In this document: positions 1-64,000 of the stretch, one piece after another
Layout: every line of letters starts with the position of its first letter
How positions within the stretch are numbered: the first letter of the stretch is position 1
Source: Squalus acanthias
Taxonomy: Eukaryota
Assembly (NCBI GenBank): GCA_030390025.1
Contig: JASTWF010000180.1
Coordinates: forward strand, 434,001-498,000
Reading direction: 5' to 3'
DNA length: 64,000 nt
Position numbers and translations under genes: made by a program
The notes under the pieces: model-generated
Database searches by the model: none
Told to the model about the DNA's origin: nothing
Seen by the model: only the letters and a program-made list of their open reading frames with translations

Positions 1-28
1 AGGTCAGACCCAGACTTGTACAAAAACA
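1..28 (+). other. Partial 23-RSS (3' part of spacer + nonamer ACAAAAACA at 20-28) of a V segment lying just upstream of the window
   Basis: aggtcagacccagacttgt-acaaaaaca is identical to the spacer/nonamer that follows the V segments in the window. Confidence 0.9.
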
Positions 29-94
29 GAAAAGAGGAAATGCAGCAGTTTCCGCCATCATCAAACACCAATAAATCCACTGTTGACAGCAGTT

Positions 95-3000
95 CATAGA
101 AACAAAAAACTATACAGCACAGAAAGGGGCCATTAGGCCCATAATGCCTGTGCTGGCTAATTCAAAAAGCTATTCAATTAGTCCCACTCTCCTACAATTT
201 CCCCATTGCCCTGAAATTTTTTCTTTTTCGAGTATTTATCTAAGACCCTTTTGAAATTTATTATTGAATGTTGTTCCTCTAGTCTTTCAGGCAGTGGATT
301 CCAGACCATAACAACTCGCTGCGTAATCGTTTTATCCTCAAGTCGCCTCTGGTTCTGTTGCCAATTGCATTATCTCTGTGTCCTTCACCTGAAACAATTT
401 AACTCTGTTTTTCTCTCCACCGATGCTGCCTGACCTGCTGAGCATTTCCAGCATTTTCTGTTTTTGTTTCAGGTTTCCAGCATCCGCTGTATTTTGCTTT
501 TGTTTCCATGTTTTTGTACTCTATGCCTCTACTTATAAAGGCAACGATCCAGATTTACTTTACAACAGCCTTTTCGAATTGTCCTACCACGTTCAAAGAC
601 GGGTGTAGGTATACCCTGTTCCAGCACTCCGTTTAACAATGTGCCAAATAGTTTATTTTGCCTCTCCTCATTCTTCCGACCAAAATGAATCACCTCAAAC
701 TTCTCTGCATTAAATTTCCTCTGCCGTGTATCTGGCCATTTGATCAATCTGTCTATATCGTCCTGAGCTGTGTTACTATTCCCCTCACTGTTCACTAGAT
801 TTCCTAGTTTCGTGTTATCTGAAAACATTGAAAGTATGCCCCTTACACACAAGTCCAGGGTATTACTATAAAGATCAAAAAGAGCAGTGGCCCCAACACC
901 GAGCACTGGAGGACACCACTGCACACTTCCTTCCAGTCAGAATATCAACCGTTCACCACTATTCTGCGTTCTACCCCTCAGCTAACTTCGTGTTCCCGCA
1001 GCGAAAGCCCCTTTAATCCCATGTGCTGCAATTTTGCTAACAAGTCTATCATGGGGTATTTTATCAAACGCCAATGGAAAATCAATGCACACAACATGAA
1101 ACGCACTACCTTCATCCACCCTCTGTTACTTTATTAAAAAAACTGGAACAAGTTAGTCAAACACAAATGTTATTTTATTTTTCGTTCATGGGATGTGGCA
1201 AGGCCAGCATTTATTGGCCATCCCTAGTTGCCCTTGAGAAGGCGGTAGTCAGCCGCCTCCTTGAACCGCTGCAGTCGGTGTGCTGAAGGTACTCGCACAG
1301 TGCTGTTAGGGAGGGTGTTCCAAGATTTTGACACAGCGACGATTAAGGATTGGCGATGTACTTGTAAGTCAGGAAGGTGTGTGACTTCGAGGTGAACTTG
1401 GAGGTGCTGGTGTTCCCTTGCGACTGCTGCGCTTGTCCTTCTAGGTGGTAGATGGGTTTTGGGAGGTGCTGCCGAAGTAGCCTTGGTGAGTTGCTGCAGT
1501 TCATCTTGTAGATGGTACGCACGACAGCCACGTTGCGCCGGTGGTGGAGGGAGTGAATGTTTAAGGTGTTGGATGGGGTGCCGATCCAGCGGGCTGCTTT
1601 GTCCTGGATGGTGTCGAGTTTCTTGAGTGTTGTTGGAGCTGAACTGATCCAGTAAAGTGGAGAGTATTCCATCACACTCCTTACTTGTGATTTGTAGATG
1701 GTAGAAAGGCTTTGGGGCGTCAGGAGGTGAGACACTCGCCGCCAAATACCCTGCCTCTGACCTGCTCTTGTGGCCACAGAATTTATGTGGCTGATCCAGT
1801 TAAGTTTCTGGTCAATGGTGATCCCCAGGATGTTGATGGTGGGGGATTCGGCGATGGTAATGCCGTTGAATGTCAAGGAGAGGTGATTAGACTCTCGCTT
1901 GTTGGAGTTAGTCATTGCCAATGTTAACTACCACTTATCAGCCCAAACCTGAACATAAGAACATAAGAACATAAGAAATAGCAGCAGGAGTAGGCCATTC
2001 CGCCCTTCGAACCTGCTCTGCCATTCAATGAGATAATGGCTGATCTTCTGCCTCAACTCCATTCACCAGCCCTATCACCATATCCCTTGATGCCCTTACG
2101 AGTCAGAAAACTATCGACTTATGTTTTTAATATACCCAACGACTGAGCCTCCACAGACCTCTGGGGTAGAGAATTCTAAACATTCACCAACCTCTGTGTG
2201 AAAAAATGTCATCTCATCTCAGTCCTGAATGGCATACCCTTTATCCTGAGGCTGTGGCCCCTGGTTCTAGACTTCCCAGCCAAGGGAAACATTCCCCCAG
2301 CATTCACCCTATCAAGCTCTGTAACAATTGTGTATGCTTCAATGAGATCCCCTCTCATTCTTCTGAATTCAAGAGAATACAGGCCTAGTTTACTCAATCT
2401 CTTCTCATACGACAGTCCATCCATCCCAGGAATCAATCTCGTGAACCTTCGTTGTACGCCCTCTGTGCCAAGTATATCCTTCGTTAGGTAAGGAGACTAA
2501 AATTGTACACAGTACACCAGGTGTGGTCTCACAAAGGCCCTATATAATTGGAGTAAGACTTCTTTACTCCTATACTCAAATCCTCTTCCAATGAAGGCCA
2601 GCATACCATTTGCCTTCCTGATGGCTTGCTGCACCAGCACTTTCACTTTCATTGACTCATGTACAAGGACACGCAGTACCCTTTGAGCATCTGCATTTCC
2701 CAATCTTTCATCATTTAGGAAATACTCTGCCTTTCTGTTTTTTCTACCAAAGTGGATAACTTCACATTTATCCACATTATATTCTATCTGCTATGTTATC
2801 GCCCACTCCCTGAGTCTTTCGAGATCCGCTTTAAACTTCTTCACATCCTCTTCGCAATTGACACTGCCACCTAGCTTTGTATCATCAACAAATTTGGAAA
2901 TGTTACATTTAGTTCCCTCTTCCAAATCATTGATATAGATTGTGAATAGTTGGGGCCCAAGCAGCGATCCTTGCGGTATCCCATTAGTCACAGCCTGCCA

Positions 3001-3324
3001 TCCTGAAGAAGACCCGTTTATCCCTACACTTTGTTTTCTGTCGGTTAACTAATTATCAATCCATGCTGGTATATTACCCCCAATTTTATGTGTCCTAATT
3101 TTGTTCACCATCCTCTTGTGTGGGACCTTATCGAAGGCCTTCTGAAAATCCAAATACACCACATCTACCGGTTCCCCTTTGTGTACTCCACTAGTCACAT
3201 CCTCAGAGAACTGCAATAGATTTGTTAAACAGGATTTCCCTTTCTAAATCCATGTTGACTCTGCCCAATCTTACTATTAATTCCTACGTGCCCAGTTATT
3301 GCATCCTTTATAATAGATTCCAGC
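95..3324 (-). mobile_element. Composite decayed retroelement spacer of the ~4.1-kb V repeat unit. Approximate parts: CR1 3' end (~95-380), CR1 RT fragment (~530-1140), second LINE family RT C-terminus (~1185-1950), CR1 3' 1.35 kb with (AACATAAG)n tail (~1952-3324)
   Basis: Minus-strand ORF remnants FSDNTKLG..KFEVIHFGRKN, ILGITIDQKLNW..QVRSVMEYS, GIPQGSLLGPQLF..FVDDTKLGG, LGLYSLEFRRMRGDLIE, with many stops and frameshifts. The same order recurs between all V segments. Internal boundaries are approximate. Confidence 0.85.
385..502 (+). mobile_element. Short Penelope-like 3' terminal remnant (present once per repeat unit)
   Basis: cctgaaac..ttaactctgtt..ctctccac.gatgctgcctgacctgctgagcatttccagcattttctg matches the reverse complement of the terminus of the Penelope insertion at 6698-6775. 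Confidence 0.65.
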
Positions 3325-3659
3325 GTCTATCTGAACGTCGTCCAGGTCTTGTTGGATGCGGGCATGGACTGCTTCATTATCTGAGGAGTTGTGACTGCCA
3401 CTCAACACTGTGCAGTCATCAGACCTACGTCAATAATGAGCCATTGTAAAGGCACAGTTTGTGTTTCGGTGGATGCTGTCACGTGATTGCAGTCGACGTC
3501 GATTGCATGCAACCAATAGCTGGCGACTTCAAACCCGCCCCTTCCTGTCTTTTGCATAAAGCCGCACAAGTGAGGTTCGGGATCCAACAATCCAGGAGCT
3601 GCGTTGCCGAGTGAGTGACTGAAGGAGCGGCTGCCTAATTGAGCCAAATGCCCAGAAGG
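3325..3659 (+). promoter_or_regulatory. Putative V promoter (homologous copy upstream of every V)
   Basis: Only non-TE DNA upstream of the leader. Contains ACGTCA (3427-3432), E-box CACGTG (3480-3485), palindromic GACGTC core, CCAAT (3513-3517), GC box CCCGCCCC (3534-3541), and octamer-like TTTTGCAT (3550-3557) overlapping CATAAA. Confidence 0.7.
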
Positions 3660-4129
3660 ATGATGTCGGCGATTTCTCTCGGCCTACTGCTTGTTTTCCT
3701 ATCCAGTGCGTAGCTATAACTGCTCCATATTGTTCCAATCTTTCGGTTTCGCTGTTAGTCCCTCTTGGGGGGCGTTACAGAGCTAGGAGTCACCACCATA
3801 ATTAATGCTTCTTTACTTTTATAGGTGTCCAGTCGGATGTGTTGTTGACTCAGCCAGAGGCAGAGACCAGGCGTCTCGGACAGTCCCTGAGACTGACCTG
3901 TAAAACCAGCGGATTCGACCTTGGCAGCTATCGGATGTACTGGTACCGACAAAGCCCCGGGAAGGGAATGGATTGGCTCGTTTGGTACTATAGTAAAGAC
4001 AACAAGCTGTACCATCAAGAAGTTAGAGAACGATTTACTGCTTCCAAAGACCTTTCAAACAATATCTTCGCTTTGGGTATCAAGGGATTGACACTGGGAG
4101 ACAGCGCCACTTATTATTGCGCACACAGT
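3660..4129 (+). CDS. IgH(M)-like V gene segment V1 (leader exon 3660-3705, V exon 3825-4129)
   Basis: Leader [23 protein letters not shown] phase-1 intron, open V exon with conserved Cys-Trp-Cys, CDR1 GSYRMY, CDR2 [10 protein letters not shown], followed by RSS. Confidence 0.95.
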
Positions 4130-4168
4130 CACAGTGATACAGGTCAGACCCAGACTTGTACAAAAACA
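4130..4168 (+). other. 23-RSS of V1
   Basis: CACAGTG + 23 nt + ACAAAAACA. Confidence 0.95.
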
Positions 4169-6697
4169 AAAAAGAGGAAATGCAGCAGTTTCCGCCATCA
4201 TCAAACACCAATAAATCCACTGTTGACAGCAGCTCATAGAAACAAAAAACTATACAGCACAGAATGGGGCCATTCGTCCCATAATGCCTGTGCTGGCTCA
4301 TTCAAAGAGCTTTTCAATTCGTCCCACTCTCCTACACTTTTCCCATTGACCTGTAAATATTTCTTTTTCGAGTATTTACCCAATTCCCTTTTGAAAGTTA
4401 TCATTGAATTTGGTTCCACCAGTCTTTCAGGCAGTGCATTCCAGACTATAACAACTCGCTGCGTAATATTTTTATCCTGAAGTCGCCTCTGGTTCTGTTG
4501 CCAATTGCCTCAACTCTGTGTCCTTCACCTGAAACAATTTAACTCTGTTTCTCTCTCCACAGATGCTGCCTGACCTGCTGAGCATTTCCAGCATTTTCTG
4601 TTTTAATTTCAGGTTTCCAGCATCCGCAGTATTTTGCTTTTGTTTCCATGTTTTTGTACTCTATGCCTCTACTTATAAAGGCAATGATCCATATTTACAT
4701 TACAACAGCCTTTTCGAATTGTCCTGCCACGTTCAAAGACGGGTGTAGGTATACCCTGTTCCAGCACCCCGTTTAAAATTGTACCAAATAGTTTATTTTG
4801 CCTCTCCTCATTGCTCCTACCTAAATTAATCACCTCAAACTACTCTGCATTAAATTTCCTCTGCCGTGTGTTTGGTCATTTCATCACTCTGTCGATATCG
4901 TCCTGAGCTGTGTTACTATCCTCTTTACTTTTCACTAGACTTCCGAGTTTCGTGTTAACTGAAAACATTGAAAGTATGCCCTTTACACACAAGTCCAGGG
5001 CATTACTATAAAGATCAAAAAGAGCTGTGGCCCCAACACCGAGCTCTGGAGGACACCACTGCACACTTCCGTCCAGTCAGAAAATCAACGGTTCAACACT
5101 ATTCTGCGTTCTGCCCCTCAGCTAACTTCGTGATCCCGCAGGAACTGCCCCTTTAATCCCATGGGCTTCAATTTTGCTAACAAGTCTATCATGGGGTATT
5201 TTATCAAACACCAATGGAAAATCAATGCACACAACATGAAACGCACTACCTTCATCCACCCTCTGTTACTTTATCAAAAAAACTGGAACAAGTTAATCAA
5301 ACGCAAATGTTGTTTTATTCTTCGTTCATGGGATGTGGCAAGGCCAGCATTTACTGGCCATCCCTAATTGCCCCTGAGAAGGCGGTGGTGAGCCGCCTCC
5401 TTGGACGGCTGCAGTCGGTGTGCTTTTAGAGAGGGAGTTCCAGGATTTTGACCCAGCGACGATGAAGGATTGGCGATATATTTGTAAGTCAGGAAGGTGT
5501 GTGACTTCGAGGGGAACTTGGAGGTGGTGGTGTTCCCGTGCGCCTGCTGCCCTTGTCCTTCTAGGTGGTAGATGTCCCGGGTTTGAGGGGTGGTGGCGAA
5601 GAAGTCTTGGTGAGTTGATGCAGTGCATCTTGTAGATGGTAAGCACTGCTGCCACGGTACGTCGGTGTGTGGACGGAGTGAATGTTTAAGGTGGTGGATG
5701 GGGTGCCAATCAAGTTGGCTGCTTTGTCCTGGCCGTTGTCGAGTGTCTTGTGTGTTGTTGTAGCTGCAGTGATCCAGGCAAGTGTAGAGTATTCCATCAC
5801 ACTCCTTACTTGTGCTGTGTAGATGGTGGAAAGGCTTTGGAGAGTCAGGAGGTGAGACACTCGCGGCAGAATACCCAGCCTCTGACCTGCTCTTGTTGCC
5901 ACTTTATTTATGTGACTGGTCCAGTTAAGTTTCTGGTAAATGGTGACCCCGCAGGATATTGATGGTGGTGGATTCAGTGATGGTGATGCATTTGAATGTC
6001 AAGGGGAAATGATTAGACTCTCGATTGTTGGAGATAGTCATTGCCTGGCAATTGTGTGGCGCCAATGTTAACTGCCACTTATCAGCCCAAACCTGAACAT
6101 AAAAACACAAGAACATAAGAAATAGGAGCAGGAGTAGGCCATTCGGCCCTTCTAGCCTGCTACGCCGTTCAATGAGATAATTTCTGATCTTCTGCCTTAA
6201 CTCCATTCACCAGCACTATCAGCATATCCGCTGATGCCCTTACTAGTCAGAAAACTATCGACTTCTGTTTTGAATATACCCAACGACTGAGCCTCTACAA
6301 CCCTCTGGTATAGAGAATTCCAAAGATTCACCAACATCTGTGTGAAAAAAAATCCTCTCCTCTCAGTCCAGAAGGGCCTACCCTTTATCCTGAGGCTGTG
6401 GCCCCTGGTCCTAGACTCCGCAGCCAAGGGAGTCATTCTCCCAGCATCCACCCTATCAAGCCCTGTAACAATTTAGTATGCTTCAATGAGATCCACTCTC
6501 ATTCTTCTGAATTCAAGAGAATACACGGCCTAGTGTACTCAATCTCTTCTCATACGACAGTCCATCCATCCCAGGAATCAATCTCGTGGAACTTCGTTGC
6601 ACGCCCTCTATGACAGGTATATCCTTCCTTAGGTAAGGAGAACAAAATTGTACACAGTACACCAGGTGTGGACTCAACAAGGCCCTATATAATTGGA

Positions 6698-7442
6698 AAT
6701 AACAACAGAAAACGCTGGAAAAACACAGCAGGCCAGGCAGCATCCGTGGAGAGAGAAAGAGAGTTAACGTTTCAGGTCGATGACCTTTCATCAGAACTGG
6801 GAAGAGCCGGAAATCAAATAGATTTAAGGCCAGGGTAAAGCTGGGAAAAAGGGGAGGGGATAAAGGAACAAAGGGGGAGATGTAGAGACATTAAGAGACA
6901 TTAAGAGATATGCAAGGCTAGAGGTGGTGTTAATGTGACAGATTAAGGCTGAATGAAGTGTGATATCCACTGGCAGAATGAAGGACAGCTGCCAGCTTCT
7001 AGGAGGAAAAAAAAAGGTGGGGGGGGACAAATAAAAGGGTGGATAAAATAAAATATAAATGTGATTGGAGCTGAGGTTATGATCTAAAATTGTTGAACTC
7101 GATATTGAATCCAGAGGGCTGTAGCGTGCCTAAACGAAAGATGAGGTGCTGTTCCTCGAGCTTACGCTGAGCTTCCGTGGAACAGTGTAATAGGCCGAGG
7201 ACGGTGAGGTCAGAGTGGGAGTGAAGCGGTGAATTAAAGTGACAGGCCACCGGGAGCTCGGGGTCCCCCTTACGGACTGAACGGAGGTGTTCCGCAAAGC
7301 GGTCACCCAATCTGCGTTTGGTCTCCCCAATGTAGAGGAGTCCACATCGTGAGCAGCGAATACAGTATACTAAATTGCAAGAAGTACAAGTAAATCGCTG
7401 TTTCACCTGGAAGGGGTGTTTGGGGCCCTGGACAGTGGGAAG
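6698..7442 (-). mobile_element. 5'-truncated Penelope-like retroelement (GIY-YIG endonuclease C-terminus + 3' terminal region) inserted in a CR1 remnant
   Basis: FTCTSCNLVYCIRCSRCGLLYIGETKRRLGDRFAEH...GFN motif set; 11-bp target-site duplication ATATAATTGGA at 6687-6697 and 7443-7453. Confidence 0.9.
6762..6798 (-). ncRNA. Minimal hammerhead ribozyme motif in the Penelope terminus
   Basis: Minus strand reads AGTT-CTGATGA-A-AGGTC-ATC-GACCT-GAAACGT-T-AACT: catalytic core, 5-bp stem II, palindromic ACGT stem III, 4-bp stem I. Confidence 0.8.
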
Positions 7443-7613
7443 ATATAATTGGAGTAAGACTTCTTTACTCCTGTACTCAAATCCTCTTGGAATGAAGGCC
7501 AGTATATCATTTGCCTTCCTAATGGCTTGCTGCTCCTGCACATTCACTTTCAGTGTCTCATGTACAAGGACACCCAGGACTCTTTGAGCATCTGCATTTC
7601 CCAATCTTTCATC

Positions 7614-10600
7614 TGCAAGTTAGCTGGAGGGGATGGCAGGGGAGGCAGTGAAATGTTCCTCCTGCAGAATGTTTGAGGTGATGGACGCCGTAGGTGTCCC
7701 TGCTGATTACACCTGTGGGAAGTGCACCCATCTCCAGCTCCTCGAAAACCGTGTTGGGGAACTGGAGCTGGAGCTGGATGAACTTCGGATCATTCGGGAG
7801 GCAGAGGAGGTCATAGATAGAAGCTTCAGGGATGTAATTACTCCAAAGCATGAAGATAGATGGGTGACGGTGAGAGGAGCTAGGAGGAAGCAGTCAGTGC
7901 AGGGATCCTCTGTGGTCGTTCCCCTCAGTAACAGGTATACCGCTTTGAATACTGTTGAGGGGGACGACTTACCAGTGGTAAGCCATGGTGACCGGATCTC
8001 CTGTGGCTCAGAAGGGAAGGGGGGAGAGCAGGAGAGCAATAGTTATTGGGGACTCAATAGTCAGAGGGACAGATAGGAGGTTCTGTGGCAGCAAAAGAGA
8101 CTCACGGATGGTATGTTGCCTCCCGGGTTCCAGGGTCCGTGACGTCTCGGACCGTGTTTTCAGAATCCTCAAAGGGGAGGGGGAACAATCACAAGTCGTG
8201 GTACACATCGGTACCAACGACATAGGTAGGAGAAGGGACGGGGATTTAAAACAGGAATTTAGGGAGCTAGGTTGGAAGCTGAGAGCCAGTACAAACCATG
8301 TTGTAATTTCTGGTTTGTTGCCGGTGCCACGTGCTAGCGAGTTGAGGAACAGGGAGAGAGTGCAGATAAACACGTGGCTGCAGGGATGGTGTAGCGGGGA
8401 GGGTTTCAGTTATGTGGATAATTGGAGCACATTCTGGGGAAGGTGGGACCTGTACAAACAGGACGGTTTGCACCTGAACCAGAGGGGCACCAATATCCTG
8501 GGAGGGAAATTTGCTACGGCTCTTCGGGGGATTTAAACTAATTTGTCAGGGGGATGGGAAAAAGGGCTGTAGTCCAGGAGCCAGTGGTGAGTGTAGGGAG
8601 GTACTGAGGAGGGTATCAAGGTCGCAGGAATGTACCGGCAGACAGGAAGATGGCTTGAAGTGTGTCTACTTCAATGCAAGGAGCATCCGGAATAAGATAG
8701 GAGAACTTGGAGCGTGGATTGGTACTTGGGACTACGATGTGGTGGCCATTACGGAGACATGGTTAGAACAGGGACAGGAATGGTTGTTGGAAGTTCCGGG
8801 GTATAGATGTTTCAGTAAGAGTAGGGAAGTTGGTAAGAAAGGTGGAGGAGTAGCATTGTTAATCAAGGATAGTTTAACAGCGGCAGAAAGGCAGTTCGAG
8901 GGGGATCTGCCGTCTGAGGTAATATGGGCTGAAGTTAGAAATAGGAAAGGAGCGGTCACGTTGTTAGGAGTTTTCTACAGGCCCCCAAATAGTAATAGAG
9001 ATGTGGAGGAAGAAATTGCAAAGCAGATTATGAATAGGTGTGGAGGTCACAGAGTAGTTGTCATGGGTGACTTCAACTTTCCAAATATTGATTGGAACCT
9101 TTATAGGTCAAACAGTTCGGATGGGATAGTTTTTGCACAGTGTGTGCAGGAGGGTTTCCTGACACAATATGTGGATAGGCCGACAAGAGCTGGGGCCACG
9201 TTGGATTTGGTACTGGGTAATGAACCGGGCCAAGTGTTTGATTTGTATGTGGGAGAGCACTTTGGAGATAGTGACCACAATTCGGTAACTTTCACTATTG
9301 CAATGGAGAGGGATAGGGCCATACGGCAGGGCAGGGTTTATAATTGGGGGAGGGGTAATTATGATGCGATTAGGCAAGAATTAGGGAGTATAAGATGGGA
9401 ACAGAAACTATCAGGGAAAGGCACAAACGAAAAGTGGAGCTTTTTCATGGAGCAATTACTGCGTGTCCTTGATAGGTATGTCCCTGTCAGGCAGGGAGGA
9501 AATGGCCGAGTGAGAGAACCATGGTTCACAAAAGAGGTTGAATGTCTAGTCAAGAGGAAAAAGGAAGCGTATGTAAGGATGAGAAAACAAGGTTCAGTTG
9601 GGTCGATTGAGGGGTACAAGGTAGCAAGGAATGAGCTAAAAAAAAGAGCTTAGGAGAGCTAGGAGGGGGCATGAGAAGTCCTTGGCGGGTCGGATCAAGA
9701 AAAACCCCAAGGCCTTTTACTCTTATGTGAGAAATAAAAGAATGACCAGGGTGAGGGTAGGGCCGGTCAAGGACAGTAGTGGGAACTTGTGCATGGAGTC
9801 AGAAGAGATAGGAGAGGTGATGAATGAATACTTTTCGTCAGTGTTCACCGAGGAGAGGGGCCATGTTCTTGAGGATGAGAGTGTGATAAAGGTGGATAGG
9901 CTGGAGGTGGTAGATGTTCTGAGGGAAGATGTTTTAGCAATTTTGAAGAACCTGAGGGTCGATAAGTCCCCTGGGCCAGATGGGATATATCCTAGGATTC
10001 TTTGGGAGGCAAGGGAGGAGATTGCAGAGCCTCTGGCTTTGATCTTTGGGTCCTCACTGTCCACGGGAATGGTGCCAGAGGACTGGAGAGTGGCGAATGT
10101 TGTTCCTCTCTTCAAGAAAGGAAATAGGAATGACCCTGGTAATTATAGGCCGGTTAGTCTTACTTCGGTGGTTGGTAAGATAATGGAAAAGGTCCTGAGG
10201 GATAGGATTTATGACCATTTGGAAAGGGGCAACTTAATCAGGGATAGTCAACACGGATTCGTGAAGGGTAAGTCTTGCCTAACAAATTTGATTGAATTCT
10301 TTGAGGAGGTAACTAAGTGTGTAGATGAAGGTAGAGCAGTTGATGTCGTATACATGGATTTTAGTAAGGTGTTTGATAAGGTTCCCCATGGTCGGCTCAT
10401 GAAGAAAGTAAGGAGTTGTGGGATAGAGGGAAATTTGGCCGTTTGGATAAGTAACTGGCTATCTCATAGAAGGCAGAGGGTGGTGGTGGATGGAACATTT
10501 TCGGACTGGAGACCAGTTACCAGCGGTGTGCCACAGGGGTCGGTGCTGGGTCCTCTGCTGTTTGTGATTTTCATCAATGACTTGGAGGAGGGGACTGAAG

Positions 10601-11524
10601 GGTGGATCAGTAAATTTGCTGATGACACCAAGATTGGTGGAGCAGTGGATGAGGTGGAGGGCTGTTGTAGGCTGCAAAGAGACATTGATAGGATGCAGAG
10701 CTGGGCCGAAAAATGGCAGATGGAATTTAACCCTGATAAGTGCGAGGTGATTCATTTTGGTAGGGCAAATTTGAATAAGGATTACAGGGTCAACGGCAGG
10801 GTTCTGAGGAACGTGGAGCAGCAGAGGGATCTGGGGGTTCATATCCACAGATCTCTGAAGGTTGCCACTCAAGTGGATAGAGCAGTAAAGAAGGCCTATG
10901 GTGTGTTGGCGTTTATTAACAGAGGGTTTGAGTTTAAGAACCGTGAGGTTATGCTGCAACTGTACAGGACCTTGGTGAGACCACATTTGGAATATTGTGT
11001 GCAGTTCTGGTCACCTCACTATAGGAAGGACGTGGAAGCATTGGAAAGAGTGCAAAGGAGATTTACCAGGATGCTGCCTGGTTTGGGGGGGAGGTCTTAT
11101 GAGGAAAGATTGAGGGAGTTGGGGCTTTTCTCTTTAGAGCGGAGGAGGATGAGAGGCGACTTAATAGAGGTTTATAAGATGATGAGGGGGATAGATAGAG
11201 TGGATGTTCAGAGATTATTTCCTCGGGTAGAGGCAGCTGTTACAAGGGGGCATAACTATAAGGTGCATGGGGGGAGATATAGAAGGGATGTCCGAGGTAG
11301 ATTCTTTACTCAGAGAGTGGTTGGGGTGTGGAATGGACTGCCTGCTGTGATAGTGGAGTCGGACACTTTAGGAACTTTCAAGCGGTTATTGGATAAGCAC
11401 ATGGAGCACACCAGAGTGATAGGGAGTGTGATAGCTTGATCTTGGTCTCGGACAATGCTCGGCACAACATCGAGGGCCGAAGGGCCTGTACTGTGCTGTA
11501 CTGTTCTATGTTCTATGTTCTATG
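7614..11524 (+). mobile_element. Near-full-length CR1-clade LINE: ORF1 (zinc finger + SGNH/GDSL esterase, 7633-8536, frameshifted) and ORF2 (APE endonuclease + RT, 8511-11439, one frameshift near 9640-9650)
   Basis: CSSC..CGKC, VIGDSIVR, HIGTND; NARS, ITETWL, GDFN, SDH; GVPQGSVLGP, FADD; (GTTCTAT)n tail; 6-bp TSD TTCATC at 7608-7613 and 11525-11530. Confidence 0.95.
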
Positions 11525-12476
11525 TTCATCATTTAGGAAATACTCTGCCTTTCTGTTTTTTCTACCAAAGTGGATAACTTCACATTTTTCCATGTTATAT
11601 TCTATCTGCTATATTCTCGCCCACTCACTGAGCCTGTCGAGATCCACTTTAAACTTCTTCACATCCTCTTCACAATTGACACTGCCACCTAGCTTTGTAT
11701 CATCAGCAAATTTGGAAATGTTACATTTAGTTCCCTCTTCCAAATCATTGATATAGATTGTGAATTGCTGGGGCCAAGCAGCGATCCTTGCGGTACCCCA
11801 TTAGTCACAGCCTGCCATCCTGAAAAAGACCCGTTTATCCCTACACTTTGTTTTCTTCCTGTTAACTAATTATCAATCCATGCTAGTATAATACCCCCAA
11901 TTCCATGTGCCCTAATTTTGTTCACCAACCTCATGTGTGGGACCTTATCGAAGGCCTTCTGAAAATCCAAATACACCACTTCTACCGGTTCCCCTTTGTC
12001 TACTCCACTAGTTACATCCTCAAAGAACCCCAATAGGTTTGTTAAACTGGATTTCCCTTTCATCAATCCATGTTGACTCTGCCCAATCTTACTATTAGTT
12101 TCTAAGTGCCCAGTAATTGCATCCGGTATAATAGATTCCAGCGTCCTTGTGAACGTCCTCCAGGTCTTGTTGGATGCGGGCATGGACTGCTTCATTATCT
12201 GAGGAGTTGTGAATGCCACTGAACACTGTGCAGTCATCAGACCTACGTCAAGAATGAGCCATTGTCAAGGCACAGTTTGTGTTTTGGTGGATGCTGTCAC
12301 GTGTTTGCAGCCGACGTCGGTTGCATGCAACCAATAGCTGGCGACTTCAAACCCGCCCCTTTCTGACTTTTGCATAAAGCCCCATAAGTGAGGTTCGGGT
12401 CCAACAATCCAGGACCTGCGTTGCCCAGTGAGTGACTGAAGGAACGGCTGCCTAATTTAGCCAAATGCCCAGAAGC

Positions 12477-12948
12477 ATGAGGTCGGCGATTTCTCTCGGC
12501 CTACTGTTTGGTTTCCTATCCAGTGCGTAGCTTTTACTGTTCCGTATTGTTCTAATCTTTCTGTTTCTCTGTTAGTCCATCTCGGGATGTGTTACAGAGC
12601 CAGGAGTCACTTCACTATTATTAATGCTTCTTTACTTCTTTAGATGTCCTGTCGGATGTGGTGTTGACTCAGCCAGAGGCAGAGACCAGGCGTCTCGGAC
12701 AGTCCCTGAGACTGACCTGTAAAACCAGAGGGTTCGATCTTGGCACCGGCTGGATGTACTGGTACCGACAAAGCTCCGGGAAGAGAATGGATTGGCTAGT
12801 TTGGTACTATGGTAAAGACAACAACGGGTACCATCAAGAAGTTAGAGCACGCGTTACTGCTTCCAAAGACCTTTCAAACAATATCTTCGCTTTGGATATC
12901 AAGAGATTGACACTGGGAGACAGCGCCACTTATTATTGCGCTCAGAGT
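12477..12948 (+). CDS. IgH-like V gene segment V2 (leader exon 12477-12522, V exon 12644-12948)
   Basis: Leader [19 protein letters not shown]; open V exon, CDR1 GTGWMY, CDR2 WYYGKDNNGY; atypical FR2 RQSSGKRMDW. Confidence 0.92.
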
Positions 12949-12987
12949 CACAGTGATACAGGTCAGACCCAGACTTGCACAAAAACA
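12949..12987 (+). other. 23-RSS of V2
   Basis: CACAGTG + 23 nt + ACAAAAACA. Confidence 0.95.
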
Positions 12988-15900
12988 GAAAAGAGGAAAT
13001 GCAACAGTTTCCGCCATCATCAAACAGCAATAAATCCACTGTTGACAGCAGTTCATAGAAACAAAAAACTATACAGCACAGAAAGGGGCCATTCGGCCCA
13101 TAATGCCTGTGCTGGCTCATTCAAGGAGCTATTCAATTAGTCCCACTCTCCTACACTTTTCCCATAGCCGTGTAAATTTTTCCATTTCGAATATTAATCC
13201 AATTCCCTTTTGAAAGTTATCATTGAATGTTGTTCCACCAGTCTTTCAGGACGTGCACTCCAGACCATAACAACTCGCTGCGTAATATTTTTATCCTCAA
13301 GTCGCCTCTGGTTCTTTTGCCAATTGCCTTAACTCTGTGTCCTTCACCTGAAACTATTTAACTCTGTTTCTCTTTCCACAGATGCTGCCTGACCTTCTGA
13401 GCATTTCCAGCATTTTCTGTTTTAATTTGAAGTTTCCAGCATCCGCTGTATTTTGCTTCTGTTTCCATGTTTTGTACTCTATGCCTCTACTTATAAAGCC
13501 AATGATCCAGATTTACTTTACAACAGCCTTTTCAACTGGTTCTGCCACGTTCAAAGACCGGTGTAGGTATACCCTGATCCAGCACAACTTTTAAAATTGT
13601 ACCAAATAGTTTATTTTGCCTCTCCTCATTCTTCCTACTAAAATGAATCACCTCAAACTTCTCTGCATTAAATTTCCTCTGCCGTGTGTCTGGCCATTTC
13701 ATCAATCTGTCTATATAGTCCTGAGCTGTGTTACTATCCACCTCACTGTTCACTAGATATCCGAGTTTCGCGTTATCCGAAAACATTGATAGTATGCCCT
13801 TTACACACAAGTCCAGGGCATTAAATTAAAGGTCAAAAAGAGCAGTGGCCCCAACAGAGAGCACTGGAGGACCCCACTGCACACTTCCTTCCAGTCAGAA
13901 AATCAACCGTTCACCACTATTCTGCGTTCTGCTAACTTCGTGATCCCGCAGCTACTGACCCTTTAATCCCATGTGCCTCAATTTTGCTAACAAGTCTTTC
14001 ATGGGGTATTTTATCAAACGCCAATGGAAAATCCATATACACAAGATGAAAGGCACTACCTTCATACACTCTCTCAGTTACTTTATCAAAAAAACTGGAA
14101 CAAGTCAGTCAAACACAAAATGTTTTTTATTCTTCGTTCATGGGATGTGGCAATCCAGCATTTATTGGTCATCCCTAATTGACCTTGAGAAGGCGGTGGT
14201 GAGCCGCCTTCTTGAACCGCTGCAGTCCGTGTTCTGAAGGTACTCCCACAGTTCTGTTAGGGAGGGTCTTCCATAATTTTTAACCAGCGACGATTAAGGA
14301 TCGGTGAAATATTTGTAAGTCAGGGTGATGTGTGACTTCGAGGGAAACTTGGAGGTGTTGGTGTTCCCGTGCGCTTGCTGCCCTGGTCCTTCTTGGTGGT
14401 AGATATCGCGGGTTTGGGAGGTGTTGCCGAAGAAGTCTTGGTGAGTTGCTGCAGTGCATCTTGTAGATGGTACACACTGCAGCCACGGTACGCCGGTGGT
14501 GGAGGGAGTGATTATTTAAGGTGATGGATGGGGTACCAATCAAGCTGGCTGCTTTCTCCTGGATTGTATCGAGTTTCTTGTGTGTTGTTGGAGCTGCACT
14601 GATCCAGGCAAGTGGAGAGTATTCCATCGCACTCCTTACTTGTGATTTTTAGATGGCGGAAAGGCTTTGGGGAGTCAGGAGATGAGACACTCGCCGGAGG
14701 ATACCTAGCCTCTGACCTGTTCTTGTGGCCACAGAATTTATGAGTCTGATTCAGTTAAGTTTCTGGTCAATGGTGACCCCCAGGATGTTGATGGTGGGGG
14801 ATTCGGCGATGGTAATGCCGTTGAATGTCAAGGGGAGGTGATTAGACTGTCACTTGTTTGAGATAGTCGGTGACTGGCACTTGTGTGGCGCCAATGTTAA
14901 CTGCCACTTATCAGCCCAAACCTGAACATAAGAACATAAGAAATCGTAGCAGGAGTGTGCCATTCGGCCCTTCGAGGCTGCTCCGCCATTCAATGAGATC
15001 ATGGATGATCATCTGCCTCAGCTCCATTCACCGGCCTTATCGCCATATCCCTTGATGCCCTTACGAGTCAGAAATCTCTCGAGTTCTTTTTTGAATATAA
15101 CCAATGACTGAGCCTCCACCACCCGCTGGGGTAGAGAATTCCAAAGATTCACCAACATCTGTGCGGAAAAAATTCTTCTCATCTCAGTCTTGAATGGCCT
15201 ACCCTTTATCCTGAGGCTGTGGTCCCTGGTTCTAGACTCCCCAGCCAAGGGAAACATTCTCCCAGTATCCACCCTACCAATCTCTGTAACAATTTTGTAT
15301 GCTTCAAAGAGATCCCCTCTCATTCTTCTGAAATCAAGAGAATATAGGCCTAGTTTACTGAATCTCTTCTCATACGACAGCCCAGCCATCCCAGGAATCA
15401 ATCTCGAAAACCTTCGTTGCACGCCCTCTATGGCAAGTATATCCTTCCTTAGGTAAGGAGACCAAAATTGTACACAGTTCACGAGGTGTGGTCTCACCAA
15501 GGCCCGATATAATTGGAGTAAGACTTCTTTACTCCTGTACTCAAATCCTCTTGTACTGAAGGCCAGCCTTCCATTTGCCTTCCTAATGGCTTACTGCACC
15601 TGTACATTCACTTTCATTGACTCATGTACAAGGACACCTTTGAGCATCTGCATTCCCCAATCTTTCGCCATTCAGGAAATTTCTGTTTTTTCTACTAAAG
15701 TCGATAACTTCACATTTATCGACATTATGTTCCATCTGCCTTGTTCGCGCTCACTGAGTGAGCCTGTCGAGATCCCCTTCAAACTTCTTCACATCCTCTT
15801 CGCAACTGATACTGTCACCTAGCCTTGTATCATTCGCAAATTTGCAGATGTTACACTTCGGCCCCTCTTCCTAATCATTGATATAGATTGTGAATAGCTG

Positions 15901-16608
15901 GGGCCCAAGCACCGATCCTTGTGATACCCCATTAGTCACAGCCTGCAATCTTGAAAAAGTCCCGCTTGTCACTATTCTTTGTTTTCTGTCTGTTAACTAA
16001 TTCTCAATCCATGCTAGTATATTACCCGCAATTCCATGTCCCCTAATTTTGTTCACCAACCTCTTGTGTGGGACCTTATCGAAGGCCTTCTGAAAATCCA
16101 AATACACCACTTCTACCGGTTCCCCTTTGTCTACTCCACTAGTTACATCCTCAAAGAACTCCAATAGGTTTGTTAAACAGAATTTCACTTTCATAAATCC
16201 ATGTTGACTCTGCCCAATCTTAATATTAATTTCTAAGTGCCCAGGTATTGCATTCGTTACAATAGATTCCAGTGTCTATGTGAACGTCCTCCAGGTCTTG
16301 TTGGATGCGGGCATGGACTGCTTCATTATCTGAGGAGTTGTGAATGCCACTGAACACTGTGCAGTCATCAGACCTACGTCAAGAATGAGCCATTGTAAAG
16401 GCACAGTTTGTGTTTCGGTGGATGCTGTCACGTGTTAGCAGTCGACGTCGGTTGCATGCAACCAATAGCTGGCGACTTCACGCCCGCCCCTTTCTGACTT
16501 TTGCATAAAGCCCCTTAAGTGAGGATCGGGATCCAACAATCCGGCACCTGGGTTGCCCAGTGAGTGACTGAAGGAACGGCTGCCTAATTCAGTCAAATGC
16601 CCAGAAGG

Positions 16609-17080
16609 ATGAGGTTGGCGATTTCTCTCGGCCTGCTGCTTGGTTTCGTGTCCAGTGCGTAGCTATAACTGTTCCGAATTGTTCTAATCTTTCTGTTTCT
16701 CTGTTAGTCCCTCTTGGGGGGTGTTACAAATCCAGGAGTCACTTCACCATAATTAATGCTTCTTTACTTTTACAGGTGTCCAGTCGGATGTGGTGTTGAC
16801 TCAGCCAAAAGCAGAGACCAGGCGTCTCGGACAGTTCCTGAGACTGACCTGTAAAACCAGCGGGTTCGATCTTAGCAGCAATTGGATGTACTGGTACCGA
16901 CAAAGCCCCGGGAAGGGAATGGATTTGCTAGTTTTGTACCATAGTAAAGACAACAAGCAGTACGATCAAGAAGTTAGAGCACGCGTTACTGCTTCCAAAG
17001 ACCTTTCAAACAATATCTTCGCTTTGGATATCAAGGGATTGACAATGGGAGACAGCGCCACTTATTATTGCGCACATAGT
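16609..17080 (+). CDS. IgH-like V gene segment V3 (leader exon 16609-16654, V exon 16776-17080)
   Basis: Leader [19 protein letters not shown]; open V exon, CDR1 SSNWMY, FR2 GKGMDLLV, CDR2 LYHSKDNKQY. Confidence 0.93.
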
Positions 17081-17119
17081 CACAGTGATACAGGTCAGAC
17101 CCAGACTTGTACAAAAACA
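17081..17119 (+). other. 23-RSS of V3
   Basis: CACAGTG + 23 nt + ACAAAAACA. Confidence 0.95.
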
Positions 17120-20100
17120 GAAAAGAGGAAATGCAGCAGTTTCCGCCATCATCAAACACCAATAAATCCAATGTTCACAGCAGTTCATAGAAACAAAAAA
17201 CTATACAGCACAGAAAGGGGCCATTCGGCTCATAATGCCTGTGCTGGCTCATTCAAAGGGCTATTCAATTCGTCCCACTCTCCTACACTTTTCCCATAGT
17301 CCTGTATTTTTTTTCTTTTTCGAGTATTTGACCAATTCCCTTTTGAAAGTTATTATTGAATGTTGTTCCTCTAGTCTTTCAGGCAGTGCATTCCAGACCA
17401 TAACAACTCGCTGCGTAATATTTTTATCCTCAAGTCGCCTCTGGTTCTTTTGCCAATTGCCTTAACTCTGTGTCCTTCACCTGAAACAATTTAACTCTGT
17501 TTCTCTCTCCACAGATGCTGCCTGACCTGCTGAGCCTTTCCAGCATTTTCTGTTTTAATTTCAGGTTTCCAGCAGCCGCAGTATATTGCTTTTGTTTCCA
17601 TGTTTTTGTACTCTATGCCTCTACTTATAAAGCCAATGATCCAGATTTACTTTACAACAGCCTTTTTTACTGGCCCTGCCACTTTAAAGACGTGTGTCGG
17701 TTTTCCCTGTTCCAGCACAACTTTTAAAATTGTACCAAATAGTTTATTTTGCCTCTCCTCATTCTTCCTACCAAAATGAATCACCTCAAACTTCTCTGCA
17801 TTAAATTTCCTCTGCCGTGTGCCTGGCCATTTCATCAATCTGTCTATATCGTCCTGAGCTGTGTTACTATCCTCATCACTGTTCACTGGACTTCCGAGTT
17901 TCGTGTTATCTGAATACATTGAAAGTATGCCCTTTACACACAAGTCCAGGGCAATACTATAAAGATCAAAACGAGCAGTGGCCCCAACACCGAGCTCTGG
18001 AGGACACCACTGCACACTTCCTTCCAGTCAGACAATCAACCGTTCACCACTATTCTGCGTTCTGCACCTCAGCTAACTTCGTGATCCCGCAGGTACTGCC
18101 CCTTTAATCCAATGTGCTTCAGTTTTGCTAACAAGTCTATCATGGGGTATTTTATCAAACGCCAATGGAAAATCAATGCACACAAGATGAAACGCAGTAC
18201 CTTCATCCACCCTCTGTTACTTTATCAAAAAAACTGGAACAAGTTAGTCAAACACAAATGTTGTTTTATTCTTCGTTCATGGGATGTGGCAAGGCCAGCA
18301 TTTATTGGCCATCCCTAATTGCCCCAGAGAAGGCGGTGGTGAGCCGCCTCCTTGAACCGCTGCAGTCGGTGTGCTTTTAGGGAGGGAGTTCCAGGATTTT
18401 GACCCAGCGACGATGAAGGATTGGCGATATATTTGTAAGTCAGGAAGGTGTGTGACTTCGAGGGGAACTTGGAGATGGTGCTGTGCCCGTGCGCCTGCTG
18501 CCCTTGTCCTTCTAGGTGGTACACGTCCCGGGTTTAGGGGGTGGTGCCGAAGAAGTCTTGGTGAGTTGATGCAGTGCATCTTGTAGATGGTAAGCACTGC
18601 TGCCACGGTACGCCGGTGTGTGGACGGAGTGAATGTTTAAGGTGGTGGATGGGGTGCCAATCAAGTGGGCTGCTTTGTCCTGGCCGTTGTAGAGTTTCTT
18701 GTGTGTTGTTGGAGCTGCAGTGATCCAGGCAAGTGTAGAGTATTCCATCACACTCCTTACTTGTGCCGTGTAGATGGTGGAAAGGCTTTGGAGAGTCAGG
18801 AGGTGAGACACTCGCGGCAGAATACCCAGCCTCTGACCTGCTCTTGTTGCCACTGTATTTATGTGGCTGGTCCAGTTAAGTTTCTGGTCAATGGTGACCC
18901 CCAGGATGTTGATGGTGGTGGTTTCAGTGATGGTGATGCATTTGAATGTCAAGGGGAAATGATTAGACTCTCGCTTGTTGGAGATAGTCATTGCCTGGCA
19001 ATTGTGTGGCGTCAATGTTAACTGCCACTTATCAGCCCAAACCTGAACATAAAAACACAAGAACATAATAAATAGGAGCAGGAGTAGGCCATTCGGCCCT
19101 TCTAGCCTGCTTCGCCGTTCAATGAGATAATGGCTGATCTTCTGCCTTAACTCCATTCACCAGCACTATCAGTATAGCCTTTGATGCCCTTACTAGTCAG
19201 AAAACTATCGACTTCTGTTCTGAATATACCCAACGACTGAGCCTCCACAACCCTCTGGGGTAGAGAATTCCAAAGATTCACCAACATCTGTGTGAAAAAA
19301 CATCCTCTCCTCTCAGTCCAGAAGGGCCTACCCTTTATCCTGTGGCTCTGGCCCCTGGTCCTAGACTCCGCAGCCAAGGGAATCATTCTCCCAGCATCCA
19401 CCCTATCAAGCTCTGTAACAATTTTGTATGCTTCATTGAGATCCCCTCTCATTCTTCTGAATTCAAGAGAATACAGGCCTAGTTTACTCAATCTCTTCTC
19501 ATACGACAGTCCATCCATCCCAGGAATCAATCTCGTGAAACTTCGTTGCACGCCCTCTATGCCAAGTATATCCTTCCTTAGATAAGGAGACCAAAATTGT
19601 ACACAGTACAGCAGGTGTGGTCTCACCAAGGCCCTATATAATTGGAGTAAGACTTCTTTACTCATGTACTCAAATGCTCTTGGAATGAAGGCCAGCATAT
19701 CATTTGCCTTCCTAACGGCTTGCTGCACCTGCACATTCACTTTCAGTGACTCATGTACAAGGACACCCAGCACCCTTTGAGCATCTGCATTTCCCAATCT
19801 TTCACCATTTAGGAAATACTCTGCCTTTCTGTTTTTTCTACCAAAGTGGATAACTTCACATTTATCCACGTTATATTCTATCTGCTATATTCACGCCCAC
19901 TCACTGAGCCTGTCGAGATCCCCTTTAAACTGCTTCACATCCTCTTTGCAATTGACACTGCCACCTAGCTTTGTATCATCAGCAAATTTTGAAATGTTAC
20001 ATTTAGTTCCCTCTTCCAAATCATTGATATAGATTGTGAATTCCTGGTGCCCAAGCAGCGATCCTTGCGGTACCCCATTAGTCACAGCCTGCCATCCTGA

Positions 20101-20753
20101 AAAAGACCCGTTTATCCCTACACTTTGTTTTCTGTCTGTTAACTAATTATCAATCCATGCTATTATATTACCCCCAATACCATGTGCACTAATTTTGTTC
20201 ACCAACCTCTTGTGTGGTATCTTATCGAAGGCCTTCTGAAAATCCAAATACACCACTTCTACCGGTTCCCCTTTGTCTGCTCCACTAGTTACATCCTCAA
20301 AGAACTCCAATAGGTTTGTTAAACTGGATTTCCCTTTCATCAATCCATGTTGACTCTGCCCAATCTTACTATTAGTTTCTAAGTGCCCAGTTATTGCATC
20401 CGGTATAATAGATTCCAGCGTCCTTGTGAACGTCCTCCAGGTCTTGTTGGATGCGGGCATGGACTGCTTCATTATCTGAGGAGTTGTGAATGCCACTGAA
20501 CACTGTGCAGTCATCAGACCTACGTCAATAATGAGCCATTGTCAAGGCACAGTTTGTGTTTCGGTGGATGCTGTCACGTGTTTGCAGCCGACGTCGGTTG
20601 CATGCAACCAATAGCTGGCGACTTCAAACCCGCCCCTTTCAGACTTTTGCATAAAGCCCCATAAGTGAGGTTCGGTTCCAACAATCCAGGACCTGCGTTT
20701 CCCACTGAGTGACTGAAGGAACGGCTGCCTAATTTAGCCAAATGCCCAGAAGC

Positions 20754-21229
20754 ATGAGGTCGGCGATTTCTCTCGGCCTACTGCTTGGTTTCCTATCCAG
20801 TGCGTAGCTATAACTGTTCCATAATGTTCCAATCTTTCTGTTTCTCTGTTAGTCCATCTCGGATGTGTTACAGAGCCAGGAGTCACTTCACCATTATTAA
20901 TGCTTCTTTACTTTTATAGGTGTCCAGTCGGATGTGGTGTTGACTCAGACAGAGGCAGTGACCAGGCGTCTCGGACAGTCCCTGAGACTGACCTGTAAAA
21001 CCAGCGGGTTCGATCTTGGCACCGGCTGGATGTACTGGTACCGACAAAGCCCCGGGAAGGGAATGGATTGCCTAGTTTGGTACGATAGTAAAGACAACGA
21101 GCAGTACCATCAAGAAGTTAGAGCACGAGTTACTGCTTCCAAAGACCTTTCAAACAATATCTTCGCTTTGACTATCAAGGGATTGACACTGGGAGACAGC
21201 GCCACTTATTATTGCTCAGCGCTCAGAGT
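20754..21229 (+). CDS. IgH-like V gene segment V4 (leader exon 20754-20799, V exon 20920-21229)
   Basis: Open through the second Cys; CDR1 GTGWMY, FR2 GKGMDCLV; 5 extra nt after YYC (TGC TCA GCG CTC AGA GT) before the RSS. Confidence 0.92.
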
Positions 21230-21268
21230 CACAGTGATACAGGTCAGACCCAGACTTGTACAAAAACA
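21230..21268 (+). other. 23-RSS of V4
   Basis: CACAGTG + 23 nt + ACAAAAACA. Confidence 0.95.
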
Positions 21269-23026
21269 GAAAAGAGGAAATGCAGCAGTTTCCGCCATCA
21301 TCAAACACCAATAAATCCACTGTTGACAGCAGTTCATAGAAACAAAAAAATATACAGCACAGAAAGGGGCCTTCAGGCCCATAATGCCTGTGCTGGCTCA
21401 TTCAAAGAGCTATTCAATTAGTCCCACTCTCCTACACTTTTCCCATAGACCTGTAAATATTTCTTTTTCGAGTATTTACCCAATTCCCTTTTGAAAGTTA
21501 CCCTTGAATTTGGTTCCACCAGTCTTTCAGGCAGTGCATTCCAGCCCATAACAACTCGCTGCGTAATATTTTTATCCTGAAGTCGCCTCTGGTTCTGTTG
21601 CCAATTGCCTTAACTCTGTGTCCTTCACCTGAAACAATTTAACTCTGTTTCTCTCTCCACAGATGCTGCCTGACCTGCTGAGCCTTTCCAGCATTTTCTG
21701 TTTTAATTTCAGGTTTCCAGCATCCGCAGTATTTTGCTTTTGTTTCCATGTTTTTGTACTCTATGCCTCTACTTATAAAGCCAATGATCCAGATTTACTT
21801 TACAACAGCCTTTTCAACTGGTATTGCCACGTTCAAAGACGGGTGTAGCTATACCCTGTTATAGCACCCCATTTAAAATTGTACCAAATAGTTTATATTG
21901 CCTCTCCTCATTCTTCCTACCAAAATGAATCACCTCAAACTTCTCTGCATTAAAATTCCTCTGCCGTGTGTCTGGCTATTTCATCAATCTGTCTATATCG
22001 TCCTGAGCTGTGTTACTATCCTCCTCACAGTTCACTAGATTTCCGAGTTTCGTGTTATCTGAAAACATTGAAAGTATGCCCCTTACACACAAGTCCAGGG
22101 CATTACTATAAAGATCAAAACGAGCAGTGCCCCCAACACCGAGCACTGGAGGACACGACTGCACACTTCCTTCCAGTCAGAATATCAACCGTTCACCACT
22201 ATTCTGCGTTCTGCACCTCAGCTAACTTCGTGTTCCCGCAGCGACTGTCCCTTCGTTCATGGGATGTAGCAAGGCCAGCATTTATTGTCCATCCCTAATT
22301 GCCCTTGAGAAGGCGGTGGTGAGCCGCCTTCTTGAAACGCTACAGTTCGTGTGATGAAGGTACTCACACAGTGCTGTTAGGGAGGGAGTTCCAAGATTTT
22401 GACCCAGCGACGATTAAAGATCGGCGATATACTTGTATGTCAGGATGATGTGTGCCTTCGAGGGAAACTTGGAGGTGTTGTTGTTCCCGTGCGCCTGCTG
22501 CCCTGGTCCTTCTAGGTGTTAGAGGTGGCGGTTTTGGGAGGTGCTGCCGAAGAAGCCTTGGTGAGTTGCTGCAGTACATCTTGTAGATGGTACGCACGAC
22601 AGCCACGTTGCTCCGGTGGTGGAGGGAGTGAATGTTTAAGGTGTTGGATGGGGTGCCGATCAAGCGGGCTGCTTTGTCCTGGATGGTGTCGAGTTTCTTG
22701 AGTGTTGTTGGAGCTGAACTGATCCAGGCAAGTGGAGAGTATTCCATCACACTCCTTACTTGTGATTTGTAGATGGTGGAAAGTCTTTGGGGCGTCAGGA
22801 GGTGAGACACTCGCCGCCAAATACCCTGCCTCTGACCTGCACTTGTGGCCACAGAATTTATGTGGCTGATCCAGTTAAGTTTCTGGTCAATGGTGATCCC
22901 CAGGATGTTGATGGTGGGGGATTCGGCGATGGTAATGTCGTTGAATGTCAAGGAGAGGTGATTAGACACTCGCTTGTTGGAGTTAGTCATTGCCAATGTT
23001 AACTGCCACTTATCAGCCCAAACATT

Positions 23027-23066
23027 AACATAAGAACATAAGAACATAAGAACATAAGAACATAAG
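23027..23066. repeat. (AACATAAG)5 microsatellite = 3' tail of minus-strand CR1; 4 copies at the duplicate site 45184-45215
   Basis: Direct count of the repeats. Confidence 0.9.
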
Positions 23067-24737
23067 AAATAGGAGCAGGAGTAGACCATTCGGCCCTTCG
23101 AGCCTGCTCCGCCATTCAATGAGATCATGGCTGATCTTCAGCCTCAACTTCATTCACCAGCCCTATCGCCAAACCCCTTGATGCCCTTACTAATCAGAAA
23201 TCTATCAACTTCTTTTTTGAATATACCCAATGACTGAGCCTCCACAGCCCAGTGGGCAACAGAATCCAAAGATTCACCATCCTCTGTGTGATGAAATTTT
23301 TCTCATCTCAGTCCTGATTGGCCTATCCTTTATCCTGTGGCTGTGGCCCCTGGTTCTAGACTCCCCAGCCAAGGGAAACATTCTCCCAGCATCCACCCTA
23401 TCAAGCTCTGTAACAATTTGGTATGCTTCAATGAGATCCCCTCTCATTCTTCTGAATTCAAGAGAATACAGGCCTAGTTTACTCAATCTCTTCTCATACG
23501 ACAGTCCCGCCATCCCAGAAATCAATCTCGTGAACCTTCGTTATACGCCCTCTATGGCAAGTATATCCTTCCTCAGGTAAGGAAACCAACATTGTAGTCA
23601 GTACTCCAGGTTTGGTCTCAACAAGAACCTATATAATTGGAATAAGACTTCTTTACTCCTGTTCTCAAATCCTCTTGTAATGAATGCCAGCATACCATTT
23701 GCCTTCCTAATGGCTTGCTGCACCTGCACATTCACTTTCAGTGACTCATGTACAAGGACACCCAGTACCCTTTGAGCACCTACATCCCCCAATCTTTCAC
23801 CAATCAGGAAATTTCTATTTTTTCTACCAAAGTTGATAACTTCACATTTATTCACATTATGTTCCATCTGCCATGTTCACGCTCACTCAGTGAGCCTGTC
23901 GAAATCCCCATGAAACCTCTTCACATCCTCTTCAAAACTGACACTGCCACCTAGCTTTGTACTATCAGCAAATTTGGAAATGTTACATTTAGTCCCCTCA
24001 TCCAATTCATTGATATACATTGTGTATCGCTGGGGCCCAAGCACCGATGCTTGCGGTACACCACCAGTCACAGCCTGCCATCCTGAAAAAGACCATTTAT
24101 CCCTACTCTTTGTTTTCTGTCTGTTAACTAATTATCAATCCATGCGAGTATATTACCCCCAATTCCATGTGCCCTAATTTCGTTCACCAACCTCTTGTGT
24201 GGGACCTTATCGAAGGCCTTCTGAAATTCCAAATACACCACTTCTTCCGGTTCCCCTTTGTCAACTCCACTAGTCACATACTCAAATGACTACTAAAGAT
24301 TTGTTAAACAGGATTTCCCTTTCTAAATCCATTTTGACTCTGCCCATCTTACTATTAATTTCTACGTGCCCAGTTATTGCATCCTTTATAATAAATTCCA
24401 GCGTCTATCTGAACGTCGTCCAGATCTTGTTGGATGCGGCCATGGACTGCTTCATTATCTGAGGAGTTGTGACTGCCACTGAACACTGTGCAGTCATCAG
24501 ACCGACGTCAATAATGAGCCATTGCAAAGGCACCGTTTGTGTTTCGTTGGATGCTGTCACGTGATTGCAGTCGACGTCGATTGCATGCAACCAATAGCTG
24601 GCGACTTCAAACCCGCCCCTTCCTGTCTTTTGCATCAAGCCGCATCAGTGTGGTTCGGGATCCAACAATCCAGGACCTGCGTTGCCCAGTGAGTGACTGA
24701 AGGAACGGCTGCCTAATTCAGCCAAATGCCCAGAAGC

Positions 24738-25206
24738 ATGAGGTCGGCGATTTCTCTCGGCCTACTGCTTGGTTTCCTATCCAGTGCGTAGCTATAATGT
24801 TCCGAATTGTTCCAATCTTTCTGTTTCGCTGTTAGTCCCTCTCGGGGGGCGTTACAGTACCAGGAGTCACCACCATACTTAATGCTTCTTTACTTTTATA
24901 GGTGTCCAGTCGGATGTGGTGTTGACTCAGCCAGAGGCAGAGACCAGGCGTCTCGGACAGTCCCTGAGACTGACCTGTAAAACCAGCGGGTTCGATCTTG
25001 GCAACGGCTGGATGTACTGGTACCGACAAAGCCCCGGGAAGGGTTTGGATTGGCTAGTTTTGTACTATAGTAATGACAAAATCCAGTACCATGAAGAAGT
25101 TAGAGAACGAGTTACTGCTTCCAAAGACATTTCAAACAATATCTTCGCTTTGGGTATGAAGGGATTGACAATGGGAGACAGCGCCACTTATTATTGCGCT
25201 CAGAGT
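24738..25206 (+). CDS. IgH-like V gene segment V5 (leader exon 24738-24783, V exon 24902-25206)
   Basis: Leader [19 protein letters not shown]; CDR1 GNGWMY, FR2 [11 protein letters not shown]2 [10 protein letters not shown]. Confidence 0.95.
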
Positions 25207-25245
25207 CACAGTGATACAGGTCAGACCCAGACTTGTACAAAAAAC
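25207..25245 (+). other. 23-RSS of V5 (nonamer ACAAAAAAC)
   Basis: CACAGTG + 23 nt + ACAAAAAAC (one extra A in the run). Confidence 0.92.
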
Positions 25246-28200
25246 AGAAAAGAGGAAATGCAGCAGTTTCCGCCATCATCAAACACCAATAAATCCAATG
25301 TTGACAGCAGTTCATAGAAACAAAAAACTATACAGCACAGAAAGCGGCCATTCGGCCCATAATGCCTGTGCTGGCTCATTCAAAGAGCTATTCAATTAGT
25401 CCCACTCTCCTACACTTTTCCCATAGCCGTGTATTTTTTTCTTTTTCGAGTAATTATCCAATTCCGTTTTGAAAGTTATCATTGAATTTGGTTCCTCTAG
25501 TCTTTCAGGCAGTGCGTTCCAGACCATAACAACTCGCTGCGTAATCTTTTTATCCTCAAGTCGCCTCTGGTTCTTTTGCCAATTGCCTTAACTCTGTGTC
25601 CTTCACCTGAAACAATTTAACTCTGTTTCTCTCTCCACAGATGCTGCCTGACCTGCTGAGCCTTTCCAGCATTTTCTTTTTTAATTTCAGGTTTCCAGCA
25701 TCCGCAGTATTTTGCTTTTGTTTCCATGTTTTTGTACTCTATGCCTCTACTTATAAAGCCAATGATCCAGATTTACTTTACAACAGACTTTTCAACTAGT
25801 CCTGCCACGTTCAAAGACGGGTGTAGCTATACCCTGTTCCAGCACCCCTTTTAAAATTGTACCAAATAGTTTATTTTGCCTCTCTTCATTCTTCCTACCA
25901 AAATGAATCACCTCAAACTTCTCTACATTAAATTTCCTCTGCGGTGTGTCTGGCCATTTCATCACTCTGTCGATATCGTTCTGAGCTGTGTTACTATCCT
26001 CCTCACTGTTCACTAGATTTCAGAGTTTCGTGTTATCTGAAAACATTGAAAGTATGCCCTTTACACACAAATCCAGGGCATTACTATAAAGATCAAAAAG
26101 AGCAGTGGCCCCACACCGTGCTCTGGAGGACACCACTGCACACTTCCTTCCAGTCAGACAATCAACCATTCACCACTGCTCTGCGTTCTGCCCCTCAGCT
26201 AACTTCGTGTTCCCGCAGGTACTGCCCCTTTAATCCCATGTGCTTCAATTTTGCTAACAAGTCTATCATGGGGTATTTTATCAAACGCCAATGGAAAATC
26301 AATGCACACAACATGAAACGCACTACCTTCATCCACCCTCTGTTAATTTATCAAAAAAACTGGAACAAGTTAATCAAACACAAATGTTTTTTTTATTCTT
26401 CGTTCATGGGATGTGGCAAGGCCAGCATTTATTGGCCATCCCTAATTGCCCTTGAGAAGGCGGTGGTGAGCCGCCTCCTTGGACCGCTGCAGTCGGTGTG
26501 CTTTTAGGGAGGGAGTTCCAGGATTTTGACACAGCGACGATGAAGGATTGGCGATATATTTGTAAGTCAGGAAGGTGTGTGACTTCGAGGGGAACTTGGA
26601 GGTGGTGGTGTTCCCTTGCGCCTGCTTCCCTTGTCCTTCTTGGTGGTAGATGTCCCGGGTTTGGGGGGTGGTGTCGAAGAAGTCTTGGTGTGTTGATGCA
26701 GTGCATCTTATAGATGGTAAGCCCTGCTGCCATGGTATGCCGGTGTGTGAACGGAGTGAATGTTTAAGGTGGTGGATGGGGTGCCAATCAAGTGGGCTGC
26801 TTTGTCCTGGCCGTTGTCGAGTTTCTTGTGTGTTGTTGGAGCTGCAGTGATCCAGGCAAGTGTAGAGTATTCCGTCACACTCCTTACTTGTGCCATGTAG
26901 ATGGTGGAAAGGCTTTGGAGAGTCAGGAGGTGAGACACTCGCGGCAGAATACCCAGCCTCTGACCTGCTCTTGTTGCCACTGTATTTATGTGACTGGTCC
27001 AGTTAAGTTTCTGGTCAATGGTGACCCCCAGGATATTGATGGTTTTGGATTCAGTGATGGTGATGCATTTGAATGTCAAGGGGAAATGATTAGACTCTCG
27101 CTTGTTGGAGATAGTCATTGCCTGGCAATTGTGTGGCGCCAATGTTAACTGCCACTTATCGGCCCAAACCTGAACATAAAAACACAAGAACATAAGAAAT
27201 AGGAGCAGGAGTAGGCCATTCGGCCCTTCTAGCCTGCTCCGCCGTTCAATGAGATAATGGCTGATCTTCTGCCTTAACTCCATTCACCAGCACTATCAGC
27301 ATATCCGTTGATGCCCTTACTAGTCAGAAAACTATCGACTTCAGTTTTGAATATACCCAACGACTGACCCTCCACAGCTCTCTGGGGTAGTGAATTCCAA
27401 AGATTCACCAACATCTGTGTGAAAAGAAATCCTCTCCACTCAGTCCAGAAGGGCCTACCCTTTCTCCTAAGGCTGTGGCCCCTGGTCCTAGACTCCGCAG
27501 CCAAGGGAATCATTCTCCCAGCATCCACGCTACCAAGCTCTGTAACAATTTTGTATGCTTCAATGAGATCCCCTCTCATTCTTCTGAATTCAAGAGAATA
27601 CAGGCCTAGTTTACTCAATCTCTTCTCATACGAAAGTCCATCCATCCCAGGAATCAATCTCGTGAAACTTCGTTGCACGCCCTCTATGCCAAGTATATCC
27701 TTCCTTAGGTAAGGAGACCAAAATTGTACACAGTACACCAGGTGTGGTCTCACCAAGGCCCTATATAATTGGAGTAAGACTTCTTTACTCATGTACTCAA
27801 ATCCTCTTGATATGAAGGCCAGCATATCATTTGCCTTCCTAATGGCTTGCTGCACGTGCACATTCACTTTCGGTGACTCATGTAAAAGGACACCCAGGAC
27901 CCTTTGAGCATCTGCATTTCCCAATCTTTCACCATTTAGGAAATACTCTGCCTTTCTGTTTTTTCTACCAAAGTGGATAACTTCACATTTATCCATCTTA
28001 TATTCTATCTGCTATGTTCTGGCCCACTCACTGAGCCTGTCGAGATCCCCTTTAAACTTCTTCACATCCTCTTCGCAATTGACACTGCCACCTAGCTTTG
28101 TATCATCAGCAAATTTGGAAATGTTACATTTAGTTCCCTCTTCCAAATCATTGATATAGATTGTGAATTCCTGGGGCCCAAGCAGCGATCCTTGCGGTAC

Positions 28201-28881
28201 CCCATTAGTCACAGCCTGCCATCCTGAAAAAGACCCGTTTATCCCTACACTTTGTTTTCTGTCTGTTAACTAATTATCAATCCATGCTATTATATTACCC
28301 CCAATTCCAAGTGCATTAATTTTGTTCACCAACCTCTTGTGTGGGACCTTATCGAAGGCCTTCTGAAAATCCAAATACACCACTTCTAACGGTTCCCCTT
28401 TGTCTACTCCACTAGTTACATCCTCAAAGAACTCCAATAGGTTTGTTAAACTGGATTTCCCTTTCATCAATCCATGTTGACTCTGCCCAATCTTACTATT
28501 AGTTTCTAAGTGCCCAGTAATTGCATCCGGTATAATAGATTCCAGCGTCCTTGTGAACGTCCTCCAGGTCTTGTTGGATGCGGGCATGGACTGCTTCATT
28601 ATCTGAGGAGTTGTGAATGCCACTGAACACTGTGCAGTCATCAGACCGACGTCAAGAATGAGCCATTGTAAAGACACAGTTTGTGTTTCGGTGGATGCTA
28701 TCACGTGATTGCAGTCGACGTCGATTGCATGCAACCAATAGCTGGCGACTTCAAACCCGCCCCTTTCTGCATTTTGCATAAAGCCCCGTAAGTGAGTTTC
28801 GGTATCCAACAATCCAGGACCTACGTGGCCCAGTGAGTGACTGAAGGAGCGGCTGCCTAATTCAGCTAAATGCCCAGAAGC

Positions 28882-29351
28882 ATGAGGTCGGCGATTTCTC
28901 TCGGCCTACTGCTTGGTTTCCTATCCAGTGCGTAGCTATAACTGTTCCATAATGTTCCAATCTTTCTGTTTCGCTGTTAGTCCCTCTTGGGTGGCTTCAC
29001 AGAGCCAGGAGTCACCACCATAATTAATGCTTCTTTACTTTTACAGGTGTCCAGTCGGATGTGGTGTTGACTCAGCCAGAGGCAGAGACCAGGCGTCTCG
29101 GACAGTCCCTGAGACTGACCTGTAAAACCAGCGGGTTCGATCTTGGCAGCAATTGGATGTACTGGTACCGACAAAGCCCCGGGAAGGGAATGGATTGGCT
29201 AGTTTCGTACCTTAGTCAACACGGCAACCAGTACGATCAAGAAGTTAAAGAACGAGTTACTGCTTCCAAAGACCTTTTAAATAATATCTTCGCTTTGAGT
29301 ATCAAGAGATTGACAATGGGAGACAGCGCCACTTATTATTGCGCTCAGAGT
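28882..29351 (+). CDS. IgH-like V gene segment V6 (leader exon 28882-28927, V exon 29047-29351)
   Basis: Open V exon; CDR1 GSNWMY, CDR2 [10 protein letters not shown]. Confidence 0.95.
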
Positions 29352-29390
29352 CACAGTGATACAGGTCAGACCCAGACTTGTACAAAAACA
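29352..29390 (+). other. 23-RSS of V6
   Basis: CACAGTG + 23 nt + ACAAAAACA. Confidence 0.95.
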
Positions 29391-30417
29391 GAAAAGAGGA
29401 AATGCAGCAGTTTCCGCAATCATCAAACACCAATAAATCCACTGTTGACAGCAGTTCATAGAAACAAAAAACTATACAGCACAGAAAAGGGCCATTCGGC
29501 CCATATTGCCTGTGCTGGCTCATTCAAACAGCTTATCAATTAGTCACACTCTCTTACACTTTTCCCATAGCCCTGTAAATTTTTCTTTTTCGAGTATTTA
29601 TCCAATTCCCTTTTGAAAGTTATCATTGAACTTGGTTCCACCAGTCTTTCAGGCAGTGCATTCCAGACCATAACAACTCGCTGCGTAATATTTTTATCCT
29701 CAAGTCGCCTCTGGTTCTTTTGCCAATTGCCTTAACTCTGTGTCCTAAACCTGAAACAATGTAACTCTGTTTCTCTCTCCACAGATGCTGCCTGACCTTC
29801 TGAGCATTTCCAGCATTTTCTGTTTTAATTTCAGGTTTCCAGCATCCGTAGTATTTTGCTTTTGTTTCCATGTTTTTGTACTCTATGCCTCTACTTATAA
29901 AGCCAATGATCCAGATTTACTTTACAACAGCCTTTTCGAATTGTCCTACCACGTTCAAAGACGGGTGTAGGTATACCCTGTTCCAGGACCCCGTTTAACA
30001 TTGTACCAAATAGTTTATATTGCCTCTCCTCATTCTTCCGACCAAAATGAATCACCTCAAACTTCTCTGCATTAAATTTCTTCTGCCGTGTGTCTGGCCA
30101 TTTCATCAATCTGTCTGTATCGTCCTGAGCTGTGTAATTATCCTCCTCACTGAATACTAGATTACCGAGTTTCGCGTTATCTGAAAACATTGAAAGTATG
30201 CCCTTTACATACAAGTCCAGGGCATTCATTTTAAGATCAAAAAGAGCAGTGGCCCCAACACCGAGCGCTGGAGGACACCACTGCACACTTTCTTCCAGTC
30301 AGACAATCAACCGTTCACCACTATTCTGCGTTCTTCTAACTTCGTGATCCCGCAGCTACTGACCCTTTAATCCCAAGTGCTTCAATTTTGCTAACAAGTC
30401 TATCGTGGGGTTTTTAT

Positions 30418-33400
30418 CATAGAAACATAGAAACATGGAAGATAGGAGCAGGATTAGGCCTTTCGGCCCCTCGAATCTGTTCCGCCATTTAATGAGATCA
30501 CGGCTGATCATCCAAATTCAGTACCCTGTCCCTGCTTTCTCCCCATATCCCTTGTACCCTTTAGCCTTAAGAAATATATCTAACTCCTTCTTGAATATAT
30601 TTAATGAATTGTCCTCAACTGCCTTGTGTCGTACAGAATTCCATAGGTTCACCACTCTCTGGGTGATGAAATTCCTCCTCATCTCAGTCCTAAATGGCTT
30701 ATCACTAATCCTTAGACTGTGACCCCTGGTTCTAGACTCACCCGCCATCGGGAACATCCTTCCTGCCTCTAGTCCTGTTGGAATTTTATATAAGTTTCAA
30801 TAAGATGCCCTCTCATTCTTCTAAACTCTAGCGAATATAAGCCCAATCGACCCAATCTCTCCTCATACGTTATTCCTGCCATCCCAGGTATCAGCCTGGT
30901 GAATCTTCGCTGCACTCTCTCCACGGCAAGAACATCCTTCCTCAGATAAGGCGACCAAAACTGCACACAATACTCAAGGTGTGGTCTCACCAAGGCCCTG
31001 TACAACTGAAGCAAGACATCCTTGCTCCTGTACTCGAATCCTCTTGCTATGAAGGCCAACATACCATTTGCCTTCTTAACCGCCTGCTGCACCTGCATGT
31101 TTACCTTCAGCGACTGGTGCACAAGGACACCCAGGTCTCGTTGCACTTCCCCTTTTCCCAATCTATTGCCGTTCAGATAATAACCTGCCTTCCTGTTTTT
31201 GCCACCAAAGGTGATAACCTCGCATTTATCCACATTATACTGCATCTGCCATGCATCTGCCCAATCATCCAACCTGTCCAAATCATACTGGAGTTTCTCT
31301 GCATCCTCCTCACAGCACACACGCCCACCCAGCTTTGTGTCGTCTGCAAACTTGGAGATATTACATCTAGTTCCCTCGTTAATAATATATATTGTGAATA
31401 GCTGAGGTCCAAGCACCAATCCCTGCGGTACCCCACTTGTCACTGCCTGCCACTCGGAAAAAGACCCGTTTATTCCAACTCTTTGCTTCCTGTCTGCCAA
31501 ACAGTTCTCTATCCAAGTCTGTACCTTACCCCCAATCCCATGCGCTTTAACTTTGCACGCTAATCTCTTATGTGGGACCTTATCAAAAGCCTTCTGTAAA
31601 TCCAAATACACCACATCCACTGGTTCTCACTTATCTATTCTGCCAGTTACATGCTCAAAAATTCCAGTAGATTTGTCAAGCATGATTTGCCTTTTGTAAA
31701 TCCAATTTGACTTTGTCCGATCCTGTCACTGTTTTCCAAGTGCTCTGCTATTACATCTTTTATAATGGACTCTAGCATTTTCCCCACTACCGATGTCAGG
31801 CTTACCCGTCTATAAAACACCGTTTTCTCTCTACCACTTTTTTAAATCGTGGGGTTACATTAGCTACACTCCAATCCATGGGAACTGTTCCAGAGTCTAT
31901 AGAATTTTGGAAGATGACCAGCAATGCATTTGCTATTTCTAGGGCCACTTCCTTAAGTAACCTAGCATATAGATTATCAGGCCCTGGGGATTTATTCAAT
32001 CCCGTCAATTTCCCTAACACCATTTCCGTACAAATACTGATTTCATTCAGTTCCTTATTCTCATTAGACCCTATGTTCCCCGACATCTCTGGCAGATTAT
32101 TTGTGTCCTCCTTTGTGAAGACAGAACCAAAGTATGTATTTAATTGGTCTGCCGTTTCTTTGTTCCCCATTATAAATTCCCCTGATTCTGACTGCAAGGG
32201 ACCTACACTTGACTTCAACTATCTTTTTCTCTTTACATATCTATAGAAGATTTTACAGTCAGTTTTTATGTTCCCTGAAAGCTTACTCACATACTCTATT
32301 TTCCCCCTCTTAATTCATGCCTTTTTCCTCCATTGCTGAATCCTTAGCTGCTCCCACTCCTGAGGTTTGCTGCTTTTTCCTCCCAATTTATATCTGGTCT
32401 CCTTGGATCTTATGCGGTCCCTAATTTCAATTTTTAGTCAGGTTTGAGTCACTTTTTTTGTTTTATTTTCTGCCAAACGGGGATGAATAAATTCTGTAGT
32501 TCATCCATGCAATCTTTAAATGTTTGCCATTGCCTATCTACCGTCAACCCTTTAAGTAACGTCCCCCAATCCATCCTAGCCAACTCACGCCTCATACCTT
32601 CGTAGTTTCCTTTATTTAAATTCAGGACCCTAGTCTCTGAGTCAACTACTTCACTCTTCATCTTAATGAAGAATTCTATCATATTATGATCGCTCCTCCC
32701 CAAGGGGCCTCGCACAACAAGATTGCTAATTAATCCTTTCTCATTACATAATACCCAGTCTAAGATGGCCTGATCTCTAGTTGGTTCCTCGACATATTGA
32801 CCCAGGAAACCATTCTGTATACACTCTAGGAATTCCCCCTCCACAATATTGTTACTAATTTGGTTAGCCCAATTATATGTAGATTAAAGTCACCCATGAT
32901 AACTGCTGTGCCCTTATTGCACGCATCTCTAATTTCCTGTTTAATGCCATCCCCCATCTCAGCATCACTGTTTGGGGTTCTGTATACAAGTCCCACTAAC
33001 GTTTTCTGCACCTTGGTATTTCTCAGCTCTACCCATACAGATTCCACATCATCAGAGCTAATATCCTTCCTTACTATTGTGTTAATCTCCTCTTTAACCA
33101 GCAATGCTACCCCACCTCCTTGTCCTTTTTGCCTGTCCTTCTTGAATATTGAATATTCCTGGATGTTGAATTCCCAGCTTTGGTCACCCTGGAGCCATGT
33201 CTCCGTAATCCCAATTATATCATATCCGTTTACATCTATTTGTGCAGCTAATTCATCCACCTTATTATGAATGCTCCTTGCATTAAGACACAAGGCTTGT
33301 TTTTTTAACACTCTCAGTTGTTTTAGAATTATTGTTTACTGTGGCCCTGTTTGATTGACAGCCTTGATTTCTCTGACTTCCACGTTTGCTTTTCTCCTTC

Positions 33401-34852
33401 CTGTCTTTTGCTTCTATCCTTGCTTCCCTTTCCTCTGTCTCCCTGCACAGGTTCCCAACCTCCTGCCATTTTAGTTTAAAACCTCCCAAACAGCACTAGC
33501 AAACACTCCCCCTAGGACATCTGTCCCGGTCCTGCCCAGGTCCGAACCGTCCAGTTTGTACTGGTCCCACCTCCCCCAGAACCGTTTCCAATGTCCCAAG
33601 AATTTGAATCCCTCCCCCTTGCACCATTCCTCTAGCCACGTATTCATCTGAAATATCCTTCTATTTCTACTCTGACTAGCACGTGGCAACGGTAGCATTC
33701 CTGAGATTACTACCTTTGAGGTCCTATTTTTTAATTTACCTCCAAACTCCCTATATTCAGCTTTTAGAACTTCATCCCGTTTTTTACCTATATCGTTGGT
33801 ACCTATATGCACCACGACACCTGGCTGTCCACCCTCCACCTCCAGAATGCCCTGCAGGCGCTCCGAGACATCCTTGATCCTTGCACCAGGGAGGCAACAT
33901 ACCATTCGGGAGTCTCGTTTGCGGCCGCACAAGCGCCTATCTATTCCCCTTACAATCGAATCCCCTAACACTATAGCTCTCCCGCTCTTTTTCCTCCCGT
34001 CCTGTGCAGCAGAACCACCTATGCTGCCAGGAAGTTGGCTGCTGCTGCCTTTCCCCAATAAGCTGTCTCCCTGAACAATATCCAAAGCGGTGTATCTGTT
34101 TGAAAGGGGGATGGCCACAGGGGACCCCTGTAATACCTGCCTGTGCCTACCACGCTGCCTGGCGGTCACCCATTCCCTTCCTGCCTGTGCAGCCTTTACC
34201 TGCGGTGTGACCAACTAATTAACCGTGCTATCCACGACGACCTCAACATCGCGAATGCTCCAGTAGGTATCCATTCGCAGCTCGAGCACCGCAATGGGTT
34301 CTGCCAGTAGCTGCAGCTGGATACACTTCCCACACACATGGTTGTCAGGGACACAAGAAGTGTCCTTGATTTCCCACATAGTGCAGGAAGAGCATGCCAC
34401 GGGGCCGAGCTGTGCTGCCATGACTTACCCATTAATTAATTTAAATTAAATTAAATCAAATCAATACCACTGATTACACTACAATTAAATGATATACTCA
34501 AGGGCCCTTGTTTACTAGCACTCCCCGCTACACAACAGAGACTTTAGAAACTATAACCACAAAATTAAGCCCTTCTAAACTTTATAAACCTTAACTGTCA
34601 AACTATAAATTAGTATAAATACTCACCTGGCTCTACTCACCCAAACAGCTGCTTCCTCTTGCTCGTGTCACTTTTTGAATCGTGACGTGGCTCTGGAACG
34701 CCGCCACCGGTCTGCGAGATTGGTAAGCCTCTGAGGACAAAAGCCAGCTAAAGTAAGTTTAACTACTCACTGTACCGCCGCTCTCTGCAGCTCCAGATAC
34801 CGGCCTCTGTAAAAAAGCCCGCGAAAGTGAGTTTAGCTACTCAATGTACTGC
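30418..34852 (-). mobile_element. Near-full-length degenerate CR1-clade LINE (5' UTR, ORF1 zinc finger/esterase, ORF2 APE-RT; multiple stops and frameshifts)
   Basis: CSSC..CGKC, VLGDSIVR, HIGTND, NARS, ITETWL, GDFN, SDH, FADD on the minus strand; (CATAGAAA)n tail at 30418; interrupts the unit sequence TTTATCA|..|CGCCAATG; no clear TSD. Confidence 0.93.
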
Positions 34853-35610
34853 CGCCAATGAAAAATCCATATACACAAGATGAAACGCACTACCTTCATC
34901 CACTCTCTCCGTTACTTTATCAAAAAAACTGGAACAAGTTGGTCAAACACAAATGTTATTTTATTCTTCGTTCCTGGGATGTGGGCGTCGCTAATTGCCC
35001 TTGAGAAGGCGGTGGTGAGCCGCCTTCTTGAACCGCTGCAGTCCGTGTGCTGAAGGTACTCCCACAGTGCTGTTAGGGAGGGTGTTCCAGGATTTTGACG
35101 CAGTGACGGTTAAGGATCGGCGATACACTTGTAAGTCAGGATGGTGTGTGACTTCGAGGGAAACTTGGAGGTGGAGCTGTTCCCATGCGCCTGCTGCCCT
35201 GGTCCTTCGAGGTGGTAGATGCTGCGGGTATGGGAGGTCGTGCCAAAGAAGTCTTGGTGAGTTGCTGCAGTGCATCTTGTAGATGGTACACACCGCAGCC
35301 ATGGTACGCCGGTGGTGGAGCGAGTGAATGTTTAAGGTGGTGGGTGGGGTGCCGATCAAGCGGGGTGCTTTGTCCTGGATGGTGTCGAGTTTCTTTAGTG
35401 TTGTTGGAGCTGCACTCATCCAGGCAAGTGGAGAGTATTTCATCACACTCCTTACTTGTGCCTTGCAGATAGTGAAAAGGCTTTGGGGAGTCAGGAGGTG
35501 AGACACTCGCCGCAGGATACCTCGCCTCTGACCTGTTCTGGTGGTCACAGAATGTATGTGGCTGGTCCAGTTAAGTTTCTGGTCAATGATGACCCCCAGG
35601 ATGTTGATGG

Positions 35611-36937
35611 TGTAGGCTTCGCAACATCCCCCAGAAACTCGAACAGAACTCTAAAGGGAGTGATTTTTGACATTTCATACAAACTTGGGATGATGGGACC
35701 TAAGTGAAGTTATTTGAGGTAAAAACCTCAGTTTTGGACATTTTTAAGATCAGGGAAGAAGAACCCTGAGGAAACTGACTTTTGAATCTTACTGTTGGGA
35801 AAGACACCTTTCACAGACACAAGTCAGGCTGCGGAGGGGCGTGGCCAGGCAGTGGACAGCTTTGGATATTGGGGCCCAGTCAAGCTGTCTGGGAATTGTT
35901 TACACTGCAATCCTACCAAGGAGGAAGAGACAAACCCAAAACCTCACGCATACATCGAAATATGAATAATCCAAGACCCCTTTTGAAATTCCCATTCCCA
36001 AACACGATACCAGAAGCCTGAAATCAATAAAACATTTAGTACCCCGATTACTTCATCAAAAACCAATCAACCAGGTATCCACAGGGACAGATTTACAACC
36101 CCGCCAAAAACCTGGGACCATAGGGACAAGATTTGGCGAGCAGATAAATGCCCTGCCTAAATGGGAAACATTGGAAGCCATCAGGACATGTTTAACACCA
36201 AGTTAAAGCCATCGAAACTGACAAGCCCACTAAAACTAAGACAATGGAATAAACAGGGCTCAATTGAAATCTAAAGGAAACCGATTTAGTAAGGGGTTTT
36301 TGGCGCGAAAAGGTCAAAGGGCATGAACAGTATAATTGGGGGCCTAATCCCCCAAGACAGTCTCTCTCTGGACTCTCTGACAACGCTCTCAACGCTCGCA
36401 CAGCTCTCTCACTCAGCTCTGTTCCAGCAAGACACCACAAGCCACGAGCATGAGGAGGAAAGAAGGTCAACAACTTCACAAGCAGACCAGCATGCAAGAA
36501 GAAACCAGAGCGACTGCCTCAGTGACCCTGGACACCTCGCGGCAACAAGGGCCTTATGAAACATTTTACTCAAAAGACTCTAAACCCTAGCTCTCAACTG
36601 TCAAGGATTCGTCTGGTGAGAATTATCCCTGATCTCCTGAAACCAAAACCTAGCTAGATAGTGGGATTTTTTGGAGGGATCAGGTTTTTTTGTATATTGT
36701 CTTCCCCCTCGCCTGTTCCGTCTGTTCTGCAACCTGTGTTTTAGTGTAAAGTTTGTTTTAAGTTTGTTACATTTTTCTTTTAATAATGTCAAAATTCTTT
36801 CATCAAGTCATGTTGTCTAATGCATCTTTGTTCACAACCCCTAAATAAGTCCAAAGTCTAGAACCATGGGCGTGGGAGCGATTCGAACCGCTCACTGAGT
36901 CAGAGGTGAAGGCTGACCCCACACACCATTCCCTACA
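35611..36937. mobile_element. Solo LTR (1327 bp), Gypsy- or ERV-type
   Basis: TGTAGG...CCTACA inverted termini, 4-bp TSD ATGG (35607-35610, 36938-36941), interrupts a LINE remnant, no retroviral ORFs. Confidence 0.85.
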
Positions 36938-38768
36938 ATGGTGGGGGATTCGGCGATGGTAATGCCGTTGAATGTCAAGGGGAGGTGATTAGACTCTCGC
37001 TTGTTTGAGATAGTCGTTGCCACGCACTTGTGTGGCACCAATGTTAACTGCCACTTATCAGCCCAAACCTGAACATAAGAACATAAGAAATAGGAGCAGG
37101 AGTAGGCCATTCGGCCCTTCGAGCCTGCTCCGCCATTCAATGAGATCATGGCTGATCTTCTGCCTCAACTCCATTCACCAGCCCTATCGCCATATGCCTT
37201 GATGCCCTTACTAGTCAGAAATATATCGACTTCTGTTTTGAATAGACCCAATGACTGAGCCGCCACCGCCCTCTGGGGTAGAGAATTCCAAAGATTCACC
37301 ACCCTCTGTGTGAAAATTTTCTTCTCATCTCAGTCCTGAGTGGCTTACCCTTTATACTGAGGCTGTGGCCCCTGGTTCTAGACTCCCCAGCCAAGGGAAA
37401 CTTTCTCCCAGCATCCACCCTATCAAGCCCTGTAATAATTGTGTATGCTTCAATGAGATCCCCTCTCATTCTTCTGAATTCAAGAGAATACAGGCCTAGT
37501 TTACTCAATCTCTTCTCATACGACAGTCCCGCCATCCCAGGAATCAATCTTGTGAACCGTCGTTGCACTCCCTCTATGGCAAGTATATCCTTCCTTAGGA
37601 AAGGAGACCAAAATTGTACACAGTACTCCAGGTGTGGTCTCACCAAGGCCCTATATAATTGGAGTAAGACTTCTTTACTCCCGGACTCAAATGCACTTGT
37701 AATGAAGGCCAGCATATCATTTGTCTTCCTAATGGCTCGCTGCACCTGCACAATCACTTTCAGTGACTCATGTACAAGCACACGCAAGCCCCTTTGAGCA
37801 TCTGCATTCGCCAATCTTTCATCTTTTAGGATATACTCTGCCTTTCTGTTTTTTCTACCAAAATGGATAACTTCACATTTATCCACGTTATATTCCATCT
37901 GCCATGTTCTCGCCCACTCACTAAGCCTGTCGAGACCCCCTGAAAACCTTTCACATCCTCTTCACAACTGACACAGCCACCTAGCTTTGTATCATCAGCA
38001 AATTTGGAAATTTTACATTTAGTCCCCTCATCCAAATCATTGATATAGATTGTGAATAGCTGGGGCCCAAGCACCGATCCTTGCGTTACCCCACTAGTCA
38101 CAGCCTCCCTTCCTGAAAAAGACCCGTTTATCCCTACTCTTTGTTTTCTGTCTGTTAACTAATTCTCAATCCATGCTAGTATATTCCCCCAATTCCATGT
38201 GCCCTAATTTTGTTCACCAACATCTTGTGTGCAACTATATCGAAGGCCTTCTGAAAATCCAAATACACCACATCTACCAGTTCCCCTTTCTCTACTCCAC
38301 TAGTTGCATCCTCAAAGAACACCAATAGGTTTGTTAAACAGGATTACCCTTTCATAAATCCATGTTGACTCTGCCCAATCTTACTATTAGTTTCTACGTG
38401 CCCAGTTATTGCATCATTTATAATAGATTCCAGCGTCTATCTGAACGTCGTCCAGGTCTTGTTGGATGCGGCCATGGACAGCTTCATTATCTGAGGAGTT
38501 GTGAATGCCACTGAACACTGTGCAGTCATCAGACCTACGTCAATAATGAGCCATTGTGAAGGCACAGATTGTATTTCGGTGGATGCTGTCACGTGATTGC
38601 AGTCGACGTCGGTTGCATGCAACCAATAGCTGGCGACTTCAAACCCGCCCTTTTCTTGCTTTTGCACAAAGCCCAAAAGTGAGGTTCGGGATCCAACAAT
38701 CCGTGAACTGCGTTGCCGAGTGAGTGAATGAAGGAGCGACTGCCTAATTGAGCCAAATGCCCAGAAGG

Positions 38769-39238
38769 ATGATGTCGGCGATTTCTCTCGGCCTACTGCT
38801 TGTTTTGCTATCCAGTGCGTAGCTATAACTGCTCCATATTGTTCCAATCTTTCTGTTTCGCTGTTAGTCCCTCTTGGGGGGCTTTACAGAGCTAGGAGTC
38901 ACCACCATAATTAATGCTTCTTTACTTTTATAGGTGTCCAGTCGGATGTGGTGTTGACTCAGCCAGAGGCAGAGACCAGGCGTCTCGGACAGTCCCTGAG
39001 ACTGACCTGTAAAACCAGCGGGTTCAATCTTGGCAGCAACTATATGTACTGGTACCGACAAAGCCCCGGGAAGGGAATGGATTGGCTCGTTTGGTACTAT
39101 AGTAAAGACAACAAGCAGTACCATCAAGAAGTTAGAGAACGAGTTACTGCTTCCAAAGACCTTTCAAACAATATCTTCGCTTTGGGTATCAAGGGATTGA
39201 CAATGGGAGACAGCGGCACTTATTATTGCGCACAGAGA
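38769..39238 (+). CDS. IgH-like V gene segment V7 (leader exon 38769-38814, V exon 38934-39238)
   Basis: Leader [19 protein letters not shown]; CDR1 GSNYMY, CDR2 [20 protein letters not shown]. Confidence 0.95.
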
Positions 39239-39277
39239 CACAGTGATACAGATCAGACCCAGACTTGTACAAAAACA
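39239..39277 (+). other. 23-RSS of V7
   Basis: CACAGTG + 23 nt + ACAAAAACA. Confidence 0.95.
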
Positions 39278-42200
39278 GAAAAGAGGAAATGCAGCAGTTT
39301 CCGCCATCATCAAACACCAATAAATCCACTGTTGACAGCAGTTCATAGAAACAAAAAACTATACAGCACAGAAAGGGGCCGTTTAGCCCATAATGCCTGT
39401 GCTGGCTCATTCAAAGAGCTATTCAATTAGTCCCACTCTCCTACACTTTTCCCATAGCCCTGTAAGTGTTTCTTTTTCGGGTATTTAACCAATTCCCTTT
39501 TGAAAGTTACCCTTGAATTTGGTCCCACCAGTCTTTCAGGCAGTGCATTCCAGACCATAACAACTCGCTGCGTAATTTATTTATCCTCAAGTCGACTCTG
39601 GTTCTTTTGCCAATTCCCTTAACTCTGTGTCCTTCACCTGAAACAATTTAACTCTGTTTCTGTCTCCACAGATGCTGCCTGACCTGCTGAGACTTTCCAG
39701 CATTTTCTGTTTTAATTTCAGGTTTCCAGCATTCGCAGTATATTGCTTTTGTTTCCATGTTTTTGTACTCTATGCCTCTACTTATAAAGCCAATGATCCA
39801 GATTTACTTTAAAACAGCCTTTTTTACTGGCCCTGCCACTTTAAAGACGTGTGTAGGTATACCCGGTTCCAGCACAACTTTTAAATTTGTACCAAATAGT
39901 TTATTTTGCCTCTCCTCATTCCTCCTACCTAAATGAATCACCTCAAACTACTCTGCATTAAATTTCCTCTGCCGTGTGTTTGGTCATTTCATCACTCTGT
40001 CGATATCGTCCTGAGCTGTGTTACTATCCTCATCACTGTTCACTAGACTTCCGAGTTTCGTGTTATCTGAAAACATTGAAAGTATGCCCTTTACACACAA
40101 GTCCAGGGCATTACTATAAAGATCAAAAAGAATTGTGGCCCCAACACCGAGCTCTGGTGGACACCACTGCACACTTCCTTCCAGTCAGAAAATCAACGGT
40201 TCAACACTATTCTGCGTTCTGCCCCTCAGCTAACTTCGTGATCCCGCAGGTACTGCCTCTTTAATCCCATGTGCTTCAATTTTGCTAACAAGTCTATCAT
40301 GGGGTATTTTATCAAACGCCAATGGAAAATCAATGCACACAAGATGAAACGCAGTACCTTCATCCACCCTCTGTTACTTTATCAAAAAAACTGGAACAAG
40401 TTAGTCAAACACAAATGTTGTTTTATTCTTCGTTCATGGGATGTGGCAAGGCCAGCATTTATTGGCCATCCCTAATTGCCCCAGAGAAGGCGGTGGTGAG
40501 CCGCCTCCTTGAACCGCTGCAGTCGGTGTGCTTTTAGGGAGGGAGTTCCAGGATTTTGACCCAGCGACGATGAAGGATTGGCGATATATTTGTAAGTCAG
40601 GAAGGTGTGTGACTTCGAGGGGAACTTGGAGATGGTGCTGTGCCCGTGCGCCTGCTGCCCTTGTCCTTCTAGGTGGTACACGTCCCGGGTTTAGGGGGTG
40701 GTGCCGAAGAAGTCTTGGTGAGTTGATGCAGTGCATCTTGTAGATGGTAAGCACTGCTGCCACGGTACGCCGGTGTGTGGACGGAGTGAATGTTTAAGGT
40801 GGTGGATGGGGTGCCAATCAAGTGGGCTGCTTTGTCCTGGCCGTTGTAGAGTTTCTTGTGTGTTGTTGGAGCTGCAGTGATCCAGGCAAGTGTAGAGTAT
40901 TCCATCACACTCCTTACTTGTGCCGTGTAGATGGTGGAAAGGCTTTGGAGAGTCAGGAGGTGAGACACTCGCGGCAGAATACCCAGCCTCTGACCTGCTC
41001 TTGTTGCCACTGTATTTATGTGGCTGGTCCAGTTAAGTTTCTGGTCAATGGTGACCCCCAGGATGTTGATGGTGGTGGTTTCAGTGATGGTGATGCATTT
41101 GAATGTCAAGGGGAAATGATTAGACTCTCGCTTGTTGGAGATAGTCATTGCCTGGCAATTGTGTGGCGTCAATGTTAACTGCCACTTATCAGCCCAAACC
41201 TGAACATAAAAACACAAGAACATAATAAATAGGAGCAGGAGTAGGCCATTCGGCCCTTCTAGCCTGCTTCGCCGTTCAATGAGATAATGGCTGATCTTCT
41301 GCCTTAACTCCATTCACCAGCACTATCAGTATAGCCTTTGATGCCCTTACTAGTCAGAAAACTATCGACTTCTGTTCTGAATATACCCAACGACTGAGCC
41401 TCCACAACCCTCTGGGGTAGAGAATTCCAAAGATTCACCAACATCTGTGTGAAAAAACATCCTCTCCTCTCAGTCCAGAAGGGCCTACCCTTTATCCTGT
41501 GGCTCTGGCCCCTGGTCCTAGACCCGCAGCCAAGGGAATCATTCTCCCAGCATCCACCCTATCAAGCTCTGTAACAATTTTGTATGCTTCATTGAGATCC
41601 CCTCTCATTCTTCTGAATTCAAGAGAATACAGGCCTAGTTTACTCAATCTCTTCTCATACGACAGTCCATCCATCCCAGGAATCAATCTCGTGAAACATC
41701 GTTGCACGCTCTCTATGCCAAGTATATCCTTCCTTAGATAAGGAGACCAAAATTGTACACAGTACAGCAGGTGTGGTCTCACCAAGGCCCTATATAATTG
41801 GAGTAAGACTTCTTTACTCATGTACTCAAATCCTCTTGGAATGAAGGCCAGCATATCATTTGCCTTCCTAACGGCTTGCTGCACCTGCACATTCACTTTC
41901 AGTGACTCATGTACAAGGACACCCAGCACCCTTTGAGCATCTGCATTTCCCAATCTTTCACCATTTAGGAAATACTCTGCCTTTCTGTTTTTTCTACCAA
42001 AGTGGATAACTTCACATTTATCCACGTTATATTCTATCTGCTATATTCACGCCCACTCACTGAGCCTGTCGAGATCCCCTTTAAACTGCTTCACATCCTC
42101 TTTGCAATTGACACTGCCACCTAGCTTTGTATCATCAGCAAATTTTGAAATGTTACATTTAGTTCCCTCTTCCAAATCATTGATATAGATTGTGAATTCC

Positions 42201-42909
42201 TGGTGCCCACGCAGCGATCCTTGCGGTACCCCATTAGTCACAGCCTGCCATCCTGAAAAAGACCCGTTTATCCCTACACTTTGTTTTCTGTCTGTTAACT
42301 AATTATCAATCCATGCTATTATATTACCCCCAATACCATGTGCACTAATTTTGTTCACCAACCTCTTGTGTGGTATCTTATCGAAGGCCTTCTGAAAATC
42401 CAAATACACCACTTCTACCGGTTCCCCTTTGTCTGCTCCACTAGTTACATCCTCAAAGAACTCCAATAGGTTTGTTAAACTGGATTTCCCTTTCATCAAT
42501 CCATGTTGACTCTGCCCAATCTTACTATTAGTTTCTAAGTGCCCAGTTATTGCATCCGGTATAATAGATTCCAGCGTCCTTGTGAACGTCCTCCAGGTCT
42601 TGTTGGATGCGGGCATGGACTGCTTCATTATCTGAGGAGTTGTGAATGCCACTGAACACTCTGCAGTCATCAGACCTACGTCAATAATGAGCCATTGTCA
42701 AGGCACAGTTTGTGTTTCGGTGGATGCTGTCACGTGTTTGCAGCCGACGTCGGTTGCATGCAACCAATAGCTGGCGACTTCAAACCCGCCCCTTTCAGAC
42801 TTTTGCATAAAGCCCCATAAGTGAGGTTCGGTTCCAACAATCCAGGACCTGCGTTTCCCACTGAGTGACTGAAGGAACGGCTGCCTAATTTAGCCAAATG
42901 CCCAGAAGC

Positions 42910-43386
42910 ATGAGGTCGGCGATTTCTCTCGGCCTACTGCTTGGTTTCCTATCCAGTGCGTAGCTATAACTGTTCCATAATGTTCCAATCTTTCTGTTTC
43001 TCTGTTAGTCCATCTCGGGATGTGTTACAGAGCCAGGAGTCACTTCACCATTATTAATGCTTCTTTACTTTTATAGGTGTCCAGTCGGATGTGGTGTTGA
43101 CTCAGACAGAGGCAGTGACCAGGCGTCTCGGACAGTCCCTGAGACTGACCTGTAAAACCAGCGGGTTCGATCTTGGCACCGGCTGGATGTACTGGTACCG
43201 ACAAAGCCCCGGGAAGGGAATGGATTGCCTAGTTTGGTACGATAGTAAAGACAACGAGCAGTACCATCAAGAAGTTAGAGCACGAGTTACTGCTTCCAAA
43301 GACCTTTCAAACAATATCTTCGCTTTGACTATCAAGGGATTGACACTGGGAGACAGCGCCACTTATTATTGCTCAGCGCTCAGAGT
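42910..43386 (+). CDS. IgH-like V gene segment V8 (duplicate of V4; leader exon 42910-42955, V exon 43077-43386)
   Basis: Same translation as V4. Confidence 0.92.
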
Positions 43387-43425
43387 CACAGTGATACAGG
43401 TCAGACCCAGACTTGTACAAAAACA
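43387..43425 (+). other. 23-RSS of V8
   Basis: CACAGTG + 23 nt + ACAAAAACA. Confidence 0.95.
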
Positions 43426-46400
43426 GAAAAGAGGAAATGCAGCAGTTTCCGCCATCATCAAACACCAATAAATCCACTGTTGACAGCAGTTCATAGAAAC
43501 AAAAAAATATACAGCACAGAAAGGGGCCTTCAGGCCCATAATGCCTGTGCTGGCTCATTCAAAGAGCTATTCAATTAGTCCCACTCTCCTACACTTTTCC
43601 CATAGACCTGTAAATATTTCTTTTTCGAGTATTTACCCAATTCCCTTTTGAAAGTTACCCTTGAATTTGGTTCCACCAGTCTTTCAGGCAGTGCATTCCA
43701 GCCCATAACAACTCGCTGCGTAATATTTTTATCCTGAAGTCGCCTCTGGTTCTGTTGCCAATTGCCTTAACTCTGTGTCCTTCACCTGAAACAATTTAAC
43801 TCTGTTTCTCTCTCCACAGATGCTGCCTGACCTGCTGAGCCTTTCCAGCATTTTCTGTTTTAATTTCAGGTTTCCAGCATCCGCAGTATTTTGCTTTTGT
43901 TTCCATGTTTTTGTACTCTATGCCTCTACTTATAAAGCCAATGATCCAGATTTACTTTACAACAGCCTTTTCAACTGGTATTGCCACGTTCAAAGACGGG
44001 TGTAGCTATACCCTGTTATAGCACCCCATTTAAAATTGTACCAAATAGTTTATATTGCCTCTCCTCATTCTTCCTACCAAAATGAATCACCTCAAACTTC
44101 TCTGCATTAAAATTCCTCTGCCGTGTGTCTGGCTATTTCATCAATCTGTCTATATCGTCCTGAGCTGTGTTACTATCCTCCTCACAGTTCACTAGATTTC
44201 CGAGTTTCGTGTTATCTGAAAACATTGAAAGTATGCCCCTTACACACAAGTCCAGGGCATTACTATAAAGATCAAAACGAGCAGTGCCCCCAACACCGAG
44301 CACTGGAGGACACGACTGCACACTTCCTTCCAGTCAGAATATCAACCGTTCACCACTATTCTGCGTTCTGCACCTCAGCTAACTTCGTGTTCCCGCAGCG
44401 ACTGTCCCTTCGTTCATGGGATGTAGCAAGGCCAGCATTTATTGTCCATCCCTAATTGCCCTTGAGAAGGCGGTGGTGAGCCGCCTTCTTGAAACGCTAC
44501 AGTTCGTGTGATGAAGGTACTCACACAGTGCTGTTAGGGAGGGAGTTCCAAGATTTTGACCCAGCGACGATTAAAGATCGGCGATATACTTGTATGTCAG
44601 GATGATGTGTGCCTTCGAGGGAAACTTGGAGGTGTTGTTGTTCCCGTGCGCCTGCTGCCCTGGTCCTTCTAGGTGTTAGAGGTGGCGGTTTTGGGAGGTG
44701 CTGCCGAAGAAGCCTTGGTGAGTTGCTGCAGTACATCTTGTAGATGGTACGCACGACAGCCACGTTGCTCCGGTGGTGGAGGGAGTGAATGTTTAAGGTG
44801 TTGGATGGGGTGCCGATCAAGCGGGCTGCTTTGTCCTGGATGGTGTCGAGTTTCTTGAGTGTTGTTGGAGCTGAACTGATCCAGGCAAGTGGAGAGTATT
44901 CCATCACACTCCTTACTTGTGATTTGTAGATGGTGGAAAGTCTTTGGGGCGTCAGGAGGTGAGACACTCGCCGCCAAATACCCTGCCTCTGACCTGCACT
45001 TGTGGCCACAGAATTTATGTGGCTGATCCAGTTAAGTTTCTGGTCAATGGTGATCCCCAGGATGTTGATGGTGGGGGATTCGGCGATGGTAATGTCGTTG
45101 AATGTCAAGGAGAGGTGATTAGACACTCGCTTGTTGGAGTTAGTCATTGCCAATGTTAACTGCCACTTATCAGCCCAAACATTAACATAAGAACATAAGA
45201 ACATAAGAACATAAGAAATAGGAGCAGGAGTAGACCATTCGGCCCTTCGAGCCTGCTCCGCCATTCAATGAGATCATGGCTGATCTTCAGCCTCAACTTC
45301 ATTCACCAGCCCTATCGCCAAACCCCTTGATGCCCTTACTAATCAGAAATCTATCAACTTCTTTTTTGAATATACCCAATGACTGAGCCTCCACAGCCCA
45401 GTGGGCAACAGAATCCAAAGATTCACCATCCTCTGTGTGATGAAATTTTTCTCATCTCAGTCCTGATTGGCCTATCCTTTATCCTGTGGCTGTGGCCCCT
45501 GGTTCTAGACTCCCCAGCCAAGGGAAACATTCTCCCAGCATCCACCCTATCAAGCTCTGTAACAATTTGGTATGCTTCAATGAGATCCCCTCTCATTCTT
45601 CTGAATTCAAGAGAATACAGGCCTAGTTTACTCAATCTCTTCTCATACGACAGTCCCGCCATCCCAGAAATCAATCTCGTGAACCTTCGTTATACGCCCT
45701 CTATGGCAAGTATATCCTTCCTCAGGTAAGGAAACCAACATTGTAGTCAGTACTCCAGGTTTGGTCTCAACAAGAACCTATATAATTGGAATAAGACTTC
45801 TTTACTCCTGTTCTCAAATCCTCTTGTAATGAATGCCAGCATACCATTTGCCTTCCTAATGGCTTGCTGCACCTGCACATTCACTTTCAGTGACTCATGT
45901 ACAAGGACACCCAGTACCCTTTGAGCACCTACATCCCCCAATCTTTCACCAATCAGGAAATTTCTATTTTTTCTACCAAAGTTGATAACTTCACATTTAT
46001 TCACATTATGTTCCATCTGCCATGTTCACGCTCACTCAGTGAGCCTGTCGAAATCCCCATGAAACCTCTTCACATCCTCTTCAAAACTGACACTGCCACC
46101 TAGCTTTGTACTATCAGCAAATTTGGAAATGTTACATTTAGTCCCCTCATCCAATTCATTGATATACATTGTGTATCGCTGGGGCCCAAGCACCGATGCT
46201 TGCGGTACACCACCAGTCACAGCCTGCCATCCTGAAAAAGACCATTTATCCCTACTCTTTGTTTTCTGTCTGTTAACTAATTATCAATCCATGCGAGTAT
46301 ATTACCCCCAATTCCATGTGCCCTAATTTCGTTCACCAACCTCTTGTGTGGGACCTTATCGAAGGCCTTCTGAAATTCCAAATACACCACTTCTTCCGGT

Positions 46401-46886
46401 TCCCCTTTGTCAACTCCACTAGTCACATACTCAAATGACTACTAAAGATTTGTTAAACAGGATTTCCCTTTCTAAATCCATTTTGACTCTGCCCATCTTA
46501 CTATTAATTTCTACGTGCCCAGTTATTGCATCCTTTATAATAAATTCCAGCGTCTATCTGAACGTCGTCCAGATCTTGTTGGATGCGGCCATGGACTGCT
46601 TCATTATCTGAGGAGTTGTGACTGCCACTGAACACTGTGCAGTCATCAGACCGACGTCAATAATGAGCCATTGCAAAGGCACCGTTTGTGTTTCGTTGGA
46701 TGCTGTCACGTGATTGCAGTCGACGTCGATTGCATGCAACCAATAGCTGGCGACTTCAAACCCGCCCCTTCCTGTCTTTTGCATCAAGCCGCATCAGTGT
46801 GGTTCGGGATCCAACAATCCATAACCTGCGTTGCCCAGTGAGTGACTGAAGGAACGGCTGCCTAATTCAGCCAAATGCCCAGAAGC

Positions 46887-47355
46887 ATGAGGTCGGCGAT
46901 TTCTCTCGGCCTACTGCTTGGTTTCCTATCCAGTGCGTAGCTATAATGTTCCGAATTGTTCCAATCTTTCTGTTTCGCTGTTAGTCCCTCTCGGGGGGCG
47001 TTACAGTACCAGGAGTCACCACCATACTTAATGCTTCTTTACTTTTATAGGTGTCCAGTCGGATGTGGTGTTGACTCAGCCAGAGGCAGAGACCAGGCGT
47101 CTCGGACAGTCCCTGAGACTGACCTGTAAAACCAGCGGGTTCGATCTTGGCAACGGCTGGATGTACTGGTACCGACAAAGCCCCGGGAAGGGTTTGGATT
47201 GGCTAGTTTTGTACTATAGTAATGACAAAATCCAGTACCATGAAGAAGTTAGAGAACGAGTTACTGCTTCCAAAGACATTTCAAACAATATCTTCGCTTT
47301 GGGTATGAAGGGATTGACAATGGGAGACAGCGCCACTTATTATTGCGCTCAGAGT
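46887..47355 (+). CDS. IgH-like V gene segment V9 (duplicate of V5; leader exon 46887-46932, V exon 47051-47355)
   Basis: Same translation as V5. Confidence 0.95.
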
Positions 47356-47394
47356 CACAGTGATACAGGTCAGACCCAGACTTGTACAAAAAAC
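47356..47394 (+). other. 23-RSS of V9
   Basis: CACAGTG + 23 nt + ACAAAAAAC. Confidence 0.92.
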
Positions 47395-50300
47395 AGAAAA
47401 GAGGAAATGCAGCAGTTTCCGCCATCATCAAACACCAATAAATCCAATGTTGACAGCAGTTCATAGAAACAAAAAACTATACAGCACAGAAAGCGGCCAT
47501 TCGGCCCATAATGCCTGTGCTGGCTCATTCAAAGAGCTATTCAATTAGTCCCACTCTCCTACACTTTTCCCATAGCCGGGTATGTTTTTCTTTTTCGAGT
47601 AATTATCCAATTCCGTTTTGAAAGTTATCATTGAATTTGGTTCCTCTAGTCTTTCAGGCAGTGCGTTCCAGACCATAACAACTCGCTGCGTAATCTTTTT
47701 ATCCTCAAGTCGCCTCTGGTTCTTTTGCCAATTGCCTTAACTCTGTGTCCTTCACCTGAAACAATTTAACTCTGTTTCTCTCTCCACAGATGCTGCCTGA
47801 CCTGCTGAGCCTTTCCAGCATTTTCTTTTTTAATTTCAGGTTTCCAGCATCCGCAGTATTTTGCTTTTGTTTCCATGTTTTTGTACTCTATGCCTCTACT
47901 TATAAAGCCAATGATCCAGATTTACTTTACAACAGACTTTTCAACTAGTCCTGCCACGTTCAAAGACGGGTGTAGCTATACCCTGTTCCAGCACCCCTTT
48001 TAAAATTGTACCAAATAGTTTATTTTGCCTCTCTTCATTCTTCCTACCAAAATGAATCACCTCAAACTTCTCTACATTAAATTTCCTCTGCGGTGTGTCT
48101 GGCCATTTCATCACTCTGTCGATATCGTTCTGAGCTGTGTTACTATCCTCCTCACTGTTCACTAGATTTCAGAGTTTCGTGTTATCTGAAAACATTGAAA
48201 GTATGCCCTTTACACACAAATCCAGGGCATTACTATAAAGATCAAAAAGAGCAGTGGCCCCACACCGTGCTCTGGAGGACACCACTGCACACTTCCTTCC
48301 AGTCAGACAATCAACCATTCACCACTGCTCTGCGTTCTGCCCCTCAGCTAACTTCGTGTTCCCGCAGGTACTGCCCCTTTAATCCCATGTGCTTCAATTT
48401 TGCTAACAAGTCTATCATGGGGTATTTTATCAAACGCCAATGGAAAATCAATGCACACAACATGAAACGCACTACCTTCATCCACCCTCTGTTAATTTAT
48501 CAAAAAAACTGGAACAAGTTAATCAAACACAAATGTTTTTTTTATTCTTCGTTCATGGGATGTGGCAAGGCCAGCATTTATTGGCCATCCCTAATTGCCC
48601 TTGAGAAGGCGGTGGTGAGCCGCCTCCTTGGACCGCTGCAGTCGGTGTGCTTTTAGGGAGGGAGTTCCAGGATTTTGACACAGCGACGATGAAGGATTGG
48701 CGATATATTTGTAAGTCAGGAAGGTGTGTGACTTCGAGGGGAACTTGGAGGTGGTGGTGTTCCCTTGCGCCTGCTTCCCTTGTCCTTCTTGGTGGTAGAT
48801 GTCCCGGGTTTGGGGGGTGGTGTCGAAGAAGTCTTGGTGTGTTGATGCAGTGCATCTTATAGATGGTAAGCCCTGCTGCCATGGTATGCCGGTGTGTGAA
48901 CGGAGTGAATGTTTAAGGTGGTGGATGGGGTGCCAATCAAGTGGGCTGCTTTGTCCTGGCCGTTGTCGAGTTTCTTGTGTGTTGTTGGAGCTGCAGTGAT
49001 CCAGGCAAGTGTAGAGTATTCCGTCACACTCCTTACTTGTGCCATGTAGATGGTGGAAAGGCTTTGGAGAGTCAGGAGGTGAGACACTCGCGGCAGAATA
49101 CCCAGCCTCTGACCTGCTCTTGTTGCCACTGTATTTATGTGACTGGTCCAGTTAAGTTTCTGGTCAATGGTGACCCCCAGGATATTGATGGTTTTGGATT
49201 CAGTGATGGTGATGCATTTGAATGTCAAGGGGAAATGATTAGACTCTCGCTTGTTGGAGATAGTCATTGCCTGGCAATTGTGTGGCGCCAATGTTAACTG
49301 CCACTTATCGGCCCAAACCTGAACATAAAAACACAAGAACATAAGAAATAGGAGCAGGAGTAGGCCATTCGGCCCTTCTAGCCTGCTCCGCCGTTCAATG
49401 AGATAATGGCTGATCTTCTGCCTTAACTCCATTCACCAGCACTATCAGCATATCCGTTGATGCCCTTACTAGTCAGAAAACTATCGACTTCAGTTTTGAA
49501 TATACCCAACGACTGACCCTCCACAGCTCTCTGGGGTAGTGAATTCCAAAGATTCACCAACATCTGTGTGAAAAGAAATCCTCTCCACTCAGTCCAGAAG
49601 GGCCTACCCTTTCTCCTAAGGCTGTGGCCCCTGGTCCTAGACTCCGCAGCCAAGGGAATCATTCTCCCAGCATCCACGCTACCAAGCTCTGTAACAATTT
49701 TGTATGCTTCAATGAGATCCCCTCTCATTCTTCTGAATTCAAGAGAATACAGGCCTAGTTTACTCAATCTCTTCTCATACGAAAGTCCATCCATCCCAGG
49801 AATCAATCTCGTGAAACTTCGTTGCACGCCCTCTATGCCAAGTATATCCTTCCTTAGGTAAGGAGACCAAAATTGTACACAGTACACCAGGTGTGGTCTC
49901 ACCAAGGCCCTATATAATTGGAGTAAGACTTCTTTACTCATGTACTCAAATCCTCTTGATATGAAGGCCAGCATATCATTTGCCTTCCTAATGGCTTGCT
50001 GCACGTGCACATTCACTTTCGGTGACTCATGTAAAAGGACACCCAGGACCCTTTGAGCATCTGCATTTCCCAATCTTTCACCATTTAGGAAATACTCTGC
50101 CTTTCTGTTTTTTCTACCAAAGTGGATAACTTCACATTTATCCATCTTATATTCTATCTGCTATGTTCTGGCCCACTCACTGAGCCTGTCGAGATCCCCT
50201 TTAAACTTCTTCACATCCTCTTCGCAATTGACACTGCCACCTAGCTTTGTATCATCAGCAAATTTGGAAATGTTACATTTAGTTCCCTCTTCCAAATCAT

Positions 50301-51030
50301 TGATATAGATTGTGAATTCCTGGGGCCCAAGCAGCGATCCTTGCGGTACCCCATTAGTCACAGCCTGCCATCCTGAAAAAGACCCGTTTATCCCTACACT
50401 TTGTTTTCTGTCTGTTAACTAATTATCAATCCATGCTATTATATTACCCCCAATTCCAAGAGCATTAATTTTGTTCACCAACCTCTTGTGTGGGACCTTA
50501 TCGAAGGCCTTCTGAAAATCCAAATACACCACTTCTAACGGTTCCCCTTTGTCTACTCCACTAGTTACATCCTCAAAGAACTCCAATAGGTTTGTTAAAC
50601 TGGATTTCCCTTTCATCAATCCATGTTGACTCTGCCCAATCTTACTATTAGTTTCTAAGTGCCCAGTAATTGCATCCGGTATAATAGATTCCAGCGTCCT
50701 TGTGAACGTCCTCCAGGTCTTGTTGGATGCGGGCATGGACTGCTTCATTATCTGAGGAGTTGTGAATGCCACTGAACACTGTGCAGTCATCAGACCGACG
50801 TCAAGAATGAGCCATTGTAAAGACACAGTTTGTGTTTCGGTGGATGCTATCACGTGATTGCAGTCGACGTCGATTGCATGCAACCAATAGCTGGCGACTT
50901 CAAACCCGCCCCTTTCTGCATTTTGCATAAAGCCCCGTAAGTGAGTTTCGGTATCCAACAATCCAGGACCTACGTGGCCCAGTGAGTGACTGAAGGAGCG
51001 GCTGCCTAATTCAGCTAAATGCCCAGAAGC

Positions 51031-51500
51031 ATGAGGTCGGCGATTTCTCTCGGCCTACTGCTTGGTTTCCTATCCAGTGCGTAGCTATAACTGTTCCATA
51101 ATGTTCCAATCTTTCTGTTTCGCTGTTAGTCCCTCTTGGGTGGCTTCACAGAGCCAGGAGTCACCACCATAATTAATGCTTCTTTACTTTTACAGGTGTC
51201 CAGTCGGATGTGGTGTTGACTCAGCCAGAGGCAGAGACCAGGCGTCTCGGACAGTCCCTGAGACTGACCTGTAAAACCAGCGGGTTCGATCTTGGCAGCA
51301 ATTGGATGTACTGGTACCGACAAAGCCCCGGGAAGGGAATGGATTGGCTAGTTTCGTACCTTAGTCAACACGGCAACCAGTACGATCAAGAAGTTAAAGA
51401 ACGAGTTACTGCTTCCAAAGACCTTTTAAATAATATCTTCGCTTTGAGTATCAAGAGATTGACAATGGGAGACAGCGCCACTTATTATTGCGCTCAGAGT
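51031..51500 (+). CDS. IgH-like V gene segment V10 (duplicate of V6; leader exon 51031-51076, V exon 51196-51500)
   Basis: Same translation as V6. Confidence 0.95.
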
Positions 51501-51539
51501 CACAGTGATACAGGTCAGACCCAGACTTGTACAAAAACA
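51501..51539 (+). other. 23-RSS of V10
   Basis: CACAGTG + 23 nt + ACAAAAACA. Confidence 0.95.
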
Positions 51540-52566
51540 GAAAAGAGGAAATGCAGCAGTTTCCGCAATCATCAAACACCAATAAATCCACTGTTGACAG
51601 CAGTTCATAGAAACAAAAAACTATACAGCACAGAAAAGGGCCATTCGGCCCATATTGCCTGTGCTGGCTCATTCAAACAGCTTATCAATTAGTCACACTC
51701 TCTTACACTTTTCCCATAGCCCTGTAAATTTTTCTTTTTCGAGTATTTATCCAATTCCCTTTTGAAAGTTATCATTGAACTTGGTTCCACCAGTCTTTCA
51801 GGCAGTGCATTCCAGACCATAACAACTCGCTGCGTAATATTTTTATCCTCAAGTCGCCTCTGGTTCTTTTGCCAATTGCCTTAACTCTGTGTCCTAAACC
51901 TGAAACAATGTAACTCTGTTTCTCTCTCCACAGATGCTGCCTGACCTTCTGAGCATTTCCAGCATTTTCTGTTTTAATTTCAGGTTTCCAGCATCCGTAG
52001 TATTTTGCTTTTGTTTCCATGTTTTTGTACTCTATGCCTCTACTTATAAAGCCAATGATCCAGATTTACTTTACAACAGCCTTTTCGAATTGTCCTACCA
52101 CGTTCAAAGACGGGTGTAGGTATACCCTGTTCCAGGACCCCGTTTAACATTGTACCAAATAGTTTATATTGCCTCTCCTCATTCTTCCGACCAAAATGAA
52201 TCACCTCAAACTTCTCTGCATTAAATTTCTTCTGCCGTGTGTCTGGCCATTTCATCAATCTGTCTGTATCGTCCTGAGCTGTGTAATTATCCTCCTCACT
52301 GAATACTAGATTACCGAGTTTCGCGTTATCTGAAAACATTGAAAGTATGCCCTTTACATACAAGTCCAGGGCATTCATTTTAAGATCAAAAAGAGCAGTG
52401 GCCCCAACACCGAGCGCTGGAGGACACCACTGCACACTTCCTTCCAGTCAGACAATCAACCGTTCACCACTATTCTGCGTTCTTCTAACTTCGTGATCCC
52501 GCAGCTACTGACCCTTTAATCCCAAGTGCTTCAATTTTGCTAACAAGTCTATCGTGGGGTTTTTAT

Positions 52567-55500
52567 CATAGAAACATAGAAACATGGAAGGTAGGAGCAG
52601 GATTAGGCCTTTCGGCCCCTCGAATCTGTTCCGCCATTTAATGAGATCACGGCTGATCATCCAAATTCAGTACCCTGTCCCTGCTTTCTCCCCATATCCC
52701 TTGTACCCTTTAGCCTTAAGAAATATATCTAACTCCTTCTTGAATATATTTAATGAATTGTCCTCAACTGCCTTGTGTCGTACAGAATTCCATAGGTTCA
52801 CCACTCTCTGGGTGATGAAATTCCTCCTCATCTCAGTCCTAAATGGCTTATCACTAATCCTTAGACTGTGACCCCTGGTTCTAGACTCACCCGCCATCGG
52901 GAACATCCTTCCTGCCTCTAGTCCTGTTGGAATTTTATATAAGTTTCAATAAGATGCCCTCTCATTCTTCTAAACTCTAGCGAATATAAGCCCAATCGAC
53001 CCAATCTCTCCTCATACGTTATTCCTGCCATCCCAGGTATCAGCCTGGTGAATCTTCGCTGCACTCTCTCCACGGCAAGAACATCCTTCCTCAGATAAGG
53101 CGACCAAAACTGCACACAATACTCAAGGTGTGGTCTCACCAAGGCCCTGTACAACTGAAGCAAGACATCCTTGCTCCTGTACTCGAATCCTCTTGCTATG
53201 AAGGCCAACATACCATTTGCCTTCTTAACCGCCTGCTGCACCTGCATGTTTACCTTCAGCGACTGGTGCACAAGGACACCCAGGTCTCGTTGCACTTCCC
53301 CTTTTCCCAATCTATTGCCGTTCAGATAATAACCTGCCTTCCTGTTTTTGCCACCAAAGGTGATAACCTCGCATTTATCCACATTATACTGCATCTGCCA
53401 TGCATCTGCCCAATCATCCAACCTGTCCAAATCATACTGGAGTTTCTCTGCATCCTCCTCACAGCACACACGCCCACCCAGCTTTGTGTCGTCTGCAAAC
53501 TTGGAGATATTACATCTAGTTCCCTCGTTAATAATATATATTGTGAATAGCTGAGGTCCAAGCACCAATCCCTGCGGTACCCCACTTGTCACTGCCTGCC
53601 ACTCGGAAAAAGACCCGTTTATTCCAACTCTTTGCTTCCTGTCTGCCAAACAGTTCTCTATCCAAGTCTGTACCTTACCCCCAATCCCATGCGCTTTAAC
53701 TTTGCACGCTAATCTCTTATGTGGGACCTTATCAAAAGCCTTCTGTAAATCCAAATACACCACATCCACTGGTTCTCACTTATCTATTCTGCCAGTTACA
53801 TGCTCAAAAATTCCAGTAGATTCGTCAAGCATGATTTGCCTTTTGTAAATCCAATTTGACTTTGTCCGATCCTGTCACTGTTTTCCAAGTGCTCTGCTAT
53901 TACATCTTTTATAATGGACTCTAGCATTTTCCCCACTACCGATGTCAGGCTTACCCGTCTATAAAACACCGTTTTCTCTCTACCACTTTTTTAAATCGTG
54001 GGGTTACATTAGCTACACTCCAATCCATGGGAACTGTTCCAGAGTCTATAGAATTTTGGAAGATGACCAGCAATGCATTTGCTATTTCTAGGGCCACTTC
54101 CTTAAGTAACCTAGCATATAGATTATCAGGCCCTGGGGATTTATTCAATCCCGTCAATTTCCCTAACACCATTTCCGTACAAATACTGATTTCATTCAGT
54201 TCCTTATTCTCATTAGACCCTATGTTCCCCGACATCTCTGGCAGATTATTTGTGTCCTCCTTTGTGAAGACAGAACCAAAGTATGTATTTAATTGGTCTG
54301 CCGTTTCTTTGTTCCCCATTATAAATTCCCCTGATTCTGACTGCAAGGGACCTACACTTGACTTCAACTATCTTTTTCTCTTTACATATCTATAGAAGAT
54401 TTTACAGTCAGTTTTTATGTTCCCTGAAAGCTTACTCACATACTCTATTTTCCCCCTCTTAATTCATGCCTTTTTCCTCCATTGCTGAATCCTTAGCTGC
54501 TCCCACTCCTGAGGTTTGCTGCTTTTTCCTCCCAATTTATATCTGGTCTCCTTGGATCTTATGCGGTCCCTAATTTCAATTTTTAGTCAGGTTTGAGTCA
54601 CTTTTTTTGTTTTATTTTCTGCCAAACGGGGATGAATAAATTCTGTAGTTCATCCATGCAATCTTTAAATGTTTGCCATTGCCTATCTACCGTCAACCCT
54701 TTAAGTAACGTCCCCCAATCCATCCTAGCCAACTCACGCCTCATACCTTCGTAGTTTCCTTTATTTAAATTCAGGACCCTAGTCTCTGAGTCAACTACTT
54801 CACTCTTCATCTTAATGAAGAATTCTATCATATTATGATCGCTCCTCCCCAAGGGGCCTCGCACAACAAGATTGCTAATTAATCCTTTCTCATTACATAA
54901 TACCCAGTCTAAGATGGCCTGATCTCTAGTTGGTTCCTCGACATATTGACCCAGGTAACCATTCTGTATACACTCTAGGAATTCCCCCTCCACAATATTG
55001 TTACTAATTTGGTTAGCCCAATTATATGTAGATTAAAGTCACCCATGATAACTGCTGTGCCCTTATTGCACGCATCTCTAATTTCCTGTTTAATGCCATC
55101 CCCCATCTCAGCATCACTGTTTGGGGTTCTGTATACAAGTCCCACTAACGTTTTCTGCACCTTGGTATTTCTCAGCTCTACCCATACAGATTCCACATCA
55201 TCAGAGCTAATATCCTTCCTTACTATTGTGTTAATCTCCTCTTTAACCAGCAATGCTACCCCACCTCCTTGTCCTTTTTGCCTGTCCTTCTTGAATATTG
55301 AATATTCCTGGATGTTGAATTCCCAGCTTTGGTCACCCTGGAGCCATGTCTCCGTAATCCCAATTATATCATATCCGTTTACATCTATTTGTGCAGCTAA
55401 TTCATCCACCTTATTATGAATGCTCCTTGCATTAAGACACAAGGCTTGTTTTTTTAACACTCTCAGTTGTTTTAGAATTATTGTTTACTGTGGCCCTGTT

Positions 55501-57000
55501 TGATTGACAGCCTTGATTTCTCTGACTTCCACGTTTGCTTTTCTCCTTCCTGTCTTTTGCTTCTATCCTTGCTTCCCTTTCCTCTGTCTCCCTGCACAGG
55601 TTCCCAACCTCCTGCCATTTTAGTTTAAACCCTCCCAAACAGCACTAGCAAACACTCCCCCTAGGACATCTGTCCCGGTCCTGCCCAGGTCCGAACCGTC
55701 CAGTTTGTACTGGTCCCACCTCCCCCAGAACCGTTTCCAATGTCCCAAGAATTTGAATCCCTCCCCCTTGCACCATTCCTCTAGCCACGTATTCATCTGA
55801 AATATCCTTCTATTTCTACTCTGACTAGCACGTGGCAACGGTAGCATTCCTGAGATTACTACCTTTGAGGTCCTATTTTTAATTTACCTCCAAACTCCCT
55901 ATATTCAGCTTTTAGAACTTCATCCCGTTTTTTACCTATATCGTTGGTACCTATATGCACCACGACACCTGGCTGTCCACCCTCCACCTCCAGAATGCCC
56001 TGCAGGCGCTCCGAGACATCCTTGATCCTTGCACCAGGGAGGCAACATACCATTCGGGAGTCTCGTTTGCGGCCGCACAAGCGCCTATCTATTCCCCTTA
56101 CAATCGAATCCCCTAACACTATAGCTCTCCCGCTCTTTTTCCTCCCGTCCTGTGCAGCAGAACCACCTATGCTGCCAGGAAGTTGGCTGCTGCTGCCTTT
56201 CCCCAATAAGCTGTCTCCCTGAACAATATCCAAAGCGGTGTATCTGTTTGAAAGGGGGATGGCCACAGGGGACCCCTGTAATACCTGCCTGTGCCTACCA
56301 CGCTGCCTGGCGGTCACCCATTCCCTTCCTGCCTGTGCAGCCTTTACCTGCGGTGTGACCAACTAATTAACCGTGCTATCCACGACGACCTCAACATCGC
56401 GAATGCTCCAGTAGGTATCCATTCGCAGCTCGAGCACCGCAATGGGTTCTGCCAGTAGCTGCAGCTGGATACACTTCCCACACACATGGTTGTCAGGGAC
56501 ACAAGAAGTGTCCTTGATTTCCCACATAGTGCAGGAAGAGCATGCCACGGGGCCGAGCTGTGCTGCCATGACTTACCCATTAATTAATTTAAATTAAATT
56601 AAATCAAATCAATACCACTGATTACACTACAATTAAATGATATACTCAAGGGCCCTTGTTTACTAGCACTCCCCGCTACACAACAGAGACTTTAGAAACT
56701 ATAACCACAAAATTAAGCCCTTCTAAACTTTATAAACCTTAACTGTCAAACTATAAATTAGTATAAATACTCACCTGGCTCTACTCACCCAAACAGCTGC
56801 TTCCTCTTGCTCGTGTCACTTTTTGAATCGTGACGTGGCTCTGGAACGCCGCCACCGGTCTGCGAGATTGGTAAGCCTCTGAGGACAAAAGCCAGCTAAA
56901 GTAAGTTTAACTACTCACTGTACCGCCGCTCTCTGCAGCTCCAGATACCGGCCTCTGTAAAAAAGCCCGCGAAAGTGAGTTTAGCTACTCAATGTACTGC
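52567..57000 (-). mobile_element. Duplicate of the CR1 LINE at 30418-34852
   Basis: Same ORF remnants, plus an additional 1-bp deletion in ORF1 near 55875-55880. Confidence 0.93.
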
Positions 57001-57758
57001 CGCCAATGAAAAATCCATATAAACAAGATGAAACGCACTACCTTCATCCACTCTCTCCGTTACTTTATCAAAAAAACTGGAACAAGTTGGTCAAACACAA
57101 ATGTTATTTTATTCTTAGTTCCTGGGAAGTGGGCGTCGCTAATTGCCCTTGAGAAGGCGGTGGTGAGCCGCCTTCTTGAACCGCTGCAGTCCGTGTGCTG
57201 AAGGTACTCCCACAGTGCTGTTAGGGAGGGTGTTCCAGGATTTTGACGCAGTGACGGTTAAGGATCGGCGATACACTTGTAAGTCAGGATGGTGTGTGAC
57301 TTCGAGGGAAACTTGGAGGTGGAGCTGTTCCCATGCGCCTGCTGCCCTGGTCCTTCGAGGTGGTAGATGCTGCGGGTATGGGAGGTCGTGCCAAAGAAGT
57401 CTTGGTGAGTTGCTGCAGTGCATCTTGTAGATGGTACACACCGCAGCCATGGTACGCCGGTGGTGGAGCGAGTGAATGTTTAAGGTGGTGGGTGGGGTGC
57501 CGATCAAGCGGGGTGCTTTGTCCTGGATGGTGTCGAGTTTCTTTAGTGTTGTTGGAGCTGCACTCATCCAGGCAAGTGGAGAGTATTTCATCACACTCCT
57601 TACTTGTGCCTTGCAGATAGTGAAAAGGCTTTGGGGAGTCAGGAGGTGAGACACTCGCCGCAGGATACCTCGCCTCTGACTTGTTCTGGTGGTCACAGAA
57701 TGTATGTGGCTGGTCCAGTTAAGTTTCTGGTCAATGATGACCCCCAGGATGTTGATGG

Positions 57759-59084
57759 TGTAGGCTTCGCAACATCCCCCAGAAACTCGAACAGAACTCT
57801 AAAGGGAGTGATTTTTGACATTTCATACAAACTTGGGATGATGGGACCTAAGTGAAGTTATTTGAGGTAAAAACCTCAGTTTTGGACATTTTTAAGATCA
57901 GGGAGAAGAACCCTGAGGAAACTGACTTTTGAATCTTACTGTTGGGAAAGACACCTTTCACAGACACAAGTCAGGCTGCGGAGGGGCGTGGCCAGGCAGT
58001 GGACAGCTTTGGATATTGGGGCCCAGTCAAGCTGTCTGGGAATTGTTTACACTGCAATCCTACCAAGGAGGAAGAGACAAACCCAAAACCTCACGCATAC
58101 ATCGAAATATGAATAATCCAAGACCCCTTTTGAAATTCCCATTCCCAAACACGATACCAGAAGCCTGAAATCAATAAAACATTTAGTACCCCGATTACTT
58201 CATCAAAAACCAATCAACCAGGTATCCACAGGGACAGATTTACAACCCCGCCAAAAACCTGGGACCATAGGGACAAGATTTGGCGAGCAGATAAATGCCC
58301 TGCCTAAATGGGAAACATTGGAAGCCATCAGGACATGTTTAACACCAAGTTAAAGCCATCGAAACTGACAAGCCCACTAAAACTAAGACAATGGAATAAA
58401 CAGGGCTCAATTGAAATCTAAAGGAAACCGATTTAGTAAGGGGTTTTTGGCGCGAAAAGGTCAAAGGGCATGAACAGTATAATTGGGGGCCTAATCCCCC
58501 AAGACAGTCTCTCTCTGGACTCTCTGACAACGCTCTCAACGCTCGCACAGCTCTCTCACTCAGCTCTGTTCCAGCAAGACACCACAAGCCACGAGCATGA
58601 GGAGGAAAGAAGGTCAACAACTTCACAAGCAGACCAGCATGCAAGAAGAAACCAGAGCGACTGCCTCAGTGACCCTGGACACCTCGCGGCAACAAGGGCC
58701 TTATGAAACATTTTACTCAAAAGACTCTAAACCCTAGCTCTCAACTGTCAAGGATTCGTCTGGTGAGAATTATCCCTGATCTCCTGAAACCAAAACCTAG
58801 CTAGATAGTGGGATTTTTTGGAGGGATCAGGTTTTTTTGTATATTGTCTTCCCCCTCGCCTGTTCCGTCTGTTCTGCAACCTGTGTTTTAGTGTAAAGTT
58901 TGTTTTAAGTTTGTTACATTTTTCTTTTAATAATGTCAAAATTCTTTCATCAAGTCATGTTGTCTAATGCATCTTTGTTCACAACCCCTAAATAAGTCCA
59001 AAGTCTAGAACCATGGGCGTGGGAGCGATTCGAACCGCTCACTGAGTCAGAGGTGAAGGCTGACCCCACACACCATTCCCTACA
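57759..59084. mobile_element. Duplicate of the solo LTR at 35611-36937
   Basis: TGTAGG...CCTACA with ATGG TSD. Confidence 0.85.
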
Positions 59085-60915
59085 ATGGTGGGGGATTCGG
59101 CGATGGTAATGCCGTTGAATGTCAAGGGGAGGTGATTAGACTCTCGCTTGTTTGAGATAGTCGTTGCCACGCACTTGTGTGGCACCAATGTTAACTGCCA
59201 CTTATCAGCCCAAACCTGAACATAAGAACATAAGAAATAGGAGCAGGAGTAGGCCATTCGGCCCTTCGAGCCTGCTCCGCCATTCAATGAGATCATGGCT
59301 GATCTTCTGCCTCAACTCCATTCACCAGCCCTATCGCCATATGCCTTGATGCCCTTACTAGTCAGAAATATATCGACTTCTGTTTTGAATAGACCCAATG
59401 ACTGAGCCGCCACCGCCCTCTGGGGTAGAGAATTCCAAAGATTCACCACCCTCTGTGTGAAAATTTTCTTCTCATCTCAGTCCTGAGTGGCTTACCCTTT
59501 ATACTGAGGCTGTGGCCCCTGGTTCTAGACTCCCCAGCCAAGGGAAACTTTCTCCCAGCATCCACCCTATCAAGCCCTGTAATAATTGTGTATGCTTCAA
59601 TGAGATCCCCTCTCATTCTTCTGAATTCAAGAGAATACAGGCCTAGTTTACTCAATCTCTTCTCATACGACAGTCCCGCCATCCCAGGAATCAATCTTGT
59701 GAACCGTCGTTGCACTCCCTCTATGGCAAGTATATCCTTCCTTAGGAAAGGAGACCAAAATTGTACACAGTACTCCAGGTGTGGTCTCACCAAGGCCCTA
59801 TATAATTGGAGTAAGACTTCTTTACTCCCGGACTCAAATGCACTTGTAATGAAGGCCAGCATATCATTTGTCTTCCTAATGGCTCGCTGCACCTGCACAA
59901 TCACTTTCAGTGACTCATGTACAAGCACACGCAAGCCCCTTTGAGCATCTGCATTCGCCAATCTTTCATCTTTTAGGATATACTCTGCCTTTCTGTTTTT
60001 TCTACCAAAATGGATAACTTCACATTTATCCACGTTATATTCCATCTGCCATGTTCTCGCCCACTCACTAAGCCTGTCGAGACCCCCTGAAAACCTTTCA
60101 CATCCTCTTCACAACTGACACAGCCACCTAGCTTTGTATCATCAGCAAATTTGGAAATTTTACATTTAGTCCCCTCATCCAAATCATTGATATAGATTGT
60201 GAATAGCTGGGGCCCAAGCACCGATCCTTGCGTTACCCCACTAGTCACAGCCTCCCTTCCTGAAAAAGACCCGTTTATCCCTACTCTTTGTTTTCTGTCT
60301 GTTAACTAATTCTCAATCCATGCTAGTATATTCCCCCAATTCCATGTGCCCTAATTTTGTTCACCAACATCTTGTGTGCAACTATATCGAAGGCCTTCTG
60401 AAAATCCAAATACACCACATCTACCAGTTCCCCTTTCTCTACTCCACTAGTTGCATCCTCAAAGAACACCAATAGGTTTGTTAAACAGGATTACCCTTTC
60501 ATAAATCCATGTTGACTCTGCCCAATCTTACTATTAGTTTCTACGTGCCCAGTTATTGCATCATTTATAATAGATTCCAGCGTCTATCTGAACGTCGTCC
60601 AGGTCTTGTTGGATGCGGCCATGGACAGCTTCATTATCTGAGGAGTTGTGAATGCCACTGAACACTGTGCAGTCATCAGACCTACGTCAATAATGAGCCA
60701 TTGTGAAGGCACAGATTGTATTTCGGTGGATGCTGTCACGTGATTGCAGTCGACGTCGGTTGCATGCAACCAATAGCTGGCGACTTCAAACCCGCCCTTT
60801 TCTTGCTTTTGCACAAAGCCCAAAAGTGAGGTTCGGGATCCAACAATCCGTGAACTGCGTTGCCGAGTGAGTGAATGAAGGAGCGACTGCCTAATTGAGC
60901 CAAATGCCCAGAAGG

Positions 60916-61385
60916 ATGATGTCGGCGATTTCTCTCGGCCTACTGCTTGTTTTGCTATCCAGTGCGTAGCTATAACTGCTCCATATTGTTCCAATCTTTC
61001 TGTTTCGCTGTTAGTCCCTCTTGGGGGGCTTTACAGAGCTAGGAGTCACCACCATAATTAATGCTTCTTTACTTTTATAGGTGTCCAGCCGGATGTGGTG
61101 TTGACTCAGCCAGAGGCAGAGACCAGGCGTCTCGGACAGTCCCTGAGACTGACCTGTAAAACCAGCGGGTTCAATCTTGGCAGCAACTATATGTACTGGT
61201 ACCGACAAAGCCCCGGGAAGGGAATGGATTGGCTCGTTTGGTACTATAGTAAAGACAACAAGCAGTACCATCAAGAAGTTAGAGAACGAGTTACTGCTTC
61301 CAAAGACCTTTCAAACAATATCTTCGCTTTGGGTATCAAGGGATTGACAATGGGAGACAGCGGCACTTATTATTGCGCACAGAGA
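60916..61385 (+). CDS. IgH-like V gene segment V11 (duplicate of V7; leader exon 60916-60961, V exon 61081-61385)
   Basis: Mature V identical to V7; leader ends SVQP instead of SVQS. Confidence 0.92.
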
Positions 61386-61424
61386 CACAGTGATACAGAT
61401 CAGACCCAGACTTGTACAAAAACA
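61386..61424 (+). other. 23-RSS of V11
   Basis: CACAGTG + 23 nt + ACAAAAACA. Confidence 0.95.
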
Positions 61425-63948
61425 GAAAAGAGGAAATGCAGCAGTTTCCGCCATCATCAAACACCAATAAATCCACTGTTGACAGCAGTTCATAGAAACA
61501 AAAAACTATACAGCACAGAAAGGGGCCGTTTAGCCCATAATGCCTGTGCTGGCTCATTCAAAGAGCTATTCAATTAGTCCCACTCTCCTACACTTTTCCC
61601 ATAGCCCTGTAAGTGTTTCTTTTTCGGGTATTTAACCAATTCCCTTTTGAAAGTTACCCTTGAATTTGGTCCCACCAGTCTTTCAGGCAGTGCATTCCAG
61701 ACCATAACAACTCGCTGCGTAATTTATTTATCCTCAAGTCGACTCTGGTTCTTTTGCCAATTCCCTTAACTCTGTGTCCTTCACCTGAAACAATTTAACT
61801 CTGTTTCTGTCTCCACAGATGCTGCCTGACCTGCTGAGACTTTCCAGCATTTTCTGTTTTAATTTCAGGTTTCCAGCATTCGCAGTATATTGCTTTTGTT
61901 TCCATGTTTTTGTACTCTATGCCTCTACTTATAAAGCCAATGATCCAGATTTACTTTAAAACAGCCTTTTTTACTGGCCCTGCCACTTTAAAGACGTGTG
62001 TAGGTATACCCGGTTCCAGCACAACTTTTAAATTTGTACCAAATAGTTTATTTTGCCTCTCCTCATTCCTCCTACCTAAATGAATCACCTCAAACTACTC
62101 TGCATTAAATTTCCTCTGCCGTGTGTTTGGTCATTTCATCACTCTGTCGATATCGTCCTGAGCTGTGTTACTATCCTCATCACTGTTCACTAGACTTCCG
62201 AGTTTCGTGTTATCTGAAAACATTGAAAGTATGCCCTTTACACACAAGTCCAGGGCATTACTATAAAGATCAAAAAGAGCTGTGGCCCCAACACCGAGCT
62301 CTGGAGGACACCACTGCACACTTCCTTCCAGTCAGAAAATCAACGGTTCAACACTATTCTGCGTTCTGCCCCTCAGCTAACTTCGTGATCCCGCAGGAAC
62401 TGCCCCTTTAATCCCATGGGCTTCAATTTTGCTAACAAGTCTATCATGGGGTATTTTATCAAACACCAATGGAAAATCAATGCACACAACATGAAACGCA
62501 CTACCTTCATCCACCCTCTGTTACTTTATCAAAAAACTGGAACAAGTTAATCAAACGCAAATGTTGTTTTATTCTTCGTTCATGGGATGTGGCAAGGCCA
62601 GCATTTATTGGCCATCCCTAATTGCCCCTGAGAAGGCGGTGGTGAGCCGCCTCCTTGGACGGCTGCAGTCGGTGTGCTTTTAGAGAGGGAGTTCCAGGAT
62701 TTTGACCCAGCGACGATGAAGGATTGGCGATATATTTGTAAGTCAGGAAGGTGTGTGACTTCGAGGGGAACTTGGAGGTGGTGGTGTTCCCGTGCGCCTG
62801 CTGCCCTTGTCCTTCTAGGTGGTAGATGTCCCGGGTTTGAGGGGTGGTGGCGAAGAAGTCTTGGTGAGTTGATGCAGTGCATCTTGTAGATGGTAAGCAC
62901 TGCTGCCACGGTACGTCGGTGTGTGGACGGAGTGAATGTTTAAGGTGGTGGATGGGGTGCCAATCAAGTTGGCTGCTTTGTCCTGGCCGTTGTCGAGTGT
63001 CTTGTGTGTTGTTGTAGCTGCAGTGATCCAGGCAAGTGTAGAGTATTCCATCACACTCCTTACTTCTGCCGTGTAGATGGTGGAAAGGCTTTGGAGAGTC
63101 AGGAGGTGAGACACTCGCGGCAGAATGCCCAGCCTCTGAGCTGCTCTTGTTGCCACTGTATTTATGTGACTGGTCCAGTTAAGTTTCTGGTCAATGGTGA
63201 CCCCCAGGATATTGATGGTGGTGGATTCAGTGATGTTGATGCATTTGAATGTCAAGGGGAAATGATTAGACTCTCGATTGTTGGAGATAGTCATTGCCTG
63301 GCAATTGTGTGGCGCCAATGTTAACTGCCACTTATCAGCCCAAACCTGAACATAAAAACACAAGAACATAAGAAATAGGAGCAGGAGTAGGCCATTCGGC
63401 CCTTCTAGCCTGCTACGCCGTTCAATGAGATAATGTCTGATCTTCTGCCTTAACTCCATTCACCAGCACTATCAGCATATCCGTTGATGCCCTTACTAGT
63501 CAGAAAACTATCGACTTCTGTTTTGAATATACCCAACGACTGAGCCTCTACAACCCTCTGGTATAGAGAATTCCAAAGATTCACCAACATCTGTGTGAAA
63601 AAAAATCCTCTCCTCTCAGTCCAGAAGGGCCTACCCTTTATCCTGAGGCTGTGGCCCCTGGTCCTAGACTCCGCAGCCAAGGGAGTCATTCTCCCAGCAT
63701 CCACCCTATCAAGCCCTGTAACAATTTAGTATGCTTCAATGAGATCCACTCTCATTCTTCTGAATTCAAGAGAATACACGCCTAGTGTACTCAATCTCTT
63801 CTCTTACGACAGACCATCCATCCCAGGAATCAATCTCGTGGAACTTCGTTGCACGCCCTCTATGACAGGTATATCCTTCCTTAGGTAAGGAGAACAAAAT
63901 TGTACACAGTACACCAGGTGTGGACTCAACAAGGCCCTATATAATTGG

Positions 63949-64000
63949 AAATAACAACAGAAAACGCTGGAAAAACTCAGCAGGCCAGGCAGCATCCGTG
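63949..64000 (-). mobile_element. Start of a second copy of the Penelope insertion seen at 6698 (runs off the window)
   Basis: Same junction ctatataattgga-aataacaacagaaa(a)cgctggaaaaac.cagcaggccaggcagcatccgtg. Confidence 0.85.

What the first reader, a model, noticed from the sequence alone, without database searches (positions are those of the whole stretch)
3836..4129. VH-type framework with TCR/light-chain-like interface residues (WYRQ, GKGMD[W/L/C], DSATYYC)
Seen: all 7 distinct Vs have Tyr right after the conserved Trp (WYRQ). The GLEW motif is replaced by GMDW/RMDW/GMDL/GMDC/GLDW, and FR3 ends LT[L/M]GDS[A/G]TYYCA[Q/H][S/R] (except V4/V8, which end YYCSALR) rather than EDTAxYYCAR. Established: conventional VH usually has WVRQ/WIRQ..GLEW, and these positions (Kabat 37/45/47) form the VH-VL interface and are the ones altered in camelid VHH. 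WY[R/Q]Q is typical of TCR V and VL domains. Inference: the pairing surface has been remodelled, possibly for a TCR partner chain (V-gamma/V-beta) or for unpaired use.
Basis: partly seen in the sequence, partly recalled or inferred. Interest (0 to 1): 0.7.

Follow-up and report, generated by a model that had tools for sequence, protein, structure and literature searches.

The report
Antibody-type V genes in shark TCR-delta

Summary
The motifs are real. All 11 V genes in the window read WYRQ. They belong to a 29-copy array of IgM-type V genes with 23-bp RSSs. The array lies between TCR-type V genes and one D, 17 J and the genome's single C-delta match. One public contig joins an array V directly to a J-delta; another is the spliced leader-V of window V2. 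Relatives in four other shark species form one clade with the array and all keep Tyr37, so this is most likely the known TAILV/VH-delta class. The interface is only partly remodelled. Tyr37 is TCR-like (39 of 42 TCR V), but Gln39, Met/Leu45, Trp47 (23 of 29) and Tyr91 stay pairing-type, and camelid E44/R45 are absent, so unpaired use is unlikely. Of 32 cluster IgM VH, only 2 carry Tyr37, and both have lost the CH1 exon; 8 of 8 others tested keep it. Extras: FR1 looks gene-converted with IgM, and the CH1-less IgM is a candidate heavy-chain-only antibody.

The parts
3660..3705 (+). Leader exon of V1 (IgM-type leader)
   Evidence: 80-84% identical to the leaders of three cluster IgM genes
3706..3824 (+). 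Leader intron, GT..AG
   Evidence: removed at this place in public contig X1 record 1, which derives from paralogue V2
3825..4129 (+). V1 exon, IgM-type VH; mature domain from 3836 (the finding)
   Evidence: up to 65% identical to cluster IgM VH of the same genome
3944..3946 (+). Tyr37 codon (Kabat 37, IMGT 42), the TCR/VL-type residue
   Evidence: sequence; Tyr in 27 of 29 array genes
3965..3976 (+). Kabat 44-47, G-M-D-W
   Evidence: sequence; column counts
4130..4168 (+). 23-bp-spacer RSS of V1
12644..12948 (+). V2 exon (RMDW); leader 12477-12522, RSS 12949-12987; source of the spliced contig X1
16776..17080 (+). V3 exon (GMDL); RSS 17081
20920..21229 (+). V4 exon (GMDC, ends YYCSALR); RSS 21230
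24902..25206 (+). V5 exon (GLDW); RSS 25207
29047..29351 (+). V6 exon (GMDW); RSS 29352
38934..39238 (+). V7 exon (GMDW); RSS 39239
43077..43386 (+). V8 exon, duplicate of V4; RSS 43387
47051..47355 (+). V9 exon, duplicate of V5; RSS 47356
51196..51500 (+). V10 exon, duplicate of V6; RSS 51501
61081..61385 (+). V11 exon, duplicate of V7 (last leader residue Pro); RSS 61386
18000..62000 (.). Tandem 22-kb block (about 18-40 kb against 40-62 kb), about 99.8% identical: very recent duplication or assembly artefact
   Evidence: 40 differences over 22 kb

Best explanation
The V genes are IgM-type heavy-chain V segments that lie as a 29-copy tandem array inside the shark TCR alpha/delta locus, upstream of D, J and C-delta, and they are likely recombined into TCR-delta chains whose single V domain is predicted to pair with V-gamma. 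Shown: the locus, the 23-RSSs, one V-to-J-delta junction, one spliced leader-V, and a clade with TCR-linked V of four other shark species. Inferred: an IgM V gene was copied into the locus before these sharks diverged and fixed Val37 to Tyr. Tyr37 is the residue TCR V domains carry, and it would pack with the Phe supplied by J-delta in place of the Trp of JH. The other pairing residues stayed VH-like. The array then expanded in this lineage, and FR1 was probably refreshed by gene conversion with IgM V.
For: Locus order on C911: TCR-type V at 23-374 kb; 29 array V at 377-519 kb; one 12/23-flanked D at 557,898; 17 FGxG J motifs, then a C exon at about 582,970 and a TM exon whose best PDB hits are TCR delta constant; 115 more J motifs and a second C. 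Relatives of the first C are joined to NAR-TCR-type double V in 3 of 7 hits. No IgM C exon lies at 370-590 kb. Contig X2: 64/64 bases of array V 503,924, 2 added bases, then 28/28 bases of the J at 569,199, the only exact match in 314-864 kb. Contig X1: exact leader splice, and the V2 difference pattern 14/14 with 7+17 mismatches to V1. The array groups with basking shark, bamboo shark and catshark V at 100/98, and at 98/95 without FR1, CDR1 and position 37; two of these gene models run into J and C-delta. Tyr37: 27/29 array, 39/42 TCR V, 2/32 IgM family 1, 0/8 other VH; 0 of 10 JH-bearing V domains among fetched proteins. Both Tyr37 IgM lack CH1.
Against: No full V-J-C-delta transcript was seen; only 30 bases beyond the V were shown. 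Pairing with TCR-gamma was not tested here; it rests on the nurse-shark literature, recalled and not read. X1 and X2 are 'RNA?' by guess, one contig each, and belong to two coded organisms. Within the array pN/pS in frameworks is about 1 (1.15, 0.86, 0.96), so selection on individual copies is not evident. Phe37 occurs in 3 of 32 IgM VH, and the 2 tested keep CH1, so an aromatic 37 is compatible with light-chain pairing. The CH1 loss is one event shared by two clusters (identical junction). The broken array-type V of bamboo sharks end YYS rather than YYC.
Confidence: 0.8

Rival explanations
1. The array V are used mainly as TCR-alpha V (joined to the distal J cluster and the second C) and pair with V-beta.
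For: A 23-RSS V can join any 12-RSS J; 115 J motifs and a second C lie downstream in the same orientation. The one junction seen has no D and an alpha-like short CDR3. TCR V of both kinds carry Tyr at this place.
Against: The array is the V group nearest to D and J-delta, and the one junction uses a J upstream of C-delta. Relatives are modelled onto C-delta.
Confidence: 0.12
2. The V domains work unpaired, like camelid VHH, V-NAR or the distal V of NAR-TCR.
For: V37Y is one of four VHH hallmarks (PMC9100996). In this genome Tyr37 recurs in CH1-less IgM. Trp47 is lost in 6 of 29.
Against: G44E and L45R are absent; position 45 is hydrophobic in 29/29, with Gln39 and Tyr91 in 29/29. The junction goes to an ordinary J-delta with no supporting V between V and C, so the V would face the partner chain's V.
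Confidence: 0.05
3. The residues are neutral founder changes in one ancestral copy, multiplied by tandem duplication, with no effect on pairing.
For: One origin only; framework pN/pS about 1 within the array; GKGMD is private to this genome; one copy has Cys37 and one has His37.
Against: Tyr37 is kept in all four other shark species, whose V are 61-67% or less identical to V1 where measured. Array-versus-IgM pN/pS is 0.46-0.50 in FR2 and FR3. This rival fits positions 45-46 well and position 37 poorly.
Confidence: 0.25
4. The array is a set of orphan IgM VH pseudogenes, or V for an unseen IgH translocon.
For: An IgM C region lies at the far left end of the same contig; part of the array may be falsely duplicated.
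Against: 29 of 29 V frames are open, 28 of 29 have a 23-RSS, 26 of 29 pass a leader and splice check. No IgM C follows the array. Splicing and rearrangement are seen.
Confidence: 0.03

Closest known systems
[quoted passage not shown]
   Same: IgH-like V segments inside the TCR alpha/delta translocon of a shark, a lineage apart from cluster VH, joined to TCR-delta J.
   Different: Here there is a 29-copy array; from recall, one segment was found in the nurse-shark BAC sequence. No nurse-shark TAILV sequence was on hand, so orthology was not tested directly. Whether Tyr37 was remarked on could not be checked.
VH-delta of amphibians, birds and platypus (passages in PMC5278385; PMC12698447)
   Same: VH-like V with 23-RSS, D with 12/23-RSS, J with 12-RSS and C-delta.
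   Different: The donor here is shark IgM VH family 1; the origin is probably independent (inference).
Shark Ig-TCR-delta trans-rearrangements using IgM/IgW V (passages in PMC5931798; PMC6795676)
   Same: IgM-type V on TCR-delta D-J-C.
   Different: Those use ordinary cluster VH (Val/Ile37); these are dedicated in-locus genes with Tyr37.
Camelid VHH (passages in PMC9100996)
   Same: V37Y.
   Different: No G44E or L45R; Trp47 mostly kept; C region is a TCR. The CH1-less IgM pair (L049, L050) is the closer analogue.
CH1-less IgM cluster of spotted ratfish (passage in PMC3149040)
   Same: Applies to the side finding L049/L050: an IgM cluster without CH1.
   Different: The ratfish gene has a CH2 duplication and is holocephalan; here there is a plain 584-bp deletion with Tyr37/Arg44/Phe47.

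Membership tests
TAILV / VH-delta | V closer to IgH V than to TCR V | tested here: met
   54-65% to shark IgM VH against 40% or less to other V types; groups with IgM VH in trees
TAILV / VH-delta | Located inside the TCR alpha/delta locus, upstream of D-J-C-delta, with 23-RSS | tested here: met
TAILV / VH-delta | Rearranged to TCR-delta J | tested here: met
   one contig, X2: 64/64 V bases and 28/28 J bases
TAILV / VH-delta | Expressed with C-delta and not with IgH C (recalled from Deiss 2019) | tested here: inconclusive
   only 30 bases beyond the V were shown; the C was not seen
TAILV / VH-delta | Lineage distinct from cluster VH and shared between sharks | tested here: met
   clade 100/98 and 98/95 without FR1, CDR1 and position 37
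TAILV / VH-delta | Groups with the nurse-shark TAILV sequences | not testable with these tools
   papers not held; no such named sequence
TAILV / VH-delta | Co-expression or pairing with TCR-gamma | not testable with these tools
   needs single-cell or protein data
Camelid-type VHH | V37F/Y | tested here: met
   27 of 29
Camelid-type VHH | G44E, L45R, W47G | tested here: not met
   Gly44 27/29 (Arg 2), Met/Leu45 29/29, Trp47 23/29 (Leu 4, Cys 2)
Cluster-type IgM VH | Own D, JH (WGxG) and C-mu exons behind each V | tested here: not met
   none in the window or up to C-delta
NAR-TCR V | V with own D-J placed on a supporting V-delta | tested here: not met
   no D or J between array V; junction to an ordinary J-delta

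The most novel reading that the evidence does not exclude
Tyr37 is a general switch away from light-chain pairing in shark VH. It marks an old shark-wide TCR-delta lineage, amplified here to 29 copies, and it recurs in an IgM pair that deleted CH1, giving this shark an undescribed heavy-chain-only IgM with camelid-like FR2. IgM clusters and the TCR-delta array still trade sequence by gene conversion (FR1; perhaps the Tyr37 tract itself).
Probability: 0.35. Interest if true: 0.68.

Novelty: new member of a known kind. Interest (0 to 1): 0.42.

Why it matters
It shows which residue changes when an antibody VH becomes a dedicated T-cell-receptor V: chiefly Kabat 37. That is a single, testable mutation for the open question of how Ig V domains pair with V-gamma. 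The same genome offers a natural control, since Tyr37 in IgM coincides with CH1 loss. The class itself is known, so the surprise is moderate. The 29-copy expansion, the apparent FR1 conversion and the CH1-less IgM were not found in the papers I could search, but the main shark papers were not held.

Tried and rejected
Primary papers (Deiss 2019, Ott 2020 and 2021, Criscitiello 2010, a 2024 review) were not held, so TAILV features beyond one line are recalled. The look-up of sequencing runs: no RNA holder listed on record; the 4 runs are 'RNA?' by guess. Parts of V1 without cover are not used as evidence. X3's 167-base contig is array-like but matched no copy exactly (best 7 of 8 listed differences). 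My first CH1 patterns missed CH1 in every cluster and were corrected. The idea that L049/L050 were the donor of the array was rejected: they nest among IgM VH next to L060, and FR2-FR3 is no closer to the array. The Pfam scan of the C exon gave nothing, and its PDB search gave only generic C domains; the delta call rests on locus order, the TM exon and the NAR-TCR-linked relatives. CDR2 pN/pS of 1.85 rests on 3 synonymous sites per sequence and is not claimed as positive selection. The second tree crashed and was rerun on 21 rows. No structure or complex prediction was run: V-V pairs pass by likeness to solved structures, and a germline V lacks the J strand. Three look-ups of earlier findings gave nothing that bears on this.

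Full report
OBSERVATION. Window 3836-4129 encodes an open V-set domain with leader, GT-AG intron and a 23-RSS. A six-frame scan finds 11 such genes, all on the + strand. Four pairs come from a 22-kb tandem block that is about 99.8% identical, so 7 are distinct. The window holds no D, J or C segment.

LOCUS. The window is G000:C911:434,001-498,000, in a 3.7-Gb genome whose nearest named proteins are shark IgM VH. The array has 29 V from 377 to 519 kb. All 29 frames are open and 28 have a 23-RSS; the copy at 433,696 has a broken heptamer. Twenty-six pass a leader and splice check, and two leaders were not matched by my pattern. Upstream lie dozens of TCR-type V. Downstream lie one D flanked by 12- and 23-RSS at 557,898, 17 FGxG J motifs, a C exon near 582,970 and a TM exon whose top PDB hits are TCR delta constant. 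This C has one match in the genome, and 3 of its 7 long relatives carry NAR-TCR-type double V domains, which are delta-specific (established knowledge). Then come 115 J motifs and a second C, the alpha position. No IgM C exon lies between 370 and 590 kb. The array is thus the D-proximal V group of a TCR alpha/delta locus.

USE. Four public runs were laid; RNA is a guess for all. X1 holds a 298-base contig with the leader intron removed exactly. Its 7+17 differences from V1, and 14 of 14 listed letters, match window V2. X2 holds a 156-base contig with 64/64 bases of the copy at 503,924, two added bases, and 28/28 bases of the J at 569,199, which lies upstream of C-delta and is the only exact match. 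No D is present, which the 12/23 rule allows. The C was not visible. These are single contigs.

LINEAGE. In a DNA tree of 69 V the array is one clade (100/100), apart from all 32 family-1 IgM VH. Profile searches returned array-like V in gene models of Cetorhinus maximus, Chiloscyllium plagiosum, C. punctatum and Scyliorhinus canicula. Two run into a TCR J and C-delta, and two follow a TCR V. Seven array genes and three of these relatives form a clade at 100/98 (34 rows). With FR1, CDR1 and position 37 removed, support is 98/95 (21 rows). All relatives have Tyr37; none has GMDW. Tyr37 is therefore old, and the GKGMD motif is local.

INTERFACE. Kabat 37 is Tyr in 27 of 29 array genes (one Cys, one His) and in 39 of 42 TCR-type V with no stop in their last 88 residues. 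It is Tyr in 2 of 32 family-1 IgM VH (Val 23, Ile 4, Phe 3) and 0 of 8 other VH. Gln39 and Tyr91 are invariant in the array. Position 44 is Gly 27, Arg 2; 45 is Met 26, Leu 3; 46 is Asp 29; 47 is Trp 23, Leu 4, Cys 2. Camelid VHH are defined by V37F/Y, G44E, L45R, W47G (PMC9100996, passages), and only the first is met. The surface stays hydrophobic and of the pairing kind. From established structure (recalled, not tested here), residue 37 packs against the first J-encoded aromatic residue: Val with Trp in VH, Tyr with Phe in TCR and VL. A VH that receives Phe from J-delta and gains Tyr37 therefore acquires the TCR pairing core. That this is adaptive is an inference (about 0.6-0.7). Among 35 V domains with shark-IgM-like FR3 in the fetched proteins, Tyr37 occurs in 4, all of this lineage, and in 0 of 10 followed by a JH.

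I fetched 40 other VH-type genes of this genome and the C regions of 10 clusters. Two V (L049, L050) read WYRQVPRQRLEF in V-D-J-C-mu clusters. Both lack CH1 through the same 584-bp deletion with an identical junction. All 8 others keep CH1, including 2 with Phe37. L049 has open CH2, CH3 and CH4 with a secretory tail; L050 has a frameshift in CH2. CH1 loss is the first requirement of a heavy-chain-only antibody, and a CH1-less IgM is known in ratfish (PMC3149040, passages). So no CH1-bearing IgM with Tyr37 was found among those tested. This is one event, and Phe37 is tolerated with CH1, so the support is modest.

SEQUENCE EXCHANGE. Between array and IgM VH, synonymous differences are 0.12 in FR1 but 0.54 in FR2 and 0.59 in FR3; Fisher p ran from 2e-5 to 4e-3 in five non-independent pairs. 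The intron is only 68-69% identical, while FR1 is 88-93%. This points to gene conversion of FR1. Against: FR1 is also about twice as slow as FR3 among IgM VH. L049/L050 match array copies at 93-95% over CDR1 to WYRQ, so their Tyr may have come by conversion or by two point changes through Phe; I cannot separate these. An IgM C region sits at the left end of the same contig, in line with the IgH-TCR alpha/delta linkage reported in PMC12227049 (section 6 read).

AGAINST. Framework pN/pS within the array is about 1 (22 distinct sequences), as expected for young copies under weak constraint. No full transcript, partner chain or protein was observed. Part of the copy number may be an assembly artefact.

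COMPARISON. [quoted passage not shown] The primary TAILV papers were not held, and their supplements could settle orthology and whether Tyr37 was noted. PMC5931798, PMC6795676 and PMC13113880 were seen as passages only. Eight literature searches showed no description of a large array or of an elasmobranch CH1-less IgM; that is weak evidence given the gaps.

VERDICT. Observation confirmed. Interpretation right about a TCR partner, overstated about remodelling, and unsupported for unpaired use. A new, greatly expanded member of a known class. Interest 0.42.

Noticed in passing
L049 (G000:C3620, V at 78,356 +) and L050 (G000:C29, V at 8,299,256 -): Two IgM clusters with VH Tyr37/Arg44/Phe47 share a 584-bp deletion of the CH1 exon. 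L049 looks intact (CH2-CH4, secretory tail, apparently pre-joined D); L050 has a CH2 frameshift. Candidate heavy-chain-only IgM; expression not tested.
   Followed up: partly
window 3825-3910 and the FR1 of all array genes: FR1 is far closer to cluster IgM VH than the intron, FR2 or FR3 are (synonymous 0.12 against 0.54-0.59): probable gene conversion.
   Followed up: partly
G000:C911:373,690-373,972 (L032): A single, more divergent IgH-like V (WYRQFPGKGLEW) just before the array, frameshifted in FR1, no leader seen; it groups loosely with IgW/family-2 VH. It would be a second VH-type lineage with Tyr37 in the locus.
   Followed up: partly
coded run X2 against L001:6149-6212 and G000:C911:569,199: The V-J-delta junction skips the D and has two added bases that read as P nucleotides of the J end.
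   Followed up: partly
G000:C911:119-4,894 (L121): IgM CH1, CH2 and CH4 exons lie about 18 kb from the first TCR V on the same contig.
   Followed up: partly
window about 18,000-62,000: 22-kb tandem duplication at about 99.8% identity; recent event or false duplication.
   Followed up: partly
window about 6,700-11,500: LINE-type retroelement reading frames interrupt the 4.1-kb repeat unit between V1 and V2; family not determined.
   Followed up: no
L041-L070, L079, L080: Many cluster IgM V lack an RSS or lie within about 400 bases of JH, i.e. germline-joined VD or VDJ.
   Followed up: no
window V11 (61,081) and copies at C911 380,946 and 417,496: The last leader residue is Pro instead of Ser, which may hinder signal-peptide cleavage.
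   Followed up: no
G000:C911:558-577 kb: The J-delta cluster is large (17 J motifs) with repeated J types, and there is only one D.
   Followed up: no
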